A DNA stretch of 64,000 bases, taken from Lepidodermella squamata. Lineage: Eukaryota > Animalia > Gastrotricha. This document shows positions 1-64,000 of the stretch, piece after piece (positions within the stretch are counted from its first letter, which is position 1; every line of letters starts with the position of its first letter). The DNA lies in assembly GCA_047495785.1 (NCBI GenBank), contig JBLDXI010000019.1, forward strand, positions 3,162,001-3,226,000. The letters run 5' to 3'. Both the position numbers and the translations under genes were made by a program. The notes beneath the pieces were generated by a model. The model did no database searches and was not told the DNA's origin. It saw nothing but the letters and a program-made list of their open reading frames with translations.

Positions 1-2468
1 TGCTTAATAAGTCATAATAGGTAAGTCAGATTTTATAACTTTAGTTTCATTAAACGTTTTGTGTTGAACTTCGCGAGCTGAATTGGCCACTGCAACCTAT
101 ACCAATTTGCAGCTGGGCATGATGCGACTTTTGAGTTACAGAATATTTTCGCTGTTTCATGGGTTGAGAATCAGAGGTTACCTTTTGATCCAATATAGGT
201 GATAATAAGGAATTATAGGGGATGAAATATGGCGCCTCGATTACATTTTTGTCTGAATTTTAGCGCTTCAGACAAATTGTCTGCCGGGATAACTTATCGC
301 CATGCTAAATCGATTTATTGATTACCTTCAGCAATCAGCTTTCATCAACAATCATTGATCTGATTTCCCATTTTTAGGTACATGGCTATAGCCAAGCCGT
401 TGATATACAACACAAGTCATCGGCGCCAAATGTACGTAGCAATGGGCATTGGCGGAACTTGGCTCGTCAGTATTTTAGTCTCTGCACCTCTACTCCTCGG
501 CATGAACGAAGTTGCAAGCGGCAGCCGGCGAGAGAGGATTTGCGCAATCAACAATGGAACTTACGCCATCTACCTATCAGTTATCACGTTCTTCATACCG
601 AGCATCGCGATCGCGGTGCAGCATGTTGTAATTTTGCGAGCCCTCAACGAACGGGCGAGTAGGATCCGGTTAAGGGTCTACACCCCTCGGCAGTCGCTTA
701 TGGTTGGAGGTGCGACGACGGCAGCAGAACATAACCAGGTATTCCTAACGTGAAATTCGTGGAAAAATTAAGATTAGGCTCTAAGCTCGAAATTATAAAG
801 CTTCAACGCCTGAGCAACGGTTGCCAGGAATATGCATTTTAGCTAATTCTGTTATCACTAAAAGTTGAAGAAAATGGGAATTTATGGCGTGAGAACTTTT
901 GAGAACTTTGGAAATCAGTGATTGATAACGCTTAGGTATTCCTAGCAACAGCTTCTAAGGAAGGGGCGTCGATAAACTCTCAGAAGATTATACTCCCTGA
1001 GTCCTGAGTCTTGATATCATTGGTTTGATTGGCATACTCACGGTTTGTTCTATAGGCAATCGCCAAAGCCGACTCTCTCCCAACTGATTCGGTTGATAAC
1101 GTGTTCGCAAATCGGCCGGCGAGGCCCCGCCGCTGCCTCGTTAACAATTTCGTGATGAACCACGAAAGCCTTGACGAATTGAGCAACGAAGCTACGACAC
1201 CCATGGCTTCAGGCGATCATTTGAAACCTATTTCCCAACAAAACTCAAAAGCCGGCCTAGCGGGGAAGAAAGACATTTCGATGGATCAACTAACAGTTAG
1301 TTCAACCAACAGCAACAAACGGGCGAATAACAAGGATGCATTGAGTTTGTCCAAATCGTTGAGTTCAGATGACTTATCTTGTGGGAATGTTTCGTCGACT
1401 CATTCGCAAGCTCAGTCTCCTACGGCCGCGGTTCCTTTAGTTCCTGCTCAACCTAAAGTAAAGGCGAAGCTTTTCGTCAAGCAAAATCAAAGTGACCGAA
1501 CGACAACAAGAGTGACCGAAGTAATGCGACGGCATACCACTTTAGGTAATGAAGATTCAGATATCGCCCTTATTTTATGACTAACGTTTTGTTAAAATGA
1601 TCATAGGTCGGGGTCAGTCGATGTTGGAAACCGATGAATCCTCCGTGACAACATCGAGTCGTAACACTGTTACTACAACCATAGTAATGCATATGCCTCG
1701 GCCTGCGTCATTCGTAGCCAGCCAATCCACAGCCAAACGGCAACATATGAGCGAGAGTGCCGTTATTCCGCCTTTGCGAGCATCGCTTCGAGAACGATTA
1801 CAAAACCGTTTTTCCACCCAGTCCTCGCCAGCTAAATATCGAACTAGTGACATCCCTTCAGTCCCGCTTGAGGTCAACATCATAAACCCGAATATTTTCA
1901 ATAATTGTAATGGGCTGCAAAATGGTTCTTATAATTGTGGAAATACAGCTGGAGGTTTGCTAACATAAATTATGGTTTATTTCTCTTATTGGAATTGCTT
2001 GTAGGTAATCAAAATGGAGGGAAAGGTAAACGTCGTCCATCTAAGCGCCTGTCTTTAAACGGCGGCGTGAGTTCTGAGCGAAGCGCTTCTATGTCTTCGA
2101 CCCGTATTTTAAAAGAAGACCGAGCCATCGCTATGCTTTTCATCATAACTCTCGGATTCTTCACCTGTTGGCTGCCCTACTTCGTCGCAACCATCGCGAA
2201 CGGAGTTCAAGAGTCACTGGTTCCTTCCATTGTAATAGATGCGCTTCGTTGGCTGGGTCACGTCAATTCGACTATGAACCCGATTTTCTACGGCATTTTC
2301 AATAAGGAATTCAGACTTGCTATCTGGCGAAGGATTACCCTTCAACCGGCATTACCAAGCCAAATGTCGCGAGCGCCCTCAGTAGCAAGCCAAATCGGAG
2401 GGGTTGGTTTGAGTTTGCTCTACCAGGCTGCAACAAGGCTCAATAACGAACCAGGAGCAAAATGCTGA
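1..2468 (+). CDS. Rhodopsin-class GPCR, biogenic amine receptor-like (3' part, TM3 end to C-terminus). Exons <1-20, 378-738, 1056-1545, 1607-1954, 2005-2468
   Basis: The spliced read gives CLISHNR|YMAIAKPL (TM3), TM4 ..W..S.LVS.P, TM5 TFFIP, a very long Ser-rich ICL3, TM6 KEDRA..L.II..GF..CWLPYF and TM7 WLGHVNSTMNPIFY (NPxxY). Splice phases are consistent. ICL3 exon boundaries are less certain. Confidence 0.88.
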
Positions 2469-2882
2469 AATGGTTTCAGTCAGAACATTTCGGGCAGCTG
2501 AAAATCAAAATTTATTGAAAGGCAGCGAAATTTTTCATTTTTCACATTTTTCAGAAGTATTTGAAATAAACAAATGTTAAAGATGTTCTCTACTTGAAAT
2601 TCAAAGTTTACAGTTTATGTAGGCCTATCGATATTTTTTCAGATCAAGTGAGGGGAGAATCAGCTATCCGCTACAAGAGCTTAGAGAAATTATCGATGAA
2701 GAACTATTGTAGAAGGATGCCTGGGAAATAGGATATCAATCAAAGGCAGAAATAGGTGTGGAGATTACTCAGTTATACTGGGATTAATCAAAATTCTGTC
2801 AGCGAAAAAACGTAGAATCAATCATCCTCGTAATTCATTTCTATCGCAGCTGCTGGTTAACTGGGTGCATAGATGCTCGTTA

Positions 2883-5800
2883 TCAGTAGATCGTAAATCG
2901 AGCGAACCGTATTGTAGCAGATCCAAGTTTTTCGATTTGAACATAGCGATCAGTTATTGGCGGGGTGCAATGCGCAAAGATCGACTGGCCCTGGGCCACG
3001 TTCGGCATTCGCGAGTCACCATTCCATATATCACAGATCTGATTTTGTGAAAGTTGAGCGCCGGCGTATTTTCCGACCCGTGTGACTAGTTTCAACGTGC
3101 CAAGATTGTTTTCGTCAGCCCAGCCTTTAGTCGGGCTCGTCATTATAACAACTTTCGATACCGCTGTTTCAGTTCCAAGGTCGATTTGAAACCAGCCTAC
3201 CGTTGTTGCTGCCGCGATGGTTAACGGTCCGGGTTTGGTCAGAGCTGCTAGAAGTGGGGCCATTATTCCTGTAATATTCGTTGAGACGATTTTGTTCTGA
3301 GCCATGTCGGTCCCCGTCTCGAAGTACGCTCTAAGCTGGCATAAATCGATATACTGGCCACCTGCAGTACCTGCAACCGTCAGATATCGGCCAAAAACAG
3401 GCGCCGCACACGTGACCAGACTTCGACTACCATAGGGCAGATTTGTGTTACCACAGAGAGTACCAGCCGTTGTTGAACTTGTAGGCAAGGCAGTGTTCAC
3501 ATTGATTGCAAGATCATTTGTTGGAAATTCAGAAATAAACGAGCCGTAGTTGCAACCTTTGAAACTGAATCTACCTGTTGGTCTACCAATGAACACGTCA
3601 ATGACAAGCCGAATTGCCAGGGTAACTAACGGCGGTTTCAGATAACCAGCAGTCGGCTGAGGGTTGCTTGAAGCTGACGGTCCGTCGAAGACGTGGATCC
3701 TCCATCCGAAATTTTGCCTCGTGTAAGCAACCCACTGATTCACACCGTTTAAACTGCTCATTAGATGGTACTTCGTTATCCAGGCCGTTTGATCCGGGCT
3801 GCACTGAACCAATACGGCCGTGACTATTCGAGAGCTTGCGAATCTCGCCTGTATCCAGGGCTGGCCGTCAGTTGCTAATGGAGTCCAGCTATCGATTCCA
3901 TCGACAGCGTACAAGTTAGGATTCGTATTTGTTGTTGATGAAGAAACCGTTGCAGTAACTTGAGTATCGAATAGCTCGAGCTTGCACGAAACATCTTGGA
4001 ATCAATCATTATTTAAGTTTTGCCTAAATCTAATGATATATAAATTACGTAAACATCCGCGTATGAGCAACCGCATGCCGATTCCACCAGACCATGACAG
4101 AGGCACTATTCGCACGCTTCTCGCAACCAAGTATGGTCTCAAGAAGTTCCATACAACCCCAGTTGCATCTGAGTTACCAGCAAATATCTGTTCAGATCGA
4201 GGCAAATCTCAGCAAACTTCCGTGATGGGAAGATCATACCTTATCGGTACAACTCTGGTCTTTGTAAACTATAGCGTTGCGTAGCAATTGGAAAGATGTA
4301 ACAAAGAAGCCTGTGCTATAGTCGCCCTGAGTTGCGACTGCCGTAACTATGCGATCTTCCTTGAACAGAATGTCCAAATATTCATTGATTAGGGAAAGAG
4401 GCTGCCAGCAGCAAGCCACAGAGCCACTTGTGGTAGCATTCCCGACCCACAGATTGTTCAGGCGATATTGATTGAATTGAACACCAGCTGCGGATGTGAA
4501 AAACGAGCTAGGCGTTATTGTGGCCGATAACGTAAGGTCGACCTCGCAGGAATGTCCCTGAACTACAAGGAGCAAAACGCCTTATTGAATAGTAATGACT
4601 GTTACTATAAAACTTACGAGAAGTAGGAGCAGGGCATTGTGACGCCAATTCCATGGCTAGGTATTGATCCAAGTAAGTTTGATAAATGCTGTAGCAGGCG
4701 AACTCGCCCTTAGCTTGAAACAAGTCATACAAGTTCCGCCCCATTACTAACCGGTCAATTGGCAAGTGCGTAGAATCTGGGAATGGCACTGATAGTACCC
4801 TCGCACCATTTACGAAGCCTTCGAATTTCATTGAACCAGTTGTCATATCGTGGGTTAGCATGTGGTGCGTCCATGTGTTCAGTAAATTCGAGTAGGTCCA
4901 GTTATAGCTTCCGCCTCTCCAATACCAAGTGCCTGCCGCGTTCAAGTAAGACACATAGCCTATCTCCCTCGGAGTTTTAAACTGAATCCAATGTTTCGGA
5001 TTGACCGTAATCTGATTTACAGAAATAATCGGCACGACAACGTTATTCGCCGTCTCCTTGCTGTAGAAATAGACTGCCATGGTGTATGAGGTGGAACCGA
5101 ACAGTTGGGACGATGCAGTCGTGTAGTAGTAGTTGTCCTCTGGCGAGGATGTCGCGAGAGCCCAAATCGAGTTGCTCCCAGACCGCCATGGATACCCGGT
5201 GCCATTGGTCTTGGCAGTTGCCGGCTGACTGCTGAGTACGTCATTGGTTGGGTTGTCCAGTGACGCTGCACTGAATGAATTATCGAACGGGGAATTAGCG
5301 GTGCTGCGCATGGCCGGTGCCGCTGTCATTGGACATCGCTTCAACGAGTAAATCTGCCGGCTGGTCAGCGCCACTCCATAGAAATGTGCGCAGGCGACTT
5401 TTATCGGGGCGTAACCACCAAATGCCATGTAAGGGGTGTTTGTCTTGGCTCCGCCGTTACAAGCTGCGGTGCCAGATGCAACCATCTCACCGTCTAGATA
5501 TATGAAATATCTTGACCCAAGCGAATAGTAGACAAAGCCAATAAATGCCCAGTTGTTCAATGCTAATCTCACGCTTGAAGCTATCGGGGCTGGGACTACG
5601 TCAAGGCGGCATGTGAATTTGGCAGTTAGTGTTCCGTTGTTCATGGATACGTGAACTGTTGAGTTATTAGCGTCGGAATCATAAAACCAGCCGAATAGAA
5701 TTCCATTCAGCGATTCAGTTGGCATGATGTGAGCAAGCACAGTGAACGACCAAACTAAGTCCAATGGGTTCCCATTTGATGGCGCAATGAGGCGCGAGGT

Positions 5801-8635
5801 ATTAGTTGGCAGCTCATAGGCGCTGTGCATGACGATATTCGGCGTACTGACAAAACGAAATTCGAGATCACATTTCACTCACCTATCGAGGAAGCTGTAC
5901 ATTTTGCTGCACACAGCGTTTACTGGAGTGAAGCTTGGAGTAGTTCCTATTGCAGGATTTGGATTGCAATTGAATGGGTATACTGCGCGCGGTGCTGGTG
6001 CTAAGGATGCAAAAGTAACATGAGTTACACGGTGAAAGGTGAAACCTTAGCGGGAACATTGAAAAGCCTCTCTGAGGAAGCTAACTCTTATATGCAATGA
6101 TAAATGCAAAACCGTGTATTTTTCGAGAATCTCTTGCTCCAAGCTGACCATTAATCTCAAAATCCAAAGAAATTTCAGTAATAAAGTTAGCTATACAATT
6201 CAACAACCCTATTTCGAAACATAAGACTTAGTGTAGGTCTCATGTCTCGAAACAGCCCGAGAACTTTGGGTTTAAACTTACTCGTCCATGGGCACGTCAT
6301 TGCCTGGTCTATTTCAGACTTGTCGAGGCTACGCTTGTACATCTGCATGCACGCCATGCGTCCAGTCCAGGCACTTCTCATCTGGACATACTGCGATAGT
6401 CTGAAAGCGTCAGAGCAACCGATATGAGAAATGGCTCGGTCATAACCATCAATGTAGATCCTGGCAATGCCTGTTTTGCAGTCAAGAGTGAACGCAAAAA
6501 AGAACCACCGGTTCGTCGGGACAAGAACATCGTTAGACGGCCAGAGCCACGATGTAGTCCCGGCAGAATAGTCGATTTTAACACCCGAGGTCGGGAGTAT
6601 ATCTATGGTGAGTCGCATTTGATAGTACTGAGCCTTGCTTCGGATAAGAGAAACAGTAGTGTTGGTTGTGCTTGGATAGAAGATCCAAAGAGCGTAGGTC
6701 CAGCCGTTATTCTGATCCAAATCTAGCCCGACTGTAGGGATAACTATTTTCGAATCCTGGTTAGTCCATTGCAAAGATCCACCCGGTCGGTTGTCGATCC
6801 CATTGCCGTAGCCGTTAGTCATTGATAAAGGCAAGATTGCGTTGTTACCATTGTGAGATAAATCATCGCCGCCTCGCACGTAGTCGAACAGCCACAGGCC
6901 GTCAGGATTCAGAAATACAAGAGCTGGCAAATTTGGCGCTACTACTTCCACCTTATTGATGGTCCTGTTCGATCCTAAATCGTATGTGATGAAAGGAGCA
7001 GTCGATAAATAAATATCGCCGAGCCTGGTGCAGTTCGGAGTAAGCTGCTCGTTGATTCCTCTCTGGGATGTGAGAACACTGGGCGGTGGCAGCGTGGTGT
7101 CCAAAGTGGAGTTCACTACCACAGGGGCATTGTTGGCGAGGTTCTCCAGGTATCGAGGAATTCCTGAAAAGGATGGATTTGTCAAGGTAAAAGTTAACTA
7201 TTGATTATACTCTTGCATCCTAATATCTCCACCCTGTAGCAAACCAGCATTGGACTTCCAAGAGGAAAGAAGCCAAAAACTCGACCGGTTATGGGACGAG
7301 GCAACATAACGATGACTATTTTTGTTGCATCCGTGTTCCTTCCAGCGACTGCGGATTTGTCATCATTTCGGATATCTATCCAGTCATCACTAGGCTGAAC
7401 TTTGTACGCAAAATTCATAACCTTTACCCATTTGTTGACATCAGAGCAGCCTTGCATCTCGAAGGCATTCACGATTGTCTGCTTTAGAAGATCAATTGCC
7501 AAGTAATACGGATTGACACTAGCTGCCAGGCCCCACTGAAGACGGGCGTAGTAGGGCGGTATCGTATAACTGGGTATCGAAAACTGGCTGTCTTCAATCT
7601 CACCATTCCCGACCCCGAGCGGTTCCATACAGTTCGCTGAGCAACCGTAAAACCTAAATTTGGCACAACGTGTCCAAGTTCCTGTGCCATTCTCGATGGT
7701 TGAAGAAATTTTGAAGTATCGCAAGAGGATCGGTTGGAAAAACGTGAAGGTTGAGACAGCAGATGAAATCGGATTGACGAGCTTCAAATCATAGGAATTG
7801 AATGAAATCAATGCTTTTAGAATATATAATATATGAGTCTTACCTGCTGAACGCCTCGACCATTAGCCACGGTCGGATAGGCGATATCATCCAAGCTGTA
7901 ATCCATACGGAATTGGACGAAGCACCAGTTGCTTGCGCATTGGTACTGAAATTGGGTCAGCCAGACAAACCGCTGCAAATCTACCTTGAACCACGCGCCA
8001 ACTGGTGCATTGTTGGCGAGACATGCAAATCGCCCATGATACGAGCTGATTCTTGCGAACGCGGGATGGTCATCCATTAGTGTTGGGTAGACAGTGTTAA
8101 TTGTCGATGAAACAGAGCTGTAGCTAGAATCGCTGGTGAAGCTGGTATCGAAGTCGAGATTTTCAACAGGGCTGCTCGGCTCGGAGTCTGTTGCATATCG
8201 CTTCCAACACGGGCACTGTCTTGCTAATTTAAGAATTGTTTCATAGTAAGATCCACTTGTGCATGAAGCTTTCTTTGATGAGCACTGATTCGACTTGCTC
8301 ATGACGCTTCGCCCGGTCGAAACAAACGCGGTGAAGTCGCTATTAGCTGACTGCATCATTAGAATAGATCCATCAGGCGAAGCTTTGAACAGGGCGCAGC
8401 TCTTCGTGCTTTTACGATAGTGCGCTGATAAGCAGGCGGGCTCGGCTCCACACAAGTTGGCACACATTGAGTCCTGAGGCACATTTACGACAAGTAACTG
8501 CAAAGTGTTCAAATTCGGCAATCCACTCGATGCTACAGGAGAAAACACTGTGTTGTCATAGCGTTTGAAGTTGGACCCGGCTTGTACTAACACATCTACG
8601 ATTGTCGTTAGTAGAATTGCTATGCTAGCCTGCAT
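2883..8635 (-). CDS. Secreted multidomain lectin-like protein A1 (~1,713 aa): signal peptide, PAN/apple, 2x FA58C/discoidin, F-type lectin N-half, 3x LamG/pentraxin-like, 2x FA58C, F-type lectin C-half, F-type-lectin-like. Exons 8635-7844, 7781-7211, 7163-6282, 6000-5883, 5822-4618, 4562-4240, 4187-4049, 3994-2883
   Basis: Eight GT-AG exons sum to 5142 nt and stay in frame. Motifs: CANLC..EPAC.S.HY..C (PAN); W..VDL..QFRMDYSLD, VTAVATQG, R.VRIVP..W.GGIGMR..I.GC (FA58C); W.FFAFT..YIDG and ACMQMY.R.L...EI (LamG_3); WFQIDLG and C..P..GRYL (F-type lectin). Confidence 0.85.
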
Positions 8636-9841
8636 GATGATGGCCTGATAAAGTCTTTAAAACAGTTCAGTATTTTTGAGCAATGTTCCCGCAGGAAATT
8701 TTGCACCAGGGAAACCTTCTGTCGCCACTGAGATGGATCAAATCGATTTGTTTCCTATTAACTATCGGGTTCTGGCCTGTAAATCTTTTTCATAGTTATC
8801 AATGCTTTGCTAACACCTTTGGTTTTCTTTACTTCGGCGAGGTTCTGCATTTCAAAGCCTGCCAATCACTTCCAGCAAATTATTCAGGTGTTTCCGCTTT
8901 TTTGCAGTCAGGTGCGAGGGGCTGCTCGCTCGCTCGGGTGTAATTATGATTTTTCTCTCCAAGCCTGGCGAAACGCTGCCGCTCTTCAATCCAGCAAGAG
9001 AACAGCAACGTGGAAATTATAAAAATTAGCCCGAATCTGCGTGTTATCGATCCATCATCCCAAGGCCGAAATTATGTCTTTTAGTGAATAAAAAAGACAA
9101 CGACTTGCGCTATGGCTACCAATAAACGAAAAATGCCAGCATTTAAGCATGAAAACAAATTGGATCGAACATGCTTACTATACTATGACAGGCAGAAGTT
9201 CCGCACGGTGAGCAAAACGTTGAAAGCAGGCACGAGCCACGATTTCTCTCCATGAGAAAAGTCGCGGACTTTATTGCGGGCTCACGAAAATGACCTTGAA
9301 GATTGTCGATTAGTTTCACAAAAAGTTTTATTAGTGTTCATATTCATGAGACATGCTGATTATTACTCATTATACCGAATTTCTGGTTTACGGCTTCCCA
9401 AAAAATTGCATGGAGCATTTCGAGGTCGGGAATGTTGCCAAATAAGCCAAAAATCACGCTTGCTCTGTTTCAGCTACGTTTTCTCCGTCCAGTCAGCCGC
9501 GCGGAACTCCTGACTGTCACTGTATTAGAAGATAATTGCTTTTTTCAACGCAGTGAAAACGAGTGTGGGAAACTGGATCCTTCGTCCTTGAGCTAGTTAC
9601 ACCTAGTTATCTCCTATTTATTTATTTATTTAGAAACTGTGCCGCCTAAGAGAGGGCGGTTTGACAAAGGTGAATTTGAGAATGAAACAGGTCATTACAG
9701 GACAGATTATTAGGCGGAGAAAAATTGCGAATTAATCCAAGAATTAGCCAGTAAAAAATGGAAAATAAGTGTATTTAGCTCATTAAAACTCGCATATTTA
9801 TATTCTTACATTTTCGAAAAGTGTAAATTAGTGAATAGCTA

Positions 9842-9987
9842 CAGTGAAACCCCGATTCCCCGTCTTCTGCGGTTCCACGAAAATCCTGTCGGGAAATCAA
9901 GTTAGTTTTGCGTGTAATTTCCCTCCTTACATATCGCGATTTTCCGTCAGACAGGAAATCAGGTGACTGGAAATCGGGGTTCAACTG
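9842..9987. mobile_element. Tc1/mariner-pogo-type MITE (146 bp)
   Basis: TA on both flanks. TIRs CAGTGAAACCCCGATT and AATCGGGGTTCAACTG. Internal GGAAATC repeats. No ORF. Confidence 0.75.
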
Positions 9988-10183
9988 TACTAGGTTTTAA
10001 TGTCAATGTTCGAGTCTAAATGATTGGTGTACTGCTCAAATGTTTTCAAAAAGACAGTATGCTTCTGAAACATGGACAATATATAGTCGGCTAGTCATCT
10101 GGGAGCAATATTCACCAGAATGTTTCCTCGTTTCTTCAACATTTATGTGGTAGATTTGAACTATTTGTACATAATTTTTTAAA

Positions 10184-10238
10184 ACTAACCCTAACCCCAC
10201 TCTTAAATCTTGACCCTAACCCTAACCCTAATCCTAAT
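10184..10238. repeat. Short degenerate (CCCTAA)n telomere-like tract
   Basis: ctaaccctaacccc...ccctaaccctaaccctaatcctaa. Confidence 0.6.
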
Positions 10239-10445
10239 TGAGAAAACCCAAAAAATTCGTGAAATAACCAAGTTCAATTTTAAAAATTATGTAAAAATAT
10301 TTAAAATAATATATCACACAATTATGCACAAATAGGCACTTTGATAATATAATGAGAGAAGCTCAAACTAGACTAACCACAGAGTAATTATCGGTAAAGA
10401 ACTCAGCGTTGCATTAGGTAATCTGACAAAAATGATTGCACGTAT

Positions 10446-13400
10446 TCAATAAATCATGAAACGGCCGAATTGAATAACAGCTGAGCCCTGTTTCTCGATC
10501 TGAACATATCGCCCAGTTATCGGCGGAGTGCAGTGCGCAACGATCAAGTGGCCAGGGACCATGTTCGGCATACGCAGGCCACTATTCCATATATCACAGA
10601 TCGGATTACCCGAAAGTAGGGCGCCGGCAGAATTCCCAACCCGAATGATCAACTTCATAGTCCCAAGATTGGTAAAATCAACCCAATTACTTGAAGTGGG
10701 TGTCATTATTGCGATTTTCGAGACAGCTATCTCCGTACCGAGATCGACCTGAAACCACCCTAGCGTTACGGCAGCGGAAGCCAGTGTGGTTCCAGGATTG
10801 GGTGTAGTCAATGCCACAAGCGTCGTCGCAGATATTCCTGTTGCATTTGTGGTGACAATTTTGTTCTGAGCCAAATCAGTTGCTGTCTCAGAGTACACTC
10901 TAATCTGACATATTTCCAGGGGCTGGGCGACGCTCCAGCTCACTAGAGTCAAATATCGCCCGGTGAGAGGCGACGGGCATGTAATCAAAATGCGGCTGCA
11001 ATAAGGCTGACCTACGTTAGCGCAGTTCGGTTGAGCATCAATGACACCCAAACTTGTGGGCAAAACGTTGCCCACGCGAACTGCGATACTTGTGGTGGGG
11101 AAATCCAAGTAAAACGAGTTGTAGCTGCAGCCTTTAAACCCGAATCGACCTGTAGGCGTTACAATGAATTCGTCAATAACGATACGTACCGCCAGGGTAA
11201 CTAGCTGCGGGTTCAAGTAGGTAACGGCTGGCTGGGGATTGCTAGCAGCTGATGGTCCGTCGAAAATTCGAATTCGTGAACCATTTGTTTGCATAGTATA
11301 AGCAACCCAGTGGGTCAAGGCGTTCAAACTACTCATTAGATGATATTTAGTTATCCAAGCGGTTTGATCAGGCCTGCATTGGACTAAGACCGCGGTAACT
11401 ATCCGGGAGGCTGCAAATGTCGCCTGAATCCAGGGCTGGCGGTCGGTTGCCAATGGAGTCCAAGTAAATTTCCAATCAACAGCGTAAAAGCTAGGATTAA
11501 TTGTTGTTGTTGCAGAAGAAACTGTTGCCTTGACATCACTGTCAAACAATTCGAGCTTGCAGGACATATCTAGTATTTTAGAAATTCAACGAAATATTTA
11601 TAATAAGACTAAAATTTAATACGTGGACATCCTCGTATGAGAAATCGCATTCCGATGCCACCAGACCATGAGAGCGGTATAATTATTACGCGCCTCGCAG
11701 CCAAAAATGGTCGCAAGAAGTTCCATACGACTCCGGTCGCATCTGAGTTACCAGCAAACGTCTGAATAAAATTAATTATAAAATTGCACCGCGAAATTGT
11801 TGTTCAAGCCAGTTCATTCTGTCAGTTTTAAGGTGACAGATGGGTTACATGTGTGTTTTACATTTGTGTCGTAGTTAAAGTGGATAATCATTTAATTTAT
11901 TCTTGATAATAGCCGCTTTTACACTACTACTAAGCGAATGGTAAATGATAATAATAATAATAATAATAATAATAATGTTTTTATTTATCCTCTTCGGGAC
12001 TGAGCGTCGTGTACCGTTTCCGGTTTTGAAGAGGGCGAAGGCAGGCGAAGAATGATCCTCACCCACCCCCACAGTCGAGGATTCTGCTTTTTGTATAGAA
12101 TTCGTAATTTTCAATCGAGTTAACAACCATGCGCCATTCATCTTTTTCAAAAGAAACCGATTCCACTAGTTGGACATCGGGAATAATTTTGATCTCAAAA
12201 TCCTTTTCGCCGGGATTTTTTCTATTTTCTCGTTTCTTAGTGGCTTTATTTTTCTTATCTTTGACCTTATTGTTCTTATTGGTTTTCTTTTTCCGGCGAA
12301 TTTCCTTAGTAAGACCTACTTTAATTAGGCTTCTATGCACTCCGTTGATCCATCTGGTTCGAGGTCTACCTCTGGGTGCAAACCACCCAAGCGGAGGCGT
12401 CCAAATATATATTTTGTGTATTAGTCCTTCTACGTCATAGTCACGTGACCTAATTATGTGCCCTAGATACCTTAGCCTTTGTTTTTCAACAATGCGGCTC
12501 ACTTCAATGAGACCTCCGCATAACGCAAGTCGAATGTCTATATTTGGAATATAGTCCATTAGGTGGACACCTACTATAGATCGAAGCCATCGATATTCTA
12601 TAGTGTTTAGTCTATTTTCTTGGGCTATCGATATGTTCCACGATTCGCAGGCGTAAATGATGGTAGGTATTATAACACATGTCAGTACCTTAAGTTTTGT
12701 AGCTATGGAAACCTGACTTTTGTTGCGCATGAATTTATTCATGGCGCCGAAAACACTGCCTGCCTTAGAAATTCTGTAGTTTAGTTCCTCATCGATTTTG
12801 CCGTCACTGGTAATAATGCTCCCTAAATATTTAAATTTGGTCACTTTTTCAAGTTTTTTCCCGTTCAATTCCAATTCGTAATTTTGAGTGGCTGACTCGT
12901 CCCTAGAAATAATCTTATATTGAGTTTTTGCCGCGTTAATTTTCAGACCCAATTCGGTGCAAGCCAAATCGAAAATGTGAAGTAGTCGTGAAATTTCGTC
13001 GTGGTTCATGCCTAAAAGTGTTCCGTCGTCAGCAAACGCTAGTAAATTTAAAAAATCAGTCTCGCTCATAGCGGTCTCGCTGTTTGCGGTCTCGCTAATA
13101 GGAAAGCCTAATTTTTCAGCAGATATTTTTTCGCAAATTTTGTTGAAGGTCGCTATGAATAGCAAAGGAGACAACGGGTAACCCTGTCTTAGTCCCCTGG
13201 TAACATAGAAGAAATCTGAGAGCTCAGAATCGACTCTAACAGCAACTTTATTTACTTTATATAGACTTTGAATAGCTTCAATTAAGCTGGGTTCTACACC
13301 CATATTTTGGAGGGCGGCCCATACTTTTTCCCTGTCCACCAGATCATAGGCTTTTTCGAGATCGATGAAGACTAGGTGGAGTTCCTTCTTAAAGAATATA

Positions 13401-16400
13401 ATTTTCTCAATAATTTGTCGGAGAACGTAAATGCAGTCTCTGGTGCCCTTGAGGGGTTGAAAACCAAATTGCAGTTTAGAAATTTTTGACCCAATTAATG
13501 CTCTCAATTTTCGTTTGAGAATAATGGCATAGAGTTTTCCTACAACACTTAAGAGGCTGATGCCTCTGTAATTTTGGAATTTTGATTTCTCACCTTTATT
13601 TTTATAAATTGGGGTAATTATAGCCGTTGACCATTCTTCTGGGACCCTCTTATCTATCCAAGCTCGATTCAAAATTTCCCTGAGCCATTCAATATTGGCC
13701 TCGCTGGTAAATGATGGTACAGTAAAATCTCCATAATTTAGACACCTTCCGTAGAGGCCTAAAACCGTCTAATAGTGGAGCTGTCTAAGATACGGAAATT
13801 CCGAACAATAGTTGTCTTTGCGGTTCGTCGCCGATATTAAGTGTCTAATCATGGAGGTGTCTAATATATACAGGGTGTTTCATAACTCGCGCACTATATG
13901 AATAGCATGCGGCAAATGCGCGCGCAGTGTTTACAGTTATACGCGTATATTTTACCTATAAATATACTACACACTACTATAGTAAGCCTATAGAATATGC
14001 GTAACACATAAATGTACAGCAAACATAATAGCACTATCTAGCTATTTTCTGGCGGAAAACCTCGATAAATTTGAGCTAAGTTTCAGTAAATATCTTTTTA
14101 AATTCGAGGATGACGTCATGCTTTTCTGAAAAAAGCTGATTGATTGGGCTTAGAAGCTAAAGGTTTCGAAACAATTTCTCTATTTCCGTGGCTGGATATT
14201 TCAGAAACTGATGATTTCTGAGAAAATCCTTATTTTACTTGAAGTTGAATTTATCGATAAATCGTTGGTTAATTAATCTCCTGCCTTTGCATCAACATTT
14301 CTTTCGCGTTGAATGAATACAAGGCACCGGATGCACAAGTTGAGGAAACATGACGTAGTTTAAACCACTGGAAAATGTTCTACATCGAGTGAAAACAGAA
14401 AATCAAGGTTTGCAGTTATATTGAACAGTCTGTGCGCCGGGGCAGCAGCGACGCATCGCCATGAGCCTGGAGATGCGCAGGCTTCTTCAGGAGAAGCGGG
14501 TTCTGGAACGTGCTCTGGGCAACCACGTCGACCGCGAGCTATGCGCCCGGCTCAAGGATCTCGACGCCCGGTTCCGCGCTGCGCAGCACGCTCATCTTCT
14601 CCGTCGCGACATCGCCAATCTTCGAATGGTGGAAGCGCTATCTGCCCAGCACCGTTACCGAGAAGCGTGGGAGCGCCTCCGCCGTCTCGACCGACACAGG
14701 CCGCCGCGTTCGGCTGGGCCCATGAAACTGGATGACGGCCGCGTCTTAGCGCCATCGCCTGAGCTCGCAGATGCTCTCCAGAGTCAGTTCGTCAAGCCGA
14801 TGACGCCGTATGAAGACCCGGCTGCCGATGCTGCGACCAGACAACGTTGGACAACCGATACCTATAGAGCGATTCGTTTCCACCGATCCTGATCTTCAGC
14901 GTACCGATACCCTGCAGCTACCCGGCCCGGGTGAGTTCTCCGTCAGCCAGCGCATGGTGGCTGATGCAGTCGGGCGTCTCAAGCCGTTTAAGGCGCCTGG
15001 GCTGGACGGCATCAGTCCTATATTCTACAAATGGGGCGGGCCGCCGCTTCAGCGCCACCTTCGCCATCTGTTTAACTTCAGCCTCGGCTCCCGATGCGTT
15101 CTGCCGGAATGGAAGGAGGCTGCCGTCATCCCTGTGCCTAAAGCCGGTAAACCGCATGGCGCCGTCTCGTCTCAGCGGCCGATCTCGCTGCTCCCAGTTG
15201 ACGGCAAGCTACTCGAATCGATCATCACGCGCTGGTTGGGTGGGTTCCTGGAGGATCTCAGCCTGCTGCCTGACAACCAGTACGCGTTCCGTGCTCACCG
15301 ATCCGCTCCGGACGTACCGCTGCGAATCGCGCACCGCGTCCACCTCGGCCGGTCGCGTAACCGTAAGGTCATCGTCGTCGGCCTTGACGTACAGGCGGCG
15401 TACGATTCCGTGTGGAGTGCCGGCCTTGCCTTCAAACTCGCCGAACTGCCTCTACCTCGAAACCTGGCCGCCTGGCTTAGCGATTTCCTGCGCGACCGGA
15501 AGCTTCAAGCGCGCGTCGCCGGCTTCCTCAGCCAGCAGCGGACTGTGAACTGCGGAGTCCCGCAAGGGTCGCCCCTGTCGCCCCTGCTGTACATCGTGTA
15601 CACTGCTGACCTTCTAACTGCGCCGACTGCCCCCGGCTGTTCCCTAGACGCCTATGCTGACGATCTCACAGTCGTCGGCGAGGGTGCGAATTTCTAGGAG
15701 GCCGAACGCTGCACCCAGGCAGAGATCGATCATATCTCGCAGTGGGCCCGCGAGTGGCGCCAGAAGTTTAATGCGTCGAAAAGCGAAGCAATGCCTGGCG
15801 CTCGTACCAGACCCGTCTGCACCTCGACGGCTCGATGATCCCTCAAGTTGCCGTGATTCGTGTCCTCGGCGTGCACCTTGACGCCAAGCTGACTTGGAAG
15901 TCGCACGTCGACCAGGTCATCAACCGCTGCACCCGGAACCTGTCCCACTTTCGCCGTATTGCCTGCACCCCTGGCCTCTCTCGCCGATGGCGTCGCACGG
16001 CCTACCTCAGCCTTGTCCGCTCCGCCGCCACTTACGGCAACGTCGTGTTTTGTACCGCGCCCAAGAGGCAGCTGAAGCGGCTTGATGTGTTGCAGAACGA
16101 CTGTCTGCGCAGCCTGCTAAACATCCGCCGCGATGACCGGGTCCGTGTCTCGGAGCTGGAACGCCGCTGTGGCGTGAAGAGCCTGCCTGCCTTTTTCGAA
16201 CAGACCCAGCGCCGTTATGCTGCGAATGCAGTCCGGTTCGTCCTCCCTCTTAGAGAAGAAGTTGAGCGACTCCGCCTCTCCGCTGGCCTTGATCGCCAGC
16301 AGGCTTCCTCGGGGTCCTTTGCCCACTTTCGATGTCTGATCTTGCCGCCTCTCCCTCTTCCTCTATCCTTTGCTTTCTCTTCTCTCTTCCCTTCTTCTTC

Positions 16401-19400
16401 CTCCCATTCTCCCTCGCTGTGTTTACGTGCCTGTCTGCTTTCGATAAATCATCCATCACCCCGCCCACTTGTGTCCACAGCGCACTGCCGCCGGCAAGCG
16501 CATATAATCTCGCGACCCCGCGTCATTGATATCTTTACTTATTTTGTCTCCCCTGTTTATGTGATATCAATGAACAATAAATATTTGAATTTAGAATTTA
16601 GCAGTCCATCACGTGGACTTAACGTAGATATTCCATTTCGTGGATAACTATTCGAAATTTGCACGAAATAAAACCAAAATATCTAGGACAAAATGGATGA
16701 GGATAAAGAAAGCCAAATTCGTGGCTGGAATTTTATAAATCTTTCGAAAACCTAAGAAAAACTGAAAAATTGGCATTTTTCAACCTTCAAGCTCCTGCAT
16801 CTCCAAAAAACCGAAGATGACAATTGCATGTTCACATATCACTAAAGTACCCAGGGGCTACTCTACAAGTGCGTTTGATCGTGACGAAAGTCTATCCACG
16901 AGAATCGCGAGGAATCGCATGTCAAACAACGTCGTAGAGAGGCAGTTTTTGGGCCCAACCGGGTCATCTTTGCGACCCTCCCTCTTGAGAACCCGTGGAT
17001 GAATGCTTGATATCGTTGATTTTATTTCTTGATATCGTTAGAAAGCCGGTGGTGTGCGCTTTTCATCAGGCACGCATACCTCTTGCACGCCATATAACAC
17101 GTAATACGTCAGCTGCAAAACATAGAGCATTTACTGGTTGCGCTATCCGCGCATTATACCGTAAGAATATAAACATAGGTATGCGCGCGGAACGTATGGC
17201 GCAGCGCGCGCAAGTTTACTATAGATACCATGGCAACCATTTACCGCAGGTGATTCATAGTGCGTGAGTTCTGAAACGCCCTGTAGACATCTAATTTATG
17301 GAGGTTTTACTGTAATTACTTAATTGTTGAATAACAAGGATTAGCTTGCCTTTGCATCTTCTACAGTTTCATCGATCGCGATTTAGAGTGAACTAAAAGA
17401 ATCATAAAACATTTCATTTATTTTGTGCCTTATTTTGTGCGGCATTAAAATTTTAAGTAAAACTGAATCTGATTCCCGAGCCTTATTCGTGCCTTAGCAT
17501 ATTTTATCGCGAAAAAATAATCGTGAACATTAGCAAAGCCATTGACTTGAAGTACGGCGATTTCTCGACTTGTTAAAATTATCGTTATAAACCATAATTC
17601 GAAGTTGCGAACATTTCTTGAAGCGCCGACAAAAGCGGTTTACCCAGGGCGATTTTTTGAAAAAGTCTTTCAATTCGACTTTCTTAGAAGCAGTTGTGAC
17701 GATTTATTTCTGAATAAGAATATGTACTGTTATCCTAATTTTCGACCAGTTCTTTTATTATTAGAAATATAGAACAAATATTGCCATGTGCCTCTCAAAA
17801 AGACCTATCCGATGACACTTGGTTCTTTGAAATCTGGCCATTTACAGCTTAGAAATCGATGGTTGAAAGTTTGAATTTTTCGATTTTTGGCCTTCAAGAA
17901 ATGGATGAATCAGCAGACCACCTGGCGCCCATGGCGTTACTCCCCTTTTCCCGTGAGTAGACAGTCTATACTATATTATGTCTATGTACGTAGCTAAAAT
18001 GCCCCATGTAATGTCAATTTTCACCCACATGTTTGGAATCCGATAAAACGCATATAAAGTTGACTACTAGGTAGAGTCGGCATCCTGGATTTCAAATATG
18101 CATTCATTTCTCATTCAAGCCAAGAATCGGAGATAATATGGGGGAAAAACAAAATTCGATCAGTATCGATATAATATGAAAATAGATAATTTCGGAAGTT
18201 TGAAGGATCGTGATATCGTTAGCGACGTTGAATAACTCGGATTTAGGCTTGTTTACTTCCGTTTCAATGTCACGGGTGACAAGTAAAAAGCGGTTTTTTC
18301 AATTTCAATGAAGAGGCAAAAACAAAAGACTTTTTACTTGTCATCTATCACCTTGAAATGGAAGTAAACAAGCCTAAATCCGAGTTATTCAACGTCGCCA
18401 ACGATATCTTCCGTAATTGCGGAATTGAAATTCCCGATGCCGACCTAGTGGTCAACTTTGGGTTTCATGGGATTTCAAAATTTTGGGGGGAAATTGACAC
18501 GACCTGAGACATTTTGGCCATGTATTATCAGGAATTGGTGAACTCTCTCGATCTCTAACCGTAATAGCTGCGGAAGGTTCTGATATTGATTTTTGGATTC
18601 TCTGTACACGATTTAGTATTGGAATGATCTTTTTGGGAGAACCTAACTGTCCAAAGTCATTTGACGAGCTTGCATGGAAAGTTTGGATGATCACCAAGTT
18701 CACCCTGTCATAAGACAGGGGAAGAAGATCTTTTGAGACCAACAGGGTGAAGCTGTTCTCTCAAAAAGATCTTTCCAATACTAAATCGAGTACGGAGAAT
18801 CCAAAAATCAATATCAGAAGCTTCCAGCTATTACGGTTAGAGATCGAGAGAGTTCACCAAGAATACCCTGGATCTCCCCTAAGGGGTACTAAGACGTCGG
18901 GGGGGCAAAAAGTTAATTTTTCTGACCTATTGTTTTTTCAACGGTTTCTAGGTAATTCGACCACGCTGAGTTCAGCGCAATTTACTGAAATGATCTATCC
19001 CGCATAGTTTTCGCGCCGCGACTTAGGGAAGCCTTGGACGACGCCGCGACCGCGCGCGCGCTCGTTTCCCAACGAAATCCCAACGAAAGGAACGAAATCC
19101 CGTTGCTAATGTAAACAAAATATTTTGGGTGTGACTTTTTTTATCCGACCAATGTCTTATTTCATCCGACATGAAAATATCGATTTTCTCGATTTTCCCA
19201 AGTTCGATTTTTCCGTAGGGGCAGACCCCTTTCATGCACCCTATTTTGGCCCCTGAACCGGCGGAATTTTATGGTGAAAGTTTCATCGCGATCCGAGTTG
19301 TCACTTTTTTACTGTAATTTTTTGAAAATATGAAAAAGCAAGTCGGCTGGTTTTAGTCACATTTTTGGCTGTCGGATGAAATAAGACATTGGTCGGATAA

Positions 19401-22400
19401 AAAAAGACATTGGTCGGATGAAAAAAGTTTTCCCCAATATTTTTATAATTCTAAAATCTTTATAATTTTAAGCTCTAAATTTGCTTTCAAATGCAAATTT
19501 AATTTGCAGTGAAAAACATGCAGGAAAACGCGAAATTTGAATTTCTCGTCGTTCACTTTTCTAGGGGGGGAGGGGGGGGTCTGCAAATGAGCCGCATTTT
19601 TTGAAAGGATATAAATTAATACATAGACATATTCGTATGAAAGTGTGTGTTACATACCTTATCGTTGCCATAATGATCCTTGTAGTAAGCATAACCGAAG
19701 TAAGCATTCCGCCTCAACTGGAACGACGTGACGTAGTAGCCAGTGCTGTAGTCACCTTGCGTTGCGAGAGCCGTGACTATGCGTTCTTCGCTGAAAAGAA
19801 CTGTCAAATATTGGTCTGTCGTACCGGCAGGCTGCCAACAACACGCAATGGAGCCACTTGTGCTAGCATTTCCGATCCACAAATTGTTCAGACGATATTG
19901 ATTGAATTTAACGCCAGCGGCGGAGGTGAAGACCGAGCTTAGTGTTACTGTGGCCGAAGATGTCAGATCAACCTCGCAGGAATGTCCTTGAACTATAAGA
20001 AAATACTATAATACTTGCGGCTTTTTCTGAAAAAAAACCCACGGGAAGTTGGAGCAGGGCATTGTGACGCCAATTCCATGGCTAGGTATTGATCCAGGTA
20101 AGTTTGATAAATGCTGTAGCAGGCTAACTCGCCCTTAGCTTGAAACAAGTCGTACAAGTTCCGCCCCATGACTAACCGGTCGATCGTTAAATGTGTAGAG
20201 TCTGGGAAAGGCACTGACGAGACCCTCGCACCATTTACGAAACCTTCGAATTTCATCGAGCCTGCAGTCATATCGTGTGTGAGCATGTGGTGCGTCCATG
20301 TGTTCAGAAAGTTCGAGTAGGTCCAGTTATAGCTGACACTTCGCCAATACCATGTGCCTGACGACAATAAGTATGAATAATGGGTTATCTCCTGCGGAGT
20401 TTTAAACTGAATGCCATGTTTCGGATTGACCGTTATTTGATTCAGTGTCATAACTGGCACGTATGCGCTGTTCGCCGTCTCCTTGCTGTAGAAATAGACG
20501 GCCATAGTGTGTGACGTGGAGCCGAACAGTTGGGCCGGTGAAGTCGTGTAGTAGTAATTGTTATCTGGCGAGGATGTCGCGAGTGCCCAAATCGAGTCGT
20601 TCCCAGACCGCCATGGATACCCACCGCCGGACAACCAACTGCCGCTAGCGGAAACTATTTCAGTATCGGGACTGCTAAACCACGTTGGTCCAAATGACCT
20701 ATCTAAAGGTGAAGAAGCCGTATTTCGCATGGCTGGCGCTGCTGTCATAGGGCATCGCCTCAACGAATAAATCTGGCGGCTGCCCAACGGGAATTTGTAG
20801 AAATGGACGCAGGCGACTTTCATCGGTGCGTAGCCACCAATGCCCATATAATTCCCAGTTGCCGTGACACCAGGTACACAATAAGTATACAGAGTTGAGA
20901 CAACTTCACCGTCTAAATATATGTATGATGTAGACCTCCCGTAATCGAACGTGAAGCCAATAAATGCCCAATTGTTGGCAGTTACTTTCGAGCTAGATAA
21001 CGGTAATGTTTGCAATGCTCCATTTTGACGGCACGCGAACTTTGCTGTAAGGCTTCCATTGATCATTGATACGGTAAAACTTGAGTTGGTGGCGTCGTAA
21101 AACCAGCCGAATAAAATGCCATCGAGCGAGCCAGTTGGCATGATGTGGACCAGCACAGTGAACGAGGACTGTTGGTCCAAGGAGTTTCCAGGGGCTGTCA
21201 AGCTTGCGCTAGCTGATGGCAGGTCATAGGCTCTATGAAAATCAGTATGAGAAATCATTTTAGAATAGCGGAATTAACTCACGTATCCGTAAAGCTGTAA
21301 AATTTACTGCACACAGCATTGTTTGCGGTGAAAGCGGCTGTGGTTCCCAATATCGGGCTTGTATTGCAATTCAGCGGGTAGATTGCGATCGGGGCAGGGG
21401 CTAATAAACAAAAAGACAAATTAGAACTAACAAATTGGTAAAAAGGGCGTGAATGGCGGGGCACAAGGAGTGGTCCAGGGTTTAGAGGAAAGAACCTCTG
21501 GGGAAAGATGGGGAAAGTTGGGGAAAGATGGAACAAGGCTTTGCTCTAAAACTACGTTACACGTTACCGTATTTGCCAAAAATTAGTTTTGATTATAAAC
21601 CGAGCGAAGCGAGAAAATTCTGAAGATTTTCTACTAAAACATGCTCCACAACCTCTCAAATGTAACGAAACGTTAACGAAACATTTCTCATTTTGCTTTC
21701 CGAGCCTGGCCGAGCTGGAGGGGATGATCCCCCTCCCCCATCCCCCCTGAAAATCGCACACTGCACACTGATTAAACTATCTACCGAACTACGAGGCGGG
21801 GTCAAAATATAGGGCAGAACCGAAATCATAGAGAGCATGTGCCTTAAATTACGAAGTGATCGGACCAAGTGATCAAGTTTTGATTATCGATTATCGATAT
21901 CAGCCAATGGTTTGACGATCGAAGTGATTTGTAGTGATTTTTGAAGTCAGCATACCCTGATTACATTTACTGGTACTCTGCCGGAAAAAAATCATCGGTA
22001 TCGGTTATTGATTATTGATTATCGATTATTGTTGCCGAAACTCAATAATAATCTTGAGAAAATAGCAGGGTTGGGGTTTATACAGATATTTCAAATTTCC
22101 GATCTGTTTAAACGTTTAAACACATGTTTAAACAGGTATATATACAGATAGTGTAAAAATGGGTATTTTGCTCCGAGCTACATCTCGTCAACCGTATCTC
22201 TAGTTGAATTTTAAGTTGCACCACGTGATTCTGCGTGAAAAACTGCATAGTTTGATGTATTACTCGACTATTTTCTCGTTCAGAAGACAAAATGATGAAG
22301 GTGCAATAAAGTAATAAAATAATTCAAAAAATTCAATTATTTCCGGAAGTATGACAGCTACTGAAATTCTGAAAACGGATTCGGATCCGCCGTGAAAAGT

Positions 22401-25400
22401 TACCCCGCCGGGGATTCTCAGGGGGTTTGCAAGGTCAAAGGAAGCGGTTTTGCCGATTTTTTTGAACATTTCAACTTTAAAGGCACGAAACCGCCCAATT
22501 ATACCCTACCGGAAGCATGAACTGATTTCGCGATATCTTCGTTATGTCAGATAGAGGCTTGAAACTTTGGATTCTAGGGTAACTTTTGCCGCTGAACAAG
22601 CTGGTGACATCAGCTTTATAGCATTCGACACCGATTATCGGTTATCGATTATCGGTTATTGGTGATCTATCAGCTGACTGATTGACATTTACTCAGCCAT
22701 TTTCGATTGTTTCTTCAGAGCTCAGAGCTTATATCTACCATCAGCTACATCATAAGCAAATGTTAGGAAACCTGATCTATATTTTTATGCTCCGATATAC
22801 CATTTAAGTTAGATCGTAGTGAAAACACTGTTCGACCTGTATAAACCCTGTTTTTTCAGATTTTTCGGACCTGTTTAAACAGTATGTTTAAACATACTGT
22901 ATAAACAGATTGTTTAAACAGCCCCAACCCTGGAAAATAGGTTTGGAATTTCAGACCTAAGTGCGACATTCACATCGAGTCCATTTATCAATAACCCCCA
23001 GGTGGCTTTCGCAATATTTCCTTAAATTTATCTAAAAATGTAAATGGAGTTAGAGTATTACTGAGAGAAGAATAGTAGACAGAGCCTTCGGTATTTTCGG
23101 TAATAAATTTTAATGAAGCCCGATTGCACTCTGACCCTGATCAGAAGGGATCTCAAATACAGGGAAAACTTACTCAGCCAAGGGCATGTCATGGCTTGGC
23201 TTATTTCAGACTTGTCAAGGCCGCGCTCATACAACTGCATACAGGCCACACGTCCGCTCCACGAACTCCTTATCACGAAGTATTGCATCAGCCTGAAAGC
23301 ATCAGCAGAGCAGCCGACATGAGCAATTGCTCGATCATAGCCATCAATGTAGATTCTAGCCACCCCAGTTTTGCAGTCAATAGTCAAGGCGAAGAAGAAC
23401 CAACGTTCAGTCGGCACGACAACACTGGTCTTCGGCCAGTTCCAGGATGTAGTCCCGGCAGAATAGTCGACTTGAAGCTCCAAGTTCGAAGTTGTCCAAA
23501 TCATCAGCCGGCTGACGTTATACTGTGCTTTGTTCCACATAAGGTAGACAGGGACATTGGTCGTGTTCGGATAGAAGAGCCACATCCCGTAGGTCCAGCC
23601 GTTGTTCTGGTCCAAAGTGTCTATTCCTGCAGTTGGGATTACAACACGCCAATCGCTCCCGCTCCATAGCAGAGACCCGCCCTGCCGGTTATCGATTCCT
23701 GAACCGAAGGTCAGCATTGATGCTGGCAAGATCGCGTTATTGCCATTCTGAGATAAATCATCCCCGCCGCGGACGTAATCAAATAGCCATAGACCGTCGG
23801 GATTGAGAGATACAATAGCTGGCAAGTTGGGCGCGACTAACTCAATTGAACTAATGGTCTTGCTGGATCCTAAATCGATAGATACATAGCCCCGATCTGA
23901 AGACAACGGGCTCGGAACTCGAGTGCAGTTTGAAATGAACTGTTCACTGATTCCTCGCTGAGTTTTTAGGACTTCAGTCGTCGCCAGCTTGCTAATCGGC
24001 GTGTTATCCACACTAGAGGATGATGCAATAGGAGCATTGATGGCCAGGTTTTCCATATACCGAGGAACGGCTAAGAAGGAAAGCATAATGCTGAATCAAT
24101 AAAGTGTTCTTAAGATTACTCTTGCATCCTAATATTTCGACTCGGTAGCAAACCAGCGTTGGAATGGCAAGAGGGAAGAAGCCAAAAACTCGTCCGGTGA
24201 TGGGCCGTGGTAGCATTACAACTGTAGTTCTTATAGGATCGGTATTTCCACCAGCAACAGGCGAACTGTCGTCATTTCTTATGTCGATCCAGCCATCACT
24301 AGGCTGAACCTTATACTTGAAACGCATAACCTTTACCCATTTGTTGACAGCAGAGCAGCCTTGCAGCTCGAACGCATTCACAATGGTCTGCTTTAAGAGA
24401 TCTATAGCTAAAGAAGAGGGATTGCTACTCGCCGCCAGCCCCCACTGGAGCCGGGCATAATACGGAGGTATCGTGTAGGTAGGAATCGAAAATTGGCTGT
24501 CTTCAATCTCGCCATTCTCCACCCCAAGAGGCTCCATGCAATTAGCTGGGCAGCCGAAGAAGCCGAACTTGGCACAACGTGTCCAGGTTCCAGTGCCATT
24601 CTCCATGGTTGAAGAAATTTTGAAGTATCGCAAGAGGATCGGTTGGAAAAACGTGAAAGTCGAGATGGCAGACGAAGTCGGATTGACGAGCTTCAAATGA
24701 AAGGAATTAAATGAAAGTAAGGGTATTAGAGAGGAATCTTACCTGCTGGACACCGCGACCATTGGCCACGGTCTGATAGGTTACTTCATCCAAGCTGTAA
24801 TCCATACGGAACTGGACAAAACATGAGTTGCTCGCGCATTGGTACTGAAACTGAGTCAGCCAGACAAATCGCTGCAAATCGACCTTGAACCACGCGCCAA
24901 CTGGGGCATTGTTGGCAAGACATGCAAATCTCCCATGAAACGAGCTGATCCTAGCAAAAGCGGGGTGGTCTTCCATCAGTGTTGGGTAGACAGTGTTCAT
25001 TGTCGATGAAACAGAGCTGTAGGCTGAATCGCTTATGTAGCTTGTATCGGCATCAAGATTTTCAACAGGGCTGCTCGGCTCAGGGTCTGTCGCATATCGC
25101 TTCCAACACGGGCACTGCCTTGCTGATTTAAGAATTGTTTCATAGTAAGATCCACTATTACATGAGGCCTTCTTTGATGAGCACTGGTTCGACTTGCTCA
25201 TGACGCTTCGCCCGGTTGGTACAAATGTGTTGAAGTCACTGTTAGCTGACAGCATCATTAGATTAGATCCATCAGGCGAAGCTTTGAAGAGTCCACAGAT
25301 CTTATTGCTTTTACGATAGTGAGCAGATAAGCAGGCGGGCTCGGCTCCACATAAATTGGCACACATTGAGTCCTGAGGCAGGTTCACAAGGAACACCTGT

Positions 25401-25543
25401 AAACTAGACAAATCAGCAAGCCCACTTGATGCTGCAGGGGCGAGAGCGGTATTGTCATAGCGTTTGAAATAGGAGCCGGTCTCAACAAAGGCAACAAAAG
25501 TCGCCATTAGCCAACTCAACAGCTCAGCTCTTGTTACGCTCAT
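10446..25543 (-). CDS. Secreted multidomain lectin-like protein A2 (~1,724 aa), tandem paralogue of A1. Exons 25543-24743, 24690-24120, 24070-23174, 21400-21283, 21232-20043, 19992-19658, 11761-11623, 11569-10446
   Basis: Same eight-exon structure and phases as A1. Exons sum to 5175 nt, in frame with no internal stop. Exon translations are clearly homologous to A1. Introns 3 and 6 are expanded to ~1.8 kb and ~7.9 kb. Confidence 0.85.
11950..13704 (-). mobile_element. 5'-truncated RTE-clade non-LTR retrotransposon (RT ORF 13672-12059) in intron 6 of A2
   Basis: RT motifs YRGISLL, QFGF, FIDLEKAYD, GLRQG.PLSPLLF, FADD, FKYLGS and C-terminal RGRPRTRW. 3' AATAAA and (ATT)n tail. 11-bp TSD TGGTAAATGAT at 11939-11949 and 13705-13715. 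Confidence 0.92.
13871..17283. mobile_element. Non-autonomous Tc1/mariner-type element (~1.24 kb without its own insert), nested in the MITE
   Basis: TA duplicated at 13869-13870 and 17284-17285. TIRs CAGGGTGTTTCATAACTCGCGCACTAT and ATAGTGCGTGAGTTCTGAAACGCCCTG. No transposase ORF seen. Confidence 0.8.
14431..16601 (+). mobile_element. 5'-truncated, decayed GC-rich Jockey/I-group-like LINE (RT pseudogene), nested in the Tc1-like element
   Basis: Motifs KAPGLDGI, WKEAAVIPVPK, RPISLL, LDVQAAYDSV, GVPQGSPLSPLLY, YADD, LGVHLD.KLTW..HV. Frameshift near 14860, premature TAG at 15695-15697, second frameshift near 15800. AATAAA at 16577 and a TTT(A)GAA-type tail. Possible short TSD CAGTC. Confidence 0.88.
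18212..18408. mobile_element. Palindromic MITE-like element with ~78-bp inverted arms
   Basis: GATATCGTTAGCGACGTTGAATAACTCGGATTTAGGCTTGTTTACTTCC... is matched by its reverse complement. A related copy lies at 63704-63873. Confidence 0.75.
18534..18860. repeat. Long inverted repeat (~110-bp arms), foldback/MITE-like
   Basis: TTGGTGAACTCTCTCGATCTCTAACCGTAATAGCTG... at 18534-18642 pairs with ...CAGCTATTACGGTTAGAGATCGAGAGAGTTCACCAA at 18755-18860. Confidence 0.75.
19133..19408. repeat. Inverted repeat (~38-bp arms), probable non-autonomous DNA element
   Basis: TTTTTTATCCGACCAATGTCTTATTTCATCCGACA versus TGTCGGATGAAATAAGACATTGGTCGGATAAAAAA. Confidence 0.65.
22066..22932. mobile_element. Non-autonomous hAT-superfamily element (867 bp) in intron 3 of A2
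   Basis: TIR CAGGGTTGGGG...CCCCAACCCTG. Perfect 8-bp TSD GAAAATAG at 22058-22065 and 22933-22940. Subterminal TGTTTAAAC repeats at both ends. Confidence 0.88.
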
Positions 25544-25985
25544 ATATTTCGTTCTTGGTGAGTCTTTGGCTAAGCGTTTTTTCTCATACGAATATGCAAT
25601 GTATACGTATTCACTTTTATTGCCTAAGTTTAACGGACATGAGCGATTTTTCTGATGGTGGGCGATGCGTGATATAGGCTATGATTTCTTTTCTGGCATC
25701 GGTATGAACTTCACCTTGATCATTACTCGCCAGTCATTTTCAGGCGCGAACTTTATTTCCCATTGCTTCCTCCATGCTGGAGCTAACAGAGAGATTGGTG
25801 AGATGAATTTAAATTTTCCTATTCGCGACGCCCCGTCGACCATCGATCCACCAACCGAGCAGCCGCGCAAATGATAAATAATTAACTTGAACAAAATTTA
25901 GCGCAATATCGATTTGATACCTCTGTGTGTTATCGACTGAAAATCCTCAGGTCGCGCATTTTACTTTTTTTACTCAATAGCAGGG

Positions 25986-26627
25986 ATGTACAACTATCCA
26001 GACCCTACACTGAAGCCGCAAATGCCATCCGAGCCTCCACCGCCGTACCAAAGCGCGAATCCGGCTAATCACAAGCCGTCGTATGACGACATACTCGAAA
26101 AACAGCTGAGGGAACATCAAGCGGCAGTTGACGCACCCAGACTAGCCTACGACCCTCGTATAGCTAATCCTGAACTGCGGCCTTATTTACCACCCTCAGC
26201 TCCAGATCAGCAATTAGTTCAAGGGGGTTACAATAACATCTACCCTCCAACTGGGGTTCCTAATCCTAATGTGATCTACGCCTATGGGTCGGGTGGAATG
26301 TACAACCCAGGTGGTGGGGTTGGCTTCGCTGGTCCCCAGAGTCCAGTCATGGGGCCGAATAACACTGCGACGATTCGATTAGGACCTGTAACCATCATAG
26401 CCCAGCAGCAGTACCCAGGTAATCAGCAGCAATACCCGCAAATGGGGTATGGAGGGCCTTCAAATGCGGCTCCTTTTGTGTATAACCCTCAGCAGGTCGG
26501 CGGCAATCAATGGCCGCAGCATGGAGTTGGCGTGCCTGGGGTTTTCACGCAATATGCCACACCGCCAGCAGATGTGAACAGCAGGCCTCCTGCTCCTGGC
26601 ATGCCGCCGGCTCCTCCCTACATCTGA
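25986..26627 (+). CDS. Proline/Gly/Tyr/Gln-rich low-complexity protein (213 aa) with a PPxY motif; function unknown
   Basis: Uninterrupted ORF containing EPPPPY. A pyrimidine tract and AG acceptor lie just before the ATG, and AATAAA at 26657 follows the stop. Confidence 0.7.
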   Translation: MYNYPDPTLKPQMPSEPPPPYQSANPANHKPSYDDILEKQLREHQAAVDAPRLAYDPRIANPELRPYLPPSAPDQQLVQGGYNNIYPPTGVPNPNVIYAYGSGGMYNPGGGVGFAGPQSPVMGPNNTATIRLGPVTIIAQQQYPGNQQQYPQMGYGGPSNAAPFVYNPQQVGGNQWPQHGVGVPGVFTQYATPPADVNSRPPAPGMPPAPPYI

Positions 26628-29276
26628 GCCAAGAAAAAACTTACTGCTTATCTCGCAATAAAAATGGATTTTATTTTTAATAAAATTGAGAGTATTGCAA
26701 CTGGAATCGTAAGGTCTCACCTCAAGTGTGTATCGATCGATTTTTCGCAGCCGTGATTACATCACTCGGTAATGAGGCCAAATTTCATTACTCGGCAACA
26801 ACACATGAGAGCGTTGTCCGTCGCCGCTGAGTGGTTTGCCACTTATGACCACTACAGTAGGAAATTGATTTAACAACACTCGTTATTTTTTACTTTTGCC
26901 TGCCTGTGAAATTGAAAGGTACCAATGCTCTACGGGAAAGAGCTGTGTAACTTCCCACTCTCGCGATGAATCAACTATCAACTATCATCCTACATGTGCA
27001 TTAGTGACCTATGCCTGCCACTTTATTTATAGTTTGAATCATCATGCCGCGGATCAAATTCAATCTAGATTGCATCTCCTGTTGGCAAGCCTCCCATACA
27101 TCTGACCTAATCAAATTCAGAAAAAGCTGATTGCATCGTGAATAGTTCGTTCTTGAATGGAAAAGTTGACATGGCTGACAATTCAGCCTTTTGCATGCAC
27201 TTTTAAGTAAGGTAGCAAACCGCCTTGACAACAACTGAAATTAGTAATGTCGCTGGGTAAATTTTCAGTAATGCTTACTCGACTAAACCAAACTCCGACA
27301 GCCCAAGGATAGGTCTAACATCTCCAAGTATCAACGGTTGATAGAGATCTTTTCCCAAATAGATCGATTATTTCCCGATTTTTCATAAGAGGCTTTCGTA
27401 CAATTTTTCGCAATTTGCTATGGTTAGGGTCGAGTCTGCAGTCTGAATCTACCAATATCAATATTTACTATAATGCATCAACCAATATCTCCTCACATCA
27501 ATATAGCGTCGTTGTATAAGTCGGATTCCAGATTATTCTTCTCATCATTGAGACGAGAGGTGGCAAGTTAATAGTGCTTTGTCTCCCATCTCCTTGAAAC
27601 TGAAATCGTTTGCTAAAATGGCTATACCCCATGTTACCAGATTTTGCGATTTATATTGTTTCTATCATGTAAAAAGGTCCGTGAAAGTTCTCTAAGTTGC
27701 CAATTTCGTATTTCCACTCCGTCTTAAAAGTAGTACCGTTTTGCCACTTTCAACTGTGGTCAAAAATCACATTTCATTAAGAACAAAAGTTGATCATCAA
27801 CCCCCGCATTCTATTTCATTAAGGCTAATTTTTAAAACACACCGACTGCATTATTTCTAAAATAATCCTAGTCAACAACATGTGAGCTCTCTCTCTCTCT
27901 TTCTCTCTTTATTGAAGATGTCGCCCGCCCAATACACTATGAATCATTGATCACAGGCATATCGAGTTGCTTAAGAAAGTATCAAATTTACACCTTAAGA
28001 ATGCGGTTATCATTGAATATAGCGTCTTCTAACTAGCCTACATGTGATCACGGCAACAAAGATTTACTGAGAAATGTCATAATTAGACGGCTGGAAATTA
28101 CAAATGCGTCACCTATCGTGAGCTGCGTCTTTGCTGCGTGAGCTGATATCTTTTAATATCATTGCAGTTTTTTTATTACCTGTCGAGAACACTTCAGTCA
28201 GGAATTTCGACCAATTTTATACTCAAAACACCTATATTCGCCAGCTCTTGAGATTGCAATAAAACTTGAAGATAGTCAAATATATCTCATTCCTAATGAC
28301 ATACGGACGGTTTTTTTATGAATGGCGGCAAAAAAGTAGCCCGTACACTGCGCGAAGCCGAATCTCTTAGATGCATCTTCAAATCCCATGGGCTCAGTCG
28401 CGAATATTGATTGGCGCGAAATTTAGCGCAATACAACAGCGCTCAATGACCGATCGTCTCATTCAGAGAAACAGTCGGATGATATATTTGCGTGGCGGTA
28501 AAACTTTGATTGCACCGTTGCGCCGTAACGAATTTCAAGCATACACACAGGAAAAAATAAATCCGATCGTTCTAAATCACTTAGATAGCAGGGGTTTAAT
28601 TATTGCAAACATGGATTACGGGCCCACGAATGGCTTCTAAAATTGATTTATCCTTACTTTTATAAACGATAAGCCCAGTCTCGACCCACTCTCGCAATAA
28701 AATCCTTGAATAAAGGAATAGCCCAAATACCTTAAACTGAGGCCTCAAATTTAGATGGTTTAGCTTTCCGACAATTTCTCGATTTAGGTCAACCGCATCG
28801 AACGTCGTGGCTTTCAATTTGGCTAAAGTGACATCACGCTGCAATGTCGACTCAACCCATCAAGATTATTGCTCACGTGAAGATATTGTCAACTTGCGTT
28901 AATTCGATCGTGCTTAATTGATGCTTGATCTAAGGACAGGATTTTCTTAGAATTATTCCGGCCCTTTGCCGATAAACCAAATCCAACCCCGACTGAATGC
29001 ATTTGTCTTCCTCGAATTTAAGCATTGGTCACTTTTGCTTACGGAATTGTCGCCTTTTGTAGTTATATTTAGCCGTAGTCTCATAAGAACTTGTCTCTGA
29101 TGAACTACAACCCCCTCGCATACGAGTTTTACGTTGGCAGTGTCAATTTACTGAAATCCAGCCTATTTGCACGTCTGTAATCCAAGTTCTGTTTTTGCAA
29201 CCCTAGAAATTAACGATTTTTACGACATCAAAGATCCTGCACATCGCAGGGTGGTTTTACTTTATATACAACATCA

Positions 29277-30063
29277 ATGATTAACAATCGGCCGATAGCC
29301 TGCGATTCCGAGCGGAGTTTCTTGTTAGCTGTTGTATTTTTCACCCTCCTGAACCTCGTTCAAGTAAGTCAACGAATCCAGCCTTGATCCGTGTTTGTAA
29401 TGCTTTCTCTAGTGTCGGGTGCTACCGTCAAACACGAATCAGAACTCTTCCGTTAGCCTGACATGGTCGTCCGTGCTGAGCCAACAACGGCAGCAGCAGA
29501 ATAAGCCGCCGCAACGATCGCATTCTTCCCAAGTAACCTCGCAAATGCCGGCAAGCTTGCCTTTAACTACAACGAAGCCGCCCAGCATCGAGCCAGCCGC
29601 TATCCGAAACAGCGCGACTTCAAGCCTCGTCGAGGCGGGCCGAGCGTGGTGTCGGCAGTTCCACGACAGCGAAACTTGCACAGCAAACGGCTGTTGCCTC
29701 GCCAACTACACCGTGTCTATGAAAACGATGCGCGGCAATCGGCAGGTTCGCGTTTCCGAGTGCGTCTCCAAGATCCCGGAAAATCACTTCTGCGTGAAAA
29801 CAACCTCGCCGATTCGCCAGGCGTTGGACATGCTCGTCAGCTCGTCGACGGGCCGGTCAGCGGCTAGTAAGGTACTGTCGTACCTGCAATGCCCATGCGC
29901 CACTGGGTTCGAGTGCATGGTCGATAGGTTTGAGACTTCGATTTCGATCTGCCGACGGCCCAACGCGCCGCCCGACCTTCTCGTGCCTGATGACGATAAT
30001 TTAGGCGACTCTGAGGACGATGTTGGCTACGACTTGGACGATGGCACTATTTCAAAGCTTTAA
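29277..30063 (+). CDS. Secreted prokineticin/astakine/Dickkopf-CRD2 (colipase-fold) protein, ~245 aa. Exons 29277-29363, 29413-30063
   Basis: Signal peptide (FLLAVVFFTLLNLVQC), a Ser/Thr/Gln-rich spacer, the 10-Cys pattern C..C..CC..C..C..CPC..G..C..C, then an acidic tail. Confidence 0.8.
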
Positions 30064-31362
30064 TTTGTATAGTCTCACTTTTTCACACCCTACACTGTAA
30101 TTCGGCGTCTATCTCTTTTTGAAACCGGTTATAAATTCAAACAATTTATCGCACTTCTCTTTGGTTATTATGTGTTGTTGTACTGCTCTCAGAGGAATTC
30201 TTCATCATTATATTATATTATATTATAGCCAGTTTGTCATCATCTCTAATGAACAAAAAACTGAAGGAATAATAAAACGAAATTTGACACTGACTTGTAC
30301 ATTTTTTCCAACACGCATGGCTAGTGAGGAAGTAATATTTTCTGCTGAAGCCCCCGCATGGCTTTTCCGTCGGCCTTGAAAGCTTCCTGATGTCAGCGAT
30401 GCTCGGGTTGATAAACATCTCATGCCTCTCCGAGAAATGCCTTTTTTAATGCGAGTAGTTCTTCAAGAGTCCCATTCTCGATTTATTTTCCATGTTGTTT
30501 CGCAATTTTTTTAAACGCTGAATGCTGAAATCATAATTTGTTGGTTTTTTTATTAGCTCTACCGTCGAGTTTTATTTGCCCAGTGGAGTGAGCTACACAA
30601 CGTAGGCTAATGAAATCAAATTTATTTGCGTAAAGTAGGTGTATTCTGCGTTCGTAGCCATTTCAATGCCCCCTTAGGAAATCACGGCTAAATTGAGCGC
30701 GGCTGTGCCCAGCGAGAAAAAAAATTACCCGCTTTTGGCCCAGCCCGCGCGCTTTATTACATTTCGTTCTCCTCTCGCTCGCATATATAGAATTGCTTTA
30801 ATATAATATTCGTTTCATTATTTTTTCCACTCGAAAGACGCAATTTCCTTGGGAAATGCGTCCATCTGTTCGGTTATTTATCGCCACTCGCCACGCCTCC
30901 TCATATTCTTGCAATTTCCAAAAATATATGATTTTTTTATTTAAATACGAAAATGAAATGACGAAAATTAATTTTCGTGACCAAAAAAAAACATGAAAAG
31001 GGACGGCGCATTTAATTTGGCGTAAGTAACAAGGTCACCTGCGACTGAAAAATCAATCAATGATAATCACGAATTAATTAAAGCCATGGCAAGTCATGTG
31101 TACGGTTTTTCCATTCAAGAGATTAAAATTGAGATTGGAATTTCGCAGAGATGGATTAATGATTAGAAAGCCGCGCAGCATGAAGCCAAACGCATTCGAT
31201 AATTGTCTGTCATTTTCTTCAAACAGTACAAATACATATGCATTACCTCGCTGTTACGCCTCTAATGGCTTAATTTTGTTAATTATGATGTGAGATAAAA
31301 CCGGTGTTCGATTTGGATGGATTTTAGATTTTTAAAGCTTTCATCAAGACTTTTTGGGGAAA

Positions 31363-32002
31363 ATGCAGCGAAGCATCTTGAATCTTTTCCTGGCGCTAGT
31401 TTGCATTGCGGCGATAACCGTTGAAGCCAGACCAGGTAAAAATCAATAAAATTGAAATTTATATAATTAACTAATTGCAAGCCAATTTTCGAAAAATGAA
31501 ATTTCAGGAATTCCTACTCACACTTTAATTTTCTAATTTTTTCTATTTCATTACTTAATTTCAAATTTCAAAATTTTATGTTTGAAATTTTAAAATTAAT
31601 CAAATTTCGTTTATTGCATTTTGTCGGGATTTTTCTATAATTTTTCATGCAAATGTTTTTAATATTGCAGCCAAGCGTTCAGCTGATGATATTTCGAGCC
31701 TCGATGATTTTATTCGCAATTCACTTTTGAGTTACGTCAACGGCGATGACTCAGCATCGACCACTCAAACAGCAATCGCCGGCGGCGAAGAAGAACCCGC
31801 CGAGGAATCCGGCAGCCGCTACGTCTGCTCTCTGGTCAACTGCGTTATCCCCTACGAATCATGCTTAGCCAGCGCCCTTGGCCGGCCAAGCGATGATCAG
31901 CCGGCGCCTAGAGACGAGCATGAATCAGCCCTGCGCCGCGCCCGCGCCAGCATGTGCTACAACGAGATGCAACTGTGCTCGGCCAAGTGTGACGATGAGT
32001 GA
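31363..32002 (+). CDS. Secreted 6-Cys prepropeptide 1 (134 aa). Exons 31363-31435, 31671-32002
   Basis: Signal peptide MQRSILNLFLALVCIAAITVEA, a KR site, an acidic pro-region, then CSLVNCVIPYESCL...CYNEMQLCSAKC. Phase-1 GT-AG intron in frame. Confidence 0.8.
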
Positions 32003-34047
32003 AAAAAGCAAAGAAATCGGAGCGGAAAATCAGCCAAGCGGGGAAAAGTCGAAAGGAGATGCATTCCGATTTTTGAATTCGGAAATATTAAATTATTTCA
32101 ATTTTCCATGTTGTGAAGCTATCCCCTATATGATCGGTGATTATCGACGCGTGAAACTCCGAATTTACGGCACTGTAATAAATATTCAGGTCACACACCG
32201 CGTTGAGTTTAATTACTCATAATCTGTCTCTATCAAGGTCACATTTTTTAGGCAACAATATGTTGAAGTGGTCGGATTTTTTCTCAGAAATTTCCGAAAA
32301 ATGCTGGGTCACAATCAGCCTGATTAGTTCAAGGTACGCTCAACTCTTAAAAAAGATGAAATGACAGATGAGCAAGACTATAAAATTGATTAATCGACTT
32401 GGAAAAGCACTGTATCTAATTCGGCAAATGCCTATCAGGAACAAAACTTCCGATGAAAATTCCTCGGTGGCGCTTCTATCATTTCCGCATTTTTTTGTGA
32501 ATTCCTAACTTTTCCTATTTTTCAATATAAATCACTTAGCTCGAGTCTTGCTTTTGCAGTTCAAGTTTCTGATTTCCTAGCTAAGGATGTTAGAATTTCT
32601 CGAAATTTTTTCATTTTATAAATTGGAAAAACTAAGTATGGCCACTTGGAAAAAATTTATTTTTCACAAAACAATGCTGAAGAACAACCCACCATTCTCC
32701 GTTTTCACTTAACTAGTCACATGATAAAATTATCTCATGAATAATTCGGTCAACCTAAAAATAGCCATCGACTAAATGAGCACCCACGCCCACAACCACT
32801 GTAAATATTATTGAATGACCAAACCCAATAATCCCACAAGAATTATCCAAAATGTTGATCCCTCTAGAGGGCTGAAAGCTGAATGTAGTTATTTCACGCC
32901 TGGTCTAACTTGAAAGCTTATTATTGGGGGAAAAATGGCGTCAAAAGTGAGACGCGTCTCGATTTCTTCCTCGATTACGGCGCTTTCCTGTCGTTAAAGA
33001 AATAAAATTATACTCTCGAAAGTTTTCATTTCCGATATAAAAACCTGTCGACGTATGGTAAATACGTGACCTTTCAATAGCGGAAATAGCCGATCAACTT
33101 ATCGCTGCTATATGCCGACATTGGTCAGCAAAAATGGGAATAAAGCACTTGAAACATTTTCTAGCAAATTGAATTTCATTAAATTACACGCTGCGGGAAG
33201 GGAAAATTCTCAGTGACGCAGTATTGACTGGTCCAATTTTATACAAAGACGGGTCAAGTTGTATTGTTCGGGAATAAATTCAATAATTTTTCTCGTCTCG
33301 CTCAATAAAATCCACCATTGGCTATTCCCCAAACTGATTTTGCTAATTTTGTTTAAAAAACAAAAAATGTTCGTTTCTACTACGCACCCACGGCGGGGAC
33401 AACTCTTGCGTCTTTAATTTACGTTTAAATTTTTCACTTAATGTCCATTTTTTTTACAAATTCCTGTTATACTATCCGACTTTAATCTGATATATTGCTT
33501 TATTTCTAGCATATATTTTGAACGTTTCCAGCTGATGAGACGCGAGCCAGCGTTGAATTCTTGTTGCGGAAGAATTTATGAATGGATTGCTTCCGAGTGC
33601 AAGCAATCATTCACATTTTTACGTGGCGATTGTTTACAATAAAATGCCAACACAATCGCAAATTATACCGGACAGCTATCAACAAAACGTCGAAAATTCT
33701 CTCCCTCTCGGCGTCGGAATTCGCGCACTAAATAATCGCTTATTAATCATGCAAAAAATGTGGGCGCAGATACGATTTTTTATTTCGACTAATAATAGCG
33801 CGCATTCTTTAAGCGCGTGGCGCGCAATTTGTTTCCCGTCGTAAAAAAATCGAATATCTGGTACCAGGTATCGGAAATCGTCAGTCACGCCTTCTTGCTG
33901 CGTAGTGGCGAGGCTACTGCTTTTTTAATTGCTTGAAAAAAATTATTATTCATGTTTATTTAAAAGAGACCGTATTAAACAAATTAAGTGCAAAAAACTT
34001 TTTTAGACTATTTAAAACGGCATTTTTTATTCGGCGACCCGTGAAGA

Positions 34048-35240
34048 ATGGGGCTGTTAAGGATTATGGACAGTAAAACGCTGACAACACAACGAAACCG
34101 GCCTGTTGTAATTGCCATCCTACTCGTTGCCATGGTGACGGTGCATCAGAGTGCGTCAGCGCTGCCTGTTAGGCGATCTCGGCTTTCACCCAACCGTAAC
34201 GTTGTAGCTAATCAAATGTCAAGAGCTTCATCAACTGTTAATGTTAGCCAAACTCGAGGAACAGGTGAGCACAATTGCTATCACATATTATATTATTTTC
34301 GAAATTAATACTTCAAGGAAAATTAGTAAAAAATGGGAAAATCGAGAAAATTCCAAGAGAAAAATTAAAATATTTATAAAAAAAATCAAGTAAATTATAT
34401 AATATAAATTAATAAAAATAGCTAAAAATTGGAATAATGCGCCAGCTAAATCGGGGCGGAGTAGAATTTTTCAAATTTTTTCAAATTTTTTTCTTATTAC
34501 TTCAGATGGGATGAACTTTTTTCAAGTTGAACCTGATTAATGAGTTTTTAAACAATTTTAAAAAAATTCCTTATTTCGGAAAAATTTCAGCTTCTATTCC
34601 TTTACTCCTTGGAAAAATCTAGAGACATAGCTAATTCTAAAATTTTAAAATGTGATTGGAAAATTCCCTAAAATTAGGTCCCTGAAATCTACTCGAAAGT
34701 CGAGCTCATTCGATGATACAATGCAGAACCCAAAACCTGCCGCAACCTCACAAACCGGATGCAAGAACTGTACTACAATCCCATCAAATTCAGTTGAACC
34801 CCCAAAAAGCTCCGAAAAATTGAAAAATTAGGGATCTAACAAGTTCTAGTCGCGTGTGAACTTCAATTGTTGAAATTTAAATTTTTTCAAATTTTCAAAA
34901 CCTTACGAATAATTGCGGGAATTTTTTTAATTATTGAGACTCAAGTCTCTCGATATTCAATTTTTTCTCAAATTAAAATTTATTTTCAATTTGAATTTTT
35001 TTTTGTAATTTTTCAGAAGTCGCGATGTGCTTCCTATCTTCGTGCGTGATCAACTACGAAAGTTGCCTGAACATTGGCGAGGCGGTGTCCGAGTGCTACG
35101 CGGAGATGCGGCGGTGCTCGCGATCGTGCCGCGTCGACCCCAACGTCGCGTGGGCGTGGAACGTCAAGCGCAACCGCCGGGACCAGCAGCAACAACGGCC
35201 GTTCGCTTTCTTCGAGTCGTCCTTTTCCAGCGCCAAATGA
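34048..35240 (+). CDS. Secreted 6-Cys prepropeptide 2, paralogue of peptide 1. Exons 34048-34264, 35017-35240
   Basis: Hydrophobic signal VVIAILLVAMVTVHQSASA, RRSR site, CFLSSCVINYESCLNIGEAVSECYAEMRRCSRSC, then KRNRR. Phase-1 intron in frame. Start could instead be the Met at 34066. Confidence 0.78.
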
Positions 35241-36380
35241 CTCGCGCGTCTTCTGTCATAACGAGCGTTATCATCATCGTCATCTTGCCTAGATCTCTCC
35301 TCGATTTCTATTCTATATCATGAGAAAGAGCCAGAAAAATTCCTTCTCTTGTATACACTGATTTTTCTTTTTAGTCGAAAAAGCCTCTACCCTTCGAGAG
35401 AGTGAGAGCTCGCTTTTTCTAATCTTCGTGTTTGTGATGATTTTTTCTCAGCTTCGTCTCAACGAAATTTTATTTCAAATATATTTAATATCATTTTCAC
35501 TCTTCTAGCAAATATCTATAGCCCGACTCGTCAAGTTCTGTTTGTAAAAAAAATTGAAAAGCATTAAAGAATCAAGGGCGTTAAAGTTTGACTTTTTCAG
35601 AAAAAATCGAGCCAGAAATAGGGCATAATAAATAAGAAGAGTCCGGCTTGAAATATTGAAAAATTGAAATTTCCCTGAACACGTACTTAATGTCGGAGGA
35701 AATCAATAATAAGTTTCCTGCATCGACTAATTTCATTATAATATATGGAAATGACTTCCGTTTCAGGAGGTTGTTGAAAGAAATCGGAAACACCGGAAGG
35801 CCGTGCTGCCCTAGAAAAGCGTCGACCTTCAATTATAGATAGCATCGATATACTATTTATTTTTAGATTGAGCTGAATAATCAGCTTTTGCTAGAAAAAA
35901 CCGACAGTTTGGAAAGTATGATCGAGTTAATTCGTTGCTTTTAACTCTGAAAGTATAACCCCTACACGACACTCCATTCTGCGTTACGATAGACCCTGGG
36001 ATGATGCAAAACTTGTCCTGAATTCTTAAAATTATCGCTCTTTAGAGACTCGATCGGGCAAAAAATGACAGTCTCAATTATTAGCAGTACGCCCGAGATT
36101 GAAAACAAATGAGTGACATAATTAAGGTAAGAGGGTAAATGAGATCGGTATGATTCAGACTAATTTTCCTGAGTTCTCAATTTTTATTACGTTTTATTAG
36201 CCGAGGAAATTTCAAAAGGTTAGAAATTGAGGGACATGAGTACTTATGAGTATTTTTATTATTTTTGAAGTGAGTAAATTCTCGATAATGCGATAAAAAA
36301 CACAAAACCCATGATATAAATGATGCGAGCGACCTATTATTTATTAGCACAGTTGAAATCGCCTCATGATTTATATTTGT

Positions 36381-36522
36381 ATGATATAGTACGAGTATTT
36401 TATTTATATCTGAGATTCGTAGCACGAGATGCGGGCATGCTGGCGAGGCGGAGCCGAGTCGGCATGACCAAATCGAGTGCGGAGAATCCAGATATGAATG
36501 AATTACGAGTGCTATATCGTAA
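36381..36522. repeat. Imperfect palindromic MITE-like element
   Basis: Arms ATGATATAGTAC..ATATCTG..GCAC and GTGC..CAGATAT..GTGCTATATCGT surround a GCGGAGCCGAG core. Confidence 0.45.
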
Positions 36523-39500
36523 AATATTGCATGAGCATGGGTACTAACACTATATTTTTTGAGCGAATGCTATATTTTGGTAATAAATAGGCCTGGTCTT
36601 GAACGTGAAACATCCAGAATACAATTTCAAGGTACATCCAGCCGTATCCTTGGCGCATTTCTGTAAAATCTGAACCAGAATTATCGCAAAAAATATACTT
36701 TTATAATAGCAGAAAATGTTCCCCTCAAAACAGCGATTTCAACACCCTTGGACATAAAAATGTGAAAAACGGTGTCATTATTCAAGAAATCGCTGTCACA
36801 AGTTTCCCTCAAGACTTCACACTTTTCTTTACCTGAAAAAAACACATTTTTTCAATTGCTCTGAAATCATTATAAAATTCCGAAATTCAGCAGTGACTAT
36901 AAGCAATCATGATGTTCTTTGTCCAAAATCTCCTCTTTTCGCCAATTGATATGGCCCAGTTTAAAAGCGTATTTAAACGCAAAATCGGCTCATGGCTTCG
37001 TCTGACAAGTGTCAACAAACTGCTAAAAGCCACAGACGTAGTTGCAACTATCATGCAAGCCAAAAGTTCCGCTTACCTGAATTCGGACGAAAATTTGCTC
37101 AAAGAAGACACGCTATTTGAACTTGATGCAAGACTGCGAGACGCTTTTTGATGTGCGGGCAACGGGCCTAAAATTATTGTCACATTTAATGAGAATTGAT
37201 GTCACACGTAACCTTTTCCTGTACTAATTATAGTGCAGACTGCGTAGAAAAATCGGTCAAGGAGGACGAATGACGAGTTGGAAATGACTCGTGAGATTTA
37301 TTGACGAGACACAAGTGAATGAATGCTGACAACTGAAAAGTGGTATCAAGCTGAGTAATAGGTATTAGGAATCGAATTCTCCCGTTTGGATAAGCAAACA
37401 TTAAAATTGATTTCAGGTTTTCAAGAATAATGTCTAAAAATTATTTAGAATAAAAATTATTCATTTTATATTTATCATAAAAATTATTGTTATAATCGAT
37501 TAATTAATTGATAATTATTGTTTGAAAAATTAGTTTAAATTTTAAATAAATTTCAATAAATTTCAATAAATTTAATTTAAACAATCCCGTTATCACTCGT
37601 CACCCCGGTCTGACTATGATTTGAAACGACGAGTTGGCGAGCGAATAAAAGTGTGATTCAGACCCTTCAACTTAACCGAATCATATCCATCATCACATGT
37701 ATATTGGCAAGATAAACACCGCCTCGCACACAACGTAATGAGGTTAACATACCTGCTAATGATAGGCTGTTAAATCGAATATTAGACAAAAAGCTGGATT
37801 GATGTATGTGTGATTAAGCTTGTTCGTCATCATCATGTCTGAGTAATAACTGCCAGTTCGCTAAAATAAATCTATAGGTCGCAAGGACGTGTATATTGAG
37901 CTCCTTCTCACCACGAATTGTCTTTTTCTAAGGCGTTCCAACTACTAACCCGATCACCAAATCGAGTCCTACTAATTCCTTAATTAGAGCCTCGTGGTTT
38001 TGAAAATGTTTGCTAATTAGACGGCGGACAAAAATCTCAGTACTTCCATTTTTCTAAATTGTTGTTTAATTTATAGCCGACTGGATGAGTACGTGACGCT
38101 TCACCTACTTTTTCCTAAATAATTTCTTCTCGAATTTAAGCAACTCGCCAAATTTCTGCCTCGTTTCCTATCATCAGGGTCATCTCCTGCGGTCGTTCCA
38201 GTGATGTCTCAAGGCTCGAAATATTGAAACAAATGTATTACTGCTTGCTCGTCAATACTTATCGGATATTTTGCACTGGGCAGTTTGTTTGGAAAGGGTA
38301 TTAGCTTGCATTAAGATGATTTACAGACATGACGCGCTAGCCTTTGTTGGTTCAGGTGTCCCTATTTTCCGGTTTTCGCACCGGCCCAAGTGCTTGATTA
38401 GGTACTAGTGAGACCCCAACTTCGATGATGCCTTCAAATTTCAAAATAAGTTCGCGACTTCTTCTCGTTCCACCTTCATTTCATTCATCCGAAGAATTTC
38501 AACTTCCATTTGTCATCGAAATGAGTTCTCTTTTAATGCACAGGTTACTTGAACATCTTTTGGTCTCTAATTGAATTTGACTCGTTTTGAACAATTTGAG
38601 AACCATGCAACTCTTAGAAATTGAGTAACTCGTTTTTATGCTCATCACTTGACCATAAAATGTAGAACTCGCAATCAAATGAATCAGTCCGCTCAAAAGC
38701 AATTACATCGTGTCAGGTGTTAATTATGTTAGTTACGCAACGGTAGGCCGTAATTTCGTTGCCTTATGACTTGCTCGCTGCTGCCGAGATAGCTATTTAT
38801 GAAAGGGCGGGCTACAAATAATAAGACAACGTGCTGTTATTGCGAGCACACTCACGTGCAATAATCGGGCGCACGGCGAACCGTGACCTAGTGCGGACGC
38901 ATCGCACATCATCGCCGAGCTATAATCATAATTACTATCACGACGGTTCTCATTTTCTTGGTAACAAAAAATATTACTAATGAGAGATGATGATGACCCA
39001 GACACTGATGCATCTTCGTTTTCTTTCGTTTTATAGCTACAATTCCTTACTTCCAAACTGAAGCTCCGTTTTACTCCTGGGAAGTGGGGAAACAAGTCGT
39101 GGTAGTTTCAACCCAAAACTGATCAACCTTTCTGTTATTTGATAATCATGGCATAACTCCGACTCCTGTCAAGAGGTCGAAAGGTCGAATGCGTTACACT
39201 GCTCTGGCGATCAACCTTACACTCCCTTGATTCGCTCAGTTCATTTATTTTTCAGTTTTGAATTTGTATTTAGTATTGCGGATAATCTTGAGCCGGAATA
39301 ATATTACTTCGATAATTTGCTCACTTGTTCCCTCAAGCTAGAGCAACTTTAAAATTACTTCAATTCTCCGAAATTGTTTTGGATAGTTGAAATCTTCAAT
39401 CTTCAAATTTGTGTTGAATAATAGCAACATCCAGTGAATGTTTTTATAATTTTTTTCAAAAATGAGTAACTGCAGGAGTTAGAGAATTTTTTTAAATCTG

Positions 39501-40285
39501 TGCTAAAATAGACATTTTTTCGAAAATCTAAGGGCTTCGTGTAAGGGTGCGGTCAATCTTCCTGAACTGGGGCCTTACATATTTTTCCTACCCACCTAGG
39601 CACCACTCAACGTTGTAGGCTTTGTGACGAAGGATGTTGAATAAAATTCCCCAAATTGTATCGGCTACGTCTCGGTTTGATAGAATTTGACCCTCAGTTA
39701 TGAACGAAACATGTACCGACAATTCAGAGAACTTCAACTCTCAGTTGTCGCGTCATTTGAGCAACCAACATTTTGATAAAAATATTTTGCCATGTTTCTG
39801 AGCGAAAATTAAGAATTATTTACTCACTTGATCGCCTTCTGAAAAAAAATCAAGATTTTTCCTTCATTTATTATTATTATGACGATTTGCTCTCAAATCG
39901 TTGCTCATAGATCGCGTGCTCGCAAGTCATAGAAACTTGAATGAAAATTCCTGAATTGCCGGGTCGGTTTAAGAGTTGCCGCAGCAAATTCAGGGTAATT
40001 TTCTCACTTTTCGTGTTCTAAGTTGTCGCTTGAAAAATTTAAATTATATTTTTCTGATTTGTCGCGCTTTGAGCTGTCGCTCAGAGAAATAGCGCGATAT
40101 TCTTCCGAGTTGTCGTAGCTATATCTGAATGTTCGATTTCCGGACTTCGTGGCGCCGAATAAAAATGTAAAAAAATCCAGCTTAATTTTTTCGTAAAACT
40201 TGATTTTTTTCTTTTTGTTTTCCCTCACGCTTTTTAGTTTACCCACGATTATTTTACTTGATTTCAATCATCGATTGGCGATCTC

Positions 40286-43200
40286 ATGGCGACGACCAGC
40301 GGCTATTTCGCGTCGCCCTCCCCGTCGCAGGTGATCGCAGCCAACAACGCCAACGCCCTTCGCGAACTGGCGCTCATCGAACTCGAGCAATTACGCCACG
40401 AAACCGAACGAGTGCTATGCCGCCATCAGCAAACAAATCAGGCGGCGCCGTCTCAGCCCGCCGCCCGCCCGGCCCTCGTCGAAAAACTACTGCCAACCTA
40501 CCGAGCCTTGCTAGCTAGGCACAACATTCTGGTGAAGCAAAAAATCGGCTCTGGCAGTTATTCGAAAGTTCGCCTGGCTTTTCGCATTGTGCCAGCGTCA
40601 ACGTTCGGCTACCATCCGCTGAATGGCTCGTCGTCGAATTCGCTGCATTCGAACTTTAGCAGCAGCAATATGCCGGCGATTGATCTAGCCCAGCCAGAGT
40701 ACCTGCCTAGCAAGTACGATGAAATTCGACTCGACCCAGTTGCGGTTAAAATTGTTGATCGCCGTCGAGGTAAGCAGGAAATTGTGATTTATTGTGTCAT
40801 TTGGGGAAAAAATCATTACCAAATTATTGCATTCAGTACCAAACTTGATTGAATTCAATGATGACCGTACCAAATTATTCCAATCACTTCTAAATTTCCA
40901 ATTCGAAGGCCCAGCCTTCAACACTAACCTAACCCAAACCTAACCCTAACCTAACCCTAACCTAACCCTAACCTAACCCTAACCTAACCTAACCCTAACC
41001 TAACCTAACCTTTATCCTAACCCTAACCCTAACCAGTTAAATAACGAATAAAATGGTTTGGTATTGAATTAAATGAAATTTGGTATCGGCGTAAGATATT
41101 CCCAAATTTTTTCTTCTTTTTGAAATTTACAAGAAAATTATAAACATTTCCGGAATTAATGATCGATAAAAAATTGATTTTCTTAATTTAGTACTGAATT
41201 TTTCTAATTTTTTTGCAATTACGGCTTTCCTTTTTGATCGTGCTCCCATAGCCGTGGGAATTTTAATTAGCTACACTTTCTGGGTGGAATTAATATCGCA
41301 TCTGCCAGCTGAAGCATACATACCTCCCCAAACTCGTTTGGTTAATAAAATTTAAAATATAATATTAAAATTGGACTGGGAAACGTGAAACTGTAGAGAA
41401 ACCCTTGTGGGAAAATTAAAGCCTTGAAAATATTCGAAACCAGCATTTTTAAAATAACTTTTAACCGGGGCGAAATCAATTCAAGAGTAGTTTGCTAAAT
41501 TTTGCAAACATTTCGTAAATCACCTGAGATCTCGAACGGTTCACTGAACGAATTATTTAATATTTCGAATTTTGTGGTTCTTCAAATTAAGACAACTCCG
41601 TTTTAATTTCGTTTTGAATAATTTGAAAAATTTGGATAAATAAATGCCCTCGGAAATGTTTGCCATTATGATTCATCTATTTCTTAGTGCAAAGTTGTAC
41701 TGGAAAGTTTACTTTGAACTGGCCAAATTTCTTTCAACCGATCTCAGTAAACCACCAAATAACCTTCTAACTGAAGGTTTTAGGTCCGATTTTAGTATCC
41801 AACTTTTGATTGGAATATTTCTCTGTTGGATCGATTTTAGGATATGATCGATATTTTGGGATCAGAGTGGCTTGCAGCTGAGATTGATGTCAATCATCTG
41901 CGATTTAATCAACATTTTTGCGCAATTTCGCAAAGTCAAAAGCCAGAGAGTGTTATTCCGTTAAATTTTCCACATCCTGAAAATAATTTCTAGTCTAAGC
42001 AAATTGCTCACCTGAGATGACATTTCCTGTATTCCTGTTACGGAAAAATTCTTCCAAATTTTTAACTGATAATTTTGAAAATTTCAACAAATTTTAAGCT
42101 GCTAGCTATTTTGATGATCAATTTGTATTTTTAAATATTTTTTTTCAGTTTTTTAGTTTTCAGCTGAATATTGTTTTCTGTTTTTTTGCCTAGCTCCGAA
42201 GGATTACCAGACGCGATTTATGCCGCGCGAACTCGACATATGGGGCACGCTGCGCCACCCGAACATCGTTCGGCTGCACGAAATTTTTACGGATTCGCTC
42301 GACCGATTCGTTTTCATGGTGTCCGAGTACGTCGAGGGCGGCGACTGCCTGCGCTACGTGCAGCGCGTCGGCTCGCTCGCCGAACCCACCGCCTGCCACT
42401 GGGTTGCTCAGGTAAGACCGCGGTGCATTTTTTTCGGTTCAGCGAACGGTTTGACCTAGCTCAGGTCTCAGGTGTATCAGACATCGTAGCTAATTGGCTC
42501 GGTCAATGTCCAGTTTGTTTGTTGTAATTGAATTTATTCCCGTATAAGCTAATAATAATGACGAGTCGATGGCCCAATTTTGACAGGTATTTGGCGTTTG
42601 GCGTGGCAAAAAAAGACAATTTCTAAGTAGCTCGTGAGAGGGTTTTGCGGTATTTTCTTATGCCCAATTTTAGCTTCTCTCTAACCGCAGGAAATTAGGC
42701 TGAGTGCTAGTTAGTTTCCTCATAATGGTGCTATTTTATTGGAAAAACATCATGGACGTTAGCGTCCGTAGTGACAGTTCACGTTTTTAGTACATTTTCA
42801 TATTTTAATGGGGTAATCGCTCGCCGAACCCTGCCACTGGGTTGCTCAGGTAAGTTTTTTTGCTAACGGAAGGTTTGACCTAGCTCAAGTGTATCCGAAA
42901 TCGTAACTAATTGGCTCGGTTAATGTCCATTTTGTTTGCTGTAATTAAATTTATTCCCTTAAGCCAAATTGGCAGGTCAAAAAAATCAGGATTTCTAAGT
43001 AGTTCGTGAGGGGTATTTTATGGTATTTTCTTATGCCCAATTTCGGCTTCTCATAAGTCGCAAGAAATTAGGCTGAGTGCTGATTGCTCATTAGTTTTTC
43101 TCGTTAAAGCGCGAATTTATGGTAAAAGAAAAATTATGGACGTTTGCGTCTGCAATGCCGGTTCACTTATGTTTAGGACATTTTAATTGTAATGGGGTAA

Positions 43201-44887
43201 TTTTTATTAACTAGCAGAAAAACAATTTACATGTTGACCAATTTTGTGGATGTAAGTTGAAGCCACATGATAGTATCATGTCTCAACTAATGTACTTACC
43301 TTACACCTGAAAATCATGATGAGTAAAATGAGCGTTTGTTAATTCATTTTAGGGAGCTTACCACTTGCCCAATTTGAAAAATGTTAAAAATTATTTAAAA
43401 CCATTATTTAAAACCAAAGAGTTCGATGCGTTGATAAAATTGTTTTTTTTACTGGCTAATTATTTTCATCATTTGGCGTTATTTTGAAATGGAAAAAAAA
43501 TAATTTCGTTCGATTTTATTCTTCCTGTAGATCTGCTGCGGCGTTCGTTACATGCACGCGAAGGGCGTGTGCCACCGTGATCTCAAGCTGGAAAATTTGT
43601 TCATCGACAAAACAGCGACGCAGATAAAAATCGGCGATCTGGGTTTCGCTCGGCGGTTCGGCAACTCGGCGCGTGAGCTCAGCCAGACGTATTGCGGCTC
43701 GAAATCGTACGCAGCGCCCGAGATTCTACGCGGCGTACCCCATGACGCGAAAAAATCTGACGTGTGGGCCGTGGGTGTTATAGCGTACATCCTACTAACG
43801 GGTAAAATGCCGTTCGACGAGTCGCAGAGCAACCGGCGCATCATCGACGACCAGCGGCAGTTGATTGTGCTCAATTGGAACCGATTTCCGTTACTTTCGC
43901 TCAATTCTCGATCTTTCGTCGATCGCGCACTCACATTTTCGTACAATAAACGGTAAGAAACTACATTCTTTTATTATTTGATATTGAATTGATCCCAAAT
44001 CATTTGCTAAAAAATAACATTGCAAAGTTTTGATTTTTAGTTGAACTCTTAGAGTAAATAAATTTCGTTTGGAATTGATTCAAATTTGATTTAGATTTGA
44101 TCCGGAAATGATTCCTATTTCCTAATGATAAATTTCTAAAGTTTTATTCAAATGTTGCAAATAATTTGATCTGAAGTTGAGTAGAATTTGATCCAAATTT
44201 GATTGATATAACAAATTGATGTTCCTTTTGTTTTTAATTCAAATTTGATCATAAATTCACTCAAGGTCGTAATTTGATCTTCTCTATGTTAAGTTTTGAT
44301 GTATGCACTATTTCAGACCGGCGATTTCTGTGTTGTTGGCTCATGATTGGCTGAAGCCGCACGGCGGTATGATTGCCAAATTGGAAGCAACGCTGAACCC
44401 GAACCATGGCATACTCGCCCCAATGCAATCAACCCCAATCACCCATCAGCCTGCTCAGCCGCGCGTTGTTAGATCCACTCAACATGTCCCGCATCAAGCC
44501 GCGCCTTACAAGCGGCCGTTCCTGTTGACTGAACAATTTCATCAGCAAGCGCCGCCAAATTTCGACTCAGTCAACGATACGAGCGATCCAATGGTTGTAA
44601 CCTCCCCTCCCGGTGCGCCTCGAGGTCAAGTTAGAATGGATACAGCGCCAAGCTTGGCTTCACCCGTGATCGGAAATTTACGAAACGGCACTTCAACGTC
44701 ATCATCCGCTGCCACGACTCCGATCTCTGCATGTCCGACGGACCAAGCCAGTTTCGAGCGCATGTTTGGCAAAGCTATTGTTACTCTATATCCGGGACTC
44801 GTTCCAACTCACAATTGCTCACCCCAGTGCCAGTGTGGTGGTGGCTTGAACCCGTCGCGATTCGGTTTTCGAATCGGCTCATCGTGA
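40286..44887 (+). CDS. TSSK: Testis-specific serine/threonine kinase family (TSSK-like), 564 aa. Exons 40286-40769, 42194-42411, 43531-43952, 44317-44887
   Basis: IGSGSYSKV, VAVKIVDRRR|APKDYQTRFMPRELDI, HRDLKLEN, DLGFAR, LSQTYCGSKSYAAPEILRG.P..KKSDVW. Exons sum to 1695 nt, in frame. Confidence 0.88.
40924..41034. repeat. Mixed CCTAA/CCCTAA telomere-like tract within TSSK intron 1, bracketed by imperfect inverted repeats (~40836-41087)
   Basis: ctaaccctaacctaaccctaacctaaccctaa... with flanks TACCAAA..TGAATT and TTTGGTA. Confidence 0.75.
42373..43200 (+). repeat. Diverged tandem duplication (42373-42816 and 42817-43200) that copies the end of TSSK exon 2 and its donor site
   Basis: TCGCTCGCCGAACCC..TGCCACTGGGTTGCTCAGGTAAG occurs twice, followed by collinear intron sequence ending AATGGGGTAA in both copies. 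Confidence 0.85.
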
Positions 44888-45482
44888 GAAGTGACCTCAA
44901 TTTTTCTCGTTAGAAGCTGTGATAACACGCCTGCTCCGGTCTAATATACGTTACAGTCTATATCGTTGTTCATCTCGTCAAATTCTATATAGCAGTCGCT
45001 CTTTCAAAACTCACCGGACAGATAATGTGAAGGATTTTATTTTTCCTAGTAACAAACTCGCATGCGGAAAAAGTTTTTCTGTTTCTCATCAATATTTTTC
45101 TCTGTTGAGCTTAAAGCGTCGGCTGTGTTGTTAATGCGATACACTTATGTTAAGACTCGATGACAGTAAATAAAACAATCAGCGACGCGGTGGAAAAATA
45201 TCGACTTGTTACGCTTCGGCGGCTCGATGAAACTTGCGTCACACTTTGACGCGCGTGATCGGTAATCGCTGCATCACACCTTGTTTACCCGCGCATTTGT
45301 CGCAGCGTCGCAGTTGACGCATCAGCGTTATGTTTGCGCACGCGCGCTTTTGATCTACGTATAGGTTACACAATCGCAGCACTCACATGGGTACCAGACG
45401 CGGTAATTAAGAAGCACAGGGTAAACAAACCGGCAAGCCCCACATCGGGTCAATCCGGTATTGCCTTGATAATGTCCTAAAA

Positions 45483-46928
45483 ATGAGAATAATTACATCC
45501 GTTCTAGTCCTACTCCTTTCCTTGTCTATTTTACTCGAAGACAGATTTTACCTGGTTCAAACTTACGAAGTCTCGTGTGAAGTCCAGCTATCGGATGCTT
45601 ATAAGTGGGGAACAAGTGCGGCGATTACAGCCGCTGCAGTTCTTCTCGGCACAGTGCCAACTTTAACTATAAACCCTCCCGCAATTGGTCAATTTATCGG
45701 TGTTACTACTACAGCTGTCTTGCGTTTACTCTGGCCATTAATCATCGGAGCGAACGATCATTGCGCCAGAGATGCGTTGCAAGTCGCATGGCGCCAGGCT
45801 GAGTTGATGACCAATATCAAACTCAGCAACTACACCCTGGAGAAACGAAAGCGCTTTTTCGACGGAATGAGTGATACCGCGAAAAGAGCCTACGAATGGC
45901 TTCCAATTATCAAGGACCCATCTTTAAGTGACGACGCAAGGAAAGCTGCTTACCAGGAGTATTACGAGGCGCTCGAGTTCATTTACTTCAGAGCTAACGA
46001 TGAAAGAGCAGTGTTTTTTGAAGGGTCCTCTTCTTCTGCGGACAGTGGCCCAGCGGCGGTGCAACAAGCCGCTGAATTCTTCATGTATATTCGCGAGCTT
46101 TCATTCATGCAGCTGGGAGTAGCAGTTGAAATGGCTGGTAACCCTTTGCTGTCGCCAATAGCAAAACAAAAGTTGACGGCAGACATCCAAGAAGATGCGA
46201 TGTTCTACTGGAAAGCTGGCCACTCAGCTATTGAGAAAATCGTCCGGTGTTTACCTAATGACCGAATCGGCCCGGCTAGATTAGCGTTGACAGTCCACCT
46301 TAAGCCGATGTTTGATTTCGTGGGGAAGCTAGCCTTTAAATCCAGTCCGTTCACATATCGAAAGGCACTGGTTTATAAGCCGATTACTAGCGGTGACTAC
46401 ATCGCCCTTCGGCTGAATGATGGAAGTTACGAGGGGTTTGAAAAGGTTTTTCGAAGATCAGTCCCGCAAACTCAGCCTCAAAATGCGGATTCGTGCCCGA
46501 GATGCGGCTGGGATTTGTTTGACCACAGATTTTCGCCCGAGTCTGGCCCAGATCCCAGTATGCCGACGAGCCAATCGTGGCGATGTAGGGATAGTGTTTA
46601 TCACGTGACAAATTACCAAGATATGGGAGTTCCAATTCTTACCTGCGAGAATATCATAATTACATACAGAAAGGAACAGGTATATAGGTATGTTTTTACT
46701 ACGAATATCAAATATTTTGAAAATAATTTTGAATTTTTTAGTGAGGACTTGAGCCAACTTGCCCAGTTCATGATTTTGGCCACAAATGACACTGCTCAAG
46801 ACCCAGCTAAACGGCGGGAAATTAACTGTGGCTCTCCAATTCTGGATCGGGATCACGTCCTTTTAGTTCCGACGCCAGAATGGTCTGGAAAAGTGTCAAC
46901 TATTGACGCTATCATTTTGAAGGCTTAA
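45483..46928 (+). CDS. Secreted Cry-domain-I-like / beta-trefoil-like protein, paralogue 1 (481 aa unspliced; 463 aa if intron 46688-46741 is removed)
   Basis: Signal peptide, hydrophobic hairpin ending LLWP, E.MTN.K.SN..L....FDG, helix RELSFMQLGVA, then SGDYIALR, CPRCGWDLFD and PILDRD. An AT-rich GTATGT...TTTTTTAG 54-bp in-frame intron sits at the same site and phase as the intron of paralogue 4. Confidence 0.85.
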   Translation: MRIITSVLVLLLSLSILLEDRFYLVQTYEVSCEVQLSDAYKWGTSAAITAAAVLLGTVPTLTINPPAIGQFIGVTTTAVLRLLWPLIIGANDHCARDALQVAWRQAELMTNIKLSNYTLEKRKRFFDGMSDTAKRAYEWLPIIKDPSLSDDARKAAYQEYYEALEFIYFRANDERAVFFEGSSSSADSGPAAVQQAAEFFMYIRELSFMQLGVAVEMAGNPLLSPIAKQKLTADIQEDAMFYWKAGHSAIEKIVRCLPNDRIGPARLALTVHLKPMFDFVGKLAFKSSPFTYRKALVYKPITSGDYIALRLNDGSYEGFEKVFRRSVPQTQPQNADSCPRCGWDLFDHRFSPESGPDPSMPTSQSWRCRDSVYHVTNYQDMGVPILTCENIIITYRKEQVYRYVFTTNIKYFENNFEFFSEDLSQLAQFMILATNDTAQDPAKRREINCGSPILDRDHVLLVPTPEWSGKVSTIDAIILKA

Positions 46929-46999
46929 AGCTATTTTCAGTAAATTAGAGTATTATTTATTCATTCATTTTCATATTTTTAGGAATTTTAATTGAAAAA

Positions 47000-48448
47000 A
47001 TGAGGGCCAACTTCATATGGAATTTCGGCATAATTTCCGGTTTTTTCCTGTATTACTCCTCCGATTGCCAAATTTACGAAGTTTCATGCGAAGTCGCGCA
47101 GTCTGATGCGTACAAATGGGGTACCAGCTCTGCCTTCATGCTATCATCAGTCGCTTTAGGTGCCGTCCCGCCTCTCACCATTCTTCGCCCACCTGGCGCC
47201 GGAAACGCCGTTGGAGCCGCCACTACGGCGTTATGGCGCTTCTTATGGCCAATGATCATCGGGCAAAACGACCACTGCGTTGCTAGGGCGATTCGCGAAA
47301 TGATGCAACGATTCGAGATGATGACTAATCAAAAAGTTAACAACGTTACCATGGAAGAAATTCGGCGTTGGTTTGACGGGCATGCTGATACTGCGAAAAA
47401 GGTCTATGAATGGATTCCTATAATCAGAAGTGCTAAGGACGATACTACTAGACGGGATGCGTCTATTGAATTCTTGAAGGGGTTAAAATACCTGTATTAC
47501 TCAGCTAACGAGGCTCGGGATTCATTTGTCGAGGGAGCGATTGCTCAATCGGCGAGTTTCTTAGCCCTCCGAGAACTGGCGTTCCTTCAGTTCGGAGTTT
47601 CGGCCGAGATTGTCGCGAATAAATTCACGCCAGATGTTGTCAAGAAGAAATTTCTAGAAGACTACAAAGAAGACGTTGAGTTCTACTGGAAATCGAGCCA
47701 TGTTGCCGTTGAAAAACTCGTCCGATGCCTGCCGAATGACGATATTGCTAAAGCAAGAGCTGGCTTGTCTAGCTATCTCAGGCCATTGTACGATTTTGCG
47801 TATAAATTCATTGAAAAAAACGGATCTGTGGTCTACTCGCGGCAAGCTGTGTACAAACCTGTTACTAGTGGAGATTTCGTCGCTTTGAGGCAGAATGATG
47901 GGAAATTGGTTGTTTTCGAGGGTATCTACCGGTTGCCCGTTCACAGAGAATCGCCGGCCACACGGGAACCGTTCAACTCAACTTGCCCCGTTTGCGGCTG
48001 GGACTTATTTGACGACCGTTATTCGCCTAATAGCAATTTTATCGAAAAATCCTTCCCATGCCGAGATTCGATTTTCGACATATTGAATGGGCAGCAATTC
48101 GGTACTCCAATCAAAACCTGTGAAACAGTTGCCCTCAGCTACCGGCCGCAATTCATCCGCCAGCAAATTCAAAAAAGGAGGGCGAAGCTCAAGGCTGAAA
48201 TGGCTGAGAAAAAGGACGATGTTGAGGCAAGTGGGATAATTCAGAACGCCGAGGCGGCTATTTCGATACTAGTCGATGCGCAAATGCAGCCGCCGTTGTT
48301 TGTGGTGAGCGGTTACAATGAAACGACTAATGAGTTACTTCAGTGTGGACGGGTCGTGCTCAACCGGGACCGCATCCAGCTCACGCCTGTATCGGCATGG
48401 CTCAACAAAGTAAACACACTTGACGTTGTTATTCTTAAAGCCGAATGA
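47000..48448 (+). CDS. Secreted Cry-domain-I-like / beta-trefoil-like protein, paralogue 2 (482 aa, apparently intronless)
   Basis: Full-length homology to the other three paralogues (QIYEVSC, YKWGT, FLWP, KLVRCLPN, CPVCGWDLFD, LDVVILKA). Confidence 0.87.
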   Translation: MRANFIWNFGIISGFFLYYSSDCQIYEVSCEVAQSDAYKWGTSSAFMLSSVALGAVPPLTILRPPGAGNAVGAATTALWRFLWPMIIGQNDHCVARAIREMMQRFEMMTNQKVNNVTMEEIRRWFDGHADTAKKVYEWIPIIRSAKDDTTRRDASIEFLKGLKYLYYSANEARDSFVEGAIAQSASFLALRELAFLQFGVSAEIVANKFTPDVVKKKFLEDYKEDVEFYWKSSHVAVEKLVRCLPNDDIAKARAGLSSYLRPLYDFAYKFIEKNGSVVYSRQAVYKPVTSGDFVALRQNDGKLVVFEGIYRLPVHRESPATREPFNSTCPVCGWDLFDDRYSPNSNFIEKSFPCRDSIFDILNGQQFGTPIKTCETVALSYRPQFIRQQIQKRRAKLKAEMAEKKDDVEASGIIQNAEAAISILVDAQMQPPLFVVSGYNETTNELLQCGRVVLNRDRIQLTPVSAWLNKVNTLDVVILKAE

Positions 48449-48568
48449 TTGCTCATCAAATACTCAGCTTTTGCAACCAAATAAAACGATATTTGCTTTC
48501 TTATAAGAGGTTTTGCGTGCTGATTATTACAGGGTGAATAATTGATAGGAAAAGTCATTTCACCGAAA

Positions 48569-49957
48569 ATGGCTACTAAATTTTACAAAATTTTGTTTTT
48601 TCTAACCCTAATTTTGTCGAACGAGGTTTTGAATTACTGCAGAGCTCAAATTTATGATGTTTCGTGCGAAACTCAAAGCAGCCTCGGCTACAAGCTTGGG
48701 GCCCAAAACGGCTCGATTAATCTGCTGGTTTTTCTCCTGACTGCGATTCCGGCTCTATCTGGTGCGGATAGACTTACTCGCGCCTTACTCGGCCCTATGA
48801 CTGGTTACATAATGCGAGCGATCTGGCCACTTCTCATCGGGCAGAACAGCCATTGTACCCAGGAAAGTATGGCTAAAGCCCAAAAACTCATTGAAGCTAA
48901 CACCGATTTACAACTCACGAATCACACGTTGGAGAAACATCGCAGATTATTCGAAGGACTGGCCCATACTGCGAATAAAGCCTACGCGTGGTTACCAATC
49001 ATCCAATCAGCGCAAACTAGCGAGTCGGACAAAAGAATCGCGCTAGCTGAGTATTATGAAGAGCTCGGATTTTTGTACCTTCGCACAAATGATGTCCGGT
49101 CAAATTATATTGAAGCTTCTTCCGATTTCCAGCAGCAGGAAAAATCGGCCGCTGATTTATTCGTTATGATGCGAGAACTGGGATTTCTTCAACTCGGCGT
49201 CGCCTCGGAGCTAGCTGTATCTCCTTTGATTAGGTCTGAATCAGTAAGGACCAAGTTGATGAACGATCTCAAAGAAGATGCGACTTTCTATTGGAGAATC
49301 AGCCATTCAGCCGTGGAGAAGTTGGTTAGATGCCTACCAAATGATAGGATTGGGCCCGCGAGAAGTGATTTGTTGAACCACCTCGCTCCTCTACTTCAAT
49401 ATACTGGAAAACTGGCTTTTCAGGACAAAGCTTTGACTTACAACAGGTCGCTGGTTTACGACCCCCTTTTCAGCGGAGATTTCATCGCTCTACGGCAAAA
49501 TGATGGTATTTTAGCTCCATTCGAATCGATTTTCAAGCTACCAAGGAAATCATCAGAAGGGCCTAATTTGTGCCCTAAATGTGGCTGGGATTTGTTTGAT
49601 AAGCGATATGAAAAACCTGAATTTCTGCTAAAATGTCGCGACAATATTTTCGTGATAACCACCGAACAGCCGCTTGCAGTGCCCGGGTCTCAAATCAGGA
49701 CTTGTGACATGGTTTCTATCGACTATCGGCGCGAGACTCAAATTCCGCATTTTCCGACTGCTAAACCTAAGTTTTTCTTCTTGACATCATTCAATGAAAC
49801 TACGAACAAGCCGAAACCATGCGGTCAGCCGATTTTAGACCGCGACCGAATCCAGCTGACGCCAATGAAGCGGAAAAACGCGAATGATGACGCGAAGATC
49901 GAGTACTCAATCCCTCGCACTACCTCTCTTGATTTTGTGTTGATTAAAGCGAGCTAG
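48569..49957 (+). CDS. Secreted Cry-domain-I-like / beta-trefoil-like protein, paralogue 3 (462 aa from ATG 48569, intronless)
   Basis: Signal MATKFYKILFFLTLILS...; IWPLLIGQN, RELGFLQLGVA, SGDFIALR, CPKCGWDLFD, CGQPILDRDRIQLTP. Confidence 0.87.
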   Translation: MATKFYKILFFLTLILSNEVLNYCRAQIYDVSCETQSSLGYKLGAQNGSINLLVFLLTAIPALSGADRLTRALLGPMTGYIMRAIWPLLIGQNSHCTQESMAKAQKLIEANTDLQLTNHTLEKHRRLFEGLAHTANKAYAWLPIIQSAQTSESDKRIALAEYYEELGFLYLRTNDVRSNYIEASSDFQQQEKSAADLFVMMRELGFLQLGVASELAVSPLIRSESVRTKLMNDLKEDATFYWRISHSAVEKLVRCLPNDRIGPARSDLLNHLAPLLQYTGKLAFQDKALTYNRSLVYDPLFSGDFIALRQNDGILAPFESIFKLPRKSSEGPNLCPKCGWDLFDKRYEKPEFLLKCRDNIFVITTEQPLAVPGSQIRTCDMVSIDYRRETQIPHFPTAKPKFFFLTSFNETTNKPKPCGQPILDRDRIQLTPMKRKNANDDAKIEYSIPRTTSLDFVLIKAS

Positions 49958-50124
49958 TCAATAAAAGTCACGATTTGCAACAAGTGTTTGTTAATTACTC
50001 AAGTGTTTACTCATGCGCACACAAAGGCGGGTTGATGAGTGGGCGTGCGTGCGTGACCTCATTCCGGGTAATTGCTACACACACCACGCGCAGTTACACG
50101 CACTCACTACTTCTGGTTCACAAA

Positions 50125-51609
50125 ATGATTACCAGGCTCGTTATTGTAGTTGTGCTAATTACTGATTTAACCACCCCTCAAATTTACGAAGTCCCGTGCT
50201 CTGTCCAATCGAGTGATGGCTATAAATGGGGAACGACTGCTGCCTTCATGGTGGGGTCAGTCATCGCTGGTGCTACCCCGCCTTTAACTTTATTAACCCC
50301 AACTGGAGCAGGCTCAGCAGTTGGAGCAGCCGCTACTGCAATTCTCCGTTTCTTATGGCCGATGATCATCGGTCAAAACGATCGATGCACGTCTATCGCG
50401 TTGAAAGAGATGCAGACCAAACTGGAGGCGCTTACCAATCAAAAAATTAGTAATTTGACCCTGGACGAAATACAGCGGTGGTTCGATGGACATGCCGATA
50501 CTGCGAAGAAGGCCTATGAATGGATTCCAGTCATCCGAAACGCTAATAACGATCAAGCGAAGCAAGACGCGTCTCTGGAATTCCTGAAATCGTTGAAGTA
50601 TCTCTACTTCTCCGCGAATGAGGCTAGGGATGCGTTTGTTGAAGGCTCCATCAGTCAAGCTGCGAGTTTCATGGTTCTCCGAGAGCTGGCCTTTCTCCAA
50701 TTTGGTGTAGCTGCTGAGATAATCGGCAGTAAGTTCACCCCTGATGTCATTAAGCGGAAATTTATGAAGGATTACGAAGAGGACGTCAAATACTATTGGC
50801 AAGCTGGTCATCTTGCGGTGGAGAAACTGGTCCGCTGCATGCCAAACACCGAAATTGGGAAGGCGAGGCAAGGTCTGTCCGCTCATCTAAGGCCGCTCTA
50901 CGACTTTGCGATTCGTTTTATGCAAAAGAACACATCTGCGATGTATCAGCGCCAAATTGTTTACAAACCTCTTCGCAGCGGGGATTTTGTGGCCCTGAGG
51001 CTCAACGACGGCCAGTTGACGAGTTTCGAGTCGATTTTCAAGATACCACCGCGGAGCCCGGCTGCTCAATGCCCAGCGTGTGGTTGGGATTTGTTCGACG
51101 ACCGGTATTCGCCGACTAGTGGCAACTTTCAAAAGTCTTGGGCTTGTAAAGATTCGATTTTCGAAATCGAACTAGCGTCACCGAGTGATTTTCAAGAAGG
51201 ATTCGCTGCGATACCTATTCGAACTTGCGATTCAGTGCTGTTCAAGTACCGGCATCAAAAGAAGTAGGTTTTAATCGTAACAAAGGACGCTTACCTCATT
51301 TGACCATAGTAACCGGAAAATTGGTAACTAGGGACGCGTTGATCTAATATCCATAGCAACCTGGTAACCAGACACGCTATTTATATTTACCTTAGCAACG
51401 CCGTAACTAAGGACGCTTTTCTTGTATTTTTCAGTCAAATCGTTCAGCAATCAGCTTTCAGCCTGCCAACATTTATCATCAATGCTTACAACGATACCAC
51501 TAATGCACAGTTGCCGTGCAATCGACCTATTTTGGACCGAGATCGAGTTCAGCTGACTTCGAGCTACCTACAGATTGATGCAATTCTTATTAAAGCCGAT
51601 CAAAGTTGA
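50125..51609 (+). CDS. Secreted Cry-domain-I-like / beta-trefoil-like protein, paralogue 4 (437 aa). Exons 50125-51263, 51435-51609
   Basis: Signal MITRLVIVVVLITDL. Splicing AA|GTAGGT...TTTCAG|T restores the family C-terminus (CNRPILDRDRVQLT...IDAILIKA). Most similar to paralogue 2. Confidence 0.87.
51276..51420. repeat. ~40-bp minisatellite (3.5 copies) filling the paralogue-4 intron
   Basis: Recurring GTAAC..GGACGC....CCATAG(T/C)AAC units. Confidence 0.7.
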
Positions 51610-51745
51610 CAATTTTTTATTAACAATATCGGAAGCTCATCGTTTTTTCGAAAATACTAGTTGCGTAATAAACTAGAAAACAACTTTGTGCGTTATTATT
51701 TTAGATATTCAAGCGATTGCATGTTGGACTAAAGAAAATAGCATA

Positions 51746-54505
51746 TCAGCAGGCGAATTCGTCATCGCCAAGGCGTTTGCTAGGCGGTACCAGGTGAGCC
51801 GGCAGTTCGTTGGGCAATTCGTGGCCCTCGAGGCGCAGTTTGATTAGGTAATTAGCCAGAGCCCATTCATCGTTGTCTAGATTGCCATCCCGGTCGATGT
51901 CTGAAAGCTTCCAGATGCGGCCGAGGACAGGGTTGGGCAATTTTGATTGTACCAGGACTCGCTTGGCCACGGCGCCAGAAACTTTGCCATCATCAGAACA
52001 ATTTTGCTATGAAAAATGGAAAAAATTATCGCATTCTTCAAAAATTAACTCACAAATAAACTAAATTCCCCAATCACTCAATCTTCGGATCCAATAATTA
52101 AAAATTATTTTTGAAAAAATCTGAAAATTTTGAAAAAATGAAAAAATGAGAAAATGCTGAATAACCAGCGCGTTTCGGTAAATTTGAAGTATTTGGGCAA
52201 AACTTGAGAAATTTACCTGGAACGAATAGTCGTATTCTTTCCGGAATTTGTTAACAATCCAATCAGGCTCATTCCGACCGGCGTCGAAGCCTTCCAAAGC
52301 CCCATGGCCGAACACTTGGTCTTTATTAGAGTTAAGCACACGGGCTGCAGGGGCACTGCTGCTATTTTGATCACTTGTTGCTGCTGCTTTGATAGCTGCA
52401 AGGTCCATAGCTGCTTCTTCTTTCGGCAGTAGCAACATCAGCTGAGCTACGTCTTGACTCAGCAAATCGTCAACGGGCTTGATGTATTTCGACTAAATTA
52501 AACAAAAATTATAAATATTAAAAATAAATATATTTGAAGGACGACTATTCGAATTTTCTATGGAGCTTATCATTTTAAGAATTGCGGTCTTTTCGGCTGA
52601 GGAAAAATTTATCAAAAGCTTCAAATATTGAATTAATGGTACATTTTTCGAATTGTTCAATTTTGTATTTTCTGAAACATTTGAAATTTCAATTTTGAAT
52701 TTTTAAAAATTACATCAGATTTCGGGTTTTTTTAAATGGCTAGGAAAATCTTCTAAATCGATTCCCAATCTTGATATTTTAAAGCCAATTAAAAAGTTTC
52801 GGAAAAGATGAAAAAACTCACATGTAATGAATGAAAACTTGTAAAATCTTGGTGCTGCAGATGTTCTCGCATGCGCTCAATATTTGGCATATCGCCAAGA
52901 GGTATGCCATGCTCGCGCGAAACCTTCTCGAAAATTCTATCCAAATTCTTAATCAAATCTCGCTGCTTCTTATCCTTGCCAATCACCGGCATCGCCTCTT
53001 TCAGCTCAGACATGATGTAAGCGTGACATTTCGCCATTCTCGCTCGTTTTATCAAATCGTTCAATTTACGCAGGGCCGCACTCCGCGGCAGGCTTTGTAA
53101 ATCTAGAAATAAATCTGCCTCTTCCAGTTCGAACAGCTTTCGGTTGTGGTCGAACAGGCGTGGTTCGTTCCAGAAGGAGCCGATGTAGACGCGGATGACC
53201 TCGGGCGTGGCGAGCACCTTGCCGAGCGACCACATCAGGGCACCGTAGACACGCATGAGTTGCTGCGCGTCGACACGGTCCGACTTGTTGAGCACGATGC
53301 GAATTTTATCCTCGTGGTGCTTCATCCGCTGAATGGTTAGGTTCAGCTCGTCGGAAATATCCAACTTGTGAGCATCGAAGAGCAATCTAAAAAATAAATA
53401 CCAATTGCAGGTTAAATAAGGAAAATAAAACTTTCGAGCACCAGAAAGGTTGGTTTTTGGGTTTTATTGCCAACGATTTCTAAAATTTAGCAGTTGGGTA
53501 TGTTGAATTATAAAATTATAAAATTGAATTATAAAATTGAAATTTCACAAAATTTTTGAAATTGTTGATATTTTGATGCCTATTTTTTGGAAATCTTGAA
53601 CATTTGATTACTCCCAATCGAAGCTTTAATTTTAAGAAAGTATCATCAAAAAATTCAATTATTCTCATAAAAATGACGAGATATTTATCTTAACCTGTTT
53701 ATCTAATTTCTTGGATGGCTTGAATCTTTATTTTAAACAAGTCCAATTTCTCGGAAAAAAATAGCAAATCCCGGTGTAATAGTGTCATCGCTATCCATCA
53801 AAAAAAATTCAGTGTCATGGATTTTCCTCAAATTTTTCTGAAATTCCAAATATTTCTGACCTTAAAATCCATTCTGGTCCGATTTTGTTCATTTTCTTTT
53901 AAATTTAGATGAAAGATGAATCTAGTGGGCGAAGTAAATTCTACTCACATGATGCGATCGGCTCGTTCGAAAAACCACTCAAAAATGGCGAAAATATCGT
54001 AATTTTCCGACTGCTTATTGCCCGATAGAATGCCAGGCGTGTCGACAAACGTAAAATTCTGCAGCAAATCGTTGTTAACCAGCGACGCCTGGAACCGGTT
54101 CAAGAAGCTCGTGCCAAATTTCTGCAAATTCGTAAATTGCCGCGACGCATCGCTGACCAGGGCGTGACCTGGTATGAACGAATTACCGCCCGTCTCCTGG
54201 TTATTACCTGGGTGCATAACTGCGATAAACCGGTCCGTGGTCGGCTCGACCCCGATGTGCATGCCCGGGTAGTCTTGTTCGAGGAGGTAACGGATAAAAG
54301 TTGTTTTTCCGGTTGAATATTGCCCGACTAGAACGACCATTGGCTTCGCGTCGAAATCGGCATCTCGCAACGGGGGCGAGTGAAATTGTTCGAATTTGTA
54401 AAATTCTTCCAGGGGCATCAGCTTGTTTCTGTACAACCGCTTCAGGCCGTCGATGATCGAGTCGAATGTCTCGATTTTCTTCTTCTTTTTCAGCGTGCTA
54501 AACAT
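51746..54505 (-). CDS. EHD1: EH-domain-containing ATPase (EHD/RME-1/Past1 family), 552 aa. Exons 54505-53949, 53386-52822, 52492-52217, 52006-51746
   Basis: P-loop GQYSTGKTTFI, EPTTDRF, DTPGILSG, LLFDAHKLDISDE, LMRVYGALMWSLGKV, and EH domain SKLPNPVLGRIWKLSDIDRDGNLD. Exons sum to 1659 nt, in frame. The symbol marks the family, not strict orthology. Confidence 0.93.
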
Positions 54506-57500
54506 TATTTTTTATAAATCTTGAAAAATCTAAAAAAGTAATAAAATTAGTAATAATTTATAGAATATTACCAACCAATTTAGTATTGAATTTTTTATTT
54601 TAAACAAAAAATCGGATAAGCTTTCTAAAAATTCTGAAATCCTTAGCTAGCAGAAATTCATTAGAAAAAACTGATTTTAATAAAATTGGTATTTTCCTGT
54701 GGTCGTTTTATAATGAGTTTAAAAAAACCCCAAAAAATTATTCAACCATGTAGGCCACACGCTTCCCTCACGTGGAAAAAATCGTGTTTTATAAGTGCAT
54801 TTTAGCCACTATCTCATGCGTAGTTTGAGCGTAAAAAAATTTAGGTGTTGTTAAATAAAAAAGTTGTAGTTTATAATACGGGTGTAGAATCAGCTTTGGG
54901 CACGGGGTTTTTACGTGAATCACCCTGCTGAATAAGGCGACGCAGGCCTCAGTTGTTATTCACCCATCTACGCTTTACCTTTTATGAATAAAATGTTTTT
55001 GCCAATATTTTGACAGAAAATTTGACCAGTGAAAAATAACCTAAATAAAAGCATATTCATAACATTTTGAAAAAAATCAAATGAATGAACAGGTGAATCA
55101 AGAAGTTATGTAATTTGAATTGGAGAAGGGACAATTTTTTCAAATAGAAGAGCTGTGGTTTAATGCGTGTGATAATTCCTGAGACGTATTCAGCGCATGT
55201 GAGTAATCGGCCTATATATGTGCTGATAATAGAGTTAAATTAGGTGCCGGTCTGAAGAGATTTTTTTGCTATTGTGTGCTCATCCTATTATTCACCCTAC
55301 ATTATAGTAGCCCTGCCATTATTTGGACTACCTGTGTGTGCATATAATATACTTATACACATCCTGACTAATACTATTTTATAGTCTGATATATACGCAC
55401 ATATGGATTTTTTTCCTACTCCGCTATTTTTGTTAGTTAATGATTGATAGCCAAGCTATTTTATAACGCGAATATATAGGAAATACGTGGTGGTAAAATC
55501 TGTGAATAGTTATAAGTACCTAGAGGGCATAGGTATACAAAACTTTCTAAAAGGAATGTTTTTCTTTTTTCTTGCTAGTAATTTCCTGTTCCGAGACAAC
55601 GTAATATTCGTGCGTAAAAATGCGAGATTAATCAAGCGATTAAGGTGGCGAAAAGCGCCTTAAATTAATTCCATAATTCCACATAGGGACGCGGAAACAT
55701 GAATATTACATGTTCCATATTCATCGTAATCATTAAGGTGACGCAGCTATGATGAAATAAATGTTTGTTATAGCAGGCAGAGCCAAGAAATTTTCGAAAT
55801 TATACGAGTCATTGAGAACGGAGAACGGAAACCAAACGGAAACCATTGAATGATTTGTGACCAACTGGCCAATCAGCACGCAGATTGTGGCGTTAATGTG
55901 ACGTTCACATTTCAGCTTTCAGCTATCAGCGGAATCAAAATGTTTAGGGATTGAACTTGCCCAAAATCGCACCCTGAAATGAAACTTTGCTATGGAATTT
56001 TACTTTAGTTCAGTGATTCTTGAATTCAGGTTGCCACAGTCATAGATCTTCTAATCCAGCATACAGCTTCATATATATAGGACGGCAAAGGAAAGAAGAC
56101 ATTTCTCAATAAAGCACGATTTGATGCAGTTTGCTCCGAGTTGACACATCTCGGGATCTGCAATCGCATTATAGGTACCAAATCTGCAATCAGGTACCGA
56201 AATCACCACCGCCTTTTAGGCGACACGTTTCTTCCGTATTTGCATTCTCCTGGGCCGATGTAGGGAATACCTTTCAAATTTGCTGTGGACTCTCTCCCCT
56301 CGTTGCTTCAGACTTTTTTGGGGACATCTAATTGCAGATTTGGATCAAGCCTATCGTCATTTCTAAAAACCCTTCGCATACATTTAACTTCCGTTTTCCG
56401 TCACCCCTCCAAGGTCAGATTCCTTAGGCAGCCCTGCCATGTACCGTGACCCTTAAAGTCGGTAGCCCCGCACAGGCCCCCGACAAGGGCCATAGAAGGC
56501 CATGGGAATAGTTAGCGCACGTAAAACAGACGTGACACTTGATACAAAACGTCGGATATAGTCGGTGAACGACCATGTGATTTCCACCGGACACTCATCG
56601 GCTGTGATATGCAATATGTAACATAGGCGGACATTAGTGACCCCACATTAATATAATAAATGGTCGGTCCCTTGAAGTCCAAGCAATAATAGCTTACAAG
56701 GTCTGACACTTCTCAAAAATTAGTATAATAGTTTGACGCTCATATGCTTAGAGCTTTTTAGTACAAATATAATTTCAGCATGCTATTAAAAGGAGACTTT
56801 CGGCCCGGTAAACTAACAATTAATTTGCTGTGCCGCCGCCACCTCCAAAGACATCAGACACTCTATTAAATAAAAATGTCAAAAAGAAGTCAGAGATTTA
56901 GACAATTTCATCGCGTCAATCAAGTCTGTGGCCTACTTATCGCTCGATGGCGATATCGAGGATCGAGGCTAATATGATTAATTCAGTTCGCGACAGAGTC
57001 AAACTAGATTCAGTTACCGTGTCATCAGATGGCTGATGGAACGTGAAAACCACAGAGACCCCCTACTCAATGTCCTAAGAAATTAAACATATAATTCCTA
57101 AAATGAATGTCGCGGGATCGGCCCCACTTTCACTTCATCGTATTCTTTTCTGGAACAACTGGAGCGGCAAATTGGTTGGAAAATGGGGGTCGCCAACATC
57201 ATATTTGGCAGATAGCAGTCTGCAAGCAAGCTAGAATAGCTTTTTGATGAGAAAAACCCAAGTCGTGGAGTTTTGACAACGAAAGAATTATCGTGAAGAA
57301 TTACTCCAATAGCTGAAGTTTCCTGATTCTTCTCGGTGGCCTTTGTGTGAATCTCACGATACGCAACAGTTACGATAAACAAAAATCAAAATGCTGGGGT
57401 CAAAACATTAGACATAAAACCAGTTCTTTCGCTTTACTTTGATTTATTCCTGCTGATCCGATTTCGAAATACCTTGCTTATTTTGAAATCCCATCACAGG

Positions 57501-57600
57501 TAAAATTTACATCAAGACAATTAAGTCAATAGGAGTGTTCTGAAGATTCCGTTATGATTCCGCCAAAATAATCTTTGATCGAACTTTTCAAGTCTTGAGA

Positions 57601-57976
57601 TCAGTTGCCAGCCATAATATCTCGAGCCAGCATCTGAGCCCAGATGTAGAAGCCGACCGTGTTCTTGCAGATGGCTGCCGAGCCAAGTTGAGCAATGCAT
57701 TTGCGCATTCGAAGTCGTTGTTGGCGAGCCCGAGCAGCCAGCAAAACGTCGGTCAAAGTTTTAAAGTCATGCCTTTCCACCAATGTTGAAACGAGGGTAC
57801 CTATCAATAGAAATTACTGATAAATCAATCTCATAACCAGTGAAAATGTTATTACGAAAAGAGTGGATCTTTTCCGATGTATTGTTCCCGGTTTCATCAA
57901 TAGGTAGTGGTGATGATAAAATTCTTGACACCAGAACGAAATAAACAAGAGATACAGAGAAGAGTAGGATGACCAT
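57601..57976 (-). CDS. Secreted prepropeptide, copy A (106 aa), with a C-x9-C 32-aa C-terminal peptide. Exons 57976-57856, 57800-57601
   Basis: Signal MVILLFSVSLVYFVLVSRILS, phase-1 55-bp intron, then RLRMRK-CIAQLGSAAICKNTVGFYIWAQMLARDIMAGN*. An in-frame upstream ATG exists at 58024. Confidence 0.82.
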
Positions 57977-59410
57977 TATTTCTATCGATTTGAAAGATAA
58001 GAATCGACAAACGTTCTTTTCCATCAGAACAATGAGAAATGGCCAGACATTTTCGCCTTATATGTCGCTAGTAATTAAGCTTCGACCTCAAAAATTAATT
58101 TTCCGTAATTTATTTATTTATTAAGCGATGATTAGTTGAGGGTTGTTTTGCAGTAATTGGACCATATCATGCTGGGTTGATTCTAAGAGACACGCCATTA
58201 CGAGCTATCAATAAAAGTAATCAATGTCCCGATAATATGATACTGATGAGGCTGGCAATGGCATGTGGCATTTCCGCGGACAAACGATGCTCGGATAAAC
58301 CGCGTTGGCAAACACCGCTGAAACATATAAAGCGTCTCTGAAACGATCTAGATGTTGACAGTTATGCAATACGACTTATCATAAATATTGTTAAGTGTCA
58401 GTTCGGACATGTAATCAAAAAAATAAAAATTAGGTTCCCAAAATAGTTTTGTGTTCTCTTTTCCTTCATCGTTCAGTTTAGGCCTAAAACCATACACGAA
58501 GCATGGAGAACATTGTCCGACCAATCATCACGGTGGAAACAGAAACCAGAAAACCGATAATTTGAGGGGCAACTTTTACTTACCTGTTATAGCGGACGTA
58601 TGCACGATAGCACCGAGCTATATCCAATTAGCGGTACTTAATTGCTTCCTCTCTTTGGACTTATCTCCGCGAATTGAAACAACAGGGGTTAGGTTCGCAA
58701 TATTTTTCGTAATACGATGAAACACTGTTGTTTCTTTGCGTTGCGTCCGCCTACTGTTTATGTTGTGTTGCTTCCATAATCCATCATGAACGGATGATGA
58801 GAAGTTTTTCTTCGGGTAAAATATTGTGACCTTTTTCAACTCAGATTCCGACGACTTCGCAATGCGTGTTGCCTGGTCCACGAACAAAAAATATGGTAAA
58901 GCCGATTCTAGCTTGTCATCTGCCACCCTGAAACTGACATGAACAAGATCGTGAATGGCAATAATGCTATCCTCTTCTTTCGTCCAGCAGTTTGAGAGTA
59001 TTTTTTTCTTGGATCGATCCTTGACAACATTAATCGGTTGAATTAACAAAGTTCAGAACAAAACAATTATGATTTTATTGACGCGCGTTTCATTAGAATC
59101 GTTAAATTTCAACTTCTCACAGCTAGATCGAGTCAAGTGCCAAAGCCCGTTCAGTCTGTTTTAGTTTCAGGTGATGTCGAAGATTTGGGAACGATAAGAG
59201 TTGATAACGGCTTCATTCGGAACGCTTCTAAAACTCGAGGAAAAGAACACATTTCCTAAATGCTAACTAATATAACATGTCAAAGTCATCTCACTGCAAA
59301 TCTAATTTCTAATGGCAATAATTACTTTCTTTCTTTACAATAGAGGGAAGGGTCCACAGTAAAGGGTCGAATGCCGTGAACCGAATACTTTTTGGGTAAG
59401 GAGATGTGGA

Positions 59411-59535
59411 TCAGTCATATTGAGACTTGGAAAGCTGATGTTTGCGTCTTCGCTTCTCCTCCCGTGCGAATCCTATCAATAACTTCTCCAATCCAGCCAC
59501 ATCCTTCGCTGCAATCATCATCAAAACCAATTCTT
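59411..59535 (-). pseudogene. Divergent relative X1 of the prepropeptide family (last exon only; upstream exons do not join cleanly)
   Basis: After an AG acceptor the frame reads ELVLMMIAAKDVAGLEKLLIGFAREEKRRRKHQLSKSQYD*. Homologous to X2, and aligns with the pro-region LVSMLVQQQDYRGLANL. Confidence 0.5.
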
Positions 59536-60311
59536 CTGTCAGAAATATAATTCAAAATGGAGCATTGAATCACCATACTTCTAGAGCCCAACTCGCCTGC
59601 TCCCAAGCTAGCCCATATTCGCGTTAGTCCAATAAATCTAACAAATAACTCGAACTTTTGACCAATCAGCTGTTTTGACTCCAAAATCGATCAGTAAGAA
59701 TAGCTCGTGAGGGCTTACATTCTTCATTCCTCATGATTCCCTATAATCACTAATATCATAGTTTCGTGGGCTATGATGAGGTCTTTCGTCATTAATCTGC
59801 GAGGAAATTATCGGCTTCGACGCCCGTCTCAGTATTGTCTAATTAAATAAGTGTGGCTTTCTGAATTCTGAACATCGGGTCCGAATAGAAATGGAGGGCA
59901 ATCCGCCATAAAATGGAGATGCTCGTACCTATTTATAGACAAATGGGACCTGAATAAACGGGCAAATCAAGTCGATGATTGAAATCTCAAAAGGGATTAA
60001 TTTGTCCAGTGCAAAGATTTCGCAAATTGGAACAGGAAATTTTTTGCGCTGATTTTTTATTTTTGGCGCCACTCATTCTGCGAAGATACAATGAATAAAT
60101 ATACTTTCTCGTTGAAAAACTTTAGAGTTTTTCGGCCCAATTTATAGTTCATGGTCGTAGCAACCTATGAAGTTGATCTCTTCGTCAACTTTAACAAGAC
60201 GTTTACTTTCATGATAAAAGATTAGCATGCGAGAATATGATTGTTTCTATTTAGATGAGTCTAACAACAAATGGAGTAACTGAATCTGGACCTAGAATGA
60301 AAAGACGTAAA

Positions 60312-60689
60312 TCAGTTGCCAGCCATAATATCTCGAGCCAGCATCTGAGCCCAGATGTAGAAGCCGACCGTGTTCTTGCAGATGGCTGCCGAGCCAAGTT
60401 GAGCAATGCATTTGCGCATTCGAAGTCGTTGTTGGCGAGCCCGAGCAGCTTGCAAAACGTCGGTCAAAGTTTTAAAGTCCTGCTTTTCCACCAAAGTTGA
60501 AACGAGGGTACCTATAAATAGAAACTACTGATAAATCAATCTTCAAAACCAGGAAAACGAATTATTACGAAAAGAGTGGATCTTTTCCGATGTATTGTTC
60601 CCGGTTTCATCAATAGGTAGTGGTGATGATAAAATTCTTGACACCAGAACGAAATAAACAAGAGATACAGAGAAGAGTAGGATGACCAT
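60312..60689 (-). CDS. Secreted prepropeptide, copy B (106 aa), near-identical to copy A. Exons 60689-60569, 60511-60312
   Basis: Same exon lengths (121 + 200 nt) and an identical mature peptide. Confidence 0.82.
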
Positions 60690-61448
60690 TAATATTTTAA
60701 TCGACCTGAAAGAGAAAAATTGTTTCTATATCCCAATGGAAATTAGTGAAAATGTTGATAAGCCTTAATCATTGAGCTTTGACCCTGGAAATGAAGTTGG
60801 CTAATTTTTTGTTGAATTCGAGTTCAGGGTCTTTTGATCTTAATTGAGGACATGGGATGATTTTTAGATACTCGCCATCTAGCGCTATGAATATAAGTAA
60901 TCGATGTCCTGCTTGGTTTCAGATGAGGCTTTCGAGGTGACGAAATGTCAGTTTTGTTGCTACATGACCTACGAAGCCGCCTTAAGTCAGACACACATCA
61001 CAGAGATCAGGAAAGCGAATTCCAGAACATTTTAGAGACAGCCATTTGGATAAGACAGCCTAATTTGATATTTGAGTGGCAGCGATACGCTATAGCTGTA
61101 CAGCACTATAGGTTCTTTTCGCTCAAAACCGAAGTTTTTAGGTCAGGCTCCATGACGCAATGCATATGCTATATGCTATATGCTATGCTATACTTCTCAA
61201 AGTATGGGTATACAACAATAAGAAAAACAATAAACGGCAAAAAACAGTGATGTCCGTGTTTAATTCACTAGCCCTCCTCATCCGCTTCGAGTAATGTTTG
61301 ACCGAGAAATAGAAATTTAATCATTTTATTTTATCAAAATTTAAAATTATTTGGTATTTTAGCGTATCTGTTAATTTCGTACGTAAGATGCCTTCTAAGA
61401 GCCCTTTTTGGCTTTAAGAGCAAGTGTTCATCAAGTTGCCCAGTTGGC

Positions 61449-61881
61449 TTAAGCGATGTAGTCATGTTGACGTCTTCGCTTCTCCGCACGTGTGTATGCC
61501 ATCAACTCCTCCAGCCCAGCTATATCCTTCGCAGCTATCGTAATCCGTAATCAGTGCCAACAATCCTTCTCAGAAAATCAAATTATCAATCACATTGTGT
61601 CAAGAAATCAAGTGATTAACGAATTAATCATGGGATGTTAAAACTACATTCCCACCTTGTCCTGTTGGAACTTACGTAAACCAAATTTAGACAGTAGCCT
61701 TTCCGGATTTCGCTGCTCCTTTTTAAACCCAGCCATGGGCGGCGTAGCTAGACGAAGGCCTGAAGATGCTTCCATTGAAAAGTGTTGCGTTTATCCCACT
61801 GCCGAAGTGCTAACAATCCTAATTCCTAATAGCAATGAAAATCGTTAGCGCGTGAAATAAAGCACAGACATTTCTCATCAT
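61449..61881 (-). pseudogene. Divergent relative X2 of the prepropeptide family, frameshifted
   Basis: Signal-like start MMRNVCALFHALTIFIA. The last exon 61568-61449 reads ..ITIAAKDIAGLEELMAYTRAEKRRRQHDYIA* once a 7-bp duplication (GATTACG) is removed. Confidence 0.45.
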
Positions 61882-62395
61882 AGCCTTGGTAATAAGACGG
61901 AGATTCTCGACAGCTAATTGCGACAGAGTTCTGATGACACCCCAGACTTCGTATTTAAGCATTCAGGCTGCCTCATGGACAAGCAGTTTTCTGAACTTCG
62001 TGCACTAATTAAGAACGAGGGCAGTTGAAGATAACGCGTAGATATTTAGACCCATAAATAGATGGTTGCGGCCTTGATCAATCGCGAATGCCTACTCGTC
62101 AGACTCCGCCCAAGTCCAGACAAGAATTAAATTCATAACCAGCCTGGCAATTGAAATCTCGGGCGTGATTCATTAGCCCATTAGAACATTAGATTATTAG
62201 GAACTGATTTACGACAGCAAATTACACGGAAGCGGTAACAGTTTACGATTAATAGCTTCTTGATCCGTGTAACTCATTTTATTCTTCGCTAGTAGAAATA
62301 CTTGAGCCTTTTGATCATTGGTATCACCAGCTTGAAGGAAATTACCAAGAATCAATCACAAGAAAAAGAGTGACCACCATAGCCGCACGAGCTAT

Positions 62396-62779
62396 TCAAT
62401 TTCCGGCCATTATGTCGCGAGCCAGCATCTGAGCCCAAATGTAGAAGCCAACGGTATGTTTGCAGATAGCAGCCGAGCCAAGTTGCGCAATGCATTTTCG
62501 CATTCGCTGTCGCTGCACGCCGTGATTTCGTGCTGTGTGCGCCAGGTTGGCCAAACCTCTGTAATCTTGCTGCTGTACCAACATTGATACAAGATTTCCT
62601 GAGAAAAAAGTTAGGCTAAGACAAATCTGTTTTATAAGAAGCCTCCACTTACGGAAATATTCGATTTTATCTCCTGAATCACCCTGAGATTCTTTTAATG
62701 GTGAGGATGATGCGATTGATGCCACTGCCAAGGATAGGAAAATTGCTTGATGGAAAATTGACTTCATATTAATCGCCAT
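62396..62779 (-). CDS. Secreted prepropeptide, copy C (109 aa). Exons 62779-62653, 62598-62396
   Basis: Signal AIFLSLAVASIASS, a 54-bp GTAAGT...TTCTCAG intron at the same position as in A and B, then RQRMRK-CIAQLGSAAICKHTVGFYIWAQMLARDIMAGN*. Confidence 0.85.
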   Translation of the reverse strand: MAINMKSIFHQAIFLSLAVASIASSSPLKESQGDSGDKIEYFRKWRLLIKQICLSLTFFSGNLVSMLVQQQDYRGLANLAHTARNHGVQRQRMRKCIAQLGSAAICKHTVGFYIWAQMLARDIMAGN

Positions 62780-63703
62780 AAAAATGCACAGTTATTGAAT
62801 ATGGCATGTTATGGCATGTTATATACGCCGTTTCGTCCTCCTGAGAAGCGAATTTCCTGATTCGATTAGCCGCTGGTTCAATCCGCGTGATCGGTTCAGG
62901 GACTTATTATATTTATCGCACCATGCATTCGGCATATTTTTCGAGGATAGCTACCTATACAGTGATTGATTACCTTCAAACGAGACGCAGAAATCGGACA
63001 TGTTTGCGTTCCTTTGTGATACAAGACACGGCATAATTTAACCGAAACTTCGTTTTATCCGTTATCAAGCAGCTGATGCGGCGCCTACCATCATGTAAAA
63101 ATGATACTCAGATATATGTTATTTATCGTGGAACGGTATTTGAAAGATTTAACCATAAAGAATTTTTGACATCCATCAGGTGTTCTCAATAATATTAAGT
63201 TACATAAAGGTGCCGGCGCTCATTTGCCGGTGATGCCCTTTTTATGAACCAACCAACTGCTTTTAGAGATGATTCATCGAGCGTTTGCCTAATTTTAATA
63301 TCCTTTTCAAATTTATAGTTTCGATTAATCTCTCAATCCAATTGCCGGAAATCGAGGTGGAGTGCTTATTCGATTATCCGTTGCTTCAATTTAGGTGATT
63401 GTTTTGCAGTAATTGCATCACTGAAGTGGTGGCAACTGGCAATGGGGAATCACCTCGCAGTTTCTAGATGAGGTTGTTATGGTGACGACATGCGTCATTT
63501 GTTGCGCCATGAAGCGGTGTCGAATCAGTCATACCTCGCTGCCTTGACAATCATTTAGGAAGGCAGTTTGATCTCCGTCATGCAGATAGCAATACATTTA
63601 CTGGTTGGGCCAAATATTAGTTCCGAACAATTATAGGAATACGGTTCCCACTTATGCAAACTCAATTAGGCCGAATCTCGCAGTTTTTCCTAGATTAACT
63701 AAG

Positions 63704-63873
63704 ATTGTTAGCGTCGTTGAATAACTCGGACTAAGCCAACGTTACTTATGTTTTAAAATGATAGATTGCAAGTTCTTCCTCAGAATTAACGCATCAACAC
63801 GCTTTTTTACCCATCCCCTTACAGCGGACGTGAACACGGTTAAAGCTGAGTTATTCTACGTAGCGTAAACAAT
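63704..63873. mobile_element. Second copy of the 18212-18408 MITE family
   Basis: GTTAGCGTCGTTGAATAACTCGG...GAGTTATTCTACGTAGCGTAAAC shares termini with the 18.2 kb element. Confidence 0.65.
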
Positions 63874-64000
63874 ATGGCTAACAGGATGGCATGTTCACTA
63901 AGAACGAGGGTTGAATGCGGTCACTCTCGCTGGCAACCTCAATGACAATGCTAAACTGGGGTTTCCGTTCTTCATGACTATAGCTAGGACATTTGGGGCA

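Follow-up and report, generated by a model that had tools for sequence, protein, structure and literature searches.

The 64,000-nucleotide stretch of Lepidodermella squamata DNA analysed here (the window) raises the question of whether an animal genome encodes a family of secreted pore-forming proteins built on the domain I fold of bacterial Cry toxins. A sequence-only reading had described four tandem paralogues of this kind in an animal setting, and both the array and its setting were confirmed. ORF listing combined with tblastn of the window against itself revealed exactly four tandem paralogous genes (g1–g4) on the plus strand at positions 45483–51609, and no further family copies in the window. 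The encoded proteins have a size of about 460 aa and share 39–61% pairwise identity (tblastn E-values of 4e-79 to 1e-155). The array adjoins an intron-bearing EHD gene and has further lineage-specific genes for secreted, lectin-like proteins nearby (with PAN, Laminin_G_3 and F5/8-type-C domains); the window also holds, besides these PAN/LamG/discoidin genes, reverse-transcriptase ORFs. The GC and GC3 values of the array are ordinary relative to the window. The genes, and the features of the g2 protein, are listed in Table 1.

Table 1. Genes of the array and features of the g2 protein (positions in the window).
Feature	Position	Strand	Description
g1	45483..46928	+	481 codons, single ORF; subfamily B
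g2	47000..48448	+	482 aa, single ORF; subfamily A; protein used for modelling
g2 residues 1-24, signal-peptide-like leader	47000..47071	+	hydrophobic core, polar stretch, then Y-x-V-x-C (heuristic)
g2 residues 25-285, N-terminal all-helical domain	47072..47854	+	predicted eight-helix bundle, Cry-domain-I-like fold
g2 residues 40-88, hydrophobic hairpin	47117..47263	+	Gly/Ala/Ser/Thr-rich, Pro/Gly turn, W-P end, flanked by invariant C30 and C93
g2 residues 183-206, uniformly hydrophobic helix	47546..47617	+	presumed buried central helix
g2 residues 286-482, C-terminal beta-containing Cys-rich domain	47855..48445	+	CPxCGW motif, five conserved Cys
g3	48569..49957	+	462 aa from the ATG giving a signal-like leader; subfamily B; hairpin divergent
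g4	50125..51609	+	best ATG at 50125, stop ends at 51609; two collinear same-frame pieces; subfamily A

Paralogue 4 proved not to be a single ORF. This gene has two coding pieces that share a frame, the first of ~380 codons and the last of 57; the ~170 nt between them contain in-frame stops, GT..AG ends, a polypyrimidine tract and short direct repeats. The 57-codon piece aligns with the C-terminal ends of g2 (E-value of 3e-13) and g3 (7e-12), and two relatives (P0003 and P0006) contain GT-AG introns at the identical place and in the identical phase. The exons of g4 were left unjoined and each piece was searched separately. Judged by these features, g4 is probably not broken, and the gap in its reading frame resembles a GT-AG intron of phase 2 common to the relatives; an intron of this spliceosomal type occurs in both subfamilies (A and B) of the family. 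At the family intron site, located near the start of the last fifth of the gene, g1 carries an AT-rich in-frame stretch of 54 nt with GT..AG-like ends. Introns are almost absent from the array genes, in contrast to the several introns of the EHD gene next to them.

Sequence comparison of the family with Pfam, NCBIfam and the PDB gave no match. Profile searches against PDB sequences likewise returned nothing, including no Cry chain, and the family proteins produced no match to Endotoxin_N, Endotoxin_M or Endotoxin_C. When 1.84 billion representative proteins were searched exhaustively with a profile, only seven relatives were recovered (six ENA metagenome ORFs and one from a soil read set), with no bacterial and no named protein among them. 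A pattern scan with tblastn confirmation, in which 185,579 species were each represented by one genome, identified no prokaryotic relatives. Wherever contigs of the relatives are on record, they are of eukaryotic, animal-like type: genes for a Cys-loop channel, Ric8 and WAP are found on them, and they are characterized by very high gene density and few introns, a combination unexpected for a cnidarian. Judged by these searches, the family is a narrowly distributed eukaryotic orphan, most likely belonging to animals.

In all four proteins, 18–28 residues with a strongly hydrophobic core precede a conserved Y-x-V-x-C motif, which by heuristic assessment fits a signal peptide. The family alignment contains eight conserved Cys columns and several conserved N-glycosylation sequons, including one sequon column common to 7 of the 10 members. 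The overall anatomy fits that of a secreted protein, as proposed earlier.

Each paralogue contains a Gly/Ala-rich hydrophobic hairpin, followed by amphipathic helices and then by one uniformly hydrophobic, non-amphipathic helix; this order is maintained in all ten aligned members. The W-P that had been reported to close the hairpin proved invariant (10/10), and the strings quoted for paralogue 4 (post-hairpin helix, W-F-D-G and hydrophobic helix) were found as stated. The central helix, which in g2 has a mean Eisenberg hydrophobicity of 0.36 and a hydrophobic moment of 0.05, is hydrophobic in every one of the ten members and carries an invariant E, Q and E. In subfamily A the sequence of the hairpin itself is conserved, beyond mere hydrophobicity, and includes a Gly-x-x-x-Gly turn region. 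The divergence of the paralogue 3 hairpin, also noted previously, is visible as extra charged residues and an internal sequon, and one B relative has 10 charged residues among the 51 hairpin columns while the remainder of its protein is conserved.

All 100 bootstrap trees separated the family into subfamilies A (g2 and g4 in the window) and B (g1 and g3), and shared indels support the split. The gene order is B→A in each of the five distinct pairs (two in the window and one each in the metagenome loci L001, L003 and L004). This split and the constant pairing are new here. Synonymous sites are saturated between the paralogues (pS of 0.74–0.84, compared to pN of 0.25–0.40), indicating a long history of the family in this lineage, and dN/dS between g2 and g4 is about 0.09. 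The divergence of the subfamilies is ancient, and purifying selection constrains the sequences strongly. The constant pairing suggests a two-component system, but it could merely reflect an old tandem duplication retained through co-regulation.

The N-terminal domain of g2 was modelled with AlphaFold. The resulting model, based on a shallow alignment of 12 rows, is of medium confidence (pLDDT of 72.6, pTM of 0.70) and comprises eight helices; the hairpin arms pack within the bundle, with a pLDDT of about 50–60 in the hairpin region. Foldseek comparison with the PDB identified Cry1, 3, 4, 7, 8 and 11 toxins of B. thuringiensis in 24 of the 50 best matches. All but one of these had a TMq of 0.48–0.58 and a probability of 1.00 over 214–265 columns (the exception: 0.36 and 0.87), and 8w7n superimposed on the model with an rmsd of 3.0 Å across 193 columns. 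The best non-Cry matches among these 50 were short de novo helical binders (TMq of 0.31–0.34). No match to ClyA, to 14-3-3 or to armadillo or designed repeats scored above 0.29, and lipid-binding helical proteins reached just 0.19–0.20. Cry domain I was the sole consistent whole-domain fold match with a TM above 0.5 among the best 50. Helical bundles readily match one another, and the best Foldseek E-value, 0.014, lies above the usual limit of 0.001. A weaker model of the whole protein, with a helical N-domain and a beta-containing C-domain, also ranked Cry toxins first, and a search of a viral structure library returned only noise.

Of the structural and profile comparisons suggested by the sequence-only reading, the structural one retrieved Cry toxins, but with a best E-value of 0.014 and from a medium-confidence model. 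The profile comparison gave a negative result: Endotoxin_N (PF03945), a profile spanning the blocks conserved in domain I, matched none of the four array proteins at E ≤ 1 and none of 12 family members at E ≤ 10. The claimed likeness to Cry domain I shows at the level of predicted fold (TM of 0.48–0.58, probability of 1.00, with no Foldseek E-value reaching 0.001) and finds no match at the level of sequence. Since the predicted model retrieves Cry toxins but only at E ≥ 0.014, the likeness of the N-domain to Cry domain I is supported at the fold level only.

The helical domain is followed by a variable linker, long and helical in g2, and ~150–190 residues remain after the domain. This C-terminal part, which cannot accommodate Cry domains II and III, had no Pfam or PDB profile match, and no homologue was found when it was searched alone.

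With a front half of predicted Cry-domain-I-like fold and a conserved arrangement in two-gene pairs, these proteins are candidate pore-forming toxins of a new animal kind. The explanation that we tentatively prefer, at somewhat below an even chance, is that the two B→A pairs represent an undescribed secreted two-domain family of animal type, whose members are candidate paired alpha-helical pore formers. Soluble monomers, disulfide-stabilised and glycosylated, would be released with the bundle shielding their hydrophobic elements. Contact with a target membrane, which the orphan C-terminal domain may recognise, would open the bundle, and the hydrophobic hairpin, the central helix or both would enter the membrane and assemble as oligomers into an alpha-helical pore. 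Bundle opening and insertion is the accepted mechanism for Cry domain I and has been proposed for jellyfish toxins. The A member, which keeps the strongly conserved Gly-rich hairpin, may be complemented by the B member, with its degenerate hairpin (highly charged in one relative), as a partner subunit for binding or assembly; a division of labour between two subunits is known from binary alpha-pore-forming toxins. The proteins may form pores, and may act in venom, defence or immunity. A more specific version, in which the pairs would constitute a binary alpha-helical pore-forming toxin of a non-cnidarian animal, with N-domains sharing ancestry with Cry domain I and jellyfish toxins, appears unlikely; it would make the bundle an ancient module for membrane insertion, present in bacteria as well as in animals.

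The strongest competitor, which we consider rather unlikely but closest in probability to the preferred reading, is that the proteins are secreted and non-lytic: carriers of lipids or other hydrophobic ligands, or components of a matrix, cuticle, egg coat or casing. The C-domain would then be an adhesion or cross-linking module, and the Cry likeness a convergence of up-and-down bundles. The secreted anatomy, the neighbouring lectin-like genes, and the lack of both a significant Foldseek E-value and a sequence link to toxins agree with such a role, as does the strong purifying selection on the g2–g4 pair, which shows none of the fast diversification that toxins often undergo. However, only Cry domain I matches the whole domain with a TM above 0.5 among the best 50 PDB matches, in which lipid-binding helical proteins score 0.19–0.20, and conservation of the subfamily A hairpin extends to its sequence, including the Gly-x-x-x-Gly turn region.

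It is improbable that the family comprises integral membrane proteins, such as receptors or adhesion molecules, in which the hairpin arms form a permanent anchor and the rest is extracellular or luminal. In this topology the signal peptide would be cleaved, leaving a short N-terminal piece and the bulk of the protein together on one side of the membrane. The invariant cysteines flanking the hairpin would share that side, AlphaFold is unsure of the hairpin region, and three of the four window genes encode two hydrophobic arms of ~19–22 residues with Kyte-Doolittle means of 1.6–1.7. This hydrophobicity is, however, borderline; the second arm contains a nearly invariant Arg, the g3 hairpin a sequon, and the arms pack into the bundle in the model. 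The 10 charged residues in the hairpin of one B relative also argue against a family-wide permanent anchor. A recent horizontal transfer of a Cry-type toxin gene from bacteria, with the tandem, near-intronless state (compared to the multi-intron EHD neighbour) as a bacterial legacy, accords with a fold resembling a bacterial toxin domain but is extremely improbable given that there is no prokaryotic relative in the 185,579 species or 1.84 billion representative proteins searched and no Endotoxin_N/M/C match, that GC and GC3 are ordinary, that a spliceosomal-type intron spans both subfamilies, and that synonymous saturation makes the family old in the lineage.

To our knowledge, alpha pore formers of the Cry domain I type are known from B. 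thuringiensis and, on the basis of models alone, among the jellyfish toxins of cnidarians. If the preferred reading of paired pore formers is true, the proteins described here would add a third, sequence-unrelated family from another animal lineage, organized in conserved two-gene pairs. They would represent a new, possibly two-component class of animal effectors, would give a function to an orphan family without an annotated member in the databases searched, and would bear on whether this fold is an ancient shared module or was reached repeatedly. If the proteins are non-lytic, they would advise caution in inferring function from helical-bundle fold matches.

Domain I of the three-domain Cry toxins (for example 1dlc Cry3Aa, 5zi1 Cry7Ca1, 9buv Cry1Fa and 2c9k Cry4Aa; Pfam Endotoxin_N, PF03945) is an up-and-down bundle in which some seven helices surround a central hydrophobic one. 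Compared with it, the N-domains have a predicted bundle of similar size (about 240–260 aa) with one presumably buried, uniformly hydrophobic helix. Identity is only 8–15%, without a Pfam or PDB profile match. Unlike Cry toxins, the proteins come from a eukaryotic host, carry a predicted signal peptide, disulfide-type cysteines and sequons, have an extra hydrophobic Gly/Ala-rich hairpin at the extreme N-terminus, and are without a protoxin extension. In place of the beta-prism (domain II, Endotoxin_M) and beta-sandwich (domain III, Endotoxin_C) they contain one small Cys-rich domain.

The B→A pairs are comparable, by analogy only, to the binary toxins of the ClyA family, in that two diverged helical paralogues lie side by side in a fixed order. 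In binary alpha-pore-forming toxins such as YaxAB and XaxAB, only one component has a fully hydrophobic membrane-spanning element. The elongated ClyA fold is not matched by the N-domain model (TMq of 0.14–0.18 and probability ≤0.25 for ClyA/HlyE chains), and ClyA-family toxins, unlike the proteins described here, are bacterial and lack both a signal peptide and a C-terminal Cys-rich domain.

The jellyfish toxins (JFTs) CaTX and CfTX, cited earlier as sharing this helical bundle, showed no link at the sequence level: neither the exhaustive profile search nor word-based searches recovered a JFT, on the assumption that JFTs are present in the libraries. The JFTs (CfTX, CaTX, CrTX and CqTX) are described as cnidarian-specific, secreted proteins of 40–50 kDa with a signal peptide and an N-terminal helical region containing a predicted transmembrane segment; their models are closest to Cry domain I, they have no Pfam domain, and several paralogues occur per species (PMC8214413). 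Likened by this description, the gastrotrich proteins share with the JFTs the same overall architecture and size, a likeness of design and not of membership.

Exactly four paralogous genes (g1-g4), all on the + strand, were identified between positions 45483 and 51609 from a six-frame ORF list and by tblastn of the window against itself, which bears out the tandem array proposed by the sequence-only reading; all the motifs quoted in that reading are present in the g1-g4 sequences. The tblastn analysis revealed no further copy of the family within the 64-kb window. The spacers separating the genes are 71 (g1-g2), 120 (g2-g3) and 167 nt (g3-g4) long, AATAAA is found 3′ of g2, g3 and g4, and each of the four start codons lies in the context AAAATG. 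In the case of g3, the ATG start was preferred, since the leader then resembles those of the other paralogues. The paralogues share 39–61% identity. Synonymous sites are saturated (pS 0.74–0.84) and pN is low (0.25–0.40), indicating that the copies are old and constrained rather than decaying; dN/dS for the g2-g4 comparison is ~0.09.

Coordinates of the array genes, of the B-A gene pairs (subfamilies described in the text) on metagenome contigs, and of other features of the window
Feature	Location	Position	Strand	Remarks
g1	window	45483-46928	+	single ORF, 481 codons; forms B-A pair with g2
g2	window	47000-48448	+	single ORF, 482 codons
g3	window	48569-49957	+	462 aa from ATG at 48569; ORF as listed begins at TTG; forms B-A pair with g4
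g4	window	50125-51609	+	best start is ATG at 50125; 51609 is the end of the array; two coding pieces
P0004-P0001	L001	6514-9243		B-A pair; L002 is the same locus from another sample
P0005-P0003	L003	8533-11143 plus downstream		B-A pair
P0006-P0002	L004	640-3328		B-A pair
EHD-type dynamin-like ATPase gene	window	51746-54505	-	several introns; matches EHD2 and EHD4
Paralogous long-ORF sets, PAN_1 + Laminin_G_3 + F5/8-type-C (discoidin)	window	2883-11567, 19993-25543	-	upstream of the array
Reverse-transcriptase ORF (RVT_1)	window	12059-13672	-	E 1e-32
Reverse-transcriptase ORF (RVT_1)	window	14810-15697	+	E 4e-25

The first ORF of g4 ends ~380 codons in and is followed by an interval of ~170 nt with in-frame stops and then, in the same frame, by a 57-codon last piece, which matches the C-termini of g2 (E 3e-13) and g3 (E 7e-12). 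The interval has GT at its 5′ end, and a pyrimidine tract and AG at its 3′ end; a direct repeat of 17–31 nt, in three to four copies, occupies much of it. The metagenome ORFs P0003 and P0006 (one from each subfamily) have short GT-AG intervals that agree with it in codon phase (phase-2) and protein position, with a conserved C-terminal segment downstream; the gene caller had shortened both (to 380 and 379 aa, respectively) at this common intron. Judging from these sequences, g4 is in two pieces yet probably not broken, its interval apparently being an intron common to the relatives. The coding pieces of g4, P0003 and P0006 were searched and compared separately. Near the start of the last fifth of g1, a 54-nt AT-rich in-frame stretch (GC content 0.17–0.33) falls exactly at the phase-2 intron site of the relatives; its ends are GT..AG-like and it contains a small tandem repeat. 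It may represent a small intron that does not interrupt the reading frame; the mature g1 product would then be 18 residues shorter.

The encoded proteins have a common anatomy, examined in ten members (g1-g4 and the metagenome ORFs P0001-P0006). Each protein begins with a leader of 18–28 residues with a hydrophobic core, placed before a conserved Y-x-V-x-C. This is followed by a hairpin of ~50 residues with a high content of Gly, Ala, Ser and Thr, a Pro/Gly turn and an invariant W-P at its end, and with one invariant Cys before it and one after. Next comes a series of charged amphipathic helices. In every one of the ten members, a single helix is hydrophobic throughout (its hydrophobic moment in g2 is 0.05), with E, Q and E as invariant residues. 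In the C-terminal region, a variable linker is found together with a CPxCGW motif and five more conserved Cys; in total, eight Cys columns are conserved. One sequon column is occupied in 7 of the 10 members and another in all five members of subfamily A.

Neighbour-joining trees built from 362 well-aligned columns separated subfamily A (g2, g4, P0001, P0002, P0003) from subfamily B (g1, g3, P0004, P0005, P0006) in 100 of 100 bootstrap replicates, and shared indels are consistent with this split. Within the trees g2 and g4 are sisters (96%); no such clear relationship links g1 and g3. In every tandem pair found, in the window and on the metagenome contigs alike, the gene order is B followed by A. 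This conserved pairing is a new point added here and merits follow-up. As judged from the alignments, subfamily A (within-subfamily identity 41–61%) is the more conserved and subfamily B (31–41%) the faster evolving: the Gly-rich turn of the hairpin is nearly identical across A, whereas the hairpin of B is degenerate, one B member having charged residues at 10 of its 51 hairpin columns.

A word-based search with the whole of g2 identified three relatives (44–46% identity), and analogous searches with the g1 N-terminal helical half (N-domain) and with the g2 Cys-rich C-terminal part (C-domain) identified none. A family profile run against 1.84 billion representative proteins, a collection without the window's own proteins, gave only seven matches, two of them short fragments and none from a vertebrate. 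None of the seven has a protein name. Six are derived from ENA metagenome assemblies, whereas the seventh, P0007, is from a soil read set (SRR4051812). It is divergent and consists of an N-terminal fragment (101 aa), and its soil origin indicates that the family may not be confined to a single habitat or lineage. The family appears to be undescribed and very narrowly distributed. The contigs on record for the relatives (P0001-P0006; P0007 has none) are eukaryotic and densely packed with genes, among them Ric8, TLC, WAP and Cys-loop channel genes. An ORF adjoining a relative on L001 (4589-6013, - strand) was rejected as a family member (14% identity).

The EHD-type gene lies downstream of g4 in convergent orientation, their 3′ ends being 137 nt apart. 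One of its exons matches solved EHD2 and EHD4 with E ~1e-73. The window is plainly of non-human origin: the EH-domain exon, for instance, has many departures from the sequence expected of vertebrate EHDs, and the profile matches of the toxin-candidate family include no vertebrate protein. The two PAN_1/Laminin_G_3/discoidin ORF sets probably represent two large lectin-like genes that contain small introns and encode secreted proteins. The RVT_1 ORFs, situated in or next to a segment with elevated GC content (0.57 at 14-16 kb), look like retroelement insertions between these two paralogous genes. The region 26000-44000 has a lower GC content (0.36–0.42) and few ORFs longer than 100 aa, and the ORFs tested there gave no Pfam matches. 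Immediately upstream of g1 is a Pro/Ser/Thr-rich ORF without a match (44303-44887, + strand). An Rfam search of the window found no RNA gene.

The sequence-only reading had regarded the proteins as pore-forming toxin candidates resembling domain I of Cry toxins. At the sequence level, Pfam and NCBIfam searches gave no significant match, Endotoxin_N (PF03945) included, even at E ≤ 10, and no real match to PDB chains came from single-sequence and profile searches; this holds for the whole proteins and for either domain taken separately. The mediocre AlphaFold model of the whole protein (pLDDT 64.8) had Cry1 toxins as its best PDB matches, at TM 0.19–0.26. The model of the N-domain, based on a 12-row alignment (pLDDT 72.6, pTM 0.70), consists of eight helices, with the hairpin at low confidence. 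Foldseek comparison of this model with the PDB revealed 24 three-domain Cry toxins, from six classes, among the best 50 matches. With one exception, a Cry8Ea1 chain (TM 0.36, probability 0.87), these have query-normalised TM 0.48–0.58 over 193–265 columns with probability 1.00; the best E-value is 0.014 and identities are 8–15%. The best non-Cry matches among those listed are short de novo helical binders (TM 0.31–0.34). ClyA-type, 14-3-3-type and armadillo/designed-repeat folds were rejected (TM ≤ 0.29), and a viral structure library gave only noise. According to these models, whose support at the fold level is positive but not strong, the N-domain is probably a bundle of the Cry-domain-I type, a likeness of fold that need not mean homology. 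The proposed interpretation is borne out in part, for the fold resemblance; membership of the Cry family and a pore-forming function are candidate readings.

The best explanation, which we hold tentatively and at somewhat less than even chances, builds on the observed pairing, secretory features and fold likeness. The proteins would be secreted, disulfide-stabilised, glycosylated and two-domain, with a Cry-like bundle concealing the hydrophobic hairpin and the central hydrophobic helix. The bundle would open and insert into a target membrane, B and A acting as a pair with the insertion hairpin supplied by A; such hetero-oligomerisation, like the insertion and any biological role, is conjectural. 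Alternatively, the proteins may be non-lytic secreted carriers or matrix proteins, which we consider somewhat less likely. It is improbable that they are membrane proteins anchored by the hairpin, given its borderline hydrophobicity, the Arg and sequon inside its arms, and the charges that this element carries in one B member. That a cry gene was recently acquired from bacteria is rejected as unsupported, since scanning JGI metagenome contigs and 185,579 prokaryote genomes (GTDB) for patterns gave no relative, nor did the representative proteins include a prokaryotic one, and the common spliceosomal-type intron and ancient paralogy make such a transfer highly implausible.

Compared with Cry toxins, the family has only 150–190 residues remaining beyond the bundle, in which Cry domains II and III cannot fit; Pfam, PDB profile and homologue searches gave no known match for this part. 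As for the parallel drawn earlier with jellyfish toxins, no such toxin was among the matches of any search, including the exhaustive profile search of the 1.84 billion proteins. According to the literature (PMC8214413), jellyfish toxins are specific to cnidarians; they are secreted, 40–50 kDa in size, lack a Pfam domain, and have a predicted membrane segment and models that resemble Cry domain I. Compared by description only, they and the window family are of the same design.
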